Source: Polyangiales bacterium
GTDB lineage: Bacteria > Myxococcota_A > Polyangia > Polyangiales > Polyangiaceae
DNA length: 64,000 nucleotides
Direction: 5' to 3'
NCBI GenBank assembly: GCA_038231275.1
Contig: JBBRLQ010000008.1
Span: forward strand, 128,001-192,000
The notes beneath the pieces were generated by a model. That model saw only the letters and a list, made by a program, of their open reading frames with translations, had not been told where the DNA came from and ran no database searches. The position numbers were made by a program, and so were the translations under genes. Of the stretch, positions 1 through 64,000 are shown piece after piece (within the stretch, counting starts at the first letter, position 1; every line of letters starts with the position of its first letter).

Positions 1-2479
1 GGAGATGCTCACGCGCGAGCGCCTCTTCCAAGCGGAGAACGAGCTGCAGGTGCTCGATCGCATCCGCACGATGAAGATCATCCCGCCGTCCGAGAAGAAC
101 GCGCAGGTCTCGCCGGAGCTCGATCGCATCGTCTTGAAGGCGCTCGCGAAGGAGCCGACGGATCGGTACCGCGCCGCCAAGGATCTCTACCGCGACATCA
201 ACGCGCTCCCGGAGAGCACCGCGACGCGCGATGAAGTTGCATATTACATGCGTCAGGCCTTCGCCGAGGCGGCGAAGGCATCCGTGCCGGAATCAGCAGA
301 AAAGAGGCAGCCAGCGATGAATCGTGTGGACGGCGGGGACAGCGTGGGCCAAAAAGCCGCGCGGCAGGAGGCCTTGGTGATGTCAGCAACCGAGAACAAG
401 GGATCGGACCTCGATATCTTCGAGGGACTTGGGAAGAAGGGTGCCGCCGTCGCGCAGCGCGTGTCGAGCGTCCCTGCCCCGCCCCGCTCGGGAGGCGGTC
501 TTCCGCCGCCGCCGCTGAACGGAGCCGACATCGCGGCCGCGAAGCGCACGCTCGTCGGGATGGCGCCAGGCACGGCCGCCGCGAGCGCCGCGCCTGCGTC
601 GAATGGTCCGCCGTCGCAGCCGGCCATGCGCGCCGCGCCGCCGCCCCCGCCGGGCCGCGGATCGCTTCCGAGCGTGAGCGCGCCGCCGTCGCGCCAAGGT
701 GTGAGCGGCCCGCCGCCGCTCGTCCCCCCGCCGGCGCCGTCGACGCGTCCCGGTCCGCCGCCGCCGTCGGCGCGCGCCAAGAGCAAGGGTGGAGGCCCCG
801 GTGGCCTCGACATGGAATGGGATGACGAGGACGAGGCCACGCACGTCTTCGACAAGAGCGAGTCCAAGGTGACGCCTGCGCCGGTGGCCGACACTCCGCC
901 GCCGTCGTCGCGAATCGGTCGTCCACGCCCGAACGCGCTGCAGAACGGCAACGGCCTCGCGCCGCCGCCGCCGCCCCCGCCGCCGCCGAGCGCCGGAATG
1001 CGCGCGAGCTCGCCGCCGTCGCAGCCGGGCCTCCGCGCCGCGTCCCCGCAGAGCGGAATGGGACCGACCTCGCAGTCGCCGTTCCGTCCGTCCGCGCCGC
1101 CGCCGCCGCCCGCGAGCCAAGGCGCGTTCGCGCGCGCTTCTGGCGTCCCCGCGTCGGTGCCGCCGTCGTTCGGCGGCAGCACGACGCCGATGGGCATGCC
1201 CGGTCATCAAGTGACGACCGCGCCGCTCCCGATGCCGACGCCGCCCCCGCGCCAGTCGATGGGCGCGTCCGCCGTCGCGCAGCGCTCGATGGAAGCGACG
1301 GCGCTCGTTCGTCCGCAGCCGAGCCGCACCGGCCTTTGGGTCGCGCTCGGCGTGGCGTTCACCGCCGCGGTCGCCGGCGCCGTCTTCTTCCTCACGTCGC
1401 CGCGCACCGGGCGCGTCGTCGTCAACGTCAACGATCCGAAGGGCGTCGCGATCAACCGCGTCGAAATCTTCGTCGACGGCAAGAAGTGGTGCGACACGAC
1501 GCCGTGCGCGATCGATCCGGTTCCGGCCGGTGCGCACGAGGTCAAGGTCCTCGCGGACGGCTTCGAGGTCCCCGCGGCACGCGCGATCTCTGTCGAGGCG
1601 CGCAAGGAGTCGAGCCTGTCGTTCGCGCTGGCGCCCGCCGCCGGTCGCGGCGGCACGGGCGTCAAGGTCGCCGGCAACCAGCCCGGCGTGAAGCTCTTCG
1701 TCGACGATCGCGAGATCGGTCCGCTCCCCGCAGAGGTCCGTGACCTCGCCCCGGGCAGCCACCGCGTCCGCATCGTGGGCACCGACCGGTACGTGACGAT
1801 CGAGAAGAACGTCACCGTCGCGAAGGACGAGGTCCTCGACCTCGGTCCGCAGCAGCTCAAGGTCGTGAAGGGGAAGATCACCGTCACGCCGGGCACGCTC
1901 GGCGCGAAGGTCTACATCGTCTCCGGCGCCGATCGCCGCGAGCTGCCGATCCTGCCGATCTCGGTGGACATCGACACCTCCAAGTCGTGGCAGCTCGAGG
2001 CGAACCGCATCGGCTTCAACGACTACCGCCAGCCGGTCAGCTTCGACGACGGGCAGGCCGAGAAGACCTTCGTGGTCACGCTCGACCCGCGCGGCACGGT
2101 CGCGGCCAACTCGAACCCGACGCCGCAGCCCGTCACCGCGGGCGACCCGAAGCCGGCGCCGCAGCCGGTCGCCGCCGCGGACAGGCCGAGGCCGAAGCCG
2201 GCCCCCGCGCCGGATCCGACGCCGAAGCCCGAGGCCGCCGACCCCGCGCCGGCCGCCGGCGGGGACTCGTTCCTCGACATCAACTCGATCCCGGTCGCCA
2301 ACGTGCTCCTCGACGGCAAGCCCATCGGCACCACGCCGAAGCTGCACGTTCCGGTCACGCCGGGCGCCCACACGGTCGTCTTCGTCAACGCCGAGCAGGG
2401 GCTGAAGAAGAGCGTGTCCGTGCAGGTCGGCGCCGGCGAGACCAAGAAGGCCATCGCGAAGCTCCGGGCCACGGAGTAG
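1..2479 (+). CDS. Membrane Ser/Thr protein kinase with Pro-rich linker and C-terminal PEGA domains (5'-truncated by window)
   Basis: Begins in kinase subdomains IX-XI (MLTRERLF...LDRIVLKALAKEPTDRY). Followed by a long Pro-rich linker, a TM helix (LWVALGVAFTAAVAGAVFF) and PEGA-like repeats (IFVDGK..TP, VLLDGKPIGTTP). Confidence 0.85.
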   Translation, partial: EMLTRERLFQAENELQVLDRIRTMKIIPPSEKNAQVSPELDRIVLKALAKEPTDRYRAAKDLYRDINALPESTATRDEVAYYMRQAFAEAAKASVPESAEKRQPAMNRVDGGDSVGQKAARQEALVMSATENKGSDLDIFEGLGKKGAAVAQRVSSVPAPPRSGGGLPPPPLNGADIAAAKRTLVGMAPGTAAASAAPASNGPPSQPAMRAAPPPPPGRGSLPSVSAPPSRQGVSGPPPLVPPPAPSTRPGPPPPSARAKSKGGGPGGLDMEWDDEDEATHVFDKSESKVTPAPVADTPPPSSRIGRPRPNALQNGNGLAPPPPPPPPPSAGMRASSPPSQPGLRAASPQSGMGPTSQSPFRPSAPPPPPASQGAFARASGVPASVPPSFGGSTTPMGMPGHQVTTAPLPMPTPPPRQSMGASAVAQRSMEATALVRPQPSRTGLWVALGVAFTAAVAGAVFFLTSPRTGRVVVNVNDPKGVAINRVEIFVDGKKWCDTTPCAIDPVPAGAHEVKVLADGFEVPAARAISVEARKESSLSFALAPAAGRGGTGVKVAGNQPGVKLFVDDREIGPLPAEVRDLAPGSHRVRIVGTDRYVTIEKNVTVAKDEVLDLGPQQLKVVKGKITVTPGTLGAKVYIVSGADRRELPILPISVDIDTSKSWQLEANRIGFNDYRQPVSFDDGQAEKTFVVTLDPRGTVAANSNPTPQPVTAGDPKPAPQPVAAADRPRPKPAPAPDPTPKPEAADPAPAAGGDSFLDINSIPVANVLLDGKPIGTTPKLHVPVTPGAHTVVFVNAEQGLKKSVSVQVGAGETKKAIAKLRATE

Positions 2480-2492
2480 CCTTCTCGGCGGT

Positions 2493-3965
<1,473 letters not shown>

Positions 3966-4000
3966 CGCGCGACGCGACGAGGGTAGGCCCTGGTCGCACC

Positions 4001-4015
4001 TGACGAAAATTGTCA
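4001..4015. promoter_or_regulatory. Candidate enhancer (bEBP) binding palindrome TGAC-N7-GTCA
   Basis: TGACGAAAATTGTCA lies about 190 bp upstream of the sigma-54 motif. A related TGACGTAACTTTGT starts near 4130. Confidence 0.45.
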
Positions 4016-4190
4016 CTCGCCGCCATCGCCATGGACGATTCACGGCGAAACCCGCGCCCACACGAGCGCCCCGCGGCCCTACCGAAGCGCACGCCGGACC
4101 CGGTCATTTCTAGGCTTTCCCCCCCGATATGACGTAACTTTGTGGCTCGCTGCGCGCTCGTCGCCCGCGGCCTGACCGAGAGGTTCCCCA

Positions 4191-4206
4191 TGGCACGACC
4201 GGTGCT
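4191..4206 (+). promoter_or_regulatory. Sigma-54 (-24/-12) promoter for the pilin genes
   Basis: TGGCACGACCGGTGCT has exact GG-N10-GC spacing (GG 4192-93, GC 4204-05) and sits downstream of a sigma-54 activator gene. Confidence 0.75.
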
Positions 4207-4219
4207 TAGTACTGCCCCT

Positions 4220-4879
4220 GTGAGAAGCCTTGGCCCCTGCCCGAATCGCGTCGCGCTTGCGCGGCGACGAAATCAAGCGGGCTTCACTCTCGTGGAGCTC
4301 GGGGCGGTCGTTACTATCGTGGGCATCCTCGCGGTGCTCGCCGTGGTCGGCTACCGGAAGATGATCACGGCGTCGCACAACGCCGAAGCCACGCACATGG
4401 TCAACGCGATCCGTACTGCGCAAGAGAACTACAAGGCCGAGACCGGCACGTACGCGGCGATCACGGGCACCGCAACGACGGCGCTCTCCATCACGAATGG
4501 CGGCGGCACCGACTGCTCGCAGCTCGCCGCCATGTATCCACTGGCGAGCCCGACGGCGGGCGTGGTCACCAAGACGGCGTGGGGCTTGGCGTGCACCGGC
4601 TCGCAGTGCCCGACCGCGGGCATCACCTGGGACTCGATCCCCATCCACGTCGATGGCCCGGTCATCTACGGGTACACGACCGTCGCCAACCTCGCCGGCA
4701 CCACGCCGGGCGCGCTCAGCATGCTTCGCAACGGCACCTACAGCCTCACGTTCCCCACGGCGACGACCGACTGGTTCGCGGTCGCCGCGTGCGGAGACCC
4801 TGACGGGGACAAGGTCTTCAGCGCCTACGTCTCCAGCTCGTTCTCCAACGAAATCTTCGCGTCCAACGAAGGCGAATGA
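4220..4879 (+). CDS. Type IV pilin-like protein (pilin 1), Thr-rich; start uncertain (4190 ATG or 4220 GTG)
   Basis: Prepilin motif QAG|FTLVELGAVVTIVGILAVLA and C-terminal CGDPDGD motif. The 4190 ATG lies within the sigma-54 promoter, which favours the later start. Confidence 0.8.
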   Translation: MRSLGPCPNRVALARRRNQAGFTLVELGAVVTIVGILAVLAVVGYRKMITASHNAEATHMVNAIRTAQENYKAETGTYAAITGTATTALSITNGGGTDCSQLAAMYPLASPTAGVVTKTAWGLACTGSQCPTAGITWDSIPIHVDGPVIYGYTTVANLAGTTPGALSMLRNGTYSLTFPTATTDWFAVAACGDPDGDKVFSAYVSSSFSNEIFASNEGE

Positions 4880-4978
4880 CCCAAAAGCTTGTGCGCTCGA
4901 AAAGGGGCCACGTTCCGACACCACAACACGAAGCTCCAGCGGCACACGTGGCCCACCGAGCGAAAGAAAGGACAGCAG

Positions 4979-5527
4979 ATGCGTAAGGTACTCTCTCTCA
5001 AGAAACGCGGATTCACGCTCGTCGAGCTCATGATCGTCGTCGCCATCGTCGGCGTGCTCGCCGTGCTCGCGATTTACGGCGTCCGTAAGTACATCGCGAA
5101 CTCGAAGACCACCGAGGCACGTAACTCGCTCGGTGAAATCAAGAACGACTCGGCGTCCGCGTTCGAGCGCGAGACCGGCGGCACGACCGTGCTCGCGGCC
5201 GGCAGCTCGACGACCCTCCTCCGCGCGCTTTGTCCGGGCGGCGCAAAGGTTCCGTCGGCCGGCGTCCCCGCGTCGTCGAAATACCAGTCCGCCAAGGGCG
5301 ACTGGGCCGACAACGCAGGCTGGCAGTGCCTGAAGTTCTCCCTCGAGCAGCCGCAGTACTTCCAGTACGAGTTCCTCAGCGGCGGCGGTACCACGAGCTA
5401 CATCGCCAGCGCGTACGGTGACCTCAACGGCGACACGATTCTCTCGACGTTCGCCGTCTCGGGCAACGTCCAGGCCGGCGCGCTCAACACGTCCCCGACC
5501 ATCCAGGAGACCAACCCGGAGGAGTAA
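4979..5527 (+). CDS. pilA: Type IV major pilin
   Basis: KKRG|FTLVELMIVVAIVGVLAVLAI with a canonical short basic leader and an AAAGGA RBS. Followed by a strong terminator. Confidence 0.88.
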   Translation: MRKVLSLKKRGFTLVELMIVVAIVGVLAVLAIYGVRKYIANSKTTEARNSLGEIKNDSASAFERETGGTTVLAAGSSTTLLRALCPGGAKVPSAGVPASSKYQSAKGDWADNAGWQCLKFSLEQPQYFQYEFLSGGGTTSYIASAYGDLNGDTILSTFAVSGNVQAGALNTSPTIQETNPEE

Positions 5528-5548
5528 AACCCCCGGCTCGGTTCTTCG

Positions 5549-5593
5549 GCCTTGCCCCGTCGCACGAAGATGGGGCAAGGCTTTTTCCTTTTT
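5549..5593 (+). terminator. Rho-independent terminator after pilA
   Basis: Hairpin GCCTTGCCCCGTC / GATGGGGCAAGGC followed by TTTTTCCTTTTT. Confidence 0.85.
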
Positions 5594-5631
5594 GTGGACC
5601 TGGTGTGCGAGAGAGAGTGGCGGCCCCTTCG

Positions 5632-7389
5632 ATGAACACGCGCGACAAGGTGGAGCGATGGGCACCGCTCGTCGCCGGTCTTCTCTTCGTCATCCCGGTC
5701 CTGGCCGCGCGCTACCCGCCGATGACCGACCTCGCGCTGCACGAGGCCGTCGTCGCGGTGCTCCGCCACTTCGACGATCCGAAGTACTTCGCGCCTGGGC
5801 TCTACCGCTACAACCTCGGACACCCCAACCAGCTCTTTTATTTCATCGCGTGGCCGCTCTCCTACCTCGTTGGCACGAGCTGGGCGATGAAGCTCGTCGT
5901 CGCGGGAACGCAGATGGGGCTCTTCCTCGCCGGCGCGCGCTTGGCGCGGTACTTCGGCACGCCGCGCTGGACGGCGCTCCTCGTGGGCCTCTTGGGCCTC
6001 GGGTGGTTCTTTTATTGGGGTCTCATCGCGAACCTCCTGGGGCTTGCGATCTTCCTGACCGTGCTGCCGACCCTGGACCGCTTCGTCACGAGCCCGACTC
6101 CTCGGCGCGCCGCCGCGGCCTTCGGGATCTTGCTGCTGCTGTACGGGGCGCACGAGAGCCTCATGGTCTGCGCCGCGTTCATGATCGCGCTCTTCGCGCT
6201 CGGGCACCCCCTGCCCACGCGCGCGTTCGTGCTCCGCCTGGCGCCGCCGGTCGCGATGTTCGGCGTGACACTCCTCCAGATCTGGTGGGGGCAGCGACTC
6301 CGTGCACCCTACAACCAGGCGGTCGGCACCACGTTCGATCCGATCGGGTACAAAGTCTCGACCATCTCCGGCGTGCTCTTCGCGGGGTACGAGCCGTACG
6401 TCCGCAACCTCATGCTGCTCCTCGTACTGATGGCGATGGTGCTCCTCACCCTCGCGCGCTGGCGCGAGGAGCCCGCGGTACGGGGGCGGCCGAGGCGCGA
6501 GCTGTTCGTGCGGTTCCGGTTCGAGATCTTCGCGGCGAGCCTGTTCGCGCTCTACTTGACGATGCCGATGACCGTGAACGGCGCGACGCTCTTCTACCAG
6601 CGCTTCTTTCCGCCGTCGTACGCGATCCTCGCGGTTGCGCTCGCCCCGCGCGGGGCACCTTCGCCGGCGTGGCGAGTGCCGCGGCTCATTTGCCTGGTGG
6701 CGCCGCTCGCGTCGTTGGCGATCGCGTGGCCGAGCTTCGTCGAGTCGCACGTGATGGCGCGCGACATCGAGGCGCTCGCCGAGCTGACCGAGTACAACAG
6801 CGCGACCGCGCTCGTCGACGTCGGCACGACGCCGACCTTGCGCTTGTTCTCGGCGTCGACGTTCGAGGGGCACGTGCTCGCGATGCGCGGAGGGCGAACG
6901 CTGTTCGACTTCACGCGCTCGCCCATCGCGCCGGCGTTCATGAACCCCGCGTACGCGTGGGACGAGCCGTGGGGACGTCTCCAGTACAAGCCGATCTTCA
7001 TCAGGCCGGAGCACGACTGCGACTACTTCCGCTACGTGTACTTCCACTCCGCCGGCGCGGATCTGCACAGGCTGGCGATTGCCGCGATGGAGCCGGACGC
7101 GCGACTGGTCGGGACGCGCGGAGAGTGGTCGCTGTTCGAGTCAAAGCACCTGAAGCACGGCGTGCTCTCGCCCGATGGGCACCTCCCCTACCCGCGGCCG
7201 CATACGCTGCGGAAGAAGATGAAGGACGTTCTCCGCAAAGTGAACGGCGAGGCGATCCCCGCGGAGACTCCGCAGGAGCCGCCGCCTGGGTGGGTAGGGC
7301 AGCCGCTGGCGCTTCCTGATCCGGGGGACGATCCGGGTCCTCCCGAGGCCCTGCCCGACGGCGGAGTGACGGGCGGAGACGCCGGCTAG
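5632..7389 (+). CDS. Polytopic membrane protein, candidate GT-C-fold glycosyltransferase
   Basis: Roughly 10-12 hydrophobic helices, an acidic/His loop after TM1 (PPMTDLALH) and a soluble C-terminal domain. Lies immediately downstream of pilA. Confidence 0.55.
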   Translation: MNTRDKVERWAPLVAGLLFVIPVLAARYPPMTDLALHEAVVAVLRHFDDPKYFAPGLYRYNLGHPNQLFYFIAWPLSYLVGTSWAMKLVVAGTQMGLFLAGARLARYFGTPRWTALLVGLLGLGWFFYWGLIANLLGLAIFLTVLPTLDRFVTSPTPRRAAAAFGILLLLYGAHESLMVCAAFMIALFALGHPLPTRAFVLRLAPPVAMFGVTLLQIWWGQRLRAPYNQAVGTTFDPIGYKVSTISGVLFAGYEPYVRNLMLLLVLMAMVLLTLARWREEPAVRGRPRRELFVRFRFEIFAASLFALYLTMPMTVNGATLFYQRFFPPSYAILAVALAPRGAPSPAWRVPRLICLVAPLASLAIAWPSFVESHVMARDIEALAELTEYNSATALVDVGTTPTLRLFSASTFEGHVLAMRGGRTLFDFTRSPIAPAFMNPAYAWDEPWGRLQYKPIFIRPEHDCDYFRYVYFHSAGADLHRLAIAAMEPDARLVGTRGEWSLFESKHLKHGVLSPDGHLPYPRPHTLRKKMKDVLRKVNGEAIPAETPQEPPPGWVGQPLALPDPGDDPGPPEALPDGGVTGGDAG

Positions 7390-7415
7390 TCGAGCCGTAG
7401 CCGAGGACCTAAGAA

Positions 7416-8300
7416 CTACCGAGCCTGCGCGAGCCGGCGGCGTGCTTGCGGAGAGCGCGGGCGCATGTCGACGACGAAGCCGTGCAGATGGGCAAGGCGC
7501 GGCATGAGGCGGGTCGTGCTCCCGTCGAAGCCGGGATGCCGGAGGAGCGCGGGGAGAAGCTCCTCGCGCCATCCCGGACCGCCGAAGTAGGGCCATTTTC
7601 GGCCGTCATAGACGAACGACTCCGCGAGGCGCGCGCCGTCTGCGTCGGCGGTGAATTGCACGTCGGACTTTTTCTGGCGAAACAGCTGCCGCGCGCGATC
7701 GGCGAGCGACTGGCCGGCGGAGACTTGGAGATCCGGCCACCACGGGCAGTCGAAGTACACGTGATCGGCGACGCGCCCGACCTCCCAGAGCGCCGGCGCG
7801 AGCACGTCGGTGCGCCACGTCTCGGGCGGCTCCATCCCGCGGATGCCACGCAGGCGCGCCGCCGTGCGGATCGCGGCGACCCCCCAGTTGTCGGGATTGC
7901 ACACCGTCACGACCAGGAGCTTCTTCGCGCGCGCGGCGAGCTCCTTCAAGTAGCTGCGCCAGTCGGGCGCGAGCGGGAGCGCGTGGTACGCGAGGACGAG
8001 ATCGGCGGCGGGAAGCCCCTCGAGCGACGTGGTCACGCGAACATCGACCTTCGCGCCAAGCGACGTGTACACGCCGCGCGCGAGGTCGGCCTTCGCTTCT
8101 TCGTCGACCGCGGAGGTGACGTGAACACCCTGCAGCGCGAGCCCCGCGCCGTGCACGCCGGCGATCCCGGCCATGCCGTCCAGCGGCCCCTCGAGCATCG
8201 ACCCGATCTCGTACGCCTTCGCCCAAGCATCGAGGCGCTGGTAGAAGCAGTATCGCTCGTACGCGCTGCCGAGGCCGCGATCGGCGGTGACGAGGCTCAT
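7416..8300 (-). CDS. Class I SAM-methyltransferase-like protein
   Basis: ADLVLAYHAL...WRSYLKELAARAKKLLVVTV resembles methyltransferase motifs II-III; motif I is atypical. Overlaps the radical SAM stop codon (ATGA). Confidence 0.55.
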   Translation of the reverse strand: MSLVTADRGLGSAYERYCFYQRLDAWAKAYEIGSMLEGPLDGMAGIAGVHGAGLALQGVHVTSAVDEEAKADLARGVYTSLGAKVDVRVTTSLEGLPAADLVLAYHALPLAPDWRSYLKELAARAKKLLVVTVCNPDNWGVAAIRTAARLRGIRGMEPPETWRTDVLAPALWEVGRVADHVYFDCPWWPDLQVSAGQSLADRARQLFRQKKSDVQFTADADGARLAESFVYDGRKWPYFGGPGWREELLPALLRHPGFDGSTTRLMPRLAHLHGFVVDMRPRSPQARRRLAQAR

Positions 8301-9415
8301 TTTTCGGCCGTTCCCGAAGTGCCTGCGTGGATCATGTTAGCGCCGACCCGCGCCAGCGTGACCGGATCGAGGAGCATGTTCGTGTAGCTCGCGTTCGCGA
8401 GCGGGCACGCGCACTCCTTGTTCTTGACGCTCTTGCGAAACGTCTCCGCGGTCTCTCCGAACCACACCGGCCGGAAATCGTAACCGTGGTCGCGGAGGTT
8501 CCCCATCGACTCCGCGCGCACGCAGCAGCCCCACAGATGCCCGTCCGGAGCGAGGTGCGCGCTCGCCCACCCCGCGTAGCAATCGATCACCTGACGCTTC
8601 TCCTCCAGCACCCGCGACGCGAGATCGTAGTACTCGAGGCGAAGCGACTCGACGAGGCGGGCGACCGGCTTGAGCGAGCGCTTGCTGGCGACGACGTTCT
8701 TAAGGTGCGCGACGGCGCGGCGGTAGTCCTGCGGATCCGGGGTGATGTCCTTGTGAAGGGTCTTCAGCTCGACGCGGTTCTCGGCGACCTCGGTGATGTA
8801 CGAGTCCGGATCGAAGACCCGCCGGATCTCGCGCTGGATCTCGGGGATGCGGTGGACGTTGAGCTTCGAGATGACCGTGTGAACGCCCATCACGATGTGG
8901 TCGTAGGTCTTTTGGAGATCGCGGATGAGACCCTTCACCTCGATCAGCTTCTCCCAGTTGTGATCGGCGCCGCGGATCTCGTCGTGCTTCTCGCCGATCT
9001 CGTCGACCGAGAGGTTCAGGACCAGGCTCGATCCGCGGGAAAAATGGGCAATTCTGGGGAGGAGCTGGTGGATGCGCTCGGTGATGACGCCGTTCATCGG
9101 GATGTTGATGATCGTCGGCTCGATCTGCGTGCGAATCAGGCGCACGATCTCGTCGAGATCTTTTCGCACGAACTGATCGCCGCCGGAGATGGTGACCCAG
9201 ATGGGCACCTTCTCGAGCGTCGGGAAGATGCGGCCGTACTCGTCGACCGAGAGATCATCGACCTTCTTCTGCCAGATGTCGCAGGTCGCGCAGCGGCTCG
9301 GGCAGCTGTAGGTGACGGACACCGTCAGGTTGATGGGCAGCTGGCGCGTGCGCCCGGTCGCGTGCTCGACGCGGTAGCCGGCGAGGCGGGCGAGGACCGG
9401 CAGCTTGCGCGACAT
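8297..9415 (-). CDS. Radical SAM enzyme with C-terminal SPASM/twitch-like Cys cluster
   Basis: CxxxCxxC (CPSRCATC), SGGD motif, and C-terminal CYAG...DG..WGCC...CAC. ATG at 9415 overlaps the GT2 stop (TAATG). Confidence 0.88.
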   Translation of the reverse strand: MSRKLPVLARLAGYRVEHATGRTRQLPINLTVSVTYSCPSRCATCDIWQKKVDDLSVDEYGRIFPTLEKVPIWVTISGGDQFVRKDLDEIVRLIRTQIEPTIINIPMNGVITERIHQLLPRIAHFSRGSSLVLNLSVDEIGEKHDEIRGADHNWEKLIEVKGLIRDLQKTYDHIVMGVHTVISKLNVHRIPEIQREIRRVFDPDSYITEVAENRVELKTLHKDITPDPQDYRRAVAHLKNVVASKRSLKPVARLVESLRLEYYDLASRVLEEKRQVIDCYAGWASAHLAPDGHLWGCCVRAESMGNLRDHGYDFRPVWFGETAETFRKSVKNKECACPLANASYTNMLLDPVTLARVGANMIHAGTSGTAEK

Positions 9416-10395
9416 TACTTTCGCGCCTCGTCGACCTGCGGAACCTTCGCGGCCGGCGGGATGCTCGGCGATGGGACGTGCGCGCCGGCGCCGGGCAGGA
9501 CCGAGAGGAGGCGCTTGGTGCTCCGGAGCTGCTTCCACGTGCGGTGCTTGCCGCCGAGGATGCGCGCGTCCACGAAGCCGGCGACGCGCGCGACGACCTC
9601 CGTAGCAATCGCGGCGCCGAGCGCGCGCTTTCCGAAGGCGTCCTGCTCCTGGAACATGTCGTACGCGACGCGCAGGAGCAGCGAGCGATCGAGCGTCGCC
9701 ACTTGGTAGCCGAACGCGAAATCGAGCCAATAATGGCCGCGCGCGATGCGGCGGCGCTGCTCGAAGTACTCGTCGAGGCGCTCCGGGCCGTGGTTCTGCA
9801 CGATCGCGTCGCCGGCGTACGCGAGCTCGTAGCCCTGGGAGCGCACGATGTCCTCGACCGACGCCTCGTCGACGACCGACAGCTCGCTCACGCGCTCGAT
9901 GAGCTTCGAGCGGAACGAGACGAGCTCGCCCATCTTGGGGTGAATCATCGCGACGCGGTGGTGCATCTCCCAGAGGAGCTGCACCATCTTGCCGACGGTG
10001 TCCTTTGCGGGGTTGTCGGGGATGGGGCGGGCGCCGACCATCCCGACGTCGGGGTTCGCCTCGTAGCAACGAACGAGCTTCTCCACCACGTCGGGCGCGA
10101 CGCGCAGATCGGCGCTGCAGATGACCGCGATGTCGGCGCGCGGGTTGCGGACGCGGAGGTACTCGTTGATCGCGGCGACCTTGCCGCCGCGGCGCTCTTG
10201 AACGTGGACGTGCACGCCGGGGCGGCCGCGGGCGACCTTGCGCGCGAGATCGGCGGTGTCGTCGGTGCATCCGCTCGCGACGACGACGATCTCCACGATC
10301 CGCGCGTGCTGCGTCTCCTGGTCGAGGAGCGACCGCAGAACGGTCCGGATGTTGGCCGACTCGTTGTGCGCCGGGACCAGGATGGAGACGAACAT
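9415..10395 (-). CDS. Glycosyltransferase family 2
   Basis: N-terminal VSILVPAHNE, GCTDDT, GKVAAIN and a QxxRW-like EQRRRI motif. Confidence 0.88.
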   Translation of the reverse strand: MFVSILVPAHNESANIRTVLRSLLDQETQHARIVEIVVVASGCTDDTADLARKVARGRPGVHVHVQERRGGKVAAINEYLRVRNPRADIAVICSADLRVAPDVVEKLVRCYEANPDVGMVGARPIPDNPAKDTVGKMVQLLWEMHHRVAMIHPKMGELVSFRSKLIERVSELSVVDEASVEDIVRSQGYELAYAGDAIVQNHGPERLDEYFEQRRRIARGHYWLDFAFGYQVATLDRSLLLRVAYDMFQEQDAFGKRALGAAIATEVVARVAGFVDARILGGKHRTWKQLRSTKRLLSVLPGAGAHVPSPSIPPAAKVPQVDEARK

Positions 10396-10431
10396 CTATC
10401 GAGATTTCCAACGAAGAAGATACCATGAAGC

Positions 10432-11436
10432 ATCACGTCCCGACGACTCGCCCTCGTGACCGGCGCGACCGGTTTCATCGGCTCCCACCTCGTGCGAAAG
10501 CTGCTCGGGGAGGGCTGGCCGGTGCGCATGCTCGTGCGCAGCCCCGACGGCGAAGGGGCGAAAGAGCTGGTGGCGGCGGGGGCCGAGGCGTTCCGTGGGG
10601 ACTTGGGTGACCCGTCGTCGCTCGGGAAGGTCGGCGCGGGGGTCACGCACGTGTTCCATGCGGCGGCTCAGCTGAACATGAACCTCCAATCGGCGACCCT
10701 CGCCGACTTCGCCACGAACGCGAGCGGCACCGAGGCGCTCGTCGACGCGCTGGCGGGGGCGCCGCTCGAGAAGTTCGTCCACGTCTCGAGCCTGGCCGCG
10801 ATCGGCATTCGGCCGGTCGGGATGATCGACGAGACGTTCCCGTGCGATCCGGATCTCGCGTACGGCAAGAGCAAGCTCCTCGCCGACGAGCACCTCTTGC
10901 GGCTCTACCGCGAGCGCGGCTTGCCCGTCGTCATCCTGCGCCCGCCGACTGTGTACGGTCCAGGCGAGCGATACAATTTCTTGTCGATGTGCGCGGCGAT
11001 CGCGCAGAAGAAATTCGTCTTCATCGGCGACGGCTCCAACCGCGTCGATTTCTTGTGGATCGGAAGCCTGACCGCGGCGCTCGTGGGGGCCGCGGAGCGG
11101 GGACGCGCGGGAGAGGTGTACCTCGTCGCCGATGATCCGGCGCGATCGTTCCGGGACACCGTGGACGCGGTGTGGCGCATCGTGCACGGGACGCCTGCGC
11201 CACGGTGGCATCTCCCGGTGTCGCTCGCGTACGCGCTCGCGTACCCGATGGGCGCGCTCGGCGCGAGGCTCGGACGCGCGGTGCCCCTCTACCCCACGCG
11301 CGTGCGCACGATGGCCGGGGACATGTGCTTCGACCTCGGGAAGATCAAGCGCGAGATCGGCTACGCGCCCGACGGCGCCTTCGAAGGCAACCTGCGGACG
11401 ACGATCGACGTGTATCGCCAGCGCGCCCTACTGTGA
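10432..11436 (+). CDS. NAD-dependent epimerase/dehydratase (extended SDR); start anomalous
   Basis: LALVTGATGFIG, HVSS, YGKSK (YxxxK) and LRPPTVYGP. The first GTG is at 10456, but the frame is open from 10429 and includes the beta-1 strand. Confidence 0.85.
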   Translation: MTSRRLALVTGATGFIGSHLVRKLLGEGWPVRMLVRSPDGEGAKELVAAGAEAFRGDLGDPSSLGKVGAGVTHVFHAAAQLNMNLQSATLADFATNASGTEALVDALAGAPLEKFVHVSSLAAIGIRPVGMIDETFPCDPDLAYGKSKLLADEHLLRLYRERGLPVVILRPPTVYGPGERYNFLSMCAAIAQKKFVFIGDGSNRVDFLWIGSLTAALVGAAERGRAGEVYLVADDPARSFRDTVDAVWRIVHGTPAPRWHLPVSLAYALAYPMGALGARLGRAVPLYPTRVRTMAGDMCFDLGKIKREIGYAPDGAFEGNLRTTIDVYRQRALL

Positions 11437-12600
11437 CGGCGCAGCCTTTTTTCCACGCGAGCGGCCGAGGAAGAGGAGCGCTCCGGTGACGCTCGCCGAG
11501 TACCAATAGAGCCGGTAGAGGAGGCTCACGCTGAGGGCCGCGGGCGCCGAGACGCCTGCGCGCGCGAGGAAGACCACGAACGCGGCGTCGCTGGTCCCCC
11601 ACCCTCCCGGGAGCGCCGGAATCGCCCCCGCGATGAACGCGATGGCAGCGCCGGCGTAGACCCAACGCTCCACCGTCGGCGTCACGTCGAGCGCGCTCAC
11701 CAGCCCGCGGATCACGCCGAGCTGCACCGCGGAGACGACGAGGCTCCATGCGAGCGCCCGCAGGAGCGCGGCGGGGGCGCGGGGATCGTTCAGGTACTCG
11801 AGCACCGGCTTCGCGGTGCGCGCGAGGAGGCGGTGCTCCAGAATTTTTGCGCCGCGCATGGGCTTCGAGCGCAGCACCGCGAGGCCGAGCGCGACGGCGA
11901 CCGGGATCGCCCCGAGGATCAGCACCGCAGGGCCGACCGCCGAAGGCTCGAAGACGGCTGCGAGCGCGGCCGCCATCCCCGCCATCGTCGAGAGGCCGAT
12001 CGCGCGATCGAGCAGAACGCTCGCCGCCACCGTCGCCGTCGGCACCCCGAGGCCTGTGAGCGACGCGATGCGCACCGCGTCCCCGGCGACTCCGCCCGGC
12101 AAGAGTACGCCTGCCGCCTGCGCCTCCAACGTCACCCGCCACGCATGGCGCACGGTGACCGGCGCGTTCGCGAGGCGAAGCAGCGCATGCCATCGCGCCG
12201 CCCACGCCAGCGTGCCCAGGCCGTAGACCGCCGCGAGGAGCGCGAGCAGGCCAAGCCGCGCGCCCGCCAGCGTCGACGCGAGGCCCGGCTCGCAGTCGAG
12301 CCGCGCGCACGCCTCGGGCGAGAGGCGAACGGGCCCGCGCGGTGCTTGCAGAGTGCACCCATTGGCGTCGCGCGAGACGGGAAATCGCGGCCCTTTCGAC
12401 GCGGCGGCCGGCGCAGTCCCCTCCGGCGCCAGGCCCGTGTCGAAGCACCGATCGCGAATGGGCACGACGTAGGCGACGAAACCGAGCGCCAGGATCGCGA
12501 GGCCGAACGTGACGAGCCGGCGGCGCAGGCCCGCGGTCGCCGGCGTGGCAGCAGCCGCAGCGGCGGTTTTTGGGTCCTTGCCTTCTTCGTTCGTTCGCAT
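11428..12600 (-). CDS. UPF0104 / lysylphosphatidylglycerol synthase TM-like flippase
   Basis: ARWHALL, LPGGVAGDAVR, SVLLDRAIG, PALPGGWG and LLYRL motifs typical of this family; multiple TM helices. Confidence 0.8.
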   Translation of the reverse strand: MRTNEEGKDPKTAAAAAATPATAGLRRRLVTFGLAILALGFVAYVVPIRDRCFDTGLAPEGTAPAAASKGPRFPVSRDANGCTLQAPRGPVRLSPEACARLDCEPGLASTLAGARLGLLALLAAVYGLGTLAWAARWHALLRLANAPVTVRHAWRVTLEAQAAGVLLPGGVAGDAVRIASLTGLGVPTATVAASVLLDRAIGLSTMAGMAAALAAVFEPSAVGPAVLILGAIPVAVALGLAVLRSKPMRGAKILEHRLLARTAKPVLEYLNDPRAPAALLRALAWSLVVSAVQLGVIRGLVSALDVTPTVERWVYAGAAIAFIAGAIPALPGGWGTSDAAFVVFLARAGVSAPAALSVSLLYRLYWYSASVTGALLFLGRSRGKKAAPSQ

Positions 12601-12700
12601 GTCCGGCCACCAAACGCGCGCCAGAGAGCACCTTAGCCGCCCGGCTCCGAAGTGAGCCATCTCTTCGCACTTTCGCCGTCCCTTGCGGTATCTTGCCCGC

Positions 12701-13291
12701 GTGATCCGCGCGCCACGCGCCAGCAGACGCCGACGGTGGGGGCAGCGCCGCGCGCGCGGAGTGGCCCTCACCGAGGCCATGAATTTCCTGGCGCTCGCCG
12801 CGATCTTGAGCGCCGGTGGCATGTACGGGCTCGCGCGGTACGTGCGGCACGCCAAGACGGCCGAGGCGATCGGCTCGGTGACGGCGATCGCTGAAGCCGC
12901 CGCGCGCTACTACGACCAGTCGGACAGCAACCAGCCGGCGGGGACCACGCCCGAGGCCGCGCACGCGATGCGCCACTTTCCGCCGGGCTCCAAGGCCGCC
13001 GTCCCCGGGGACGCCGACGCGATCAAGGGCAAGAGGTACCAGTCGACGCTGGCCGACTGGACCGGATCGCCGTGGGCGGAGCTCCGCTTCTCGATCCCGC
13101 AGCCGCAGTACTACTCGTATGCGTTCGAGTCGCAGGGGTCGGGCGCACAGGCCACCGCCGCCGCCGTCGCCCACGCCGACCTCGACGGCAACGGGAAGAT
13201 CTCCACCTACCGCTTGAGCATCGCGCCCGATCCGGTCACATTCAAGGCGAAGGTCGCGGTCGAAATCGAGAAGATCGACGCAGAGGAGTGA
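12701..13291 (+). CDS. Type IV pilin paralogue (pilin 3), start approximate
   Basis: RG|VALTE prepilin-like motif with Glu5. Clear similarity to PilA (YQS..DW...W..L.FS..QPQY; ADLDGNG). Confidence 0.75.
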   Translation: MIRAPRASRRRRWGQRRARGVALTEAMNFLALAAILSAGGMYGLARYVRHAKTAEAIGSVTAIAEAAARYYDQSDSNQPAGTTPEAAHAMRHFPPGSKAAVPGDADAIKGKRYQSTLADWTGSPWAELRFSIPQPQYYSYAFESQGSGAQATAAAVAHADLDGNGKISTYRLSIAPDPVTFKAKVAVEIEKIDAEE

Positions 13292-13296
13292 CGGAG

Positions 13297-13827
13297 ATGG
13301 GCTCGGGCGTCGCGCGCAGGCAACGAGGGTCGCGCGGCCTCACCGCGGTGGAGGCGGCGATCGTCTTCGCGATCGGCGGATCCCTCCTCGCCGTGGCGGT
13401 CCCGGCGTTCGTCCGCGAGTTGCACGCGTCGCGCTTCGCCGAGCCCGTGGAAGGACTCCAGCGAATGGGGCAAGAGGCGCTCACTTACGCGGCGTCCAAG
13501 CCCGCCCGCGATGCGTTCCCGAAGAGCGCGCCGCTCACTCCATCCTCCCCTCCGCGCGGCACGCGCGAGCTCGATCCCTCTGGGGCGTGGGACCACCCGA
13601 CCTGGGTCGCCCTCGGTTTCCGCGCAGCACCGGAGGGAGTCCCGCACGCCTTCGCGTTCGCGTTCGATTCGACGCCGGGTCCGGCGCGCTCGACCTTCAT
13701 CGCGCACGCGCACGGCGACCTCGACGGGGACGGCGTGCGCAGCACCTTCGAGCTGCGGGGCCACGCGCAGGACGGCGAGCCGGCAGCGCTCGAGCCCGGG
13801 CTTTACGTGGAGAACGAGGTCGAATGA
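13297..13827 (+). CDS. Type IV pilin paralogue (pilin 4)
   Basis: RG|LTAVEAAIVFAIGGSLLAVAVP and GDLDGDG motif. An alternative GTG start at 13288 overlaps the upstream stop. Confidence 0.75.
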   Translation: MGSGVARRQRGSRGLTAVEAAIVFAIGGSLLAVAVPAFVRELHASRFAEPVEGLQRMGQEALTYAASKPARDAFPKSAPLTPSSPPRGTRELDPSGAWDHPTWVALGFRAAPEGVPHAFAFAFDSTPGPARSTFIAHAHGDLDGDGVRSTFELRGHAQDGEPAALEPGLYVENEVE

Positions 13828-14708
13828 AGTCGAGCGGCGTCCTCGTCGGCCTCCTCCTCGCCGTGAGCGTCCTCGGCGTCGCGCGCGTGCAGCCGCGCCT
13901 CGCCGCGCGCGTCCACGAGGTAAAGGTCGACCACGATGTCTACCTCTTGCCGCCGCCCTCGGAGCTCCGCGCGATGTCACTCGGCTACCGCGCCGCCGCC
14001 GCGGACGCCGCGTGGGCGAAGCTCATCGTCGAGTACGGAACGCACTGGAGCGAGCATCGACCGTTCGACGACGCCGCCAAGTACATGGAGGCGATCCTCG
14101 CGCTCGATCCCACCTACCCGCTCGTCTACAAATACGCCGAGACGCTGATCGTCTATCACCCGCCGGTCGGCACGCTCCAAGACTGGTACGTCGCGCGCGG
14201 CTTCCTGGAGCGCGGCACCCGCGAGCGACCTTACGACAGCGAGGTGTGGCTTCATTACGGGCAGTTCCTGGCGTTCGCCGCCGGCTCCTTCGTGAAAGAC
14301 CAGGCCGAGCTCGATCGGTACCGGGAGGAGGGCGCGCGCGCGATCGTGCACGCAGTGGAGCTCGGTGCCGACGCGGACAGGACGATCTCGGCGGCGACGC
14401 TCCTCAGCCGCTATGGGCAGCGCGACGCCGCGATCCGCGACCTGCGCCGCGCGTATGCCCTCACCGACGACGACCGCGACCGCGGTCTGATCGCGCAAAA
14501 GCTCGCCGTCCTTGGCGCGACGGCCGACAAGGACGAGATCGAGAGCAACATGCGCGTCATCGAATCCCGTTGGCGGGACGAGTTCGCCTTCCTCTCGCGC
14601 GACGCGTACATGCTCATCGGTCCCATCCGCGACCCGAACAAATGCGTTGGGCGCGCTTCCGTAGGCTGCCCTCGCGACTGGAACGACGTCATCCAGCGCG
14701 CGCCCTGA
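13824..14708 (+). CDS. Pilin-locus accessory protein, PilG/XapA-like (TPR-like helical)
   Basis: N-terminal TM, then LP...LR..SLGY....AD..W motif, which I recall from deltaproteobacterial pilin-adjacent proteins. ATGA overlap with pilin 4. Confidence 0.55.
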   Translation: MKSSGVLVGLLLAVSVLGVARVQPRLAARVHEVKVDHDVYLLPPPSELRAMSLGYRAAAADAAWAKLIVEYGTHWSEHRPFDDAAKYMEAILALDPTYPLVYKYAETLIVYHPPVGTLQDWYVARGFLERGTRERPYDSEVWLHYGQFLAFAAGSFVKDQAELDRYREEGARAIVHAVELGADADRTISAATLLSRYGQRDAAIRDLRRAYALTDDDRDRGLIAQKLAVLGATADKDEIESNMRVIESRWRDEFAFLSRDAYMLIGPIRDPNKCVGRASVGCPRDWNDVIQRAP

Positions 14709-14719
14709 TCCGACGGGCG

Positions 14720-15724
14720 CTATTTCTCGACCACGATCGTGCGCAGGCCGAGCATCGCGAAGTCGGACGATCCCGGCAGCTTCCCCCACACGCTGACCTC
14801 GTAGAGCCCCGGCTCCCCCTTGTCGGTCAGCGGCACGTCGATCGAGAATTTGGCGCCGCGGACTGTGACCGGGATCGGCGTCTTGAAGCCCGCAGGCCAG
14901 TACATCTGGTACGGCCCCGGAACCGGGTACGAGCGACGCTTGTTCAGCTCGCCCACCCCGATCGGGCGCGGGAGGACGACGCGCGCGAGGCCGACGCCGC
15001 CGACCGTCGCGGGCGCGGAGATCGTCCCCTCGACGTGCAGCGTGTCGCCGACCTTCGCCTTGCGCGGCACCGGCGCGTAGGTGCCGTACGGATCGGTGAA
15101 CTCCTGCGAAAAGCAGGGCACCGGAAGCTCCGTCGCCGTCGCGATCGGCTGCGCGACGCCGATGCCCACCTTCTTGTGGCCGGGCTTCATGATGTTCTTG
15201 CGGTGACCGTCGTTCGGCGGCACCTCGTTCCAGAACATCGACTCCGCGCGCTCGACCTCGCCGGCGTCGATGAGCGGCTTCGCGTCGAGCGTGCGGGGAT
15301 GCTCGTCGATGAAGCAGAGCGCGTTCTCCAGCACCATGTCGACGCCGCCCGCCTCGGTGAGGCGCTGCTCTGGCACAGACCCGTCGGTGCCCCAGTGTCC
15401 GAGGTAGCCGTGGCTCGCCATGTCCTCGGCGTGCGCCTGCCCGGCCATGGTCGGCGGTCCCATGTCCAGCTCCACCGGAGGGAGACCGACGCTCGCGCGA
15501 TCGCGGTTGACGAGCTCCACCATGTAGCGTCGCGCCTCGTCGGGGGTGAGCTTGCGCTTCGTCCCGCGACCGTCGGATGCGGATGCGCCGGTGGGCGTCG
15601 GCGGCGCGACCGTGGGGGCGTCGCTCCCGGCGACCGGTCGGGCCGGCGCATCGACGGGCCGATCGGCCGGCTTGCCCGCGCTGCAGCCGATGAGGAGGAG
15701 CCCGAACCAGAAGACGCTTCGCAT
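14720..15724 (-). CDS. CAP/SCP domain lipoprotein
   Basis: Lipobox LIGC; LVNRDRA..GL, AHAEDMA..GYLGH, GHRKNIM and VGIG motifs. Confidence 0.8.
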   Translation of the reverse strand: MRSVFWFGLLLIGCSAGKPADRPVDAPARPVAGSDAPTVAPPTPTGASASDGRGTKRKLTPDEARRYMVELVNRDRASVGLPPVELDMGPPTMAGQAHAEDMASHGYLGHWGTDGSVPEQRLTEAGGVDMVLENALCFIDEHPRTLDAKPLIDAGEVERAESMFWNEVPPNDGHRKNIMKPGHKKVGIGVAQPIATATELPVPCFSQEFTDPYGTYAPVPRKAKVGDTLHVEGTISAPATVGGVGLARVVLPRPIGVGELNKRRSYPVPGPYQMYWPAGFKTPIPVTVRGAKFSIDVPLTDKGEPGLYEVSVWGKLPGSSDFAMLGLRTIVVEK

Positions 15725-15761
15725 CCGGGAAAGACGTAGCACGACATGGTAAAGAAGGCCG

Positions 15762-16865
15762 ATGGACGAGCTATCGGCCGATGTCGGCGCGCTCCCCTTG
15801 GAGGTGTTGTGCGGGCAGTTGCTCGTCGGCGGCTTCGCAGGCAGGACGCTGTCACCGACCTTTCGCGCCGCCCTCGCGGCGGGCCGACGAGGCGGGGCGA
15901 TCCTGTTCCGGCGCAACCTCTCTCCCGATCTCCAAGCCGTCCTCGACTTGAATGCGAGCATCCTTCGGGCATCGCCGCGGGAGCTCCCGCCACTGATCGC
16001 CGTCGATCAGGAAGGCGGCCGCGTCGCGCGCTTCGGTGCGCCGCTCCTCGTCCTCCCGCCGATGGCGGTGATCGGAGCCCTGGGCGACGCGGACCTGGCG
16101 GAGCGGCTGGCGGAGCGTCAAGGGGCGGAGCTGGCCGCGCTGGGGTTCACGATGAACTTCGCGCCGATCCTCGACGTCCATACCCGTCCCGAGAACCCGA
16201 TCATCGGAGACCGCGCGTTCTCACGGGATCCGGCGCGCGTGGCCGAGCTCGGCCTCGCGTGGGCGCGCGGCCTCGAGCGCGGGGGAGTGCTGGCGTGCGG
16301 CAAGCATTTCCCCGGGCACGGCGACACGACCGCCGACTCCCACCTGGAGCTTCCGCGCGTCGAGCACGCGCGGGCACGCCTCGACGCGATCGAGATCCCG
16401 CCGTTCGCGGCGGCCGCGCGCGCGAAGATCGCCGCGCTCATGACCGCGCACGTCGTCTACCCCGCGCTCGACCCCGCCTCGCCGGCGACGCTCTCTCCGG
16501 CCATCGCGACCGACCTGCGATCGGCGATCGCCTTCGATGGGATCCTCGTGTCCGACGATCTGGAGATGAAGGCGATCAACGTCCCGGTGGAGGAGGCGGC
16601 GGTCCGCGCGATCGCGGCCGGCTGCGACATGCTCCTCGTCTGCGAGTCCGAGCCCTTGCAGGATCGCGCCCATTCCGCCCTCCTCGCGCGCGCGACCGAG
16701 AGCCGTGTGTTCCGTAGGAGGTGCAGAGAGGCGGCGACACGGTGCCTCGCCGCCCGGACCCGCGTGCCGCCTCGGCCGGTGGCCAGCGCGGCCGCGCTTC
16801 AGGACATCTTTCGCGGCTCGGAATCCGTCGCGCGCGAGCTCGCCGATCGCGGGGCGTTTCGATGA
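15762..16865 (+). CDS. nagZ: Beta-N-acetylhexosaminidase (GH3)
   Basis: AVDQEGGRV, KHFPGHG..ADSH and SDDLEMKA motifs. Confidence 0.9.
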   Translation: MDELSADVGALPLEVLCGQLLVGGFAGRTLSPTFRAALAAGRRGGAILFRRNLSPDLQAVLDLNASILRASPRELPPLIAVDQEGGRVARFGAPLLVLPPMAVIGALGDADLAERLAERQGAELAALGFTMNFAPILDVHTRPENPIIGDRAFSRDPARVAELGLAWARGLERGGVLACGKHFPGHGDTTADSHLELPRVEHARARLDAIEIPPFAAAARAKIAALMTAHVVYPALDPASPATLSPAIATDLRSAIAFDGILVSDDLEMKAINVPVEEAAVRAIAAGCDMLLVCESEPLQDRAHSALLARATESRVFRRRCREAATRCLAARTRVPPRPVASAAALQDIFRGSESVARELADRGAFR

Positions 16866-18061
16866 CCACCGCGCGCGGCCTCCTCGCCAAGCGCGTCGTG
16901 ACGTGCGGCGCCGCGGGGTCGTTCGACTACGGCGTCGTCGTGCTCGACCAGGGCAAGGTCGCGTGGGTCGGGCCGCGCGACGGCGCCCCCGCGGGCGTGC
17001 CGTTCGAGGACATGGGAGAGCGCGTCATCACGCCCGGCCTCGTCGACGCGCACACGCACGCCGCGTGGGCGGGCTCGCGCCACGCCGAGTACGCGGTGCG
17101 CATGGCCGGCGGCGATTACCGCGCGATCGCCGCGGCCGGCGGCGGCATCGCGTCCAGCATGCGCGCGCTCGCGGCGACGACGGAGGACGAGCTCGTCGAG
17201 ACGCTCGTAGCGCGCTTGGGACGAATGGCCCTCCTCGGCGTCACGTGCGTGGAGGTGAAGAGCGGCTACGGCCTGGAGCCCGAGCTCGAGCTCATGCAGC
17301 TACGCGCGATCGCCCGGGCGGCGGCGCGCGACGATCTTCCGCGCGTGGTGCCCACGTTCCTGGCGCTCCACGCCCTGCCCGAGCGGGCGCGCGCGAGCGC
17401 CGCGACGCGTGCACAGTACATCGATCACGTGGCGGCGGTGCTGGTGCCTCAAGTCGCCACGGAAGGCCTCGCGCGGTTCGTCGACGCATACGTGGACGCC
17501 AACGCGTTCACGGTCGAGGAGGCGCGCCTCGTCGTCCGCGCGGCGAAGAGCGCCGGGCTGGGCGTGCGCCTGCACGTCGGGCAGTTCGCGGACGTCGGCG
17601 GCGCCGAGCTGTGCGCCGAGGCGGGGGCACGGTCGGCCGACCACCTCGAGCACGTCGGCGACGGCGGAATCGCCGCGCTCGCGAAGAGCGGCACGTCCGC
17701 CGTCCTCCTCCCGACCGCGAGCTTCACGCTGGGCCAGACCCCTCCCCCGGTGCTCCGTCTTCGCGACGCCGGCGTGCCCCTCGTCGTCGCGAGCGACGCG
17801 AACCCTGGCACCGCTCCGACGGAGAGCTTGCCCCTCGCGATGGCGTTCGCGGTGCGCCTCTACGGCCTCACGCCCGACGAGACCCTCTTCGCCGCGACGC
17901 GCGCGGCCGCACGGTCGCTCGACGAGCCCGGTGGGGTCCTCGAGCCGGGCGGCGCCGCCGACCTCGTCGTATGGGATCTGCCCCACGAGCACGCGATCGT
18001 GCAGCCATGGGGAGCGCCAAAGACGCACTTCGTGATGAGAGGCGGACGCACGATCGCGTAG
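16862..18061 (+). CDS. hutI: Imidazolonepropionase
   Basis: PGLVDAHTH, GGGI, EVKSGYGL, SADHLE and ASDANPG motifs. ATGA overlap with nagZ. Confidence 0.88.
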   Translation: MTTARGLLAKRVVTCGAAGSFDYGVVVLDQGKVAWVGPRDGAPAGVPFEDMGERVITPGLVDAHTHAAWAGSRHAEYAVRMAGGDYRAIAAAGGGIASSMRALAATTEDELVETLVARLGRMALLGVTCVEVKSGYGLEPELELMQLRAIARAAARDDLPRVVPTFLALHALPERARASAATRAQYIDHVAAVLVPQVATEGLARFVDAYVDANAFTVEEARLVVRAAKSAGLGVRLHVGQFADVGGAELCAEAGARSADHLEHVGDGGIAALAKSGTSAVLLPTASFTLGQTPPPVLRLRDAGVPLVVASDANPGTAPTESLPLAMAFAVRLYGLTPDETLFAATRAAARSLDEPGGVLEPGGAADLVVWDLPHEHAIVQPWGAPKTHFVMRGGRTIA

Positions 18062-18071
18062 CGGACGCCGC

Positions 18072-19004
18072 TCAGGCGCTTTCGGCGTGCTTTCCGAGGC
18101 CCGCGGGCGGCCTCCCGGCGCCGCGCGTCAGTCCGATCACCACGAGGGACAAGAGCGTCGCGACGTACGGGAACATCTCGATGACCTCGCGAGGCACACG
18201 CGACTGGTCCTGGAGCACGATTTGGAGCGCATCCAGCGCCGCGAACGCCACGCACGCGAGCACCGCGCGCGCGGGGCGCCATCCCGAGAGGATGACCGCC
18301 GCGAGCGCGATGAAGCCGCGTCCGCCGCTCATCCCCGACTGGAACTGGTGCTGATCGAACGCGAGCGCGGCGCCGCCGAGGCCGCACACCATACCGCCGA
18401 TCGTGACGGCGAGGATGCGCACCGGCGCGACGGGGACGCCGGCGATCGCGGCGGCTTGCGGGTCCTCGCCGCAGGCCCGCGCACGAAGGCCAAAGCGCGT
18501 CCGGTAGAGGACGAAGAAGCTGGCAGCGGCCGCCACGACGGTGAGGATCGTGAGCGGATCGGTGAGCGTGCGGAGGAGCAGCGCCATCGCGGGCGACGCG
18601 TGGGCGCCGACGTGGACGGCGAAGCCCGCGACGGAGGGCGAGTTGGAGCTGGAGTCGTAGAGCGAGCGCAGCACGAAGCGCGTGCCGCCGGCGGCGACCA
18701 GGTTGAGCGCGATGCCGCTGACGATCGCGTCGACGCGCTCGCGGGCGACCAGCACCGCGTGGACGAGCGCGAACAGCGCACCGGCGACGATGGCCGCGAA
18801 CGCGCCGACGGCCGCGCTGCCCGAGGCAACGTGCGCGGCGACCGCGGCGAGGCCGCTCACGAGGAGCGTGCCCTCGAGCGCGATGTTGACGACGCCGCTC
18901 CTCTCACTCCACACGCCGCCCAGGGCCGCGCACGCGTAGGGCACTGCCATCCGCACCGTCTGCGCGAGCATCGTGACCGAGAAGATGGTCTGAGTGAGCG
19001 TCAC
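18072..19004 (-). CDS. ABC transporter permease (nucleoside/sugar type)
   Basis: SERSGVVNIALEG and GRGFIALAAVI motifs; GTG start overlaps the upstream stop. Confidence 0.85.
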   Translation of the reverse strand: MTLTQTIFSVTMLAQTVRMAVPYACAALGGVWSERSGVVNIALEGTLLVSGLAAVAAHVASGSAAVGAFAAIVAGALFALVHAVLVARERVDAIVSGIALNLVAAGGTRFVLRSLYDSSSNSPSVAGFAVHVGAHASPAMALLLRTLTDPLTILTVVAAAASFFVLYRTRFGLRARACGEDPQAAAIAGVPVAPVRILAVTIGGMVCGLGGAALAFDQHQFQSGMSGGRGFIALAAVILSGWRPARAVLACVAFAALDALQIVLQDQSRVPREVIEMFPYVATLLSLVVIGLTRGAGRPPAGLGKHAESA

Positions 19005-20056
19005 GCGAAGGCCCCCCGCGACGAGCGGACCACCGCGGCGCGCACGCGCGCATCGGCGAGCGCGACGGCTGTGATCACCACGCCCTGAATGACGTCCATG
19101 AGCTCCATCGGCACGTACGCGTTGATGGCGAGGCCGCCCTGCTGCATCGTGCCGAAGAGGAGCGCGGCGAGCACCAGACCGACGCCGCTGCCGCGGCCGA
19201 GGAGCGCCACCGCCAGCCCGCCGAACCCCGCGCCTGCGCCCAGCCCTTGCTCGAAGTAGCCCTTGTAGCCGAGGACCGTCGCCGACGAGACGAGCCCGCA
19301 GAGGGCACCCGACAGGATCATCGCTTGCGCGATGCGACTGCGCACGGGGATGCGCTCGGCCGCGCACGCGACGGGGTTCATGCCGACGAGCGAGACCTCG
19401 CGCCCCCAACGCGTGCCGCGGTACGACCAGCCGACGACGAGCGCGAGGACGACCGCGGCCAAGAGCGAGAGGCTCACCGCGCTGCCACGGAGCGCCGGCA
19501 AGAAGCGCTCGAGACGCGGCACGCGCGCACCGCTCGCGAGATCCAGCGTCCGCACCGTCCCCTTAAGCGCGAAGCCGAGGCCGAGGACGAGGCCGATCGC
19601 AGCGTCGGCGATGCGGTTCATCATGATCGTCGAGATGACCTCGTGCGCACGAAAGCGCGCGCGCAGCACCGCCGGAATAAAGGCCCACGCGCCTCCCGCC
19701 GCCGCGGCCGCGATGAGCACGATGACGACGGCCAGCGGCCCCGGCACCCAAGGAGGTAGAAGCGCGCCCACGATGCCCGCTGCGAGACCCCCAACCGCCA
19801 GCTGCCCTTCGGCGCCGATGTTGAAGAGCCCCGCGCGCAGCGCCAGATCGACCGCGACGCCGGTGAAAAGGAGCGGCGTCGCCTTGAAGAGCACCTGCCC
19901 CGCGCCGTACGGCGTTCCCCACGTGCCCTCGAAGAGCAGCACGAAGAGGCGACGCGGCGACTCCCCGTAGAAAAAGACGAGCAGATCGAACGCCACCCAC
20001 GCCGCGGCGAGGCCGGCGACCGTCGCCAGGATCGACGCCCTTCGATCCCCGTTCAC
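19001..20056 (-). CDS. ABC transporter permease (nucleoside/sugar type)
   Basis: GLFNIGAEGQ, EVISTIMMN and GFGGLAVALLG motifs. Confidence 0.85.
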   Translation of the reverse strand: MNGDRRASILATVAGLAAAWVAFDLLVFFYGESPRRLFVLLFEGTWGTPYGAGQVLFKATPLLFTGVAVDLALRAGLFNIGAEGQLAVGGLAAGIVGALLPPWVPGPLAVVIVLIAAAAAGGAWAFIPAVLRARFRAHEVISTIMMNRIADAAIGLVLGLGFALKGTVRTLDLASGARVPRLERFLPALRGSAVSLSLLAAVVLALVVGWSYRGTRWGREVSLVGMNPVACAAERIPVRSRIAQAMILSGALCGLVSSATVLGYKGYFEQGLGAGAGFGGLAVALLGRGSGVGLVLAALLFGTMQQGGLAINAYVPMELMDVIQGVVITAVALADARVRAAVVRSSRGAFA

Positions 20057-21543
20057 GGGGCCCCCGCGGAGAGCATCGCGCGTCCGATGTGCTGATCGGT
20101 GGCCGTCGGCGCGCAGTCCTCGACGATGCGGCCGCGCGACAGCACGAGGATGCGATCGCACACCGCGCGCAGCTCGGCCAGATCGGAGCTGATGACGAGC
20201 ACCGCGACCTGCTTGGCGGCCGCCGCGAGGACCTCTTGATGGATCGCCCGGCTCGCGCCGAGGTCCACGCCGCGCGTCGGGTGCGCGAGGACGAGCGCCG
20301 ACGCGCCCATCGCTATTTTTGCGATCGCGCGCGCGATGACGATTTTTTGCTGGTTTCCGCCGCTGAGCGTGCGCGTGACGGTGTCGAGGCCGAACGGAGC
20401 CTGCGCGCGATCGAGGCGCTCGCGCGCGTCGCGGCTCATGGCCGGCAAGGAGAGGATGCCCCAGCTCGCGTAGCGCCAGTGCTCGCCGAGGAGCGCGTTG
20501 TCGCGGACGTCGGCGTCGAGCACGAGCCCCTCGCGCTGACGATCTTCGTGGACGACGGCGACGGCGGGGATGCGCTTCTTGCCGAGGAGCGCGCGCTCGA
20601 CGACCGCCACCCGCCCCGCCTCGGGCGTCGTGAGCCCCGACAGCACCTCCACGATCTCGCGCTGGCCGTTGCCGTCGACGCCCGCGATGCCGACGATCTC
20701 GCCGGCCTTCACCTCGAACGACAGTCCGCGAAGCGCGCGGCCGTAGTGCACGTCGCTCATGACGATCGCCGTGCCGCCGAGCTGCCGCGCGTCGCGGCGT
20801 ACGAGCTCCTGGACGCCGCCGCCCATGATCGCCTCGGTGATCTCACGCAGCTCCTCGTCGCGCCCGGGCCCCTTGCGGAGCTCGCGCGACGCCATCATGA
20901 CCTTGCCGCGCCGCATGACGCTGACCTCGTCGGCGAAGTCGACGACCTCGCCGAGCTTGTGGGTCACGACCACGACCGCGCGCCCGCCGGCGGCGAGCTT
21001 GCGCAGGGTCTTGTACAGCCCCTCGGCCTCGCCGTGCGTGAGCACCGCCGTCGGCTCGTCGAGGATGAGGACACGCGCGTCGCGGTAGAGCGCGCGCGCG
21101 ATCTCGAGGCGCTGTCGATCGCCAACCCCGAGCGACTCCACCTTCGCGTCGAGGGGCAGGACCGTGCCGAGCTCGGCGGCGATGGCTTGGACCTTTGCGC
21201 GCGCGGCCGCGAGATCGAGCACGCCCTTCTTGGTCGGCTCGACGCCGAGGACCACGTTCTCGAGCGCCGTAAACGGCTCGATGAGCGCGAAGTGCTGTTG
21301 CACCATCCCGATGCCGCGCCGGATCGCCTCGGCGGGGGTGTGGGGTGTCATGTGCTGCCGGTCGATGCGCACCTCGCCGCGGTCGGGCGTGAGAATCCCC
21401 GCGGCCATCTTGAGGAGCGTGCTCTTGCCCGCGCCGTTCTCTCCCACCACCGCGTGCACGCGCCCCGGCAAGACCTCGAGGCTCGCGGACTGCACCGCGA
21501 GGAGCGAACCGAATCGCTTTTCGAGCTCTACGAGGCGAAGCAT
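20053..21543 (-). CDS. ABC transporter ATP-binding protein (tandem ABC, CUT2 family)
   Basis: GENGAGKST, LILDEPT, LSGGNQQK and PTRGVD motifs. Confidence 0.9.
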   Translation of the reverse strand: MLRLVELEKRFGSLLAVQSASLEVLPGRVHAVVGENGAGKSTLLKMAAGILTPDRGEVRIDRQHMTPHTPAEAIRRGIGMVQQHFALIEPFTALENVVLGVEPTKKGVLDLAAARAKVQAIAAELGTVLPLDAKVESLGVGDRQRLEIARALYRDARVLILDEPTAVLTHGEAEGLYKTLRKLAAGGRAVVVVTHKLGEVVDFADEVSVMRRGKVMMASRELRKGPGRDEELREITEAIMGGGVQELVRRDARQLGGTAIVMSDVHYGRALRGLSFEVKAGEIVGIAGVDGNGQREIVEVLSGLTTPEAGRVAVVERALLGKKRIPAVAVVHEDRQREGLVLDADVRDNALLGEHWRYASWGILSLPAMSRDARERLDRAQAPFGLDTVTRTLSGGNQQKIVIARAIAKIAMGASALVLAHPTRGVDLGASRAIHQEVLAAAAKQVAVLVISSDLAELRAVCDRILVLSRGRIVEDCAPTATDQHIGRAMLSAGAP

Positions 21544-21605
21544 GGGCGGCCGCGAAAATACCATCAAAACGGCCGAGCCTTCTAAAAGCTGCTATTCTGG
21601 AAAAG

Positions 21606-23006
21606 ATGGCGGTGTTCCCTGGATCGCGCGCGCGCGTCCGGAAGGTCGCGTGGTGCTTCGCCGCGTTGGGCGTCGCCTCGGGGACGACGCTCGCGTGCAT
21701 CAACTTCGACGGGCTCGACTCGACGGACGGGGACGGCGGGATCCTCGGGCCCGACTCGGGCGGTGGCGGCGGGCAGGACACGAGCACGACGCCGGGCTGC
21801 GAGGCCGGGATCCAGACCGATCCGTTCAACTGCGGCGCGTGCGGCAAGATTTGCCCGCTCCGCGTGAACAGCATCCCCGCCTGCACGAGCGGCGTGTGCG
21901 GCCTCGCGTGCAACAGCAACTTCGGCAACTGCGACAACGCCGACGACAACGGATGCGAGACGCAGCTCTTCGCAGACCCGAAGAACTGCGGCGCGTGCGG
22001 GCGCGACTGCGCGGGCGGCGGCTGCACGAACGGCCTCTGCCAGCCGGTGACCCTCGCGTCGAACCAGAGCTACCCGCAGGCGCTCGCCGTCGATCTCTCC
22101 ACGGTCTACTGGGCGACGCTCTACAATTTCCAAGTCGACAAGATCGCCAAGGACGGCGGCACCTCGTCGATCCTCGCGTCGAACGAGATCTATCCGTCCG
22201 GCGTCGCGATCGACACGACCAACCTCTACTGGGTCGATCGCGGGTACGGCAGCGCCGACGGCCTCGTGCGCAAAATGCCGCTCGCCGGCGGCCCGCCCGT
22301 CAGCATCGTGAGCGGCCTCAGCTCGCGCCCCACGGCGATCACCGTCGCGGGGACCGAGATCTACTACGCGACCCTCGGCACGCAGGGGACCGACGGCAGC
22401 GTCGTCCGTGTCTCCATCTCGAACGACCCCGACGCCGGCGCGGGGACCGTGGTCGGCGCCGCGCAGAACAACCCGACGAGCCTGGCCGCCGACACGACCG
22501 GCGTCTATTGGACGAATTACGGGAGCTACGTCGCACCCGACGCAGGGCCGCAAAACGGCGCGGTGATGAGGTGCGCCGTCCCCGGATGCCAGGGCGGGCC
22601 GGAGGAGGTCGCCGGCGCGCAGATGCACCCGCGCGGGATCGCCGTCGACGCCAACAACGTCTACTGGACCAACTACGGCAGCGGGCAGAGCGGCGTGAGC
22701 GACGGCTCGGTGATGAAGGCCCCCAAGGGAGCGGCGAGCGCCGGCGACGGCGGAGCGAACGGCGCGACGATGCTGGCCAGCGGGCTCCTCTACCCCGACG
22801 GCATCACGGTCGACGCGACGTACGTATACTTCACGACGCGCGCCGGCCTGGTGCAGCGCGTCCCGCTCGCCGGCGGCAAGGCGCCGGAGACCATCGCGAC
22901 GATCGTGCAGTCCTATCCAATCGCCCTCACCGCCGACGACAAGTTCCTCTACTTCGCGACGCCGAGCGGTCCCGCCGGCGGGAGCATCCAGAAGCTCCTC
23001 AAATGA
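21606..23006 (+). CDS. Lipoprotein with Cys-rich repeats and beta-propeller-like repeats
   Basis: Lipobox TLAC, two D..NCGACG repeats and repeated P..IAVD...VYW units. Confidence 0.75.
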   Translation: MAVFPGSRARVRKVAWCFAALGVASGTTLACINFDGLDSTDGDGGILGPDSGGGGGQDTSTTPGCEAGIQTDPFNCGACGKICPLRVNSIPACTSGVCGLACNSNFGNCDNADDNGCETQLFADPKNCGACGRDCAGGGCTNGLCQPVTLASNQSYPQALAVDLSTVYWATLYNFQVDKIAKDGGTSSILASNEIYPSGVAIDTTNLYWVDRGYGSADGLVRKMPLAGGPPVSIVSGLSSRPTAITVAGTEIYYATLGTQGTDGSVVRVSISNDPDAGAGTVVGAAQNNPTSLAADTTGVYWTNYGSYVAPDAGPQNGAVMRCAVPGCQGGPEEVAGAQMHPRGIAVDANNVYWTNYGSGQSGVSDGSVMKAPKGAASAGDGGANGATMLASGLLYPDGITVDATYVYFTTRAGLVQRVPLAGGKAPETIATIVQSYPIALTADDKFLYFATPSGPAGGSIQKLLK

Positions 23007-23149
23007 ACCTGCGGTGAGCCCGAGGTGAGCCGGGTGCAGGAGCGTCATGGTCTCCTACACGCGAGGTGCTCCTACGCTGCTCTCCCACCATTCGGACGGC
23101 GCGCATCCCGCCAGCGGCGCTGGAAAGTTCCTGCTGGTATGATGACAGT

Positions 23150-24895
23150 GTGGGGTTGCCTCTGACGAGCACCGGCCCTCGCATGATCGGTCGTTACGCG
23201 CTCTACGAAGCGTTTGCTTCGGGAGGGATGGCCACGGTCCATCTCGGGCGCGACGTCGGCGGCGACGGGCGGATGGTGGCCGTCAAGCGCTTGCACGCGC
23301 AGTTCGTCAACGATCCCGAGTTCGTGACGATGTTCCTCGACGAGGCGCGCCTCGCTGCGTGCGTGCGGCACCCGAATGTGGTTTCGATGCTCGACATCGT
23401 GACCGTGCGACGCGAGCCGTTCCTCGTCATGGAATACATCCAGGGCGAGTCGCTCTCGCGCCTCATCCGCGGCACGCGCGATCGCGGGATGATGGTCCCC
23501 GGGCGCATCGTCGCGGCGCTCATGTGCGGCGCGCTGCACGGCCTCCACGCGGCGCACGACGCGCACAACGAGCACGGTGAGCCGCTCGGCCTCATCCACC
23601 GCGACGTGTCGCCGCACAACGTCCTCGTCGGCGTCGATGGCTACGCGCGCATGGTCGACTTCGGCGTGGCGAAGGCCGCAGGGCGCGAGCAGCACACGCG
23701 CGCGGGGCAGCTGAAGGGAAAGCTCTCGTACATGGCGCCGGAGCAGGCGCGCTTCGACGTCGTGAACCGGCAGACCGACATCTACGCGGCCGCCGTCGTG
23801 ATGTGGGAGGCGCTCACGGGGCAGCGGCTCTTTTACGGGGAGACGGATGGCGCGATCCTCGCGCGTGTGATCGAAGGCCGGGTCGATCCGCCGAGCCACG
23901 TGGTGCGGGCCGCGTACCCGAACATCGACTCGGCGACGCTCTTCGAGATCGGGGCGCTCGACTCGGTGGTGATGTGCGGGCTCGCGCACGATCCCGGGAG
24001 GAGGTTCGCGACGGCGTCGGACATGGCGCTCGCGCTCGAGCGATCGCTGCAATTTGCGCCTCCCGCCGAGGTGAGCGCGTGGGTGTCCGCGACGGCCACC
24101 GACGCGATGCATCTGCGTGCGCAGCGCGTGATCGAGCTGGCCAGCGGCGTGGACGTGCGCGCCCAGCGGGGCGAGCGAGACTCCGAGACCGGTCTTCCGC
24201 CCGTGGGAATTCGCTCCGGCGAGTACCCCGCGCAGCGCACCGTCGCGATGACGAGCCCGGTGCGTCCGTCGGCGCAGTTCCTCCAGACATTGCAAATGGC
24301 GCCGCGAGCCTCGCAAGCACCGCTCGCGCGCACGATGCCGCTGCCGACGAGCTCGGGGCGGTTGCCCGAGGCCGCGCCGTCACGCCCGCTCCCGCCGCAG
24401 GCGAACTTCGACGTGCGCACGGGGCTGACGCCGTCGCAGCTGTCGAGCATTTCGGTGTCGACGCCGAGCGGAGTGGTTCCGGGGCATGCGCCGCCGCGAC
24501 GCTGGGGGCTGATCGGCGCGGTGTCGGCCGTGATCGCGTTCACGCTCGCGGCGGTGGTGCTCGTCGGAGTCGGCGCGATGCGCCGGCACAACGCGCGCGT
24601 CGCGGCGGCTCCTCCGGCGCCGCCACCGACGACCGTCGCGACACCACAGGTCGCTCTGCCGATCCTCCCCGCGACCGCGACCGCGACGCCCACCGCGACC
24701 GCGACCGCGACCGCGACGCCCACCACGACCGCGACCGCGACCGCGACCGCGACCGTCTCTCCGCCGCCGAAGCCCAAGCCTCCGCCCGTCACCCCGACGC
24801 CTCGCCGGCCAACGCCGCCGGTCAGCGACGAGTGCAAGCCCCCCTACACGCTCGATGCCGATGGCGTCCGGCACTACAAACCGGCGTGCCTCTGA
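23150..24895 (+). CDS. Membrane Ser/Thr protein kinase
   Basis: ASGGMATV, VAVK, HRDVSPHN, DFG, GKLSYMAPE; TM helix, Thr-Ala linker and C-terminal C.PPY...C motif. Start is 23150 (GTG) or 23183 (ATG). Confidence 0.9.
   Translation: MGLPLTSTGPRMIGRYALYEAFASGGMATVHLGRDVGGDGRMVAVKRLHAQFVNDPEFVTMFLDEARLAACVRHPNVVSMLDIVTVRREPFLVMEYIQGESLSRLIRGTRDRGMMVPGRIVAALMCGALHGLHAAHDAHNEHGEPLGLIHRDVSPHNVLVGVDGYARMVDFGVAKAAGREQHTRAGQLKGKLSYMAPEQARFDVVNRQTDIYAAAVVMWEALTGQRLFYGETDGAILARVIEGRVDPPSHVVRAAYPNIDSATLFEIGALDSVVMCGLAHDPGRRFATASDMALALERSLQFAPPAEVSAWVSATATDAMHLRAQRVIELASGVDVRAQRGERDSETGLPPVGIRSGEYPAQRTVAMTSPVRPSAQFLQTLQMAPRASQAPLARTMPLPTSSGRLPEAAPSRPLPPQANFDVRTGLTPSQLSSISVSTPSGVVPGHAPPRRWGLIGAVSAVIAFTLAAVVLVGVGAMRRHNARVAAAPPAPPPTTVATPQVALPILPATATATPTATATATATPTTTATATATATVSPPPKPKPPPVTPTPRRPTPPVSDECKPPYTLDADGVRHYKPACL
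24671..24754 (+). repeat. (GCGACC)n hexamer tandem repeat encoding a Thr-Ala linker
   Basis: GCGACCGCGACC... array within the kinase C-terminal region. Confidence 0.8.
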
Positions 24896-24896
24896 C

Positions 24897-25814
24897 ATGA
24901 TCCAACGACGAGCGCTCGGCGTGGCCTCGGCCCTCGCGATCGGCGCGATCGTCGCGGCGGCGCCCGACGCGGGGGCCGCGCGGGTGGACAAGAAGACCTG
25001 CATCGTTTCGTCCGAGAGCGGCCAGAAGCTCCGGCACGACGGCAAGCTGCGGGCCGCGCGCGAGCAGCTCTTGGTCTGCGCGCGCCCCGAGTGTCCGGCG
25101 GTGATTCGCCAGGACTGCGCGCAGTTCCTGAACGAGGTGACGACGTCGACGCCGTCCATCGTGATCGCCGCGCGCGATTCGGGCGGCAAAGAGACGCTGA
25201 GCGTGAAGGTATCGATCGACGGCGAGCTCGCGCTGACGAAGCTGGACGGAAAGGCGCTGAGCCTCGATCCCGGCGTGCACACGTTCAAGTACCAGGCCGA
25301 GGACGGGACGGTGGTGCAAGAGGACGTCGGGATCCGCGAGGGGGAGAAGAACCGCGTCGTCTACGTCGCGTTCCACAAACCGGAGCCCGAGGCCACGCCC
25401 TCTGTTGCCACGGCGGCGACGCCTGCGGCCGCGACGGCCTCGACGGCCCCGCTCACCACGACGACCACGACGACGAAGCCGGGGATCCCGACGGGCGCGT
25501 TCGTCTTCGGAGGCATCGGGCTGCTCGGCGTGGGGCTCGGCTCGTTCTTCCTCGTGACCGCGGGGAGCGACGCGAGCAACTTGCGGAGCACGTGCGCGCC
25601 CAGCTGCTCGCACTCCGACGTGAGCGCGGCGCGGAACAAGGCGCTCCTCGGCGACGTCGCGATCGCGGTGGGCGGCGTCTCGCTCATCGCGGCGGTGTGG
25701 ATGGCGGTCTCGCGACCCTCGAGCGAGAAGGTGGTCCAGACCAGCGCGGGCATCGGCCTCGACGTCCATCCCACCCTCGGCGGCGCCGCGATGGGGATCC
25801 GCGGCGCCTTCTGA
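24897..25814 (+). CDS. Secreted PEGA-like protein with Cys-containing helical N-terminus and C-terminal G-x-F
   Basis: Signal peptide, four-Cys N-terminal region, VSIDG...LDPGVH, two hydrophobic segments, ends GIRGAF. Starts 1 nt after the kinase stop. Confidence 0.65.
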   Translation: MIQRRALGVASALAIGAIVAAAPDAGAARVDKKTCIVSSESGQKLRHDGKLRAAREQLLVCARPECPAVIRQDCAQFLNEVTTSTPSIVIAARDSGGKETLSVKVSIDGELALTKLDGKALSLDPGVHTFKYQAEDGTVVQEDVGIREGEKNRVVYVAFHKPEPEATPSVATAATPAAATASTAPLTTTTTTTKPGIPTGAFVFGGIGLLGVGLGSFFLVTAGSDASNLRSTCAPSCSHSDVSAARNKALLGDVAIAVGGVSLIAAVWMAVSRPSSEKVVQTSAGIGLDVHPTLGGAAMGIRGAF

Positions 25815-25836
25815 TCGGGTAGATCTGGAGCGCGAC

Positions 25837-27960
25837 ATGCGGTCCTCGCCCCCTCGCGCCGTTCTGCGCCGACGCGCCGACGCGCCGTTCGCCGGACCGG
25901 CGGTCGCGCTCTTCCTCACCGGCGCCGCGGGAATGCTCGCGCAATCGGGGCTCGCGGGGCCGCTCGAGGCCGCGCTCGGATCGCACGCGCCGGCGCTGGT
26001 CGGTTGCATCCTGGCGCTCGTGCTCGGCACCGGGCTCGGGGCGGTGCTGGCGCGCGCGCGGCGTGGATCGACGGGAAAGCACCTCGTGGCGCCGGCGGAG
26101 ATCCTCGCGCTGCTGGCCGCCGCGGAGCTCGCACTTCCCCACGCGTGGGCGTGGATCGCGCGTGGTCCGCTGGTGGCGCGCGCGCTCGTGGGCGGGCTCC
26201 TCATGTTCCTGCCGTCGCTGGGGACCGGAGCGCTCTTGCCGGTCTTGGCGCGACGCGCAGCGCGCGAGGTGGACGGCTCCCGACGCGTCGCGCTCCTCTT
26301 CGCGGCCGCGTTCGCGGGAGGGGCCGTCGGAGCGGCGCTCGCGGCCGGACGGTATGCGCCGAGGGTCGGACTCGCCGCCGCGGTCCCGACCGCTGCGCTC
26401 CTGACCGCGATCACGGCGGTGATCTCGTTCCTCGTCTCGTGGCGCTGGCGCACGCCTGGCGACGCGGCGGCGCCGGCGCGCAAGGATCGGCGGCGCGAAG
26501 GACCGAGCCCGCTGGCCATGGGATCGGTCGCGCTCGGATTTCTCGGCGGAGGCGTGCTCCTCGCGATCGCGCACGTCGTCCGAATCGCGACGGGGGACGC
26601 GGCGGATCTCCTTCCCGCCTCTCTCGCGGGCACCCTCCTCGGGCTCGCCGCGGGCGCAGCGCACGCGCGTACGCTCCTCCTCCACTACCGCGAGACGGCG
26701 CTCGTGCGGGCGCTCTGCACGACGGGGCTCGTCGTCGCGGCGTCGACGATCGTGATGGGCGCGCTCCCCGCAGGAGGCGCCTTGCTGGGATCGTTCCTGC
26801 GCGCGCCCGCCGACGCGGCCATCCTGCACTTGCTCATCGCAGCCGCCGCCGCAGCGCTCCCGGCCGCGTGGATCGGCGCCTCGTTCCAGCTCCTCGTCCC
26901 GCACCTCAAGGAGGATTTGGTCGGCGAGGCGGCGGCGCGCTCGGCGGGCGCGGGCACGGCGGGCGCGACGCTGGGCGCGGCATTCGTGGGCATCGTCCTC
27001 TTGCCGCTGCTCGGTGCGCAGAGGGCGCTGATCGCGCTCGCGCTGGGATTTTCGGCGTTGGCGCTGGGGCTCGCGTGGCGAGGACGCGCGCGACGGAGCG
27101 TCCTCTTGACCGCGCTCACGACGGTCGTCGTCGTCGCGGTGTTGCCACGCTGGGATTTGGCGCGCGCGGCGTTCGGGCGTGACGCCGCGGGGCCCGCGAC
27201 GTGGGCTCGCGAAGGGGTCTCGGCAGGAGTCGTCGCGACCGACGCGAGCGGCGCCGTCGCCACGAACGGGCGCGTGCAAGGGCCGACGCTGGACGACGAG
27301 GCCGTGGCACGACTCGCCGCGGCGCTCGCGCCGAACCTCGCGAGCGCGCTCGCGCCGGACGATCTGGGCATCGCCGCTGCGATCCTCGGCGTGCCTTGGG
27401 AGCGCGTGACGATCCCGCGCGTGCCCCCTTCCTGGCACCCGCACCTCTCGGCTCCGCTCCGTGCCGCGGCAGAGGATCCGCGCGCGACGCCCGCCCTGGC
27501 TCGTGGGCTCGCCGGATCGCGCGCGGCCGCGAGCGCCGTGATCGTGAACCTTCCAACGGCGTGCGGCCCTGGTTGCGCGGCCGACCTCGCTCGAAACGCG
27601 CGCGACGCGCTCGCGCCGGACGGCGTCGCGTTGATCGTCGTCCGTGATCCGGAGCCGGTCGCCCTCGCTGCGCTCCTGCGCGCCACTCGCGCCGCGTTCC
27701 CTCACGCGGCGCTGGCGATCACGCGCGCGCGCGCGACGGTCATCGGTGGACGCGCGACGCTCGAGCCTCCTTCGCAACGGCTCGGCGCGCTGGCGGCACG
27801 AACGCCGCCGATCGACGCCCGCGCCGCGCTCGCCGACGTGGTCGCGAACGACGCCGGCGTCGACACCTGCGCCGAAGCCCTCACCCGCCGGGGCGACACG
27901 TCTCCCGCAGGCCTCCGCACGTGTGCGAGCGCCGCACAGCCTCGCGCGCAAGCCTTCTAG
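25837..27960 (+). CDS. Polytopic membrane protein resembling fused MFS/spermidine-synthase-like proteins (degenerate)
   Basis: LFLTGAAG.L.Q start, two TM bundles, then EGVSAGV...NGRVQG and L.PDG remnants; no clear SAM-binding glycine motif. Confidence 0.55.
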   Translation: MRSSPPRAVLRRRADAPFAGPAVALFLTGAAGMLAQSGLAGPLEAALGSHAPALVGCILALVLGTGLGAVLARARRGSTGKHLVAPAEILALLAAAELALPHAWAWIARGPLVARALVGGLLMFLPSLGTGALLPVLARRAAREVDGSRRVALLFAAAFAGGAVGAALAAGRYAPRVGLAAAVPTAALLTAITAVISFLVSWRWRTPGDAAAPARKDRRREGPSPLAMGSVALGFLGGGVLLAIAHVVRIATGDAADLLPASLAGTLLGLAAGAAHARTLLLHYRETALVRALCTTGLVVAASTIVMGALPAGGALLGSFLRAPADAAILHLLIAAAAAALPAAWIGASFQLLVPHLKEDLVGEAAARSAGAGTAGATLGAAFVGIVLLPLLGAQRALIALALGFSALALGLAWRGRARRSVLLTALTTVVVVAVLPRWDLARAAFGRDAAGPATWAREGVSAGVVATDASGAVATNGRVQGPTLDDEAVARLAAALAPNLASALAPDDLGIAAAILGVPWERVTIPRVPPSWHPHLSAPLRAAAEDPRATPALARGLAGSRAAASAVIVNLPTACGPGCAADLARNARDALAPDGVALIVVRDPEPVALAALLRATRAAFPHAALAITRARATVIGGRATLEPPSQRLGALAARTPPIDARAALADVVANDAGVDTCAEALTRRGDTSPAGLRTCASAAQPRAQAF

Positions 27961-27997
27961 GTCTGCGCTAAGCGCGCTAATCTCTGCCCGACCGCAA

Positions 27998-28198
27998 ATG
28001 GATCAAGCCACCCACAAGCGCTACCTCGACTACCGCGATCGGTACTCGTACTTCGGCCGCAAGATGCAGCAGCTCAGCATGGCCGAGTACGAGGCCGCCG
28101 AGAAGGAGCTCGCGGCCCTCACCGCCCGGGGCGAAGCGCGCGACGACGAAGAGGAGGCGCGTTACGACGAGCTCCTGAAGATCCTCTTCAAGGACTGA
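27998..28198 (+). CDS. Small hypothetical protein (66 aa, helical, charged)
   Basis: MDQATHKRYLDY...LLKILFKD; host-like codon usage; fills the gap before the convergent ddl. Confidence 0.7.
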   Translation: MDQATHKRYLDYRDRYSYFGRKMQQLSMAEYEAAEKELAALTARGEARDDEEEARYDELLKILFKD

Positions 28199-28214
28199 CG
28201 CCGTCGCGGCGCGA

Positions 28215-29225
28215 TCAGCCGGCCTTGGCGCGCCGAACGATGCGAAGCTCGCGCTCGTCGAACGAGACGCCGGACTTGGCCGGGTTGTCGCGCGGGATCT
28301 GCGAGTGGAGGCGCGCGCCGTCGAGGATCTCCTCGCATAGGGACGCGTAGTCGATCCCGGCGGCCTGCGCGATCTTCGGCAACAGCGACGTCGGCGTCAT
28401 CCCCGGCAGCGTGTTCACCTCGAGGACGTACTCGTTCTCGCCCTCGGTCACGAGGAGATCGACGCGGCACGCGCCGGTGCATCCGAGCGCGCTCGCCGCA
28501 CGCTCCGCGAGGTTCAGCACGCCCTGCGCGCGCGTCGCGGCGATGCGGGGCGGCGAGATGTACTCGGTCATGCCAGGTGTGTACTTCGCGTGGTAGTCGT
28601 AGAGACCGCTCTTGGGGGCGACCTCGATCGCGCCGAGCACGCGGCCGTTCAGGAGACCGACGTGCACCTCGGTCGCCTTGACGAAGCGCTCGACCAGCGC
28701 CGACGTGTCGTGCGCGAGGGCCGCTTCGATGGCGCGCACCAGCTCGCCCATGTCGTTCGCCTTCGCGAGCCCGACGCTGCTCCCTTCGCCGCGCGGCTTC
28801 ACGATGACCGGGAACCCGAAGCTCGCGTGCAGCTCGTCGAGATCGCCAAGATCTTCGCGCGTCGCCACGTAATACGGCGGCGTCGGCACGTTGTGGAGGC
28901 GGAACATCTCCTTCGCCTTGAGCTTGTCCATCGCTAGCGCGCTGCCGAGCACGCTGGAGCCCGTGTACGGGATGCCCATCAGTTCGAGGAGACCTTGGAT
29001 GCAGCCGTCCTCTCCGCCGCGACCGTGGAGGGCGAGGAAGGCGACATCGACGTCGGCCTTGCGGAGCATCTCGTCGATCCCAAGCGTGTCGGGACCGAAC
29101 GCGATGCGGACGACCTCGTGCCCGCGCGACGCAAGCGCCACCGCGACACCTTCGCCCGTACGGCGCGACACGTCCCGCTCTGCGCTCATTCCGCCCATCA
29201 AGACGCCCACGCGACGACTGTTCAT
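28215..29225 (-). CDS. ddl: D-alanine--D-alanine ligase
   Basis: GGMSAERDVS, LHGRGGEDG, GSSVG, YDYHAKY and EVNTLPGMT motifs. Confidence 0.93.
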   Translation of the reverse strand: MNSRRVGVLMGGMSAERDVSRRTGEGVAVALASRGHEVVRIAFGPDTLGIDEMLRKADVDVAFLALHGRGGEDGCIQGLLELMGIPYTGSSVLGSALAMDKLKAKEMFRLHNVPTPPYYVATREDLGDLDELHASFGFPVIVKPRGEGSSVGLAKANDMGELVRAIEAALAHDTSALVERFVKATEVHVGLLNGRVLGAIEVAPKSGLYDYHAKYTPGMTEYISPPRIAATRAQGVLNLAERAASALGCTGACRVDLLVTEGENEYVLEVNTLPGMTPTSLLPKIAQAAGIDYASLCEEILDGARLHSQIPRDNPAKSGVSFDERELRIVRRAKAG

Positions 29226-29455
29226 GCTCGGCACCTCACGGGAGGGGACAATGAGAATTCCGGACCAGAAGCACTTGCCCGCGAATCCGCGGGAAAAATC
29301 GTCAAAACGGACGGTGTGGGTGTGTCCCCCCTCCCACGAAGCGTGTCCGCCCAAGCGTTGCCCATCAGGCACCTACCGCGTACCTCGCGGAGGCGCCCTT
29401 GGTCAACTTTGGGGGGGAAATTTCGAGGCTTTGGGCGCCTGAGGGCGACCCGCCG

Positions 29456-30241
29456 TCAATCGATTTCGACGAGGATGGCTGTGATGTTGTCCTTGCCGCC
29501 GCGCTCGTTCGCGAGGTCGATGAAGCGCTGTACCGCGAGCTCGCCGCCGAGGCGCACGATCGGGCAGATGTCGAGCTCGCGCAGGTAGCCGTGGAGGCCG
29601 TCACTGCACAGGAGGAAGCGATCGCCGGAGAAGAGCTGCACGAGGCCGGTGTCGACCTGCACGTAGTCGCGGTTGCCGACGGCGCGCGTGATGACGTTGC
29701 GGTGCGGAGACTTCTTCGCCTCCTGCGGCGTGATGAGGCCCTGTTTGAGCTGCCACGCGATGAGCGTGTGGTCCTCGGTGAGCTGTTCGACTTCGGCGCC
29801 GCGGATGCGGTAGATACGGCTGTCGCCGACCTGGGCGGTGATGGCGTACTCGCCGAGGACGAGCATCGCGCTGATGGTCGTGCCCATGCCGCTCTTGCCG
29901 CGGTCCATCTCGGCCATCGAAAAGACCATGTAGGTGGCGGCCTGGACCGCGCTCTCCATGAGGCGACACGCGTTGCGCACGTCGTCCTCCTGGACGGGAT
30001 CCTCGAGCTCGTGAAGGTTGGCGATGCCGCGCTTCACCATGCCGAAGACGGTCTCGACCGCCTCCTGGCTCGCGACTTCTCCTGCAGCGTGGCCCCCCAT
30101 TCCGTCGGCGACGACGTAGAGGCCGAGCATGTCGTCGAGGTAGAACGCGTCCTCGTTCGTCTGGCGCTTGCGCCCGAGATCGCTGAGCCCCGTCCCCGTG
30201 CGTCGCAGGGGGGGCGGCGCCGGCTCCGAGGACATCGGCAT
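29456..30241 (-). CDS. PP2C-family Ser/Thr phosphatase
   Basis: R..NED, VADGMGG, MGTT, VGDSR, LLCSDGL and GGKDNIT motifs. Confidence 0.92.
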   Translation of the reverse strand: MPMSSEPAPPPLRRTGTGLSDLGRKRQTNEDAFYLDDMLGLYVVADGMGGHAAGEVASQEAVETVFGMVKRGIANLHELEDPVQEDDVRNACRLMESAVQAATYMVFSMAEMDRGKSGMGTTISAMLVLGEYAITAQVGDSRIYRIRGAEVEQLTEDHTLIAWQLKQGLITPQEAKKSPHRNVITRAVGNRDYVQVDTGLVQLFSGDRFLLCSDGLHGYLRELDICPIVRLGGELAVQRFIDLANERGGKDNITAILVEID

Positions 30242-30435
30242 CGGTCGGCCGCGGGGCGGCCGGGTCGAGTTGGGGGTGCTCACGGACCTCTTGGGCTTAG
30301 CATAATCGAGAGTTTGCACGCGGGGACGACGAAGTTGGCGAAGAGCTCCCGCGCGCACTTCGTTCGCAGGCGCTCGTGTAGGGAAACGGCAAATTGTTGC
30401 GAGTTTTTGCGCGAAGGCTGGGGTAGCGTGGCTGC

Positions 30436-32430
30436 GTGAACGCACCTCAGGTGGGGAGGCGGCCCACGCAGGCCGCGAGGCTGCTGCGACGCGGGCGAGG
30501 GATCGGCGGGGCGGACATCGCGCTCGCGGTGCTCGTCGTGTCGGTCGTCGCGATGATGATCGTGCCGTTGCCGACGTGGCTGCTCGACATTCTCCTCGCG
30601 ACGAACCTCTCGATGGCGGTCGCCATTCTGCTCGTCGTCCTCTACGTCCCGGACGCGCTCGCGATCGCGACGTTCCCGACCGTGCTGTTGCTCACGACGT
30701 TGTTCCGGCTCGCCCTGAACGTGTCGTCGGTGCGCCTCATCTTGCTTCAAGCGGACGCGGGGCAGGTCATCTACGCGTTCGGCAATTTCGTCGTGCGCGG
30801 CAACTACGTCGTCGGCGCCGTCATTTTCTTGATCCTGACGATCATCCAGTTCGTCGTCATCGCGAAGGGCTCCGAGCGCGTCGCCGAGGTGGCCGCGCGC
30901 TTCGTGCTCGACGCGATGCCCGGCAAGCAGATGGCGATCGACGCGGAGCTGCGGTCGGGGACCATCGATGGCGGCGAGGCCCGGCGGCGGCGGCGATCTC
31001 TCTCGCGCGAGAGTCAGTTCTACGGCGCGATGGATGGCGCGATGAAGTTCGTGAAGGGGGACGTGATCGCGTCGCTCATCATCACGGTCATCAACATCTT
31101 GGGCGGCCTCGCGATCGGCGTAGGGCAGAAGGGCCTGCCGGTCGTCGACGCCCTCAAGCGCTACGGCCTCCTCACGATCGGCGACGGGCTCGTGTCGCAG
31201 ATCCCCGCGTTGATCTTGTCGACGGCGGCCGGCGTGCTCGTCACGCGAACGGCGAGCGAAGAGCCCGACACCCCGCTCGGCGAGGAGCTCGCGCGGCACC
31301 TCTTCGGCATTCCGCGCGCGCTGCGGGTCGCGTCGGTGTTCATCTTCGGCCTGGCGCTCGTGCCGGGCTTGCCGACCTGGCCGTTCCTCGTCCTCGCGGT
31401 GCTCCTTTTCTGGGCGGCGCAGTCGCGCGCGAAGCAGCTCGCGCGCGAGGGGGAGCGGCAGGAGACCGAGCCGGCCGCGCAGCCGCAGACCAAGAAGGGC
31501 CCGCATTTCGTGCCGCTCGTCGTGCCGTGGAGCGTGGAGGTGAGCGACGATCTCGAGCCGCTGCTCGATCGCCTGGACGACGCGGGCGAAGCGGACGGAA
31601 TCCGCGCGCGCGTGCTCGGTCTGCGCGAGCGACTCTTCGGCGAGCTTGGCGTTCCTCTCCCCTCCCCTCGCGTCCGCGCCGCGGCTGCGGGTGCGCTGCC
31701 CGCGCGTCACGTCGTCCTCGCGCTGCACGAGGTGCCGGCGCGCGTGCTCGCGATCCCCAAGGAGCTCCCGGACGCGCAGGTCGCGCTCTATGTCGAGGCG
31801 GAGGCGGCGGAGCTCCTGCGCGCGCGCGCAGCGGACTTCCTCGGCCTCGCGGAGACGCAACGCTTGCTCGACGAGCTCGAGCAGTTCGCGCCGGCGACCG
31901 TACGCAACGTCGTGCCCAAGCCGGTGACTCTGACGCTGCTCGCCGACGTGCTTCGCCGCCTGCTGGAAGAGCGGATCCCGGTCCGCGATCTGAAGGCGAT
32001 CCTCGAGGCACTGGCGACGGTCGCCTCGATCGAGAAAGACCCGCTGAACCTCGCGGAGTTCGTGCGCGGGCAAATGCGCCGCGCGATCACCTACCGCCTA
32101 ACGCGCGGCGCCCCGCAGCTCGGTGTCATCTTGCTCGACGGCACGATCGAAGACTCCGTCCGGCGCGCCGTGACACGAACCCCGAACGGCGCCTTCCTCA
32201 CCCTCCCGCCCGCCGCCGCGCGCGACCTGATCGCCGCCATCCGCCGCGCCCTCGGCGAAGCCAACGTAACCAGCGGCGCAATCCTCCTCACGCAACCCGA
32301 CATCCGCCGCTTCGTACGAAAGCTGATCGACGTGGAGATCCCGGACGCGACGGTGGTCAGCTTCGCGGAGCTCTTGCCGGAAGTCGCGCTGAGACCGCTC
32401 GCGAGGGCGAACCTGATCGGAATCGGCTAA
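30436..32430 (+). CDS. FHIPEP-family export gate protein (FlhA/SctV)
   Basis: FPTVLLLTTLFRLALNVSS, KGSERVAEVAARFVLDAMPGKQMAIDAEL, FYGAMDGAMKFVKGD and LTIGDGLVSQIP motifs. Confidence 0.93.
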   Translation: MNAPQVGRRPTQAARLLRRGRGIGGADIALAVLVVSVVAMMIVPLPTWLLDILLATNLSMAVAILLVVLYVPDALAIATFPTVLLLTTLFRLALNVSSVRLILLQADAGQVIYAFGNFVVRGNYVVGAVIFLILTIIQFVVIAKGSERVAEVAARFVLDAMPGKQMAIDAELRSGTIDGGEARRRRRSLSRESQFYGAMDGAMKFVKGDVIASLIITVINILGGLAIGVGQKGLPVVDALKRYGLLTIGDGLVSQIPALILSTAAGVLVTRTASEEPDTPLGEELARHLFGIPRALRVASVFIFGLALVPGLPTWPFLVLAVLLFWAAQSRAKQLAREGERQETEPAAQPQTKKGPHFVPLVVPWSVEVSDDLEPLLDRLDDAGEADGIRARVLGLRERLFGELGVPLPSPRVRAAAAGALPARHVVLALHEVPARVLAIPKELPDAQVALYVEAEAAELLRARAADFLGLAETQRLLDELEQFAPATVRNVVPKPVTLTLLADVLRRLLEERIPVRDLKAILEALATVASIEKDPLNLAEFVRGQMRRAITYRLTRGAPQLGVILLDGTIEDSVRRAVTRTPNGAFLTLPPAAARDLIAAIRRALGEANVTSGAILLTQPDIRRFVRKLIDVEIPDATVVSFAELLPEVALRPLARANLIGIG

Positions 32431-32469
32431 CGCGACCGCGACCACGACCGCAACCGCGACCGCCGACCG
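32431..32469. repeat. Intergenic degenerate (CGCGAC)n array between convergent genes
   Basis: CGCGACCGCGACCACGACCGCAACCGCGACCGCCGACC. Confidence 0.6.
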
Positions 32470-33294
32470 TTACCCCCCGCGCGGCACCCGCCCCGCCACC
32501 ACCGGCACCATCCACACCGCATACCGCGCCGGGTCCCTCACGAACCCAATCATCCCCTCGAACGCCGCCGTCGCCTCTTCTCTCGTGAACCGCGAATACT
32601 TCGCGATCGGCTCCACATACCCATCCCGCCACGCCTCGAGGATCGTCGCAAAAATCTCCCTCTCCACGCGCACCGTGTCCACGACCACATACTCGACCGT
32701 GACCTCCTCGAGCCCCAGCGCCCGCAAATGCCCAAACGCGTGCCGCCCGACGAACAGGTCCGTCCCCGTCGCTGCGCCGAAGCTCGCCGGCCCCTCCCTC
32801 CAGAACGCGTCGACGTGCCGGTCGCCGGTCGGGAAGTGCAGCATCCCGTAGTCCTCTGCGATGAGGTGCATCCACCCGCCCGGCTTGGTCACCCGCCGCA
32901 GCTCCCTCACGACCTGATCCGCGTGCGGGATCGACTGCAGCACGTGACGGCACACCGTCAGATCGTACGTCGCATCCGCCACAGGCAGCTCGAAGATGCT
33001 CCCCTGCGCAAACGACAGCCGGGGGGCGAGCGACGCATGACGCTCCCTAGCGAGCTCCAGCGGCGCATCCAGGATGTCGACCCCCAGCACCTCGGCCAGC
33101 GGAAACATCCGTGCGATGCGCGACGAAATCTCCCCCGTTCCACACCCCGCATCGAGCACGCGCAGCGCGCCCTTCAGTCCGTACCGCGCGACGAGCGCCT
33201 CCTCCTGCGGCCAGATCGCCCGCGCTTGCGCCTCAAGCGTCCGAACCATCGACTCCGACTCCATCTGATCCCGCTGCGGATTGAGGTCGCTCAT
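32470..33294 (-). CDS. Class I SAM-dependent methyltransferase
   Basis: VLDAGCGTG, YDLTVC and LRRVTKPGG motifs. Confidence 0.88.
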   Translation of the reverse strand: MSDLNPQRDQMESESMVRTLEAQARAIWPQEEALVARYGLKGALRVLDAGCGTGEISSRIARMFPLAEVLGVDILDAPLELARERHASLAPRLSFAQGSIFELPVADATYDLTVCRHVLQSIPHADQVVRELRRVTKPGGWMHLIAEDYGMLHFPTGDRHVDAFWREGPASFGAATGTDLFVGRHAFGHLRALGLEEVTVEYVVVDTVRVEREIFATILEAWRDGYVEPIAKYSRFTREEATAAFEGMIGFVRDPARYAVWMVPVVAGRVPRGG

Positions 33295-33303
33295 CGTGGT
33301 CCC

Positions 33304-34218
33304 CTACAGCCTCTGCCGCACCATCTTCCGGGGGACGGCGCCCATCTTCATCGCCAGCTGCCGCGCCTCGCGCTCCAGCATCGGATGAATCTTCTTCGCC
33401 CCCACGAACATCCCCAGGAGATGCGGGTTCAGGTCGGCGAGCTTCTTCAGGGCGCGCGCCGCCCCCTTCATGTCGTTCGCGCCCGCATACGCAAAAGCCC
33501 GCGCTCGCCACATCTGCGGTCGCAGCTCCCCGTACTCCGGATCCTCGGGGTTGAAGAGCTCGAGCGTCTCGACCGCCTTCTTCGCGTCGCCGGTGCGCGC
33601 CCACGCCTCGCTCGCCACCGTCGCGAACATCGCGCGCGCCTTCGCATCTTGCTGCTTGGACAGATCCAGTTTCTCGGCGAGCTGCCGCGCCTCGCTCGTC
33701 TCGCCCAGCGTCAGGTGGATCATCGCGCGCATCGCCCGGAGCTGGCTGCCGAGCCCCGGCGTCCGGACCTTCTCGGCGTCGACCGACTCGAGCGTCGCGA
33801 GGGCCTTGCGCGGGTCCTCCTGCATCTCGAGCTGAGCGCGCGCGAGGATGGCTTGCGCGTCGTCCTTCTTGAAGTCGGTCTCGAGCTTCTTCAGCGCTTC
33901 TTTGCGGCCCTCGTCGGTGTCCGCGCCGCGGAGCAGCGCGCCGAGCTCCTGCGATCGCTTCACGTACCGGACGAGCCAGATGCCGACGCCGATGACGACG
34001 AGCGTGAGGCCGACCATCACGTACAGGGGGATGAGCGAGCGGCTCCATGACCAGACGCCGACCGCCAGCGCCCACGCGACCGCGAGGATCAGCCCGACGC
34101 GCGTGTAGGTCTGCTTCAGATCGAACGGGGGCTTCTCGGCGGCCGCGGGATCGCCTTTGGTGAGCTCGCGCAGCTCCTTTTGGACCTCCGCCTGGTTCTT
34201 CTTCTTCTTGCTGGCCAC
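33304..34218 (-). CDS. Membrane-anchored TPR-like hypothetical protein
   Basis: Two N-terminal TM helices followed by helical repeats; host-like codon usage. Confidence 0.7.
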   Translation of the reverse strand: MASKKKKNQAEVQKELRELTKGDPAAAEKPPFDLKQTYTRVGLILAVAWALAVGVWSWSRSLIPLYVMVGLTLVVIGVGIWLVRYVKRSQELGALLRGADTDEGRKEALKKLETDFKKDDAQAILARAQLEMQEDPRKALATLESVDAEKVRTPGLGSQLRAMRAMIHLTLGETSEARQLAEKLDLSKQQDAKARAMFATVASEAWARTGDAKKAVETLELFNPEDPEYGELRPQMWRARAFAYAGANDMKGAARALKKLADLNPHLLGMFVGAKKIHPMLEREARQLAMKMGAVPRKMVRQRL

Positions 34219-34233
34219 GGCACGCCGTCTACT

Positions 34234-35535
34234 TCATTGCGCTCCGCCGCGCAAATCACGCGGCGCAAGACTGTCGGGGGGCATCACGCCCTGGAACTCC
34301 GGATCGGCGTCGTGCACGACCTGGCGAAAGTGCAAAAACAGGGTCTGCGCGATCGACATGCATGGAACCGCCAAGAGCGCGCCGACGGTGTGGAAGAAGT
34401 GCTCGCCGACGAGGAGCGAGAAGATGACGAGGACCGGGTGGATCTTTGCGGCGTCGCCCATGATCTTGGGATTCAAGAAATTCGCCTCGAGCTGGTGGAT
34501 GCCGAGGATCCAGACCAGCACGAACGCAGCCGTACCCACCGACTGCGTGAGCCCCAACGCCACCGCGGGCACGGCGCTCACGATGGCGCCGAAGATCGGG
34601 ATGAGCGAGAGCACGGTCGCAATGAGCGCCATCACCGGCCAGTACTTGAGGCCAACGATCGCGAAGCCGACCGCGCTGAGCGCGCCGTTGACGAGGCAGA
34701 TGATGAGCTGACCGCGCACGACCCCGGAGAGGCCCTTGTCCATGCGCTGGAGGAGCCGATCGAAGGAACCGCGCCGCCGCGGCCGCACCATCGTGCCGAA
34801 GAACGCGAGGATCTTCTCGCGCGTCAGCATCATGTACGCGGCGAGCATCAGCGTGATGCCGAAGATGAAGACCGCGCGGCTCACGCCGGCCACGATGTCG
34901 CGCCCGATCTTGGCCAGCTCCATCGCGTTGTTCTGCGCGTAGGCGAAGCTCTTACCGACGGCCTCACCGATGACGCGGTTGGCGTCGAACGGCTCCTCGC
35001 GGTGCGCGTGCGCAGGCTCGATCACGTAGCCGCCCTGCCGCGTGGGGATGACGACGAAGCCGCTGCCCACGTCGATCGCCACGGTCCCGTCGGGTTGCGG
35101 GCGCGCGACGACGGCCGGCGCATTCTCGGCCCGCGCGTGCGCGACAGGCGCGGAGGGATCGGGCTCCGGCGCGGTCGGGGGCATCACACCGAACGCGCGC
35201 AGGCGCTCTTGCATCGCAGGGACCCACTCGGTCTGCGCGCGCTTGGCCACCTGCGGCAGCTCCCGCCGCAAATTCGCGAGCTCCTGCCCGACGCGCGGGG
35301 CCGCGAGGCTGACGAGCGTTCCCAGCGTGCCGAGGACGACCACGTACACCGTCACGATCGCGAGACCGCGCCTGAGCCCTTTGCCCTCGGCCCACGCGAC
35401 GAGCGGCGTCAGCACGTACGCGATGACGAGCGCCAGCACGAACGGCAAGAGGACGTCCCGCGCGACCAGAATGATCGCGAGCGCGACGGCGGCGCTCACC
35501 GACAAGAAGACGATCCGCTGCGCGCGTACGCTCAC
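34234..35535 (-). CDS. AI-2E (PerM/UPF0118) family transporter
   Basis: LLPFVLALVIAYVL.P, VRGQL, IPIFG, LE.NFL.PKIMG and G.LLAVP motifs. Confidence 0.88.
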   Translation of the reverse strand: MSVRAQRIVFLSVSAAVALAIILVARDVLLPFVLALVIAYVLTPLVAWAEGKGLRRGLAIVTVYVVVLGTLGTLVSLAAPRVGQELANLRRELPQVAKRAQTEWVPAMQERLRAFGVMPPTAPEPDPSAPVAHARAENAPAVVARPQPDGTVAIDVGSGFVVIPTRQGGYVIEPAHAHREEPFDANRVIGEAVGKSFAYAQNNAMELAKIGRDIVAGVSRAVFIFGITLMLAAYMMLTREKILAFFGTMVRPRRRGSFDRLLQRMDKGLSGVVRGQLIICLVNGALSAVGFAIVGLKYWPVMALIATVLSLIPIFGAIVSAVPAVALGLTQSVGTAAFVLVWILGIHQLEANFLNPKIMGDAAKIHPVLVIFSLLVGEHFFHTVGALLAVPCMSIAQTLFLHFRQVVHDADPEFQGVMPPDSLAPRDLRGGAQ

Positions 35536-36050
35536 GGGAGCGGCCCCTTCATGCCCGGCAGCGGCTCGAAGGCCGGGCGCAGGCGCTTCCACGAGGCCTC
35601 GAGGTGCTCGGGAATGATGCGCGTATTGGCGAGGACCGGCATGAAGCTATTGTCTCCGTTCCAGCGCGGCACCACGTGCGCGTGCAGGTGATCCGCGATC
35701 CCGGCACCGCCCGCGCGTCCGAGGTTCATCCCGACGTTCATCCCCTCGGGGTGGCTCGCCCCTTCGAGCACGCGCAGTGAGTCGCGGAGAAGGCGCATGA
35801 GCCCGTCGTACTCCTCGTCCTTCAAGTCTTCGAGCTTCGCGACGTGACGCCGCGGCACGATCAAGAGATGCCCCGGCGCGAACGGATACCGGTTCAAGCA
35901 CACGAACGCGTGCGGCTGCACGAGGAGGACGAGGTCCTCACGAAAGTGCTCGGGCCCTCGCTCGGGAAACGCACAGAAGATGCAGCCGCTCCGATCCTTC
36001 AAGGACAGGATGTACTCCATTCTCCACGGCGCCCAGAGCGTGTCGGTCAT
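35532..36050 (-). CDS. HIT family hydrolase
   Basis: LWAPWRMEYI, CIFC, GH.LIVP and HLHAHVVPRW motifs. Confidence 0.9.
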   Translation of the reverse strand: MTDTLWAPWRMEYILSLKDRSGCIFCAFPERGPEHFREDLVLLVQPHAFVCLNRYPFAPGHLLIVPRRHVAKLEDLKDEEYDGLMRLLRDSLRVLEGASHPEGMNVGMNLGRAGGAGIADHLHAHVVPRWNGDNSFMPVLANTRIIPEHLEASWKRLRPAFEPLPGMKGPLP

Positions 36051-36080
36051 GACGGAGCGGGAGTGTAGACCTCGATGTAC

Positions 36081-36123
36081 AAAAAGACGACGGCGGCGAG
36101 CCCGTAGACCCGCCGCCGTCATC
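36081..36123 (-). terminator. Rho-independent terminator after rpsA
   Basis: GACGGCGGCG/CGCCGCCGTC stem followed on the minus strand by TTTTT. Confidence 0.75.
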
Positions 36124-36137
36124 AGGCTCGTGGAGCC

Positions 36138-37910
36138 TTACTCTTTGTCCTTCTCGCCGAGGCCCAGCTTGTCGCCGAGCTTCTGCTTGATGAGGTCGCC
36201 GATCGAGCCGCCCGCCTTCGCCTCTTCGGCGCTGGGGGCCTTCTTCGGGGCCTTCGACTCACGCTTCGGGCCACCCTCACGGGCTGCAGCCGCCGGCGTC
36301 GCGACCGCCTCGCCCACGCGCATGCTGAGCGTGAGGCGACGGTCCTGCGAGTCGATGTTGGCGATCTCGGCCTTGAGCTCGTCGCCGATCTTGAGGGCGT
36401 TGCCCTCGCCTTCGTTCTCGACGATTTCACCGGTCGGGATGAGCCCCTCCACACCCTCGCGGATGCGGACGAACATGCCGTAGTCGACGATCGAGACGAC
36501 CTTCGCCGAGACCTGCTTCCCCGGGGGGAGCTCGGAGAAGATGGTCGGCCACGGATCGTCCCAGAGCTGCTTCACGCCCAGGCTGACCTTCTTCTCGTCG
36601 TGGTTGATCGAGAGGATGATGGCCTCGACGTCGTCGCCCTTGTGGAACATGTCGGCGGGGTTATTGACCTTCGCCGTCCACGAGAGATCGCTCTTGTGGA
36701 CCATGCCGTCGACGCCCTCTTCGATGCCGATGAACACGCCGTAGTCGGTGAGCGAGCGGACCTTGCCGCCGATCTTGTCACCCGGCTTGTACTTCTCGGT
36801 GAAGAGCGTCCAGGGATCGGGCTCGAGCTGCTTGAGCCCGAGGCTGATGCGCTTGGACTTCGCGTCGACCTCGAGGACCTGGCAATCCAGCTCCTGACCG
36901 ACCTCGAGCAGCTTCGACGGGTGCTTGACCTTCTTGGTCCAGCTCATTTCGCTGACGTGGATGAGGCCTTCGACGCCCGGCTCCAGCTCGACGAACGCGC
37001 CGTAGTCGGTGATCGACATGACCTTGCCGTGCACCTTCTTGCCCGGCGGGAACGCCTCTTCGGCGTGGTTCCAGGGATCTTCCTGGGTCTGCTTGAGGCC
37101 GAGGCTCACGCGCTCGGTCTCGGCGTTGTACTTGAGGACCTTCACGGTCACTTCGTCGCCGACCTGGAACACCTCGGACGGGTGATTCACACGGCCCCAC
37201 GACATGTCCGTGATGTGGAGGAGGCCATCGATGCCGCCGAGGTCCACGAACGCGCCGTACTCGGTGATGTTCTTGATGACGCCCTTGACGACCTTGCCCT
37301 CCTCGAGGGTCTGGAGCGTCTGGCTCTTGATTTGGTCCCGCTCCTTCTCGAGAAGGACGCGGCGCGAGAGGACGATGTTCCCGCGCTTCTTGTTGAACTT
37401 GATGACCTTGAATTGGTAGGTCTGTCCGATCAACTTGTCCAAGTTGCGAATCGGGCGGAGGTCGACCTGCGACCCCGGGAGGAACGCCTTCACGCCGCCG
37501 CGGATGGTGACGGACAAGCCGCCCTTCACGCGCTGCGAGATGGTCCCTTCGATGAGCTCGTCGCGCTCGCACGCGCTCGAGATCTCATCCCACACCTTCA
37601 TCTTGTCGGCCTTCTCCTTGGAGAGGGTGACAAGGCCGTCGTCGTTCTCGCGGCTCTCGATGTAGACGTCGATGCGATCGCCGGCTTTGACGCTGATCAC
37701 GCCGGCTGCGTCGGCGAACTCGTTCAAGGGGATGATCCCCTCGCTCTTGCCGCCGATGTCGATGACCACGTTGTCGCGCTGGACGGCGACGATGGTCCCT
37801 TGGACGATCTCTCCCTCTTTGCCGAAGTCGCCACTTTGGATGGAGGCCTCGAAGAGAGCGGCGAAGGAGTCCATGCCTCCGCCCGATTGCTGGGTCGTTT
37901 GGTTTGCCAT
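36138..37910 (-). CDS. rpsA: 30S ribosomal protein S1
   Basis: Repeated S1 domains (AFLPGSQVD, YGAFVDLGGIDGLLHITDMSW, RISLGLKQL). Confidence 0.96.
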   Translation of the reverse strand: MANQTTQQSGGGMDSFAALFEASIQSGDFGKEGEIVQGTIVAVQRDNVVIDIGGKSEGIIPLNEFADAAGVISVKAGDRIDVYIESRENDDGLVTLSKEKADKMKVWDEISSACERDELIEGTISQRVKGGLSVTIRGGVKAFLPGSQVDLRPIRNLDKLIGQTYQFKVIKFNKKRGNIVLSRRVLLEKERDQIKSQTLQTLEEGKVVKGVIKNITEYGAFVDLGGIDGLLHITDMSWGRVNHPSEVFQVGDEVTVKVLKYNAETERVSLGLKQTQEDPWNHAEEAFPPGKKVHGKVMSITDYGAFVELEPGVEGLIHVSEMSWTKKVKHPSKLLEVGQELDCQVLEVDAKSKRISLGLKQLEPDPWTLFTEKYKPGDKIGGKVRSLTDYGVFIGIEEGVDGMVHKSDLSWTAKVNNPADMFHKGDDVEAIILSINHDEKKVSLGVKQLWDDPWPTIFSELPPGKQVSAKVVSIVDYGMFVRIREGVEGLIPTGEIVENEGEGNALKIGDELKAEIANIDSQDRRLTLSMRVGEAVATPAAAAREGGPKRESKAPKKAPSAEEAKAGGSIGDLIKQKLGDKLGLGEKDKE

Positions 37911-38152
37911 TGTTTGAGAAAATCCTTCGTGTCCCGCGCAGCCTTCTGAAGCCACGGGGGGCGAGAGAGATAGCCCCTCGTCGGGCGTGTGTCAAAGGGT
38001 ACTGGCCCGGGGTTTGCTAGGCCCGGTTTCGGCCGACCTCTCGATGTTCTTTTCTCGGGGATGGCAGGCCCGCGGTGTTGGCCCCATGTTTCCCCTCGAT
38101 CCTCTCTGCGACCCAACCTGTCGGAGTGGTCGCAGTCTCGCACTGGGCATCG

Positions 38153-38482
38153 TCACTGCCGCCGGGCACGGCGTTGCCGCTCCGCCCTGGCCCTGATCCC
38201 GCTCAAGTTCCAATACGCGAGACAAAGACCGAGGACCGTTACCTCGACCCCCAGCGGCACCCACGACCACAGGAGTCGCTCCCTCAGGCTGCCGATCGGC
38301 GCCAGCACGACAGCGACGAAGCCGACGATACTCCCGATGATGGGCGTACCGGATACGTGGCGGTCCTGGTTTTTGAGAACGAGGGCTCGGTTCGCGAGTA
38401 GGGCGCCGACGCGCACGACAACGGCAAAGAGGAGGCTCAAAAGGCCCAGGACGGAAGACACAACAGCGAAGGCGATGCTCAC
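38153..38482 (-). CDS. Small membrane hypothetical protein (about 3 TM)
   Basis: Three hydrophobic segments in 109 aa; atypical codon usage. Confidence 0.45.
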   Translation of the reverse strand: MSIAFAVVSSVLGLLSLLFAVVVRVGALLANRALVLKNQDRHVSGTPIIGSIVGFVAVVLAPIGSLRERLLWSWVPLGVEVTVLGLCLAYWNLSGIRARAERQRRARRQ

Positions 38483-38729
38483 GGGAAGCCAAGGATTCCC
38501 GACCGCTTTGTGTTCCCAGGTCGCGCGCTCGGGACGCGGGTCCTCCGCTTGAACGCGGCGCGGGCGTCGCGAGCGGCATGATCCCCTCTGATTTGCTCGA
38601 CGTCCGCATCAACGGCCCCAGCTCGTGCTCCTGCACGGTCACGTCGCCGGCCATGCCGTCAACCCGCTCTACCCTTGCCTGCCCCTACGCGTGAACGCGC
38701 CAGCCGAAACGGCTTGCGACCACGAATGG

Positions 38730-39050
38730 TCAGCCGCCGAGCGGCACGTACCCGATCCGCGGCGTGTCCGTGAACGTGCCCCACATGCGGCTGTACTCGA
38801 GCCACACCTCCACGGCGCAGCCGGCGGTCGCGGTGACCGAGTAGCGCTTCTCGCGCCGGACGAGCGCGTCGAGCGTCGCGACGACCAGGTACGGCCCCGG
38901 GACGACCGGGAACCGGAGGTCGAAGCCGCTCTTGAAGCCTCCCGCGTATGCGCACCACCCATTCACGTGCACGAGTACGCGCGGGTCGTTGAGGAAGAAC
39001 CCGGGGGACGGAAAGGCGACGCGCATCCACGCGGGCGCGGCGTGGATCAC
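38730..39050 (-). CDS. Hypothetical protein coupled to the RHH gene
   Basis: GTG start overlaps the RHH stop (GTGA); beta-rich 106 aa. Confidence 0.5.
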   Translation of the reverse strand: MIHAAPAWMRVAFPSPGFFLNDPRVLVHVNGWCAYAGGFKSGFDLRFPVVPGPYLVVATLDALVRREKRYSVTATAGCAVEVWLEYSRMWGTFTDTPRIGYVPLGG

Positions 39051-39301
39051 CTCGCCTTCTTCTTGGTTTTGGTCGGCTGCGTGTAAGGCTCCAACGCCTT
39101 GGCGAGATTTACCTTGCCGCCGACAGCTGCTCCCAAGCGAATCACCTGAGCCAGGTGCGCCGGAGCCCCTGCCAATTGCCGAAGCACCGAACGCAAGTAG
39201 TCCGAGGCGTTCAAGCCCTCTCGTTCGGCCAGGAGCCGGAGCAGCTTCAGCTCGTCATCGGAGAGGAGTAGATGGAAGCTGTTTTTGCGGTCGATCGCCA
39301 T
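39047..39301 (-). CDS. Ribbon-helix-helix (CopG/MobC-like) DNA-binding protein
   Basis: SFHLLLSDDELKLLRLLAEREGLNASDYLR fits the RHH strand-helix-G-helix pattern. Confidence 0.7.
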   Translation of the reverse strand: MAIDRKNSFHLLLSDDELKLLRLLAEREGLNASDYLRSVLRQLAGAPAHLAQVIRLGAAVGGKVNLAKALEPYTQPTKTKKKAR

Positions 39302-39369
39302 GGACGTAGTATGGCCGTCTCATGGACATATGACAACCATGGGCCTCGCCGGGCCGCGCCGCATGGGTC

Positions 39370-40308
39370 CTAGAACCCGAGCTCCGCCGCGCTCACGTTC
39401 GGCAGCTCCGCGAGGAGCGCCGGGGGGAGGCTCACGCGGGCGACGACGGTGGTCGACTGGCGCTCGACCTTGGTCTGCCCGAGCCACTTCGTCTTCTCGG
39501 AGCCCTCGCGATCGAGCGCCGTGGTCACTTGCTTGATGAGCGCCTCGGCGACTGCGGCGGCGTCATCCTCTTCGTACGCGAAGGACGCGACGAGGCCTTC
39601 CTTTCCCGGCCGGAGCGCGACGGTGACCGCGTTGAGGCGGCGGCCGAGCGGCTCGAGCGGCGCGCCCTTCGTGCGGAGGCGCGGGACACCGGCCACCAGC
39701 GACGGCCCGTCGAGGCGGACCACGAAGAGCGACGCGTCATCTCGAAGCGGCGGCGGGCGATCGAACGGATGCGCGAACGCCTCTCGCGCACGCGCGCGCG
39801 CGTCGCCCATCGCGAAGACCCACGTGCGGTCGGGCAGCACGAAGAGCGACGCGTCGGCGCTTCCTGCGCGCGCGAGCTCCGGCACGGCGCCGCGCGGGCC
39901 GTCGGTCCACATCGGACGACCGTTTCCTTCGGTGAGCTTTCGCGCGTCCAGATCGGCGCGGACGCCGCGGAGGACGACGACCGCGTCTTGCGCCTTCCTC
40001 TCGCGCACTGCGAAGAGGACCTCTTCCGACGACTCGATCACCTCCGCCGCGCGCGTTCCGGCGGTCTGGGGCGCGCGCGCCGACATCATGCGCGAAAGGC
40101 TCTTGAGGAGCGGACCGTACACCGGATCGCGCGCCATCGCCGTCGGGTGCGCGAGGACCACGATGTCGGGCACGCGATCGAACGCGTCCTGCCAATGGGG
40201 CTTCGTCGTGTCGAACGCCGGCTTCGCGTCCGGAGGCTTTCCCCCGCCACACGACATCGACAAAGCCGCGAGCGCGATCGCAACCGCCGGCGCCCCGCGC
40301 GTCGTCAT
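39370..40308 (-). CDS. Lipoprotein, unknown function
   Basis: Signal peptide with SMSC-GGG; ATGA overlap with cmk. Confidence 0.7.
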   Translation of the reverse strand: MTTRGAPAVAIALAALSMSCGGGKPPDAKPAFDTTKPHWQDAFDRVPDIVVLAHPTAMARDPVYGPLLKSLSRMMSARAPQTAGTRAAEVIESSEEVLFAVRERKAQDAVVVLRGVRADLDARKLTEGNGRPMWTDGPRGAVPELARAGSADASLFVLPDRTWVFAMGDARARAREAFAHPFDRPPPLRDDASLFVVRLDGPSLVAGVPRLRTKGAPLEPLGRRLNAVTVALRPGKEGLVASFAYEEDDAAAVAEALIKQVTTALDREGSEKTKWLGQTKVERQSTTVVARVSLPPALLAELPNVSAAELGF

Positions 40309-40997
40309 CGGAACGACTCGCGCGCAAGCTTCGCGATCGCCTGGACGGCGTCCTCGACCGACATCTCGCTCGAGTCGACGCGCAGCGCCCCCTCGGCCTG
40401 GCGAAGCGGCGCCACCGCGCGGCCTTCGTCTTGCGCGTCGCGTTTCTTCACGTCGGCGAGCGTCTCTTCGAGGGTCATTCGCGTGTCCCCCTTCGCGACG
40501 AGCTCGTCGTAGCGACGGCGCGCGCGGACCTCGGGACGGGCGGTCAAGAACACCTTCACCTCGGCGTCGGGGAACACGACCGTGCCGATGTCGCGGCCTT
40601 CGAGGACGACGCCGCCCTCTTTGCCGGCTTGGCGCTGCATGTCGAGGAGCGCGGCGCGCACGCGCGGATGCGCCGAGACGGTGCTCGCGCCCATGCCGAT
40701 GTCGGGCGTGCGAATTTTGTCCGACACATCTTCTCCCGCGAGCGTCATGCGAATGCCGCGATCGTCGCGCACGAATGCGATCGCGTTCTTCTCGACGAGC
40801 GACTCCGCGAGATCTCCCACGGCAGCCGCGTCCGCGTAAGCGAGCCCGGCGCGCGACGCCGCGAGGGCGACTGTGCGGTACAAAGCGCCGGTGTCGACGA
40901 GGACGAAGCCGAGCGCGTCGGCGACGTTGCGCGCGACGGTGCTCTTACCGGCGCCGGCCGGGCCGTCGATGGCGACGATGGGGCGCGTGCGGCTCAT
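40305..40997 (-). CDS. cmk: Cytidylate kinase
   Basis: VAIDGPAGAGKST, DTGALYR and VLEGRDIGTVVFPDA motifs. Confidence 0.95.
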   Translation of the reverse strand: MSRTRPIVAIDGPAGAGKSTVARNVADALGFVLVDTGALYRTVALAASRAGLAYADAAAVGDLAESLVEKNAIAFVRDDRGIRMTLAGEDVSDKIRTPDIGMGASTVSAHPRVRAALLDMQRQAGKEGGVVLEGRDIGTVVFPDAEVKVFLTARPEVRARRRYDELVAKGDTRMTLEETLADVKKRDAQDEGRAVAPLRQAEGALRVDSSEMSVEDAVQAIAKLARESFR

Positions 40998-42382
40998 CGG
41001 GCTCCTTCCTTTGCCTCTACCATGCCTGACGGTGCGCCCACGACCTCGATCTCCGCCCCCAGCGCGCGCAGCGTGCCGACGAAGCGCGGGAAGCTGGTCG
41101 CGACACAGTCCACGTCGCGGATCGTGCTCGGCCCGCGCGCGGTCAAAGCCAGCACCGCCGCCGCCATCGCGATCCGGTGATCCCCTTTGCTCTCCACGTT
41201 CACGGGCTCGAGCGGCGCCTGCTTGCCTTCGATGACGAGCCCGTCGGGCCGCTCCTCGAGCTCGACCCCGAACGCGCGGAGGATCTCCGCCATCGTCGCG
41301 ATGCGATCGCTCTCTTTCACGCGGAGCTCTTCGGCGTCGGCGATCGTCGTGGTGCCTCTCGCCCGCGCCGCCAAAGCGCACGCGATCGGGATCTCGTCGA
41401 TCGCGCGCGGCACCGTCTCGCCGCCGATCTTCGCGCCATGGAGCGCCGCAGCCCACGCGTGCACTTGCGCGATCGGCTCGCCGGCGCGCTCGCCTTGCGG
41501 TTCGGTGCGGATGCCGGCGCCCATGTCGCGCAAGATCTCGAGGATTCCGGTGCGCGTCGGGTTCGTGCCCACGTCGCGCGTCGTCACCCGCGAGCCCTCC
41601 ACGAGCTGCGCGGCGACGAGGAGGAACGCCGCCGCGGAGATGTCGCCAGGGATGTCGATGTCGAAGCCGGGCATCTGCGCGTTCCAGCCGGCCGGATCGA
41701 GCTCGACGACCGAGCCGACCGCCCGCAGCGGGACGCCCAACGCCTGGAGCATGCGCTCGGTGTGATCGCGCGACACCGTCGGCTCTTTGAAATACGTGGT
41801 GCCGTGCGCGTAGAGACCGGACAAGAGGAGCGCGCTCTTCACCTGGGCGCTCGCGACCTTCGAGACGAACTCGATCCCGCCGAGGTGCTCGCCGTCCGCG
41901 AGCGGTCCGACGACGAGCGGCGCCGTGACCTCCCCTTCCTTCTTCGGGTGCGGCGCGCCTTCGACCTTGGCGCCGCGCATCCGAAGCGGCTTCACGATGC
42001 GCATCATCGGGCGGCGCGTGAGCGACGCGTCGCCGATCAACGTCGTCCGGAACGGCTGCGCGGCGAGGAGGCCGGTGAGGAGGCGCATCGTCGTCCCCGA
42101 GTTGCCGCAATCGAGCGGCCCGGCGGGCTCGGTCAGGCCAAAGAGGCCCGAGCCGGTGACGATCACCTCACTCGGACCGATGTCTTCGAGGATGACGCCC
42201 ATCGCGCGCATCGCGTTCATCGTCGAGACGTTGTCCTCACCGCGCGAGAAGCTCGTGATGCGGCTCTTGCCGTTCGCGAGCGACGCGAGGAGAACGGCGC
42301 GGTGCCCGATGCTCTTGTCGCTCGGAACGGGCACGCTGCCGACGAGCGGCTTCTTCGCAGGATGGACGACGAAATCGGTCAC
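40994..42382 (-). CDS. aroA: 3-phosphoshikimate 1-carboxyvinyltransferase
   Basis: DKSI.HR, GNSGTTMRL, SAQVKSA, ELRVKESDR and DHRIAM motifs. Confidence 0.95.
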   Translation of the reverse strand: MTDFVVHPAKKPLVGSVPVPSDKSIGHRAVLLASLANGKSRITSFSRGEDNVSTMNAMRAMGVILEDIGPSEVIVTGSGLFGLTEPAGPLDCGNSGTTMRLLTGLLAAQPFRTTLIGDASLTRRPMMRIVKPLRMRGAKVEGAPHPKKEGEVTAPLVVGPLADGEHLGGIEFVSKVASAQVKSALLLSGLYAHGTTYFKEPTVSRDHTERMLQALGVPLRAVGSVVELDPAGWNAQMPGFDIDIPGDISAAAFLLVAAQLVEGSRVTTRDVGTNPTRTGILEILRDMGAGIRTEPQGERAGEPIAQVHAWAAALHGAKIGGETVPRAIDEIPIACALAARARGTTTIADAEELRVKESDRIATMAEILRAFGVELEERPDGLVIEGKQAPLEPVNVESKGDHRIAMAAAVLALTARGPSTIRDVDCVATSFPRFVGTLRALGAEIEVVGAPSGMVEAKEGAR

Positions 42383-42432
42383 GCCGGGCAGAATACCCGG
42401 CGCGTCGCCGCGAAACGACTAGATCCGCGCGA

Positions 42433-42735
42433 TCAACCGGCCGCCCATGAGGCCGCCGCGAGGAGCACCGCCGCGAGCCCCGTCGACAGCGCGATCGCGT
42501 AGTAGCCCCACTTGCGCGCCGCCGTCTTTCCGCCGTAGCGAATGAGCGAGTAGCCCACGAACTCCGTCGCGAGGCCCAGGAGCGCCAGCACCGCGAAGAC
42601 GACGTTCGCGGCCTTGCCCAGCGGCGAGCTCGTCACCACGCGAAACGCAAAGAGCGAGAAGAACGCCACGTGCGCGATCCCGCCGGCGGTCGCCAGCGCC
42701 TTTGCTGCCTTTTCGATCGCACCCGATGACGCCAT
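42433..42735 (-). CDS. Small membrane protein (3 TM)
   Basis: Three hydrophobic helices; GGAGG RBS upstream. Confidence 0.7.
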   Translation of the reverse strand: MASSGAIEKAAKALATAGGIAHVAFFSLFAFRVVTSSPLGKAANVVFAVLALLGLATEFVGYSLIRYGGKTAARKWGYYAIALSTGLAAVLLAAASWAAG

Positions 42736-42797
42736 TTCCGGCCTCCCTCCTCTTTAACGTGCGTTCGCCTCGGCCATTCCGCAAGCTCGAGCGGAAT

Positions 42798-43757
42798 TTA
42801 GCGCGGATTCATGTATTGCTGCGCGGTCTGGAGGAACGTCTTCAGCTGCGTGTCGTCGACGCCGAAGCTGATTTGGACGTCCGAAGCGACCGGCTTCACG
42901 TCCAAATTTTTGAGCTGCGGCGCGCCGAGGAACTGGAGGAGGCTCGCCATTCCGGCGGTGCGCTTCACCTGCTCCGACGAGTCCGCGGCGGTGGCGGCGT
43001 CGGGGTAGGTCAATGTCGCGGCGATGTTGAGGCCCGGGTCTTTGAAGTTGCCGACCAGGCGCGCCGCCTTGAGGCCCTTCACCCACCCGAGCGGAACGAC
43101 GCCGACGCTCGCCGCCGCGATCGGCTGGTTCGCGAAATCGGCGGCCGCGGCGAACGCGGCGCCGGGCGTGTCGATGGCCTGCGTCATCCACGGCGGTTGG
43201 CTGCGCGCCACGGTGCCGTCCTTGAGGCGCTCGATGACGCGGCGGATCATCGTCTCGCCGCCGGCGACGACCGTCTGCTTCGAGATCACGGTGAAGCCGA
43301 CGTTGTTGAGCGTGTACACCTGCCGGCCGAGGTAGGTGCTCGATACGATCATGCCGCCGCCCTTGGTGGGCGTGTGCGAGTCGGCGACCGATTTGATCTT
43401 CGCCTCGTCGAAGGTGCCGCGCAGGATCGCGACGACGTCGGCGCCGCTCGTCGAGTAGCCCGCCGCGTAGACCGTCTCCAGATCGCGCGAGGCATTGAAG
43501 CCCGCCTCCTCGCCGATCGGGAGCATGCGCTCGGCCATCAGCGCGAGCTGGCCGCCGACCGAGCCGCTCGTGAACATCTGCTTGGCGTCGACGCGCGCGA
43601 TCACCATGGCGCTCGAGGGCAGGAGCGCGACCGGATCGGCGTCGATGGCTTGGCTCTCCGGCGTCTTCGCGGACACCGAGTCCTTGCTCCCCCCGCAGGC
43701 GACGGTGAGCGGGACCAAGGCAAAGAGCGCGAACGCGGCGACGTGGCGAAGTCTCAT
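42798..43757 (-). CDS. Lipoprotein, unknown function
   Basis: Lipobox TVAC-GGS; host-like codon usage. Confidence 0.75.
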   Translation of the reverse strand: MRLRHVAAFALFALVPLTVACGGSKDSVSAKTPESQAIDADPVALLPSSAMVIARVDAKQMFTSGSVGGQLALMAERMLPIGEEAGFNASRDLETVYAAGYSTSGADVVAILRGTFDEAKIKSVADSHTPTKGGGMIVSSTYLGRQVYTLNNVGFTVISKQTVVAGGETMIRRVIERLKDGTVARSQPPWMTQAIDTPGAAFAAAADFANQPIAAASVGVVPLGWVKGLKAARLVGNFKDPGLNIAATLTYPDAATAADSSEQVKRTAGMASLLQFLGAPQLKNLDVKPVASDVQISFGVDDTQLKTFLQTAQQYMNPR

Positions 43758-43769
43758 GTGCCGGGAAGC

Positions 43770-44843
43770 TTACCCAACGGCGGGATACGAGCCCAGCACC
43801 TTGAAGAACTTCGTCTGGCGGCGGATCTCTTCGACCGCGCTGATGAGCGCGCGATCGGTGGCGTGGCCCATGACCTCGGCGAAGAAGATGTACGCCCACG
43901 CCTCGCCGGGGGCGGGACGCGACTGGATCTTCGTGAGGTTGATGCCGCGCTCGGCGAACTGCTTGAGGACGTCGAGGAGCGAGCCAGGCGCGTCTTGCAC
44001 CGCGAAGACCAGCGCCGTGAGATCGTTGCCGGTGCGCGTCGAGGGCCGAGAGCCGACGATCGCGTAGCGCACCTTCTCGTCGCCGCCGTCGCGCACGTTG
44101 CGGCGCGCGATCTCGAGGCCGAGCTGCGCGCCGAACGCCTCCGTCGCGATCGCCGCGGATCCGTGATCCTCGAACGCGAGCTGGCAGGCGACCGCCGGAG
44201 TCTTCACGTCGAGGACGCTCGCCTTCGGCAGCGTCTGGGCGAAAAAGCGCTGGCAGAGCGCGCGATCGATCGGCGTCGCGTACACCTTCTCGATGTCGGC
44301 GATGTTGCCGGTGCGGTTCAAGAGCTGGAGGTTCCCGGCCGCGTCGAAGACGTTCACGATCTTCAGATCGCTCGACGTGAGCGCGGTGATCGTGGCCTGG
44401 ACGGGCCCTTCCGCCCGCGTCTCGATGGGGACGACCGCGAACTGCGCGCGGTGGGTGGTCAGCTCCTCGAAGGCGCCGGCGGCCGTCTCCTGCGCGAGGA
44501 ACTTGGAGCCGGCGCCGAAGCGCTCGCGCGCGGCCGCGTGGCCGGAGCCGCCCTCGGGGCCGAGGTAGACGATGGGGACCGGGAGCTCGAGGCTCAGACA
44601 CGCGGAGAAGACCTCGCGGAAGATCTCGCGAAGGGCCTCCGGAGGCATGTCCCCCGTCGCGCGCGCAACGATGGCCGCCAGCGACGCGCGATCGGTCAGC
44701 GGGAGGCTCGGCGCCTGATCGTTGCGAAGCTCGCCGATCTTCTTCGACGCCCGCGCGCGCTTTTCGAGCGAGACGAGCAGCGCGGCGTCGAGCTTGGCGA
44801 TTTCCTGACGGAGCTCATCGGTCTCACGTTTGGTGTCGCTCAC
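43770..44843 (-). CDS. pheA: Chorismate mutase/prephenate dehydratase (P-protein) homologue with divergent active-site motifs
   Basis: CM_2-like N-terminus, YLGPEG, VVPIE, and ACT domain PGSL..VL..FA..GINLTKIQSRP. Confidence 0.8.
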   Translation of the reverse strand: MSDTKRETDELRQEIAKLDAALLVSLEKRARASKKIGELRNDQAPSLPLTDRASLAAIVARATGDMPPEALREIFREVFSACLSLELPVPIVYLGPEGGSGHAAARERFGAGSKFLAQETAAGAFEELTTHRAQFAVVPIETRAEGPVQATITALTSSDLKIVNVFDAAGNLQLLNRTGNIADIEKVYATPIDRALCQRFFAQTLPKASVLDVKTPAVACQLAFEDHGSAAIATEAFGAQLGLEIARRNVRDGGDEKVRYAIVGSRPSTRTGNDLTALVFAVQDAPGSLLDVLKQFAERGINLTKIQSRPAPGEAWAYIFFAEVMGHATDRALISAVEEIRRQTKFFKVLGSYPAVG

Positions 44844-44866
44844 GCTCTCATCATAGCATCAACCTC

Positions 44867-45400
44867 GTGGGACTCGACGAGCTGCGCGAGAAGTACGAGG
44901 AGATCCTGCGCCTGCGCGAGCTGCACGCGGCGCCGGACGAGCCGGACCCGCGCCGCGCCATGGCGGAGCTCGCGAGCCGGTTCCCTGGAGCCCTGCGCGA
45001 GATCGACGTGCTCACGCTGGACGAGGTGCGCGCGCGCATCTCCGCCCTCGACGCCGCCGAACGCGGAGAAGCGGCCCCGGCGCCGTGGATGCTCGCCGTC
45101 GCGCGCTACCACGCCCTCACGCGCGGCGCGTTGTGCGCGAAGAGCTGGCTCGCCGGGCGCAAGGACGTGGGCGACGAGGCGCGCGACGCGTTCGCGCGGG
45201 AGGCCGGCACACTGTGCTGGGCCGAGGACGCGCGCGCCTGGACCGACACGCTCGCCGCCGTCGCGAGCCCGCCGCGTGGCCGCGTGACCGATCTCGTCTT
45301 CGTTCGCATCGCGGCGGAGCTCGGCGTGTCGGAAGACGAGGCGCGCGCGCTGGTCCTGCCTACATCGCGCGGGCGACACCGAACGCGAGCGCCAACATGA
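44867..45400 (+). CDS. Hypothetical protein
   Basis: 177 aa ORF with typical codon bias; 3' end overlaps the convergent argO-like gene. Confidence 0.65.
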   Translation: MGLDELREKYEEILRLRELHAAPDEPDPRRAMAELASRFPGALREIDVLTLDEVRARISALDAAERGEAAPAPWMLAVARYHALTRGALCAKSWLAGRKDVGDEARDAFAREAGTLCWAEDARAWTDTLAAVASPPRGRVTDLVFVRIAAELGVSEDEARALVLPTSRGRHRTRAPT

Positions 45401-45992
45401 GAACGCCGACCGCTGCGTCGAGGACACGCCACGCGCGCGGGCGTGCGAAGACCCCCGACAGCTTTCGCGCGCCGAAGCCGAGGGCCACGAACCACGCCGC
45501 GCTCGCCAGCGTCGCGCCGAGCACGAAGGGCACGCGTCCGCCCGCCGGTTGAGCCCCTCCGAGCGCGCCGAGGAGCACGACTGTGTCGAGGTACACGTGC
45601 GGGTTCAGGAACGTCAGCCCGAGAACGGTGACGAGGACGCGCCCGAGCCCTTTGCCGCGGTCCTGCCCGGGCTCGAGCGCGCCGCCGCCGCTCTTCAGCG
45701 AACGCCAGAGCGCCGTCGCGCCATAGGCGACCAAGAAAGCCGCGCCTCCCCATCGGGCGATCGCCAGGAACGTCGCGCTCTCCGCGATGAGCGTCCCGAG
45801 CCCCAGCACACCGGCGGAGATGAGGAGGACGTCCGAGGCGATACAAAGGAGCACCACCGGCAGAACGTGCCGCCCGCCGGGCACGAGACCTAGCCGAAGG
45901 ACGAAGGCGTTCTGCGCCCCGATCGCCGCCACGAGCGCGGCCGACGCCGCGAAGCCCGCCGGAAGCGATTGCCAGTGCATGACGCTGTTCAT
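45360..45992 (-). CDS. argO: LysE/ArgO amino-acid exporter
   Basis: AIGAQNAFVL and TFLNPHVYLDTV motifs. Confidence 0.88.
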   Translation of the reverse strand: MNSVMHWQSLPAGFAASAALVAAIGAQNAFVLRLGLVPGGRHVLPVVLLCIASDVLLISAGVLGLGTLIAESATFLAIARWGGAAFLVAYGATALWRSLKSGGGALEPGQDRGKGLGRVLVTVLGLTFLNPHVYLDTVVLLGALGGAQPAGGRVPFVLGATLASAAWFVALGFGARKLSGVFARPRAWRVLDAAVGVLMLALAFGVARAM

Positions 45993-46046
45993 GCTCCTGG
46001 TGATAGCTCTCGCCGACGCGTAGACAAGCTAAAGTATTTTACGTAA

Positions 46047-46063
46047 CATTAGCGTTTCTAATG
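46047..46063. promoter_or_regulatory. LysR-type operator (CATTAG-N5-CTAATG)
   Basis: AT-rich inverted repeat with a T-N11-A core between divergent argO and argP, overlapping the argP start codon. Confidence 0.65.
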
Positions 46064-46960
46064 CACGACAATCTCCAGCTCGCCGCCCTCGCCGCGGTCC
46101 TCCGCGAAGGCAGCTTCGAGCGCGCCGCCGACGTCCTCCACGTGACCCCGTCGGCGATCTCGCAGCGCATCAAGCAGCTCGAGGACTCGGTGGGGAGCGT
46201 CCTGGTCCTTCGCGCCAAACCGTGCACGGCGACGCGCATCGGGCAGCGGTACTACCGGCACGCGCTGCAGGTGGAGCTGCTCGAGTCGGATCTCGCCGAA
46301 GAGGTCGCCCGCCCCGCCACCGCGAAGGGCCGCGCCGCGCCGCCGGTCGCCATCGCCGTCAACGACGACAGCCTCGCCACGTGGGTCTTGCCGGCGCTCG
46401 CGGCGTTCGCGAAGGAGACGGGTCTCTGCGTGAAGCTCGAGGTGGACGACGAGGCGTACACCGCCGAGTGGCTGCGCACGGGCCGCGTCCTCGGGGCGAT
46501 CACGGCGGAGGCTACGCCGGTCCAGGGCTGTCGGGTCGAGCCGCTCGGCACGATGCGGTACCGCGCGACGGCCAGCCCCGCCTACGTGCGCCGCTGGTTC
46601 CCGAAGGGCGTCACCAAAGAAGCGATACGCGACGCCCCTGCCCTCTTCTACGATCGCCGCGACGCGCTCGAGACCCGCTTCGTCCGACAGGTCCTCGGTT
46701 TTCGCAACGTGCCCCTCGCCGCGAACTGGATCCCGTCGTCGGCGGCGTTCGTCGACGCGGCGCTCCTCGGCCTCGGCTGGGGCCTCAACGCCGAGCCCCT
46801 GGTTCGCGACCACCTCCGCCGCGGGCGCCTCGTCGAGCTCGTCCTCGGCAAGACGATGAGCGTCGAGCTCTTCTGGCAGCACTGGCGCATCGAGTCCGCC
46901 ACGTTGGCGACCCTGACACGCTGCCTCACACGGCAGGCCGCTTCCGCGCTCGCGTCCTGA
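46061..46960 (+). CDS. argP: LysR-family regulator ArgP/LysG
   Basis: GSFERAA..LHVTPSAISQRIKQLE, IAVN.DSLATW and LFWQHW motifs. Confidence 0.9.
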   Translation: MHDNLQLAALAAVLREGSFERAADVLHVTPSAISQRIKQLEDSVGSVLVLRAKPCTATRIGQRYYRHALQVELLESDLAEEVARPATAKGRAAPPVAIAVNDDSLATWVLPALAAFAKETGLCVKLEVDDEAYTAEWLRTGRVLGAITAEATPVQGCRVEPLGTMRYRATASPAYVRRWFPKGVTKEAIRDAPALFYDRRDALETRFVRQVLGFRNVPLAANWIPSSAAFVDAALLGLGWGLNAEPLVRDHLRRGRLVELVLGKTMSVELFWQHWRIESATLATLTRCLTRQAASALAS

Positions 46961-46967
46961 CGTGTCG

Positions 46968-47300
46968 TCAGTCCGATTTCGTCGTGGACGGCGTCGACGG
47001 GTTGGTCGCGACCTTCTCCGTCTTCGTCTCGGTCTTGGTCTCGGTCTTCGTCTCGGTCTTGGCCTCGGCCTTCGTCTCGGTCGCGCCGGGGCTGGCCTCG
47101 GGCTTCTTGGCCCCTCCAGAAGAGGAGTAGGAGTCGGCGTACCAGCCGCCCCCCTTCAAGATGAAGCTACCGCCGCTGATCTGACGCTTCGCGGTGGAGT
47201 TGTGGCACTTCGGGCAGACCTCGAGCGCCGGCTCGGAGATCTTCTGGATCTCCTCCCATTGGTTCTGGCAGCTCGTGCAGAGGTACTCGTACGTCGGCAT
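46968..47300 (-). CDS. FmdB-family zinc-ribbon protein with KTET repeats
   Basis: MPTYEYLC..C...CPKC...LKGGGWY. Confidence 0.88.
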   Translation of the reverse strand: MPTYEYLCTSCQNQWEEIQKISEPALEVCPKCHNSTAKRQISGGSFILKGGGWYADSYSSSGGAKKPEASPGATETKAEAKTETKTETKTETKTEKVATNPSTPSTTKSD

Positions 47301-47427
47301 TCTTTGGCTCTTTTAGCGATGCGCGCGCCGCTTAGCTACCCCTCAGTCGGCCGCTCGCAAATTGCGCGGCGGGTGGCGGACGAACCCTTAATGAACTACT
47401 TCAAGGGCGGCTCGTAGGCGTACAATG

Positions 47428-47459
47428 TGTGGATGACCTGTGGAGAGGCTTGGGGATAA
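47428..47459. promoter_or_regulatory. Three co-oriented DnaA-box-like 9-mers upstream of smc
   Basis: TGTGGATGA, TGTGGAGAG and TGGGGATAA versus consensus TGTGGATAA, spaced 11-12 bp. Confidence 0.5.
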
Positions 47460-47598
47460 GCCTTGCGAAACGCAGGACTAAATCGTAATCAGGCTGTGGG
47501 CACAAATGACCGTATGTGAAGTGACGTTACATACCGCCTAGGGTCATTCGCGCGTAACTTGCCGGTTTGGAGCGGGCAGGACCTGCTCTGGGAGCGCC

Positions 47599-50500
47599 AT
47601 GAAGATCAAGAAGCTCGAGCTCGTCGGATTCAAGTCGTTCGTCGACAAGACCGTCATCCACTTCGATCACGACGTGCTCGGCATCGTCGGTCCGAACGGG
47701 TGCGGCAAGTCGAACATCGTCGACGCGATCCGGTGGTGCATGGGCGAGCAGAGCGCGAAGCACCTGCGCGGCCGCAGCATGGAGGACGTCATCTTCAGCG
47801 GCTCCGACACGCGCGCCGGCAACGAGTTCGCCGAGGTCACGCTCACCTTCGAGAACGACACCGGCGACGTCCCCGTGGAGTACCGCGACTACCCGGAGAT
47901 CGCCGTGACCCGCCGCCTGAACCGCAGCGGCGACAGCGACTACCTGATCAACAAGACCCCGGTCCGCCTCAAAGACGTGACCGATCTCTTCCTCGGCACC
48001 GGCGCCGGCACCAAGGCCTACTCGATCGTCGAGCAGGGCAAGATCGGCCTCATCGTCACCGCCAAGCCGGAGGACCGGCGCCTGCTCATCGAGGAGGCCG
48101 CCGGTATCACCAAGTTCAAGAGCAAGAAGAAACAGGCCGAGCGCAAGATGGAGATGACGACGCAGAACCTCCTGCGCGTTGGCGACATCATCGCGGAGAT
48201 CGAGCGGAACCTCGGCTCGCTCAAGCGCCAGGCCGCGAAGGCCGAGCGCTACGTCTCGTACCGGAGCGAGCTGGAAGACTTGCAGCTCCACGAGGCGTCG
48301 CACCGCTACCTCGAGCTCATCGGGTGGACGAAGCTCTACGACGGCGAGGTCGGCCGGCTCACGATGGAGAGCGATCAGGCGAGGAGCGATCTCGCCGCGC
48401 GTGAGGCAGAGCTCGAGACGGTGCGCCTCGACGCGCACGTCGCGGAGGATGCGCTCGAGCAGGCGCAGAACGCGCACTTCGGCGCCGAGAACGAGGTCCG
48501 CGCCGAAGAGGCCCAGCTCGCGCGCGCGCAGGACAAAATCCAGGCGATTCGCGTGCGCGAAGAGGCCGCGACCCTCGAAGTGCGCGAGATCGAGGAGCAG
48601 CGTCGGGTCCTCGTCGCCGAGCAAGAGGGCGTGCGCGGGCAGGTCGTCATCCTCGAAGAGGACGAGGCGCACCAGGCCGAGTCGCAGGCGGCGTGCGAGG
48701 CGCGCTTCAGCGAGCTGCACGGCGAGCACGAGCGGGCGAGCCAGCACGCGTTCGAACTCCGTCAGGCGCTCGGCAAGGCGAACAGCGACATCGCGGCGTG
48801 CGAGGCGAAGCTCGCGGGCTTCGAGCGCCGGCGCAACGAGATGCAGACCCGCCTCGAGAAGCTCGAGGCCGAGCGCGAGGATCTCGTCACCGGCGAGATC
48901 GAGCTCGTCGCCAAGGGCGAGCAGCTCGGACGCGACGTGGAGGATCTCCGCGCCGGCAAGGTAATGAGCGCCGAGGAGAAGCAGCGCCTCGAGGAGATGC
49001 TCGGCGTCCTCCGCGTCGAGATCCTCGCGAGCGAGAAGGCGCTCGACGAGGCCAAGGGGGAGCTGACGCGCAAGCGCTCGCGCCTCCACGCGCTCTCCGA
49101 GATGCAGGCACGCCTCGAGGGCGTCGGAGTGGGCGTCAAGGCGCTCGTCGCCACCAAGGACGACACGCTGTGCGGCCTCGTCGCCGATCGCGTCGAGGCG
49201 CCGCAGCACCTGACGCCCGCGCTCGCGGGTCTGCTCGGCGCGCGGCTCCAGGACGTCGTCGTCAAGGATCTCGATCGCGGGCTCGATCTGCTCGATCGCC
49301 TCGCCGTCGAGAAGCGCGGGCGCGCGGCGGTGATCCCGCTCCACCCGCACTACGTCGCCGGCAAGCACGGCGTCCTCCCCTCCCTCGAGGGCGTGGTCTG
49401 CAAGCTCGTCGAGCACCTCCGCTACGCGCCGGAGGACGAGTCGCTCGTCCACGCGCTCGTCGGCGACGCGATCGTCGTGCGCGACGTGCACACGGCGCGT
49501 GAAGTGCGCGCGGTCCTCCACGACGCGTGCATCGTGACGCTCGACGGCACCGTCCTCTTCACCGACGGACGCATCGCGGGCGGCACCGGCGAGGAGCTCG
49601 CGGCAGGGATGCTGGAGAGCAAGCGTGAGACGCGCGAGCTCGGCGAGGAGGTCGAGCGGCTCGATCTGCTCGTCACGGAGCGCCTCGGCGTGCACCAGGC
49701 CCTACGCGGAAAGATCGCCGAGACGCAAGGCGCGCTCGATCACGCGCGCCAGGCCGCTCACCAGGGCGAGCTCGCGCTCGTGCACGCTGAGAAAGATCTG
49801 CGCTCCACCGAGGCGCAGCTCGAGGCCGTGCGAAAGCGCCTCGGCGCGCTCGCGGCGGAGTCGGAGGAGCTCGGCATGGCGCTGGGCGAGGCGGGCGCCG
49901 AGCGCGACGACGCGCAGCGCGTGCTCGACGAGGCGCGCGGCATCTTGTCGGAGGTGACCGGCAAGGTCGGTGAGGCGGAGTCGATCGCGAACGCGTGGCG
50001 CGAGCAGGTCGACGAGCAGCGCCAGCGCGTCGTGGAGCAGAAGGTCCACGTCGCCGGCACGCGCGAGAAGCTCACCGCCGCGCGCGGCACGCTCACGCGC
50101 CTCCAGCGCAGCACCGACGAGCTCGGCGAGCGCGCACGCCGCCTCGACGACGAGCTCGAGACCGGCGCACGCACCCTCGGGGAGACGGCGGCCCTCATGG
50201 TCGCGCACAAAGAGAAGCTCGGGCTCGCGCTCGACGCCGCGCACGCCGCCGAGGTCGTCCTCGCCGAGACGCGCACCACGTTCGACAAGCACCGCACCGA
50301 CCTCTCCGAGCGCGAGGCCGGCCTCAAGGATCTGCGTACGCGCGCCGAAGAGGCCCGCGAGGCGCTCACCGCGAACGAGATGGCGCTGCGCGAGAAGACG
50401 ATCGCCCTCCAGCACCTCCTCGAAACCGTCGCCGAGCGCTTCCGCGGCCTCCGCCTCGCGCGCGTCGTCGGCGACTACCACCTCCGCCAGGCCCCGGACG

Positions 50501-51228
50501 ACGCGCTGAAGAGCCGCATCCACGAGCTCGCCCAGCTCATCGAGCGCATGGGCAGCGTCAACCTCGACGCGATGCGCGAGCACGAGGAGGCCGAGAAGCG
50601 CTACGCCTTCTACACCGAGCAGAAGGCCGATCTCGACAAGGCGCTCGCGGACCTGACGCGCGCCATCCAGCAGATGAACAAGGAGTCGAAGAAGCTCTTC
50701 GAGGAGACCTTCGAGCAGGTCAACCTCAAGTTCCAGGAGATCTTCCCACGCATGTTCCGCGGCGGGCGCGCGTCGCTCCGCCTCACGAACCCCGAGGACA
50801 TGCTGGAGACCGGCATCGACATCCTCGCCCAGCCGCCTGGCAAGAAGCTCAGCTCGATCGAGCTCATGAGCGGCGGTGAGAAGGCGCTCACCGCGGTCAG
50901 CCTCATCTTCGCCATCTTCCAGATCAAGCCCTCGCCGTTCTGCATCCTGGACGAGGTCGACGCCCCGCTCGACGAGGCGAATGTTGCAAGATACAACGAG
51001 TTGGTACGGTCGATGACCGATCGCTCGCAGTTCATCCTCATCACGCACATCAAGCGCACCATGCAGATGGTCGACGTGCTCTACGGCGTAACGATGCAGG
51101 AGTCGGGCGTGTCGCGTCTCGTCAGCGTGAAGCTGAACGAGGCGGCGGAGAAGAGGAAGCCGGCCCCCGCGATCGCCGCGCCGCCCCCGCCCGTCGAGGC
51201 CGCCGAGGCCGAGGTCGCGGTCGCCTGA
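47599..51228 (+). CDS. smc: Chromosome segregation protein SMC
   Basis: GFKSF, GPNGCGKSNIVDA, coiled coils and hinge, MSGGEK, ILDEVDAPLD and FILITH motifs. Confidence 0.96.
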   Translation: MKIKKLELVGFKSFVDKTVIHFDHDVLGIVGPNGCGKSNIVDAIRWCMGEQSAKHLRGRSMEDVIFSGSDTRAGNEFAEVTLTFENDTGDVPVEYRDYPEIAVTRRLNRSGDSDYLINKTPVRLKDVTDLFLGTGAGTKAYSIVEQGKIGLIVTAKPEDRRLLIEEAAGITKFKSKKKQAERKMEMTTQNLLRVGDIIAEIERNLGSLKRQAAKAERYVSYRSELEDLQLHEASHRYLELIGWTKLYDGEVGRLTMESDQARSDLAAREAELETVRLDAHVAEDALEQAQNAHFGAENEVRAEEAQLARAQDKIQAIRVREEAATLEVREIEEQRRVLVAEQEGVRGQVVILEEDEAHQAESQAACEARFSELHGEHERASQHAFELRQALGKANSDIAACEAKLAGFERRRNEMQTRLEKLEAEREDLVTGEIELVAKGEQLGRDVEDLRAGKVMSAEEKQRLEEMLGVLRVEILASEKALDEAKGELTRKRSRLHALSEMQARLEGVGVGVKALVATKDDTLCGLVADRVEAPQHLTPALAGLLGARLQDVVVKDLDRGLDLLDRLAVEKRGRAAVIPLHPHYVAGKHGVLPSLEGVVCKLVEHLRYAPEDESLVHALVGDAIVVRDVHTAREVRAVLHDACIVTLDGTVLFTDGRIAGGTGEELAAGMLESKRETRELGEEVERLDLLVTERLGVHQALRGKIAETQGALDHARQAAHQGELALVHAEKDLRSTEAQLEAVRKRLGALAAESEELGMALGEAGAERDDAQRVLDEARGILSEVTGKVGEAESIANAWREQVDEQRQRVVEQKVHVAGTREKLTAARGTLTRLQRSTDELGERARRLDDELETGARTLGETAALMVAHKEKLGLALDAAHAAEVVLAETRTTFDKHRTDLSEREAGLKDLRTRAEEAREALTANEMALREKTIALQHLLETVAERFRGLRLARVVGDYHLRQAPDDALKSRIHELAQLIERMGSVNLDAMREHEEAEKRYAFYTEQKADLDKALADLTRAIQQMNKESKKLFEETFEQVNLKFQEIFPRMFRGGRASLRLTNPEDMLETGIDILAQPPGKKLSSIELMSGGEKALTAVSLIFAIFQIKPSPFCILDEVDAPLDEANVARYNELVRSMTDRSQFILITHIKRTMQMVDVLYGVTMQESGVSRLVSVKLNEAAEKRKPAPAIAAPPPPVEAAEAEVAVA

Positions 51229-51257
51229 GCGCTCGCCACGAGAGGGCCGCGCTGCCG

Positions 51258-51743
51258 TTGGCGCTCATTTTGCTGGCGGGATGCGGCACGGAGCGCGTCT
51301 ACTTCCACGTTCGCGATCCCGCGCGAGTCACGCTGGAGGCGGACACGCCGGAGGGCACCGTCGTCATCCTCGGAGCGGGCGCGACGCAGGAGACGCGCGG
51401 CTTTCGCAGCGTGACGTTGCCGTACACCGAGGGGACGAACCCGATCTCCCCCGCATCGGCGGAGCGGATCGCCGGGGGCGCGATTGCGGTCTTCGGCAAG
51501 GAGATCCTCTCGCGCCGCGGTGAGCTGAAGGCGGCGAGGCGCTACGGGGACGCATGCTCGCTGCCGGGCGCCGCGACCAGCGATGCGCCGGTCGTCTCGG
51601 CCGAGAGCGTGCGGATCCGCTTTTGCACTGCGCCGTGGAAACGTCCCTGCGTCAGCGTCACGCTGGTCACGCCGCGCGACAACGTCGTTGAGCTCGTCGG
51701 ACCCACGCGCAGTGTGCCGTCGGCGACGTTCTGCACGCCATGA
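51258..51743 (+). CDS. Hypothetical lipoprotein (start uncertain)
   Basis: LLAGC lipobox; Cys-containing 161 aa ORF. Confidence 0.5.
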   Translation: MALILLAGCGTERVYFHVRDPARVTLEADTPEGTVVILGAGATQETRGFRSVTLPYTEGTNPISPASAERIAGGAIAVFGKEILSRRGELKAARRYGDACSLPGAATSDAPVVSAESVRIRFCTAPWKRPCVSVTLVTPRDNVVELVGPTRSVPSATFCTP

Positions 51744-51762
51744 GGCATGGTAGCTTGAACGT

Positions 51763-52995
51763 GTGATCGCACGTGCGCGCGCCGCCGCGCTCCTCGCCGC
51801 GTTCGGCGCGGTGGGGGGATGCGGAGCGCTCCTGAACCTCTCCGATGTCGGCTACGGGGACGCCGATGGAGGCCTCGACGGCTCCACCGCGGACACGCCA
51901 CGCGCCGACGCGACGTTCGCCGACGGAGAGGGCGCGGACGCCGCCGCGAGCGACGTGGCGCGGCTCGACGGCGCCTGCGCGACACCTCCCGATCTGTCCG
52001 CCGACTGCGGCGCTGGCCTCCTTCGCTGCGAGCCGGCCGGCGACTGCGTGTACTCGGCCGCGACCGATCGCAACCATTGCGGCGTCTGCGAGCGCGCGTG
52101 CGACGGTACGTGCGCCAAAGGGACGTGCGCGCAGATTCCGATCGCGGGCAGCGGCGGCGCGGTGGCAAATATTCGCGCCGTCGCGCTCGACGCCGTCTGG
52201 GGCTACTGGCTCGTGGACGGTCAGGCCTACCGGCAGGCCGTCGACGCCGGCGGCGCATCCGACGCGATCACCGGCCAGTACGCCGGGCTCTGGGATCTCG
52301 TCGTCGACACCGACGGCCGCTTCTACCACGTGAGCACAGGGGGCTTCGAGCGCAGCGGCGGTGGCGGAGGCGCAGAGCACCTCCGCGACATCGCAGGGTC
52401 TCCCGGTGCGCGTCTCGTCCTCGACGACGCGCGCGCGTATTGGACCGAGGGCGTCGACGGCGGCGGCGACATCGGCTCGGCGCTCAAGGACGGTGGAGGC
52501 TACGTGTCGTTGGCCTCGGGACAGGTCGCGCCGGACGACATCGTCCTGGTTCACCCCGGTCAGGTCGTCTTCGCGAGCCGCGCCGCGGGCACGATCCAGG
52601 TCGCGGATCTCGCGTTGCCCGGCAGCCCTACGACACGCATCCAATCGCTCGTCCGGCTGCGCGCGGTCGTCGGGCGCGACGGCTGGGGCTACTACCTCGC
52701 CGGCGCCGATGACGGCGGCACCGATTTCGAGATCTGGCGCTTCGATCTCACGACGTTTGCCCGCTCCAAGATCGCGGGCGGCCTCGACGACGCCGACAAC
52801 CTCGCGGTCGACGACACGTTCGTCTACGCCTCGACCCGCCTGGACGGCGGCTTCGCGATCTACCGGGTCCCGAAGTGCGGCGGCGCGCCCTCGCTCGTCA
52901 CAGGTGGCGTGACCTTCGCGCCGAGCGGCGTCGTGGTCTCGAGCAAGCACCTCGCGTGGGTCGACGGCACCACGCTCGTTCAGACCACGAAATAA
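51763..52995 (+). CDS. Lipoprotein with Cys-rich repeat and beta-propeller-like repeats
   Basis: VGGC lipobox, D.NHCGVC..AC repeat and LAVD...Y units; architecture like 21606-23006. Confidence 0.7.
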   Translation: MIARARAAALLAAFGAVGGCGALLNLSDVGYGDADGGLDGSTADTPRADATFADGEGADAAASDVARLDGACATPPDLSADCGAGLLRCEPAGDCVYSAATDRNHCGVCERACDGTCAKGTCAQIPIAGSGGAVANIRAVALDAVWGYWLVDGQAYRQAVDAGGASDAITGQYAGLWDLVVDTDGRFYHVSTGGFERSGGGGGAEHLRDIAGSPGARLVLDDARAYWTEGVDGGGDIGSALKDGGGYVSLASGQVAPDDIVLVHPGQVVFASRAAGTIQVADLALPGSPTTRIQSLVRLRAVVGRDGWGYYLAGADDGGTDFEIWRFDLTTFARSKIAGGLDDADNLAVDDTFVYASTRLDGGFAIYRVPKCGGAPSLVTGGVTFAPSGVVVSSKHLAWVDGTTLVQTTK

Positions 52996-53020
52996 TTGGA
53001 AGGCACCGGGTCGCCGAAGA

Positions 53021-54125
53021 TCACGACGACGGCGCGAGGACGATGCGGTCGCGCCCTTGACGCTTCGCCTCGTACATCGCGAGATCGGCGCGGAGCTCCA
53101 GGCCCTCCGCGGTCTCCTTGCCGTCCCAGTTGGCGACGCCGATACTCGCGGTCTGCACCACCTTCACCCCGGGCGCGACCTCGAAGGGATCGGCGTCGAG
53201 CGCCTCCTTGATGCGCGCGGCGGTGGCGAGGCCCTGCTGGTCGTCGCTGACCGCCGGCATGATGAGCACGAACTCCTCGCCGCCGCGCCGGATGAGGACG
53301 TCCGGTTTCCGGACCTTCGCGCGCACGCGATCGGCGAAGAGGCGCAGGATGCGATCGCCGAACGCGTGGCCGTGCGCGTCGTTCACCTGCTTGAAGTGAT
53401 CGAGGTCCAGGAGAAGGATGCACACCGACCCCTTCGACCTTCGCGCGCGCTCGATCTCTTCGTTGAGGCGCGGCACCAGGTACCGGTGGTTGTACGCGAG
53501 CGTCATGTCGTCGTAGAGGGCGAGGCGCTTGAGGCGCGCGCGCTCGACGGGCGGCACCGAGCAGTTCGCGAGCAGCCGCACGAGGAGCTGCTGGTACGGC
53601 CCGAACGCGTTCGCTTGCGGCGACGAGACGCTGATGACGCCAATGACCTCCCCGCTCGACCACATCGGCTCTGCCACCATCGAGGTGAGGACGAAGCCCT
53701 GGCCGCTCAAGACGACGAAGCGATCGTCGGTGTTCACGTCGTCGATGAGCGCGCCTTCGCCGTTCTCGACGACCCAACCGATGATCCCCTCGCCGCTCTT
53801 GAAGGCCAGCGGTCTCTCCCCCTGTGCGCTGCCCGACCGCGCGCCCGCAAGGAGCGACTGCCGAGAGCCGTCGAGGAGCCTTATCGACGCGTGATCGGCG
53901 CCCACGAGGTGCACCGCCGCTTGGGTGACGAGCTGAAGCGACTCCTCGAGGGGGCGCTCGATGGTCAGCTCCTTCGTCAGATCGAGGAGCACCTCGATCA
54001 TGCGACGCGGGTCGGTGGAGATGGGAGGGATCGCCAAGAGGACCTGGTGATGTTTACTCTGCCGCGACTCGCGCGTGTGCGCCAAAATCACGGGCGCCGA
54101 GGGGGCGGCGCCGGCGGCGGACCGG

Positions 54126-54139
<14 letters not shown>
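53021..54139 (-). CDS. GAF-GGDEF diguanylate cyclase
   Basis: GAF domain, DLDHFKQVND.HGH, RxxD I-site (RKPD) and GGEEF. Start is 54139 or about 54002. Confidence 0.9.
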
Positions 54140-57321
<3,182 letters not shown>

Positions 57322-57323
<2 letters not shown>

Positions 57324-57347
57324 ATACTGAACATAGTATCAGTATAT
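57322..57347. promoter_or_regulatory. LexA (SOS) box at the dnaE2 start
   Basis: Palindrome ATATACTG-N10-CAGTATAT; the minus strand reads CTGATACTATGTTCAG, containing the GTTCAG core of the myxobacterial LexA box. Confidence 0.75.
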
Positions 57348-57611
57348 ACCTGGCTGGCAAGGACCCTGCTCTTGCCGGCTTTCAAGTGCTCGCTGACGGC
57401 GAGCACCATTGTCACGCTGTCGTTCAGCTACGCCAGCGAGCGACCGCGGACAAGACCGCCACGAAGCCCACCCGCGTCCTTCGTTCGATTTCTGCTCAGT
57501 TGATGCGCGGCACAGCCTGCGCGACGCGGAACGTGCGCCCCTTGTAGCGGAGTCGACTTGTCGCCGGGAGTTGCACTACGTTCAGTGGGCCGTCGCGGCG
57601 GTGGAGCCCCC

Positions 57612-58655
57612 ATGATCGAGCGCCTCGATATTGAAAACTACGGCTGCATTCGGAAGGCCTCGATTGGGCTGACACCGCTGCACGCCTTCATTGGACCGAA
57701 CGACAGCGGCAAGAGCACGATCCTCCACGCGGTGCAGCTGATTGGGACATCGCTCGTCAACCCCGACACTGCGCGGGCCGCAGAGCTGGCGCTCCAGAAA
57801 AGCGCGGAGCGTGGCATGTCGGCCGTAACGGCATTCTCCGCTGACGGCTACATGCGTCGACAAACCGGCGCGCAGCCGATCATCGAAATGGCGTTCGGAA
57901 CGCCCTCGGCAAAGGTGACTCCCCTCACCCATGGGAGCTATAACGCCCGACATCTAGCCAGTGTCCCGAGCCATAGGTCAATAGCGCATGCCCTGGCCGG
58001 CGCCCACCTCGTGCGTTTCGAACCGGACAAGCTGCGATCGCCGACTCGGCTCTTGTCGGACTTCGAGCCCGTCGGCTTCTTCGACGAGAAAGGCGAAGGG
58101 CTCGCCGCTGTCTACGACGCGCTCGTCAACCGGGACGTTCAATCGTTTCTGAAGATCACGGAAGCGGTAAAGAAGCTCTTCCCGCACGTGAAGTCCGTTC
58201 GGCTGAAGAACCCCGATCATCAAACAAAGGCCATGGCGATCGAGCTCGCGAACGGCGAGGAGATTTCCGCAGAGCTGATGAGCGAGGGCTTGCTCTACTA
58301 CCTCGCGTTCGCCGTGCTTCCGTATATCCAGCCGTCCGCGGTCATCCTCGTGGAGGAGCCCGAAAATGGACTCCATCCTGCGCGCATCGCGGAGGTGATG
58401 GATACGCTCCGCGAAACTTCAAAGGCGACCCAGATCCTCATCGCGACCCACAGCCCGCTCGTCGTCAACGAGATGAAGCCCGAAGAGGTGTCGGTGGTCA
58501 CGCGCACTGTGGCCGCGGGCACCAAGGTGACACGGCTGAGCGACACTCCGAACTTCGCAGACCGGGCGAAGGTTTACGCCCCCGGCGAGCTTTGGATCAG
58601 CTACGCGAATGGAAGCGACGAGGCCCCGCTCCTCGACGGCACGGCACGCCCATGA
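57612..58655 (+). CDS. ABC-type ATPase (AAA_21/AAA_15-like)
   Basis: IENYGCI, Walker A GPNDSGKST, signature MSEG, Walker B VEEPENGLHP and H-loop ATHSP. Confidence 0.88.
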   Translation: MIERLDIENYGCIRKASIGLTPLHAFIGPNDSGKSTILHAVQLIGTSLVNPDTARAAELALQKSAERGMSAVTAFSADGYMRRQTGAQPIIEMAFGTPSAKVTPLTHGSYNARHLASVPSHRSIAHALAGAHLVRFEPDKLRSPTRLLSDFEPVGFFDEKGEGLAAVYDALVNRDVQSFLKITEAVKKLFPHVKSVRLKNPDHQTKAMAIELANGEEISAELMSEGLLYYLAFAVLPYIQPSAVILVEEPENGLHPARIAEVMDTLRETSKATQILIATHSPLVVNEMKPEEVSVVTRTVAAGTKVTRLSDTPNFADRAKVYAPGELWISYANGSDEAPLLDGTARP

Positions 58656-59272
58656 CCGAGGCATCGCTCTTTTTCGCCGGCGAAGGTCGGTGCGAGCTTG
58701 GGAGCTTCTCAGGGCACCCCGCTTACCAAGCGCCAGGAGAGCCGGGGGTGCTCGAGGCGCTGATTCGCAGGCACATACAAGCGACAGGCTGGCGGATCGC
58801 GGGCGCCGTCGAGTGGAAAAACATCCGAAAGCTCAACCCCAAAAACAAGGCGTCGCCCGAGGCGCGCAATGTTCTCGGCGCAGTGCTCGATGCGCGAGAG
58901 TCCGCGTGCGCAGCGCTCGTGTTCTCGCGCGACACTGACGGCGACGAGTTGCGAGCCATTGCGATTCAAGACGGGATCGCCATGGCAGAGAGTCTGTTTC
59001 CCGAGGTGAAAATCGTGGGCGGCGTTGCGCGTCAGAAGCTCGAAGCGTGGCTTCTCGCCTTGTTGAAGGTTCGGCGAACGGAGAGCATGACCTCTCCCGA
59101 GAAGGAGTTGGAGCTGAAGGGCGTGCCCTTGAAGAGTGTCCGGAAGATGGTTGAAGTCGTCGAGCTATCCGGCGCGCCAGCAGATGATGCTCGCTCATTG
59201 ATCGAGTGGCTGGAGCGCGCTTCTCGGTTCATTCCGCCGTTGTGCGCTGCGACCGGCGTTGAGTCGCAGTGA
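58652..59272 (+). CDS. TOPRIM-like (DUF4276/RloB-like) partner protein
   Basis: FAGEG..E, LVFSRDTD (DxD) and LEAWLL motifs; ATGA coupling to the ATPase. Confidence 0.65.
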   Translation: MTEASLFFAGEGRCELGSFSGHPAYQAPGEPGVLEALIRRHIQATGWRIAGAVEWKNIRKLNPKNKASPEARNVLGAVLDARESACAALVFSRDTDGDELRAIAIQDGIAMAESLFPEVKIVGGVARQKLEAWLLALLKVRRTESMTSPEKELELKGVPLKSVRKMVEVVELSGAPADDARSLIEWLERASRFIPPLCAATGVESQ

Positions 59273-59332
59273 CCGCGTTCGTCAAGTGACAGCTGTGGTC
59301 CGGCGAAGTAGAGCGCGCGCCGATGCGAGCTC

Positions 59333-59854
59333 TCACTGCCTCGTGTACGTCGTCTCGCGGTTCTTCTTTGCGTCGAACAAGGTGATCGTCGTCGGCGTCG
59401 CCGTGTAGGTCAGCGCCTTCGTTTCGCCGAGGGAGGTCGCCGGGCAGCGGAACGAGAGCGTGAGCGCGCTGCCGTCGACGTCGATCACGGCGGTAGCGGT
59501 GGTGTCGACGACGGCGTCGGTCTGGTGAACCACCATCATGCTCCCCGCGAGGATGAACGCGTCGCGTGACGTCCGCACGACCGCACCGGAACCGCCCGCG
59601 TAGAGCTTGCTCTCTGTCGCGTAGTACGCGCCGTCGACGAGCATCCCACCTGTCCCCGTCGGCATGGTCCCAATCGTCGCCCGGTCGGTGATCTGCGGCG
59701 CGCCGTTCGCGAACGTCGTGCACGCGACGCTGGCGCCGCCGTCGGATCCGTCGTCGGCGCGGGTCGGCGAGGCCGTGGAGAGGGCGCAGCCCCCGGACGA
59801 TAAGACGAGGGACGCGAGGATTCGAAGGGCGTCGACCGTGTCGAGCTTGTTCAT
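59333..59854 (-). CDS. Hypothetical lipoprotein
   Basis: Hydrophobic stretch ending SGGC; beta-rich body. Confidence 0.6.
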   Translation of the reverse strand: MNKLDTVDALRILASLVLSSGGCALSTASPTRADDGSDGGASVACTTFANGAPQITDRATIGTMPTGTGGMLVDGAYYATESKLYAGGSGAVVRTSRDAFILAGSMMVVHQTDAVVDTTATAVIDVDGSALTLSFRCPATSLGETKALTYTATPTTITLFDAKKNRETTYTRQ

Positions 59855-60011
59855 GAGGAGGGCGATCGCGAGAAGCATGCCGTGCCCTCCCCCATTTCCG
59901 ACGCGCGCAAGTCTGCCATTTCTCGCGCGATCATGGACGAGTGCCCGATCCTTCGGACACCACTGTCCGGCACGGCGGACGCGCGCGGCCGTTGGCGTAT
60001 GCTCTCGCGCG

Positions 60012-60863
60012 ATGGAGTCTCCTCTCGTGTTTCCTCTCGTCTCGCCCGAACAGCTGCGCGATCGCGTCGCCAAGATCGTCCTCCTCGACGCGCGGCCAGG
60101 GCCCGACGCCTACGCCGCGGGGCATCTCGTAGGCGCGATCCACGCCGATCTCGATCGCGATCTCTCCACCGCGAAGCGCGAGGGCCACGATCCTGCCCGC
60201 GGCGGTCGACACCCGCTGCCTACGGCGGCGGACTTCGCGCGGCAGCTCGGGGCGTGGGGCATTCGCGAAGACGACGACGTCGTCGTGTACGACGGGGCTG
60301 GCGGCGCCAACGCGGCCACGCGGCTGTGGTGGATGCTCCGGTCGCTTGGGCACGCGCGCGTGCAAGTCCTCGACGGCGGCTTCGCGGCCGCGCTGGCCGC
60401 GGGTCTCGCGCAGGAGCAGGCCGCGCCGAAGATCACGAAGGCTCCGGATCATCCGCAGCACGGTTGGACGTGGCCCACCGCCGACGCCGACGCCATCGAG
60501 GCCCGGCGCACGTCGAACGCGGCGACCGTGCTCGACGTCCGAAGCGGCGAGCGATTCCGCGGCGAGACCGAACCGTTCGATCCGATCGCCGGCCACATCC
60601 CTGGCGCGAAGAACCTCCCGTTCGCAGAGAACCTCGGCAAGGACGGGCGCTTCAAGTCCCCCGCCGAGCTACGTGCCATGTACGAAGGCCTCCTCGCCGG
60701 CGCGGCGCCGTCGAGCCTGACGGTGCACTGCGGGAGCGGCGTCACCGCGTGCCACACGCTCCTCGCGCTCGAGATCGCCGGGCTCTCCGGCGCCGCGCTC
60801 TACGTCGGCAGCTGGAGCGAGTGGTGCCGGAGCACGCGCCCGCAGGCGAAGGGGCCGGCCTGA
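60012..60863 (+). CDS. Sulfurtransferase (double rhodanese, SseA-like)
   Basis: GRHPLP, GHIPGA, active-site CGSGVTAC and LYVGSWSEW motifs. Confidence 0.92.
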   Translation: MESPLVFPLVSPEQLRDRVAKIVLLDARPGPDAYAAGHLVGAIHADLDRDLSTAKREGHDPARGGRHPLPTAADFARQLGAWGIREDDDVVVYDGAGGANAATRLWWMLRSLGHARVQVLDGGFAAALAAGLAQEQAAPKITKAPDHPQHGWTWPTADADAIEARRTSNAATVLDVRSGERFRGETEPFDPIAGHIPGAKNLPFAENLGKDGRFKSPAELRAMYEGLLAGAAPSSLTVHCGSGVTACHTLLALEIAGLSGAALYVGSWSEWCRSTRPQAKGPA

Positions 60864-61043
60864 CGAGTTGAATGCGCGGGCGCGTTCGTGCGCTCGTCTT
60901 CATGGGGCACCGCCTCGCCGGAGCTGATCCACCTTTTCGCCGTCACGGTCGCGCTGCGCATGGACGCAGCGCATGCGGAATGCCGCGGGTGCGCGCTCCT
61001 TCGGGTTCCCCTTTTCATCGCCTGGTAATGGCGCTAGGTTCCT

Positions 61044-61070
61044 ATTCAAGAATAATTCCAAGATAAGAAT
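61044..61070. promoter_or_regulatory. Candidate Fur-family (FurA/PerR-like) operator
   Basis: AT-rich ATTCAAGAATAATTCCAAGATAAG with a GAAT-N-ATTC core just upstream of fur-katG. Confidence 0.5.
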
Positions 61071-61086
61071 GATGCGTAACTCGGAA

Positions 61087-63878
<2,792 letters not shown>

Positions 63879-64000
63879 ACGTCGCTCGCACGTGGTGCGA
63901 GCTCAATCCACCCACCCGCGCAGCGACGCGATCGGCTCGGTCGTGAGCCCGGTCGCGGTCGCGGTCGCGTCAGGCCCCGTGCGTGCGATCTCCACCCACG

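Follow-up and report, generated by a model that had tools for sequence, protein, structure and literature searches.

The window analysed here, a 64,000-nucleotide stretch of DNA from a soil myxobacterium, carries a pilus-subunit operon with six further genes, the cassette, nested within it (Table 1). The gene map was based on GC3 frame analysis, Pfam and NCBIfam, and all genes listed in an earlier note on this DNA were present. The PilR-like regulator, with receiver, AAA+ and Fis HTH domains, is also kept immediately 5' of pilin1 in related loci. The promoter-like element between the two genes follows what we take to be the sigma-54 -24/-12 consensus. This pattern was found 13 times in the window versus 8.85 times expected; the count is not significant, and therefore it is the position of the element alone that is suggestive. 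The start of pilin1 is uncertain, as the GTG at 4220 lies downstream of the element and the ATG at 4190 overlaps it.

Table 1. Features of the pilin operon and the nested cassette (positions in the window).
Feature	Position	Strand	Basis
PilR-like sigma-54-dependent response regulator	2493..3965	+	Sigma54_activat E 7e-69, Response_reg, HTH_8 (Pfam)
Sigma-54-type -24/-12 promoter-like element TGGCACGACCGGTGC	4191..4205	+	Pattern search; 5' of pilin1 coding region
pilin1	4220 (or 4190)..4879	+	PF07963 N_methyl, TIGR02532
pilin2	4979..5527	+	PF07963 N_methyl
TM585, 585-aa polytopic protein	5632..7389	+	AlphaFold2, Foldseek, VIA-align, hydropathy
unk294, 294-aa protein	7416..8300	-	AlphaFold2, Foldseek
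Radical SAM/SPASM protein (rSAM)	8297..9415	-	PF04055, PF13186
GT2 glycosyltransferase	9415..10395	-	PF00535 E 9e-20
Extended SDR (NAD-dependent epimerase/dehydratase family)	10456..11436	+	PF01370 E 2e-36
LPG_synthase_TM (former UPF0104) flippase-like polytopic protein	11428..12600	-	PF03706 E 6e-31
pilin3	about 12683..13291	+	Translation
pilin4	13297..13827	+	Translation; weak NF041775
Signal-anchored TPR protein	13824..14708	+	TPR_14 (Pfam)

The earlier note had counted four pilins; two of them turned out to be degenerate. Pilin1, a type IV pilin-like protein, matched N_methyl with 24.1 bits (cut-off 21.2) as well as TIGR02532, and shows the motif AG/FTLVEL. Pilin2 reached 33.9 bits with N_methyl and has the leader MRKVLSLKKRG/FTLVEL, with an AAGGA ribosome-binding site upstream of its gene. 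A Cys85/Cys117 pair is invariant among 26 orthologues (alignment A4), and pilin2 is a canonical prepilin and probably the major pilin of the locus. Pilin3 and pilin4, in contrast, had no Pfam family match, and the match of pilin4 to NF041775 in NCBIfam was weak (E 0.0019). Judged by their translations, both are degenerate pilin-like proteins, with RG/VALTE, GDLDGNG..STY and the C-terminus DAEE in pilin3, and RG/LTAVE, GDLDGDG..STF and the C-terminus NEVE in pilin4. Gly-1 and Glu+5 are retained in both, and a C-terminal GDLxGDG..STF motif is common to all four proteins.

Pilin3 orthologues adjoin pilin4 in related loci, and pilin4 is kept beside the TPR gene across the family; here the pilin4 stop overlaps the start of that gene (ATGA). 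The TPR protein has a single N-terminal hydrophobic segment in a hydropathy scan, and its gene is the conserved 3'-terminal gene of the pilin operon, present in 56 of 61 family genomes. The label "PilG/XapA-like" that the earlier note had given to it found no backing: there was no NCBIfam match, and the best 120 of 339 relatives were named just "hypothetical", "TPR repeat protein" and, once, "predicted Zn-dependent protease".

TM585 is encoded on the same strand as pilin2, after a gap of 105 nt, and had no match in Pfam or NCBIfam. About 10 TM segments (hydropathy scan) are followed by a C-terminal periplasmic domain of ~215 aa, and D33, H37 and E38 after TM1 are invariant (alignment A1). A GT-C-like protein had been proposed here. 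Indeed, when the AlphaFold2 model (pLDDT 88.1) was searched with Foldseek, GT-C enzymes filled ranks 1-30, among them AftD, ALG12, STT3, DPY19, ArnT, AglB, PglB, AftA/B, Emb and Pmt4, and 13 matches had E <= 0.001. With VIA-align, 43 GT-C entries scored Z 13.8-8.1, led by Pmt4 (13.8), STT3 (13.6) and ArnT (12.8), and unrelated folds began at Z 3.9, although helical bundles may score Z ~13 through arrangement alone. Going by its model, TM585 is predicted to be a membrane glycosyltransferase with a GT-C fold, and it falls in no curated family.

GT2, rSAM and unk294 follow each other in this order on the minus strand. The GT2 stop overlaps the rSAM start (TAATG) and the rSAM stop overlaps the unk294 start (ATGA), so that the translational coupling noted earlier is real. 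For GT2, hydropathy predicted no TM helix, no curated polyprenyl-phosphate GT2 model of NCBIfam was reached, and the only two sequence relatives in the PDB were 6yv7, a family 2 GT (E 2e-10), and the dolichol-phosphate mannose synthase 5mlz (E 8e-6). rSAM matched PF04055 with 37.0 bits (cut-off 29.5) and PF13186 with 25.6 bits (cut-off 21.5). Its CxxxCxxC motif is followed, at the C-terminus, by a SPASM/twitch-like domain with five invariant Cys; the invariant Cys in alignment A3 are C38, C42, C45, C279, C297, C298, C335 and C337. The 294-aa protein, described before as methyltransferase-like, gave an AlphaFold2 model with a pLDDT of 86.1, and its best Foldseek matches were SAM-dependent methyltransferases (4htf/CmoM, E 3e-7). 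Motif I is non-canonical. The model, together with alignment A2, points to a protein with a class I SAM-methyltransferase fold that is in no curated family and may transfer a methyl group.

The SDR gene is divergent from this trio, and its top NCBIfam model was HpnA, with 140.9 bits under a cut-off of 367.65. The flippase-like protein matched TIGR00374 ("flippase-like domain") with 53.9 bits, over the cut-off of 43.2, and has 10 hydrophobic segments. Its start is uncertain, the ORF being open to 12855.

Our survey gave good coverage of Polyangiaceae and a coarse one of 301 Myxococcota genomes. Nearly all Polyangiaceae have the pilin operon (sigma-54 regulator, pilin1, pilin2, pilin3/4 and TPR protein). 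A close rSAM (at least 65% identity) with enough flank was available at 22 Polyangiaceae loci, and the proposed pilin linkage was evident there: pilin3/4 and the TPR gene lie on one side in 21 of them, pilins on both sides in 17, and TM585 is present in 19. Below 65% rSAM identity, 0 of 45 loci had a pilin, TPR or TM585 match. The arrangement recurs in many species and is therefore not a chance juxtaposition. Among the 301 Myxococcota genomes, TM585 matches with E < 1e-100 were limited to G000, G110, G175 and G215, exactly the four whose rSAM has 72% identity or more, and the 16 genomes with unk294 all fall within the 21 that bear rSAM. In G322, the genes for TM585, SDR, flippase-like protein, GT2, rSAM and unk294 form, in this order, a single co-directional block. 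By this block and the co-occurrence in genomes, TM585 belongs with the cassette.

Most of the 44 family pilin loci lack the cassette; 22 are compact and 10 contain other inserts. The pilin operon has a variable slot, which can be filled by the cassette or by other genes. Among these other fillings are other GT-C families, PMT_2, TMEM260-like, polytopic plus TPR, sulfatase-fold and PAP2 membrane proteins, and a fused MFS/spermidine synthase. The slot gathers periplasm-facing modifying enzymes, which we count in favour of a pilin pathway.

The module also exists away from pilins. A Pacearchaeota archaeon has the trio of GT2, rSAM and unk294-like genes with an SDR and a GT-C (PMT_2), and in an Acidobacteriota locus, genes for rSAM, GT2, a flippase-like protein, an SDR and unk294 lie together with one for a polytopic protein. 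Both are without pilins nearby, indicating that the module itself is generic. Partial sets, likewise without pilins nearby, were found in Myxococcaceae and in Archangiaceae, the latter again with a polytopic protein. Some relatives have lipid-modifying genes beside the cassette (two fatty acid desaturases and a CMAS-like methyltransferase at locus L161, a CMAS at L061), and therefore rSAM may act on a lipid. In Anaerolineae, the rSAM homologues have B12-rSAMs and no GT2 as neighbours.

A GT2, a flippase and a GT-C make up the known three-part logic of lipid-carrier glycosylation, as the earlier note had stated, and the protein in the middle position is flippase-like here. Based on gene content, coupling, the two folds, conserved synteny and co-occurrence, we infer that the six genes form a lipid-carrier-dependent periplasmic glycosylation pathway with pilins as the acceptor, a reading to which we give an even chance. 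The cassette resembles a full pathway by which an unusual sugar would be built on a membrane lipid and attached outside the cell, most likely to pilus subunits, and in a Polyangiaceae lineage it would have been captured by the pilin operon, which is under sigma-54/PilR control. The SDR would make a nucleotide sugar ready, or reduce a keto intermediate later. GT2, presumably membrane-associated, would load the sugar onto polyprenyl phosphate at the cytoplasmic face, and rSAM and the methyltransferase-fold protein, both coupled to GT2, would modify the lipid-linked intermediate. The LPG_synthase_TM protein would flip it, and then, ahead of assembly, the GT-C would move the sugar in the periplasm to Ser/Thr of at least one pilin-like protein among the four. 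In our literature search, no paper came up that describes a radical SAM step in a pilin pathway, in line with the earlier note; its overall interpretation, a tailored sugar attached to the pilins, is partly supported.

The same pathway could act on some other part of the envelope (LPS core or lipid A, exopolysaccharide, peptidoglycan) or on many periplasmic proteins, its place beside the pilins reflecting co-regulation or an insertion hot spot. We regard this as possible, but lean against it. It agrees with the pilin-free modules of Acidobacteriota, Pacearchaeota, Myxococcaceae and Archangiaceae, and with ArnT, a lipid A transferase, among the top structural matches of TM585. Several findings count against a pilin-specific reading or a pilin acceptor: in G110, the cassette lies on another contig than the pilin/GT-C genes, one without pilins, flanked by a PilZ protein, a metallo-beta-lactamase-fold protein and a P-type ATPase; the G322 block lies some 8 kb from the pilin operon; stand-alone TM585 paralogues are present (e.g. 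G000:C17); pilins are missing at the 45 loci of lower rSAM identity, and the cassette at most pilin loci of the family; GT2 has no predicted TM helix; and the S+T content of pilins showed no evident difference between cassette-bearing and cassette-free genomes. The pilin adjacency at 21 of 22 close loci, however, argues for the pilins, as do the position of TM585 immediately 3' of pilin2, the presence in relatives' slots of PMT_2 and TMEM260-like proteins, families named for protein O-mannosylation, and the absence of LPS or EPS genes nearby.

In another reading, TM585 would be functionally separate, and the other five proteins would together yield an exported, tailored membrane glycolipid as their end product, much as modules for hopanoid or other glycolipid head groups do. 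This seems unlikely. TM585 occurs together with the cassette, in one operon in G322, and the module is accompanied by PMT_2 in Pacearchaeota and by a polytopic protein in Acidobacteria and Archangiaceae. The best NCBIfam similarity, to hopanoid-associated HpnA, would fit a glycolipid, but HpnB, HpnI, HpnL and HpnH came much lower and every Hpn score is far under its cut-off. The lipid enzymes at L161 and L061, the Anaerolineae homologues without GT2 and the LPG_synthase_TM family, known for phospholipid flipping (MprF), also lend themselves to this explanation. Very improbable, in our view, is a functionally meaningless juxtaposition in which the inter-pilin region is a recombination or insertion hot spot gathering unrelated membrane-protein genes. 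The slot content is very variable, G+C is 0.65-0.69 at 4001-10500 versus 0.70-0.76 in the flanks, and the fused MFS/spermidine synthase has no evident pilin link. Yet the slot showed no transposase or integrase, polytopic, periplasm-facing transferase-like proteins are strongly over-represented among its fillings, and the cassette kept its position across many species while TM585 diverged to 31-65% identity.

The proposed pilin glycosylation pathway shares features with several known systems. With the twitch/SPASM radical SAM dehydrogenases BtrN and anSME, rSAM has in common the CxxxCxxC core and a C-terminal Cys-rich auxiliary-cluster domain; C279-x12-G-x4-C297 (alignment A3) fits the first half of what we take to be the SPASM motif. 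BtrN oxidizes a secondary alcohol of an aminocyclitol. As a difference, rSAM matched no solved structure significantly by sequence, and its scores with NCBIfam radical SAM models were all far under the cut-offs. The hopanoid genes combine the same four protein classes, SDR (HpnA), GT2 (HpnB/HpnI), radical SAM (HpnH/HpnJ) and LPG_synthase_TM family (HpnL), and HpnJ remodels a lipid-bound sugar. The models HpnB/HpnI, HpnH and HpnL stood low in the NCBIfam lists for GT2, rSAM and the flippase-like protein, respectively. Their scores, like that of HpnA, were far under the cut-offs (HpnL 16.2 versus 195.65), no squalene or hopene genes were found nearby, and the unit here includes a GT-C.

The GT2, flippase and GT-C layout is that of the multi-component transmembrane glycosylation systems, and in the Arn pathway ArnD works on the lipid-linked sugar. 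Here, however, the proposed acceptor is a protein (pilin), in place of teichoic acid, O-antigen or lipid A, the flippase comes from another family, GT2 lacks, by hydropathy, the C-terminal TM helices of GtrB/ArnC, and radical SAM and methyltransferase-fold genes are translationally coupled to it. In GtrA/GtrB/GtrC, ArnC/ArnD/ArnE-F/ArnT and CsbB/GtcA/YfhO, a cytoplasmic GT2 acts on a lipid phosphate, followed by a flippase and an extracytoplasmic GT-C (consulted part of PMC8035078).

The en-bloc pilin O-oligosaccharyltransferases TfpO/PilO and PglL are likewise encoded beside pilA as pilin-linked glycosylation genes. By class they are O-antigen-ligase-like (Wzy_C) enzymes, not GT-C, and unlike the proposed pathway they borrow O-antigen units, with no dedicated tailoring cassette. 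Their transfer is periplasmic, from an undecaprenyl-linked donor (consulted part of bioRxiv 10.1101/2020.04.19.049825). The same part of that preprint describes tfpW of P. aeruginosa, a GT-C gene immediately 3' of pilA, and its donor, which is built on polyprenyl phosphate in the cytoplasm, tailored on the lipid by DprE1/DprE2 and used periplasmically on pilin Ser/Thr. Pilin glycans protect against pilus phages (consulted part of bioRxiv 10.1101/150227). This group IV system (TfpW, D-arabinofuranose DprE1/DprE2, GtrA-like) resembles our locus in the GT-C gene directly after the major pilin gene and in the lipid-linked tailoring proposed here, which is done there by an oxidase and an SDR reductase. 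TM585, in which Pfam found no TPR, is likened to TfpW by gene position and proposed pathway. The flippase candidate is LPG_synthase_TM-type here and GtrA-like there, tailoring would depend on a radical SAM/twitch-like enzyme and a methyltransferase-fold protein instead of DprE1, and the biosynthetic genes, unlinked in P. aeruginosa, are linked to the pilins here.

Because G+C is about 69% in the window and crowds the ORF lists with shadow frames, the genes between 2 and 16 kb were called from third-position G+C together with profile searches (Pfam, NCBIfam). The resulting map agrees with the earlier note, which had proposed a pilin glycosylation island from the sequence alone: GC3 frames, profile searches and junction sequences show its gene inventory to be correct, while the label 'PilG/XapA-like' for the last gene found no support. 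TAATG at the junction of the glycosyltransferase (GT2) and radical SAM (rSAM) genes and ATGA at that of the rSAM gene and unk294 confirmed that this trio is translationally coupled. With the 585-aa protein TM585, the SDR and the flippase-like protein, the trio makes up what we call the cassette.

Coordinates of features in the window and at related loci (L, fetched locus; C, contig)
Feature	Position	Strand	Remark
Ser/Thr-kinase C-terminus with PEGA domains	2-2479	+	Pfam/NCBIfam
Sigma-54-dependent response regulator (PilR-like)	2493-3965	+	
TGGCAC-N5-GTGC element	4191-4205		
Pilin1	4220 or 4190 to 4879	+	
Pilin2	4979-5527	+	
TM585, 585-aa polytopic protein	5632-7389	+	no Pfam or NCBIfam match
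unk294, 294 aa, familyless	8300-7416	-	
Radical SAM/SPASM protein (rSAM)	9415-8297	-	
GT2	10395-9415	-	
Extended SDR	10456-11436	+	
LPG_synthase_TM (former UPF0104) protein	12600-11428	-	
Pilin3, degenerate pilin-like	about 12683-13291	+	
Pilin4, degenerate pilin-like	13297-13827	+	
Signal-anchored TPR protein	13824-14708	+	start overlaps pilin4 stop
CAP-domain protein	beyond TPR gene	-	
GH3 enzyme	beyond TPR gene	+	
Pilin-like proteins with common motif	4190-5527, 12683-13827		
Stretch of lower G+C	4001-10500		
FHIPEP-family gene	30436-32430	+	PF00771 E 8.5e-198
Second TM585-family gene, same genome (G000)	G000:C17:75892-77490 (L175:9875-11497)		
Pacearchaeota operon	L080:4675-15026	one strand	
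Anaerolineae / Ca. Amarolinea loci	L092:3775-11074, L102:4119-10179		
Lone flippase-like gene (genome G225)	L151:3480-4544		
Fused MFS/spermidine-synthase proteins, 1100-1300 aa	L153:12681-16055, L163:7942-11280, L064:13665-17249, L158:4089-8009		NF037959

TM585 follows pilin2 on the same strand, an order that recurs in related loci. It has about 10 hydrophobic segments in residues 1-370 and then about 215 soluble residues; its AlphaFold2 model (mean pLDDT 88.1, pTM 0.87) is helical to residue 383, where an alpha/beta domain begins. When the model was compared with the PDB by Foldseek, ranks 1-30 were all GT-C enzymes (AftD, ALG12, STT3, DPY19, ArnT, AglB, AftB, EmbA/B, PglB, AftA and Pmt4), with 13 matches at E <= 0.001, E-values down to 7e-5 and TM-scores up to 0.46. 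The first non-GT-C chain, an MFS transporter, came at rank 31 with a probability of 0.30. VIA-align, run on Foldseek's 1000 best chains, gave Pmt4 a Z of 13.8 (341 residues, rmsd 4.8), STT3 13.6 and ArnT 12.8, with 43 GT-C entries at Z 13.8-8.1 and unrelated folds beginning at Z 3.9, on a scale where helical bundles may reach Z ~13 by arrangement alone, without kinship. The uniform match list and the steep drop in Z make the assignment convincing, and the GT-C fold that the earlier note had expected of this gene was thus found. Residues D33, H37 and E38 (PPMxDLxxHE) are invariant in 26 sequences, TM585 and 25 orthologues from related loci, and lie directly after TM1 (helix 3-25). This is the position at which the catalytic carboxylates of GT-C enzymes sit, and we infer that D33 and E38 serve this role.

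No curated Pfam or NCBIfam profile (PMT_2, TMEM260-like and others) matched TM585, and a PDB sequence search returned only a 39-residue match at E 0.02. Its profile had no similarity to one TMEM260-like and one polytopic TPR protein from the variable position of related pilin operons (hhalign, probability 0.1%), nor did it match any of 21 proteins from that position or its neighbourhood (hmmsearch). ESM Atlas leads for TM585 and for one of the polytopic TPR proteins were 'mannosyltransferase family' and PMT_2-bearing clusters. The family comprises 2935 clusters (50% identity) at E <= 0.001, and 256 at E <= 1e-30. Stand-alone paralogues exist: a second TM585-family GT-C, encoded elsewhere in the window's genome (profile E 2e-139, 32% identity), has no glycan or pilin genes around it and adjoins a 763-aa thioredoxin/DsbA/FKBP protein.

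The sequence of unk294 gave no Pfam methyltransferase match and reached only E 1.3 in a PDB profile search. Its model (pLDDT 86.1) matched 368 PDB chains at E <= 0.001 in Foldseek, class I SAM-dependent methyltransferases headed by CmoM (4htf, 3e-7), with ChlM, TmtA and GtmA also near the top. The model thus shows a class I SAM-methyltransferase fold, which makes unk294 a candidate methyltransferase. In its motif I region, E37-G-P-x-D41-G-M-A-G45 replaces the canonical E/DxGxGxG, and among 26 aligned sequences no acidic residue after strand 2 is invariant. Because of this non-canonical glycine-rich loop and the lack of an invariant acidic residue, we speak of a methyltransferase fold and not of a methyltransferase.

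The rSAM protein carries an invariant C38-x3-C42-x2-C45 and passes both PF04055 (37.0 bits, cut-off 29.5) and the SPASM profile PF13186 (25.6 bits, cut-off 21.5). In an alignment spanning Polyangiaceae, Myxococcaceae, Acidobacteriota, Anaerolineae and one Pacearchaeota archaeon, only five C-terminal cysteines are invariant (C279, C297, C298, C335 and C337), short of the full seven-cysteine SPASM motif with two auxiliary clusters. C279-x12-G-x4-C297 fits the first half of that motif, and the C-terminus would then be a twitch-like domain with one auxiliary cluster. All NCBIfam models scored far below their cut-offs, and a sequence search of solved structures gave no match. Conservation of the enzyme is unusually high: among Polyangiaceae it is 74-92% identical, compared with 31-65% for TM585 and 37-77% for the pilins at the same loci.

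GT2 matched PF00535 (E 9e-20); its only solved sequence relatives are 6yv7 (a family 2 glycosyltransferase) and the DPM synthase 5mlz. The ArnC, PpgS and AglJ models scored far below cut-off, and no TM helix was predicted. The membrane protein of the cassette is an LPG_synthase_TM/TIGR00374 'flippase-like' protein, which is another family than GtrA or ArnE/F, and no small flippase of those two types is present in the cassette. A PDB sequence search with it gave nothing useful. Membership in a hopanoid Hpn module was rejected, with scores far below the HpnA, HpnB, HpnI, HpnL and HpnH cut-offs.

Pilin1 and pilin2 pass PF07963 and TIGR02532 (class III signal peptide, Gly-1, hydrophobic N-terminus, Glu+5); in pilin3 and pilin4, Gly-1 and Glu+5 are present by eye without a profile match. 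On NF041775, the Myxococcus PilA equivalog model, window pilins score 44.4 and 38.2 bits, over the N-terminal part only and far under the 400-bit cut-off, and are excluded as equivalogs. These two pilins nevertheless rank among the three best matches of the genome, in which the ATPases of the pilus machinery lie on other contigs. All four pilin-like proteins have a GDL(N/D)G(D/N)G..ST(F/Y) motif in common and end in acidic tails (NEGE, NPEE, DAEE, NEVE); the pilin2 tail, xSPxIxExNPEE, is nearly invariant over 26 species, making this a conserved signal at the C-terminus. When pilin orthologues with and without the cassette were compared by eye, without statistics, neither S+T content nor the C-termini differed evidently.

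Just ahead of the pilin1 coding region lies a TGGCAC-N5-GTGC element, whose position downstream of the PilR-like activator is suggestive of a sigma-54 promoter. The GG-N10-GC pattern occurs 13 times in the window against 8.85 expected, i.e., not above chance, and a search with it found no sigma-54-like site before the cassette genes, only the one before pilin1. The regulator's neighbour is a PEGA-domain Ser/Thr kinase instead of a histidine kinase of PilS type. The two are kept together across the family, and at some loci the pair lies beyond the TPR gene. G+C over the pilins, TM585 and the trio is 0.65-0.69 versus 0.70-0.76 in the flanks, which would fit either an acquired island or a relaxation of codon bias in genes linked to pilins. 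Further along, an FHIPEP-family gene for an FlhA/SctV-like export gate adjoins a PP2C phosphatase gene; the search of the 64-kb window turned up no further flagellar or type III secretion gene.

A scan with the rSAM protein over one genome per prokaryotic species yielded 156 confirmed relatives, and 15 window proteins were mapped by tblastn onto the best 80 of these 156 loci. At 35 of the 80, all of them from Myxococcota and most carrying the label Polyangiaceae or Labilithrix, rSAM identity is at least 65%; the 22 that are well flanked (at least 6 kb and at least 9 kb) form the base of our counts. GT2 and the flippase-like gene are present at all 22, unk294 at 21, an SDR at 20 and TM585 at 19. 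Pilin3, pilin4 and the TPR gene lie on one side in 21/22, and pilins on both sides in 17/22, so the proposed linkage of cassette and pilins holds at 21 of these 22 loci. The sole well-flanked locus without it (L060) is in G110, a genome of short contigs in which the cassette is unlinked from pilins. Among the 45 of the 80 kept loci with rSAM identity below 65%, none had a pilin, TPR or TM585 match. In another genome (G322), TM585 > SDR > flippase > GT2 > rSAM > unk294 form one co-directional block, which GH3/CAP and a distance of about 8 kb separate from the pilin operon.

Across 301 Myxococcota genomes, rSAM (E <= 1e-30) is found in 21 and the unk294 family (E <= 1e-10) in 16, all within those 21. 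TM585 at E < 1e-100 occurs only in the window's own genome (G000), G110, G175 and G215, exactly those genomes in which rSAM identity reaches 72% or more; these TM585 counts come from a stricter first look and are a floor. Since related genomes are not independent, all these figures are co-occurrence patterns and not statistics. TM585 belongs with the cassette.

Sampling 61 genomes of the family found the TPR gene in 56, and up to 20 kb beside it was fetched in 46; two stretches were too short and left out. Of the 44 loci analysed, 22 have a compact operon (PilR, pilin1/2 copies, pilin4, TPR) with less than 0.9 kb between the pilin groups, 10 have an insert of 1.2-9.8 kb without the cassette, three have the rSAM cassette between the pilin groups, three have cassette parts beside pilin3/4 at a contig end or rearrangement, and six are uninformative. 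As the other inserts at the same position show, this slot is variable; its occupants are mainly membrane transferase-like proteins that face the periplasm, and the cassette of the window is one occupant. In L149, L150, L160 and L181 the slot holds polytopic proteins, 540-700 aa long, whose C-termini carry TPRs (Atlas lead: PMT_2/TMTC-like clusters); in L162 it holds TMEM260-like GT-C proteins (also found in L073, L161 and L177), and in L193 a PMT_2 protein with an FkbM methyltransferase. Membrane-anchored sulfatase-fold proteins (L164, L181, L073), PAP2 proteins (L201, L158) and fused MFS/spermidine-synthase proteins, one of which also carries a PAP2 domain, were found as well. NCBIfam gave the sulfatase-fold proteins weak arylsulfatase or YejM matches only, and a PptA/EptA-type transferase identity is not assignable. 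No integrase or transposase was seen in the slot. In G225, which has no rSAM match, a lone flippase-like gene (45% identity) adjoins pilin4 and is followed by ParA, trigger factor, ClpP, ClpX and Lon; it looks like a cassette remnant after rearrangement.

The link to pilins is specific to Polyangiaceae, and relatives of the cassette occur elsewhere without it. The Pacearchaeota operon reads GT2, GT9-NUDIX, PMT_2 (GT-C), GT2, rSAM (42% identity to that of the window), a 259-aa protein, a canonical methyltransferase, an unknown protein and SDR; a B12-radical SAM gene lies opposite. In hhalign the 259-aa protein matched the unk294 profile with a probability of 84% (E 7e-6), sharing D-x-G-x-G-x-x-YER and PxWPD, and judged by these sequence matches the GT2 > rSAM > methyltransferase-fold trio is common to Archaea and Bacteria. 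Two Acidobacteriota loci (L111, L118) have rSAM (57-59%), GT2, the flippase-like protein, SDR and unk294 (41%), adjoined by a 577-aa protein with 10 hydrophobic segments, and at an Archangiaceae locus flippase, GT2 and rSAM are accompanied by a 559-aa polytopic protein and a CMAS-type lipid methyltransferase. By these archaeal, acidobacterial and Archangiaceae occurrences, the unit is old and mobile, usually accompanied by a large polytopic protein. Anaerolineae rSAM homologues (44-48%) stand beside B12-radical SAM genes or alone, without GT2. At L092 and L102 the homologue (44-45%) comes last in a row, after three B12-binding radical SAM genes and a further SPASM radical SAM gene, and GT2 is absent, a different context for the same enzyme family.

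The most economical reading of the cassette is a multi-component transmembrane glycosylation pathway, a scheme outlined in a review (PMC8035078). GT2 would load a sugar onto polyprenyl phosphate; the coupled rSAM and methyltransferase-fold proteins and the SDR would tailor it; the LPG_synthase_TM protein would flip the product, and TM585 would transfer the sugar in the periplasm. TM585 directly follows pilin2 inside the putative PilR/sigma-54 operon and occupies a slot where other genomes carry PMT_2 and TMEM260-like proteins; this gene position nominates the pilins as candidate acceptor. By analogy, and speculatively, a twitch-type rSAM could oxidise a hydroxyl and the SDR reduce the ketone, an oxygen-independent epimerisation.

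The rSAM may instead act on the lipid part rather than the sugar, a reading kept open by the lipid-modifying genes beside the cassette at L161 (two desaturases and a CMAS-like methyltransferase) and L061 (CMAS). A bolder version of the glycosylation pathway strikes us as unlikely when taken as a whole. On this view the trio, conserved between a DPANN archaeon and myxobacteria, would remodel a sugar on its polyprenyl-phosphate carrier by a new route that needs no oxygen, perhaps rSAM oxidation and SDR reduction as a DprE1/DprE2 analogue, or else C-methylation. In Polyangiaceae a new GT-C family would attach the product to type IV pilins, and the slot would let alternative pilin modifications be swapped in (several GT-C families, sulfatase-fold transferases), varying the pilus surface as a defence against phages or as a means of kin discrimination.

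In the few pathogens where pilin glycosylation is known, it alters pilus function and blocks pilus-specific phages. If the glycosylation pathway proposed here is true, pilin glycosylation would extend to myxobacteria. It would also bring in a large GT-C family without a curated profile, a radical SAM and methyltransferase-fold enzyme pair kept across Bacteria and Archaea, and a pilin-operon slot with alternative membrane transferases by species. With a concrete candidate acceptor from genomic context, the chemistry comes within reach of mass spectrometry on a single abundant protein that shears off easily.

A search of open full-text literature found no pilin pathway with a radical SAM step, as the earlier note had held; the sole co-mention was in an unrelated Brachyspira plasmid paper. 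Within the same scope, no paper joined radical SAM, GT-C, flippase and undecaprenyl, or radical SAM, glycosyltransferase and LPG_synthase_TM, and a search for Polyangiaceae type IV pilins gave only unrelated papers. A M. xanthus pilus paper (PMC11046646) mentions glycosylation in a single passage, and there only in general terms.

The use of lipid-linked donors to glycosylate pilins or periplasmic targets is already known in kind; what this locus adds is a candidate acceptor that can be named, a GT-C family without a curated profile and the variable slot of the pilin operon. GtrABC and Arn systems have a small GtrA- or ArnE/F-type flippase, whereas the flippase-like protein of the window's cassette is of LPG_synthase_TM type. 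The closest precedent is TfpW of P. aeruginosa, a GT-C whose gene lies just downstream of pilA, as TM585 directly follows pilin2; its donor is reported to be built on a lipid carrier, on which DprE1/DprE2 then epimerise it (bioRxiv 10.1101/2020.04.19.049825).
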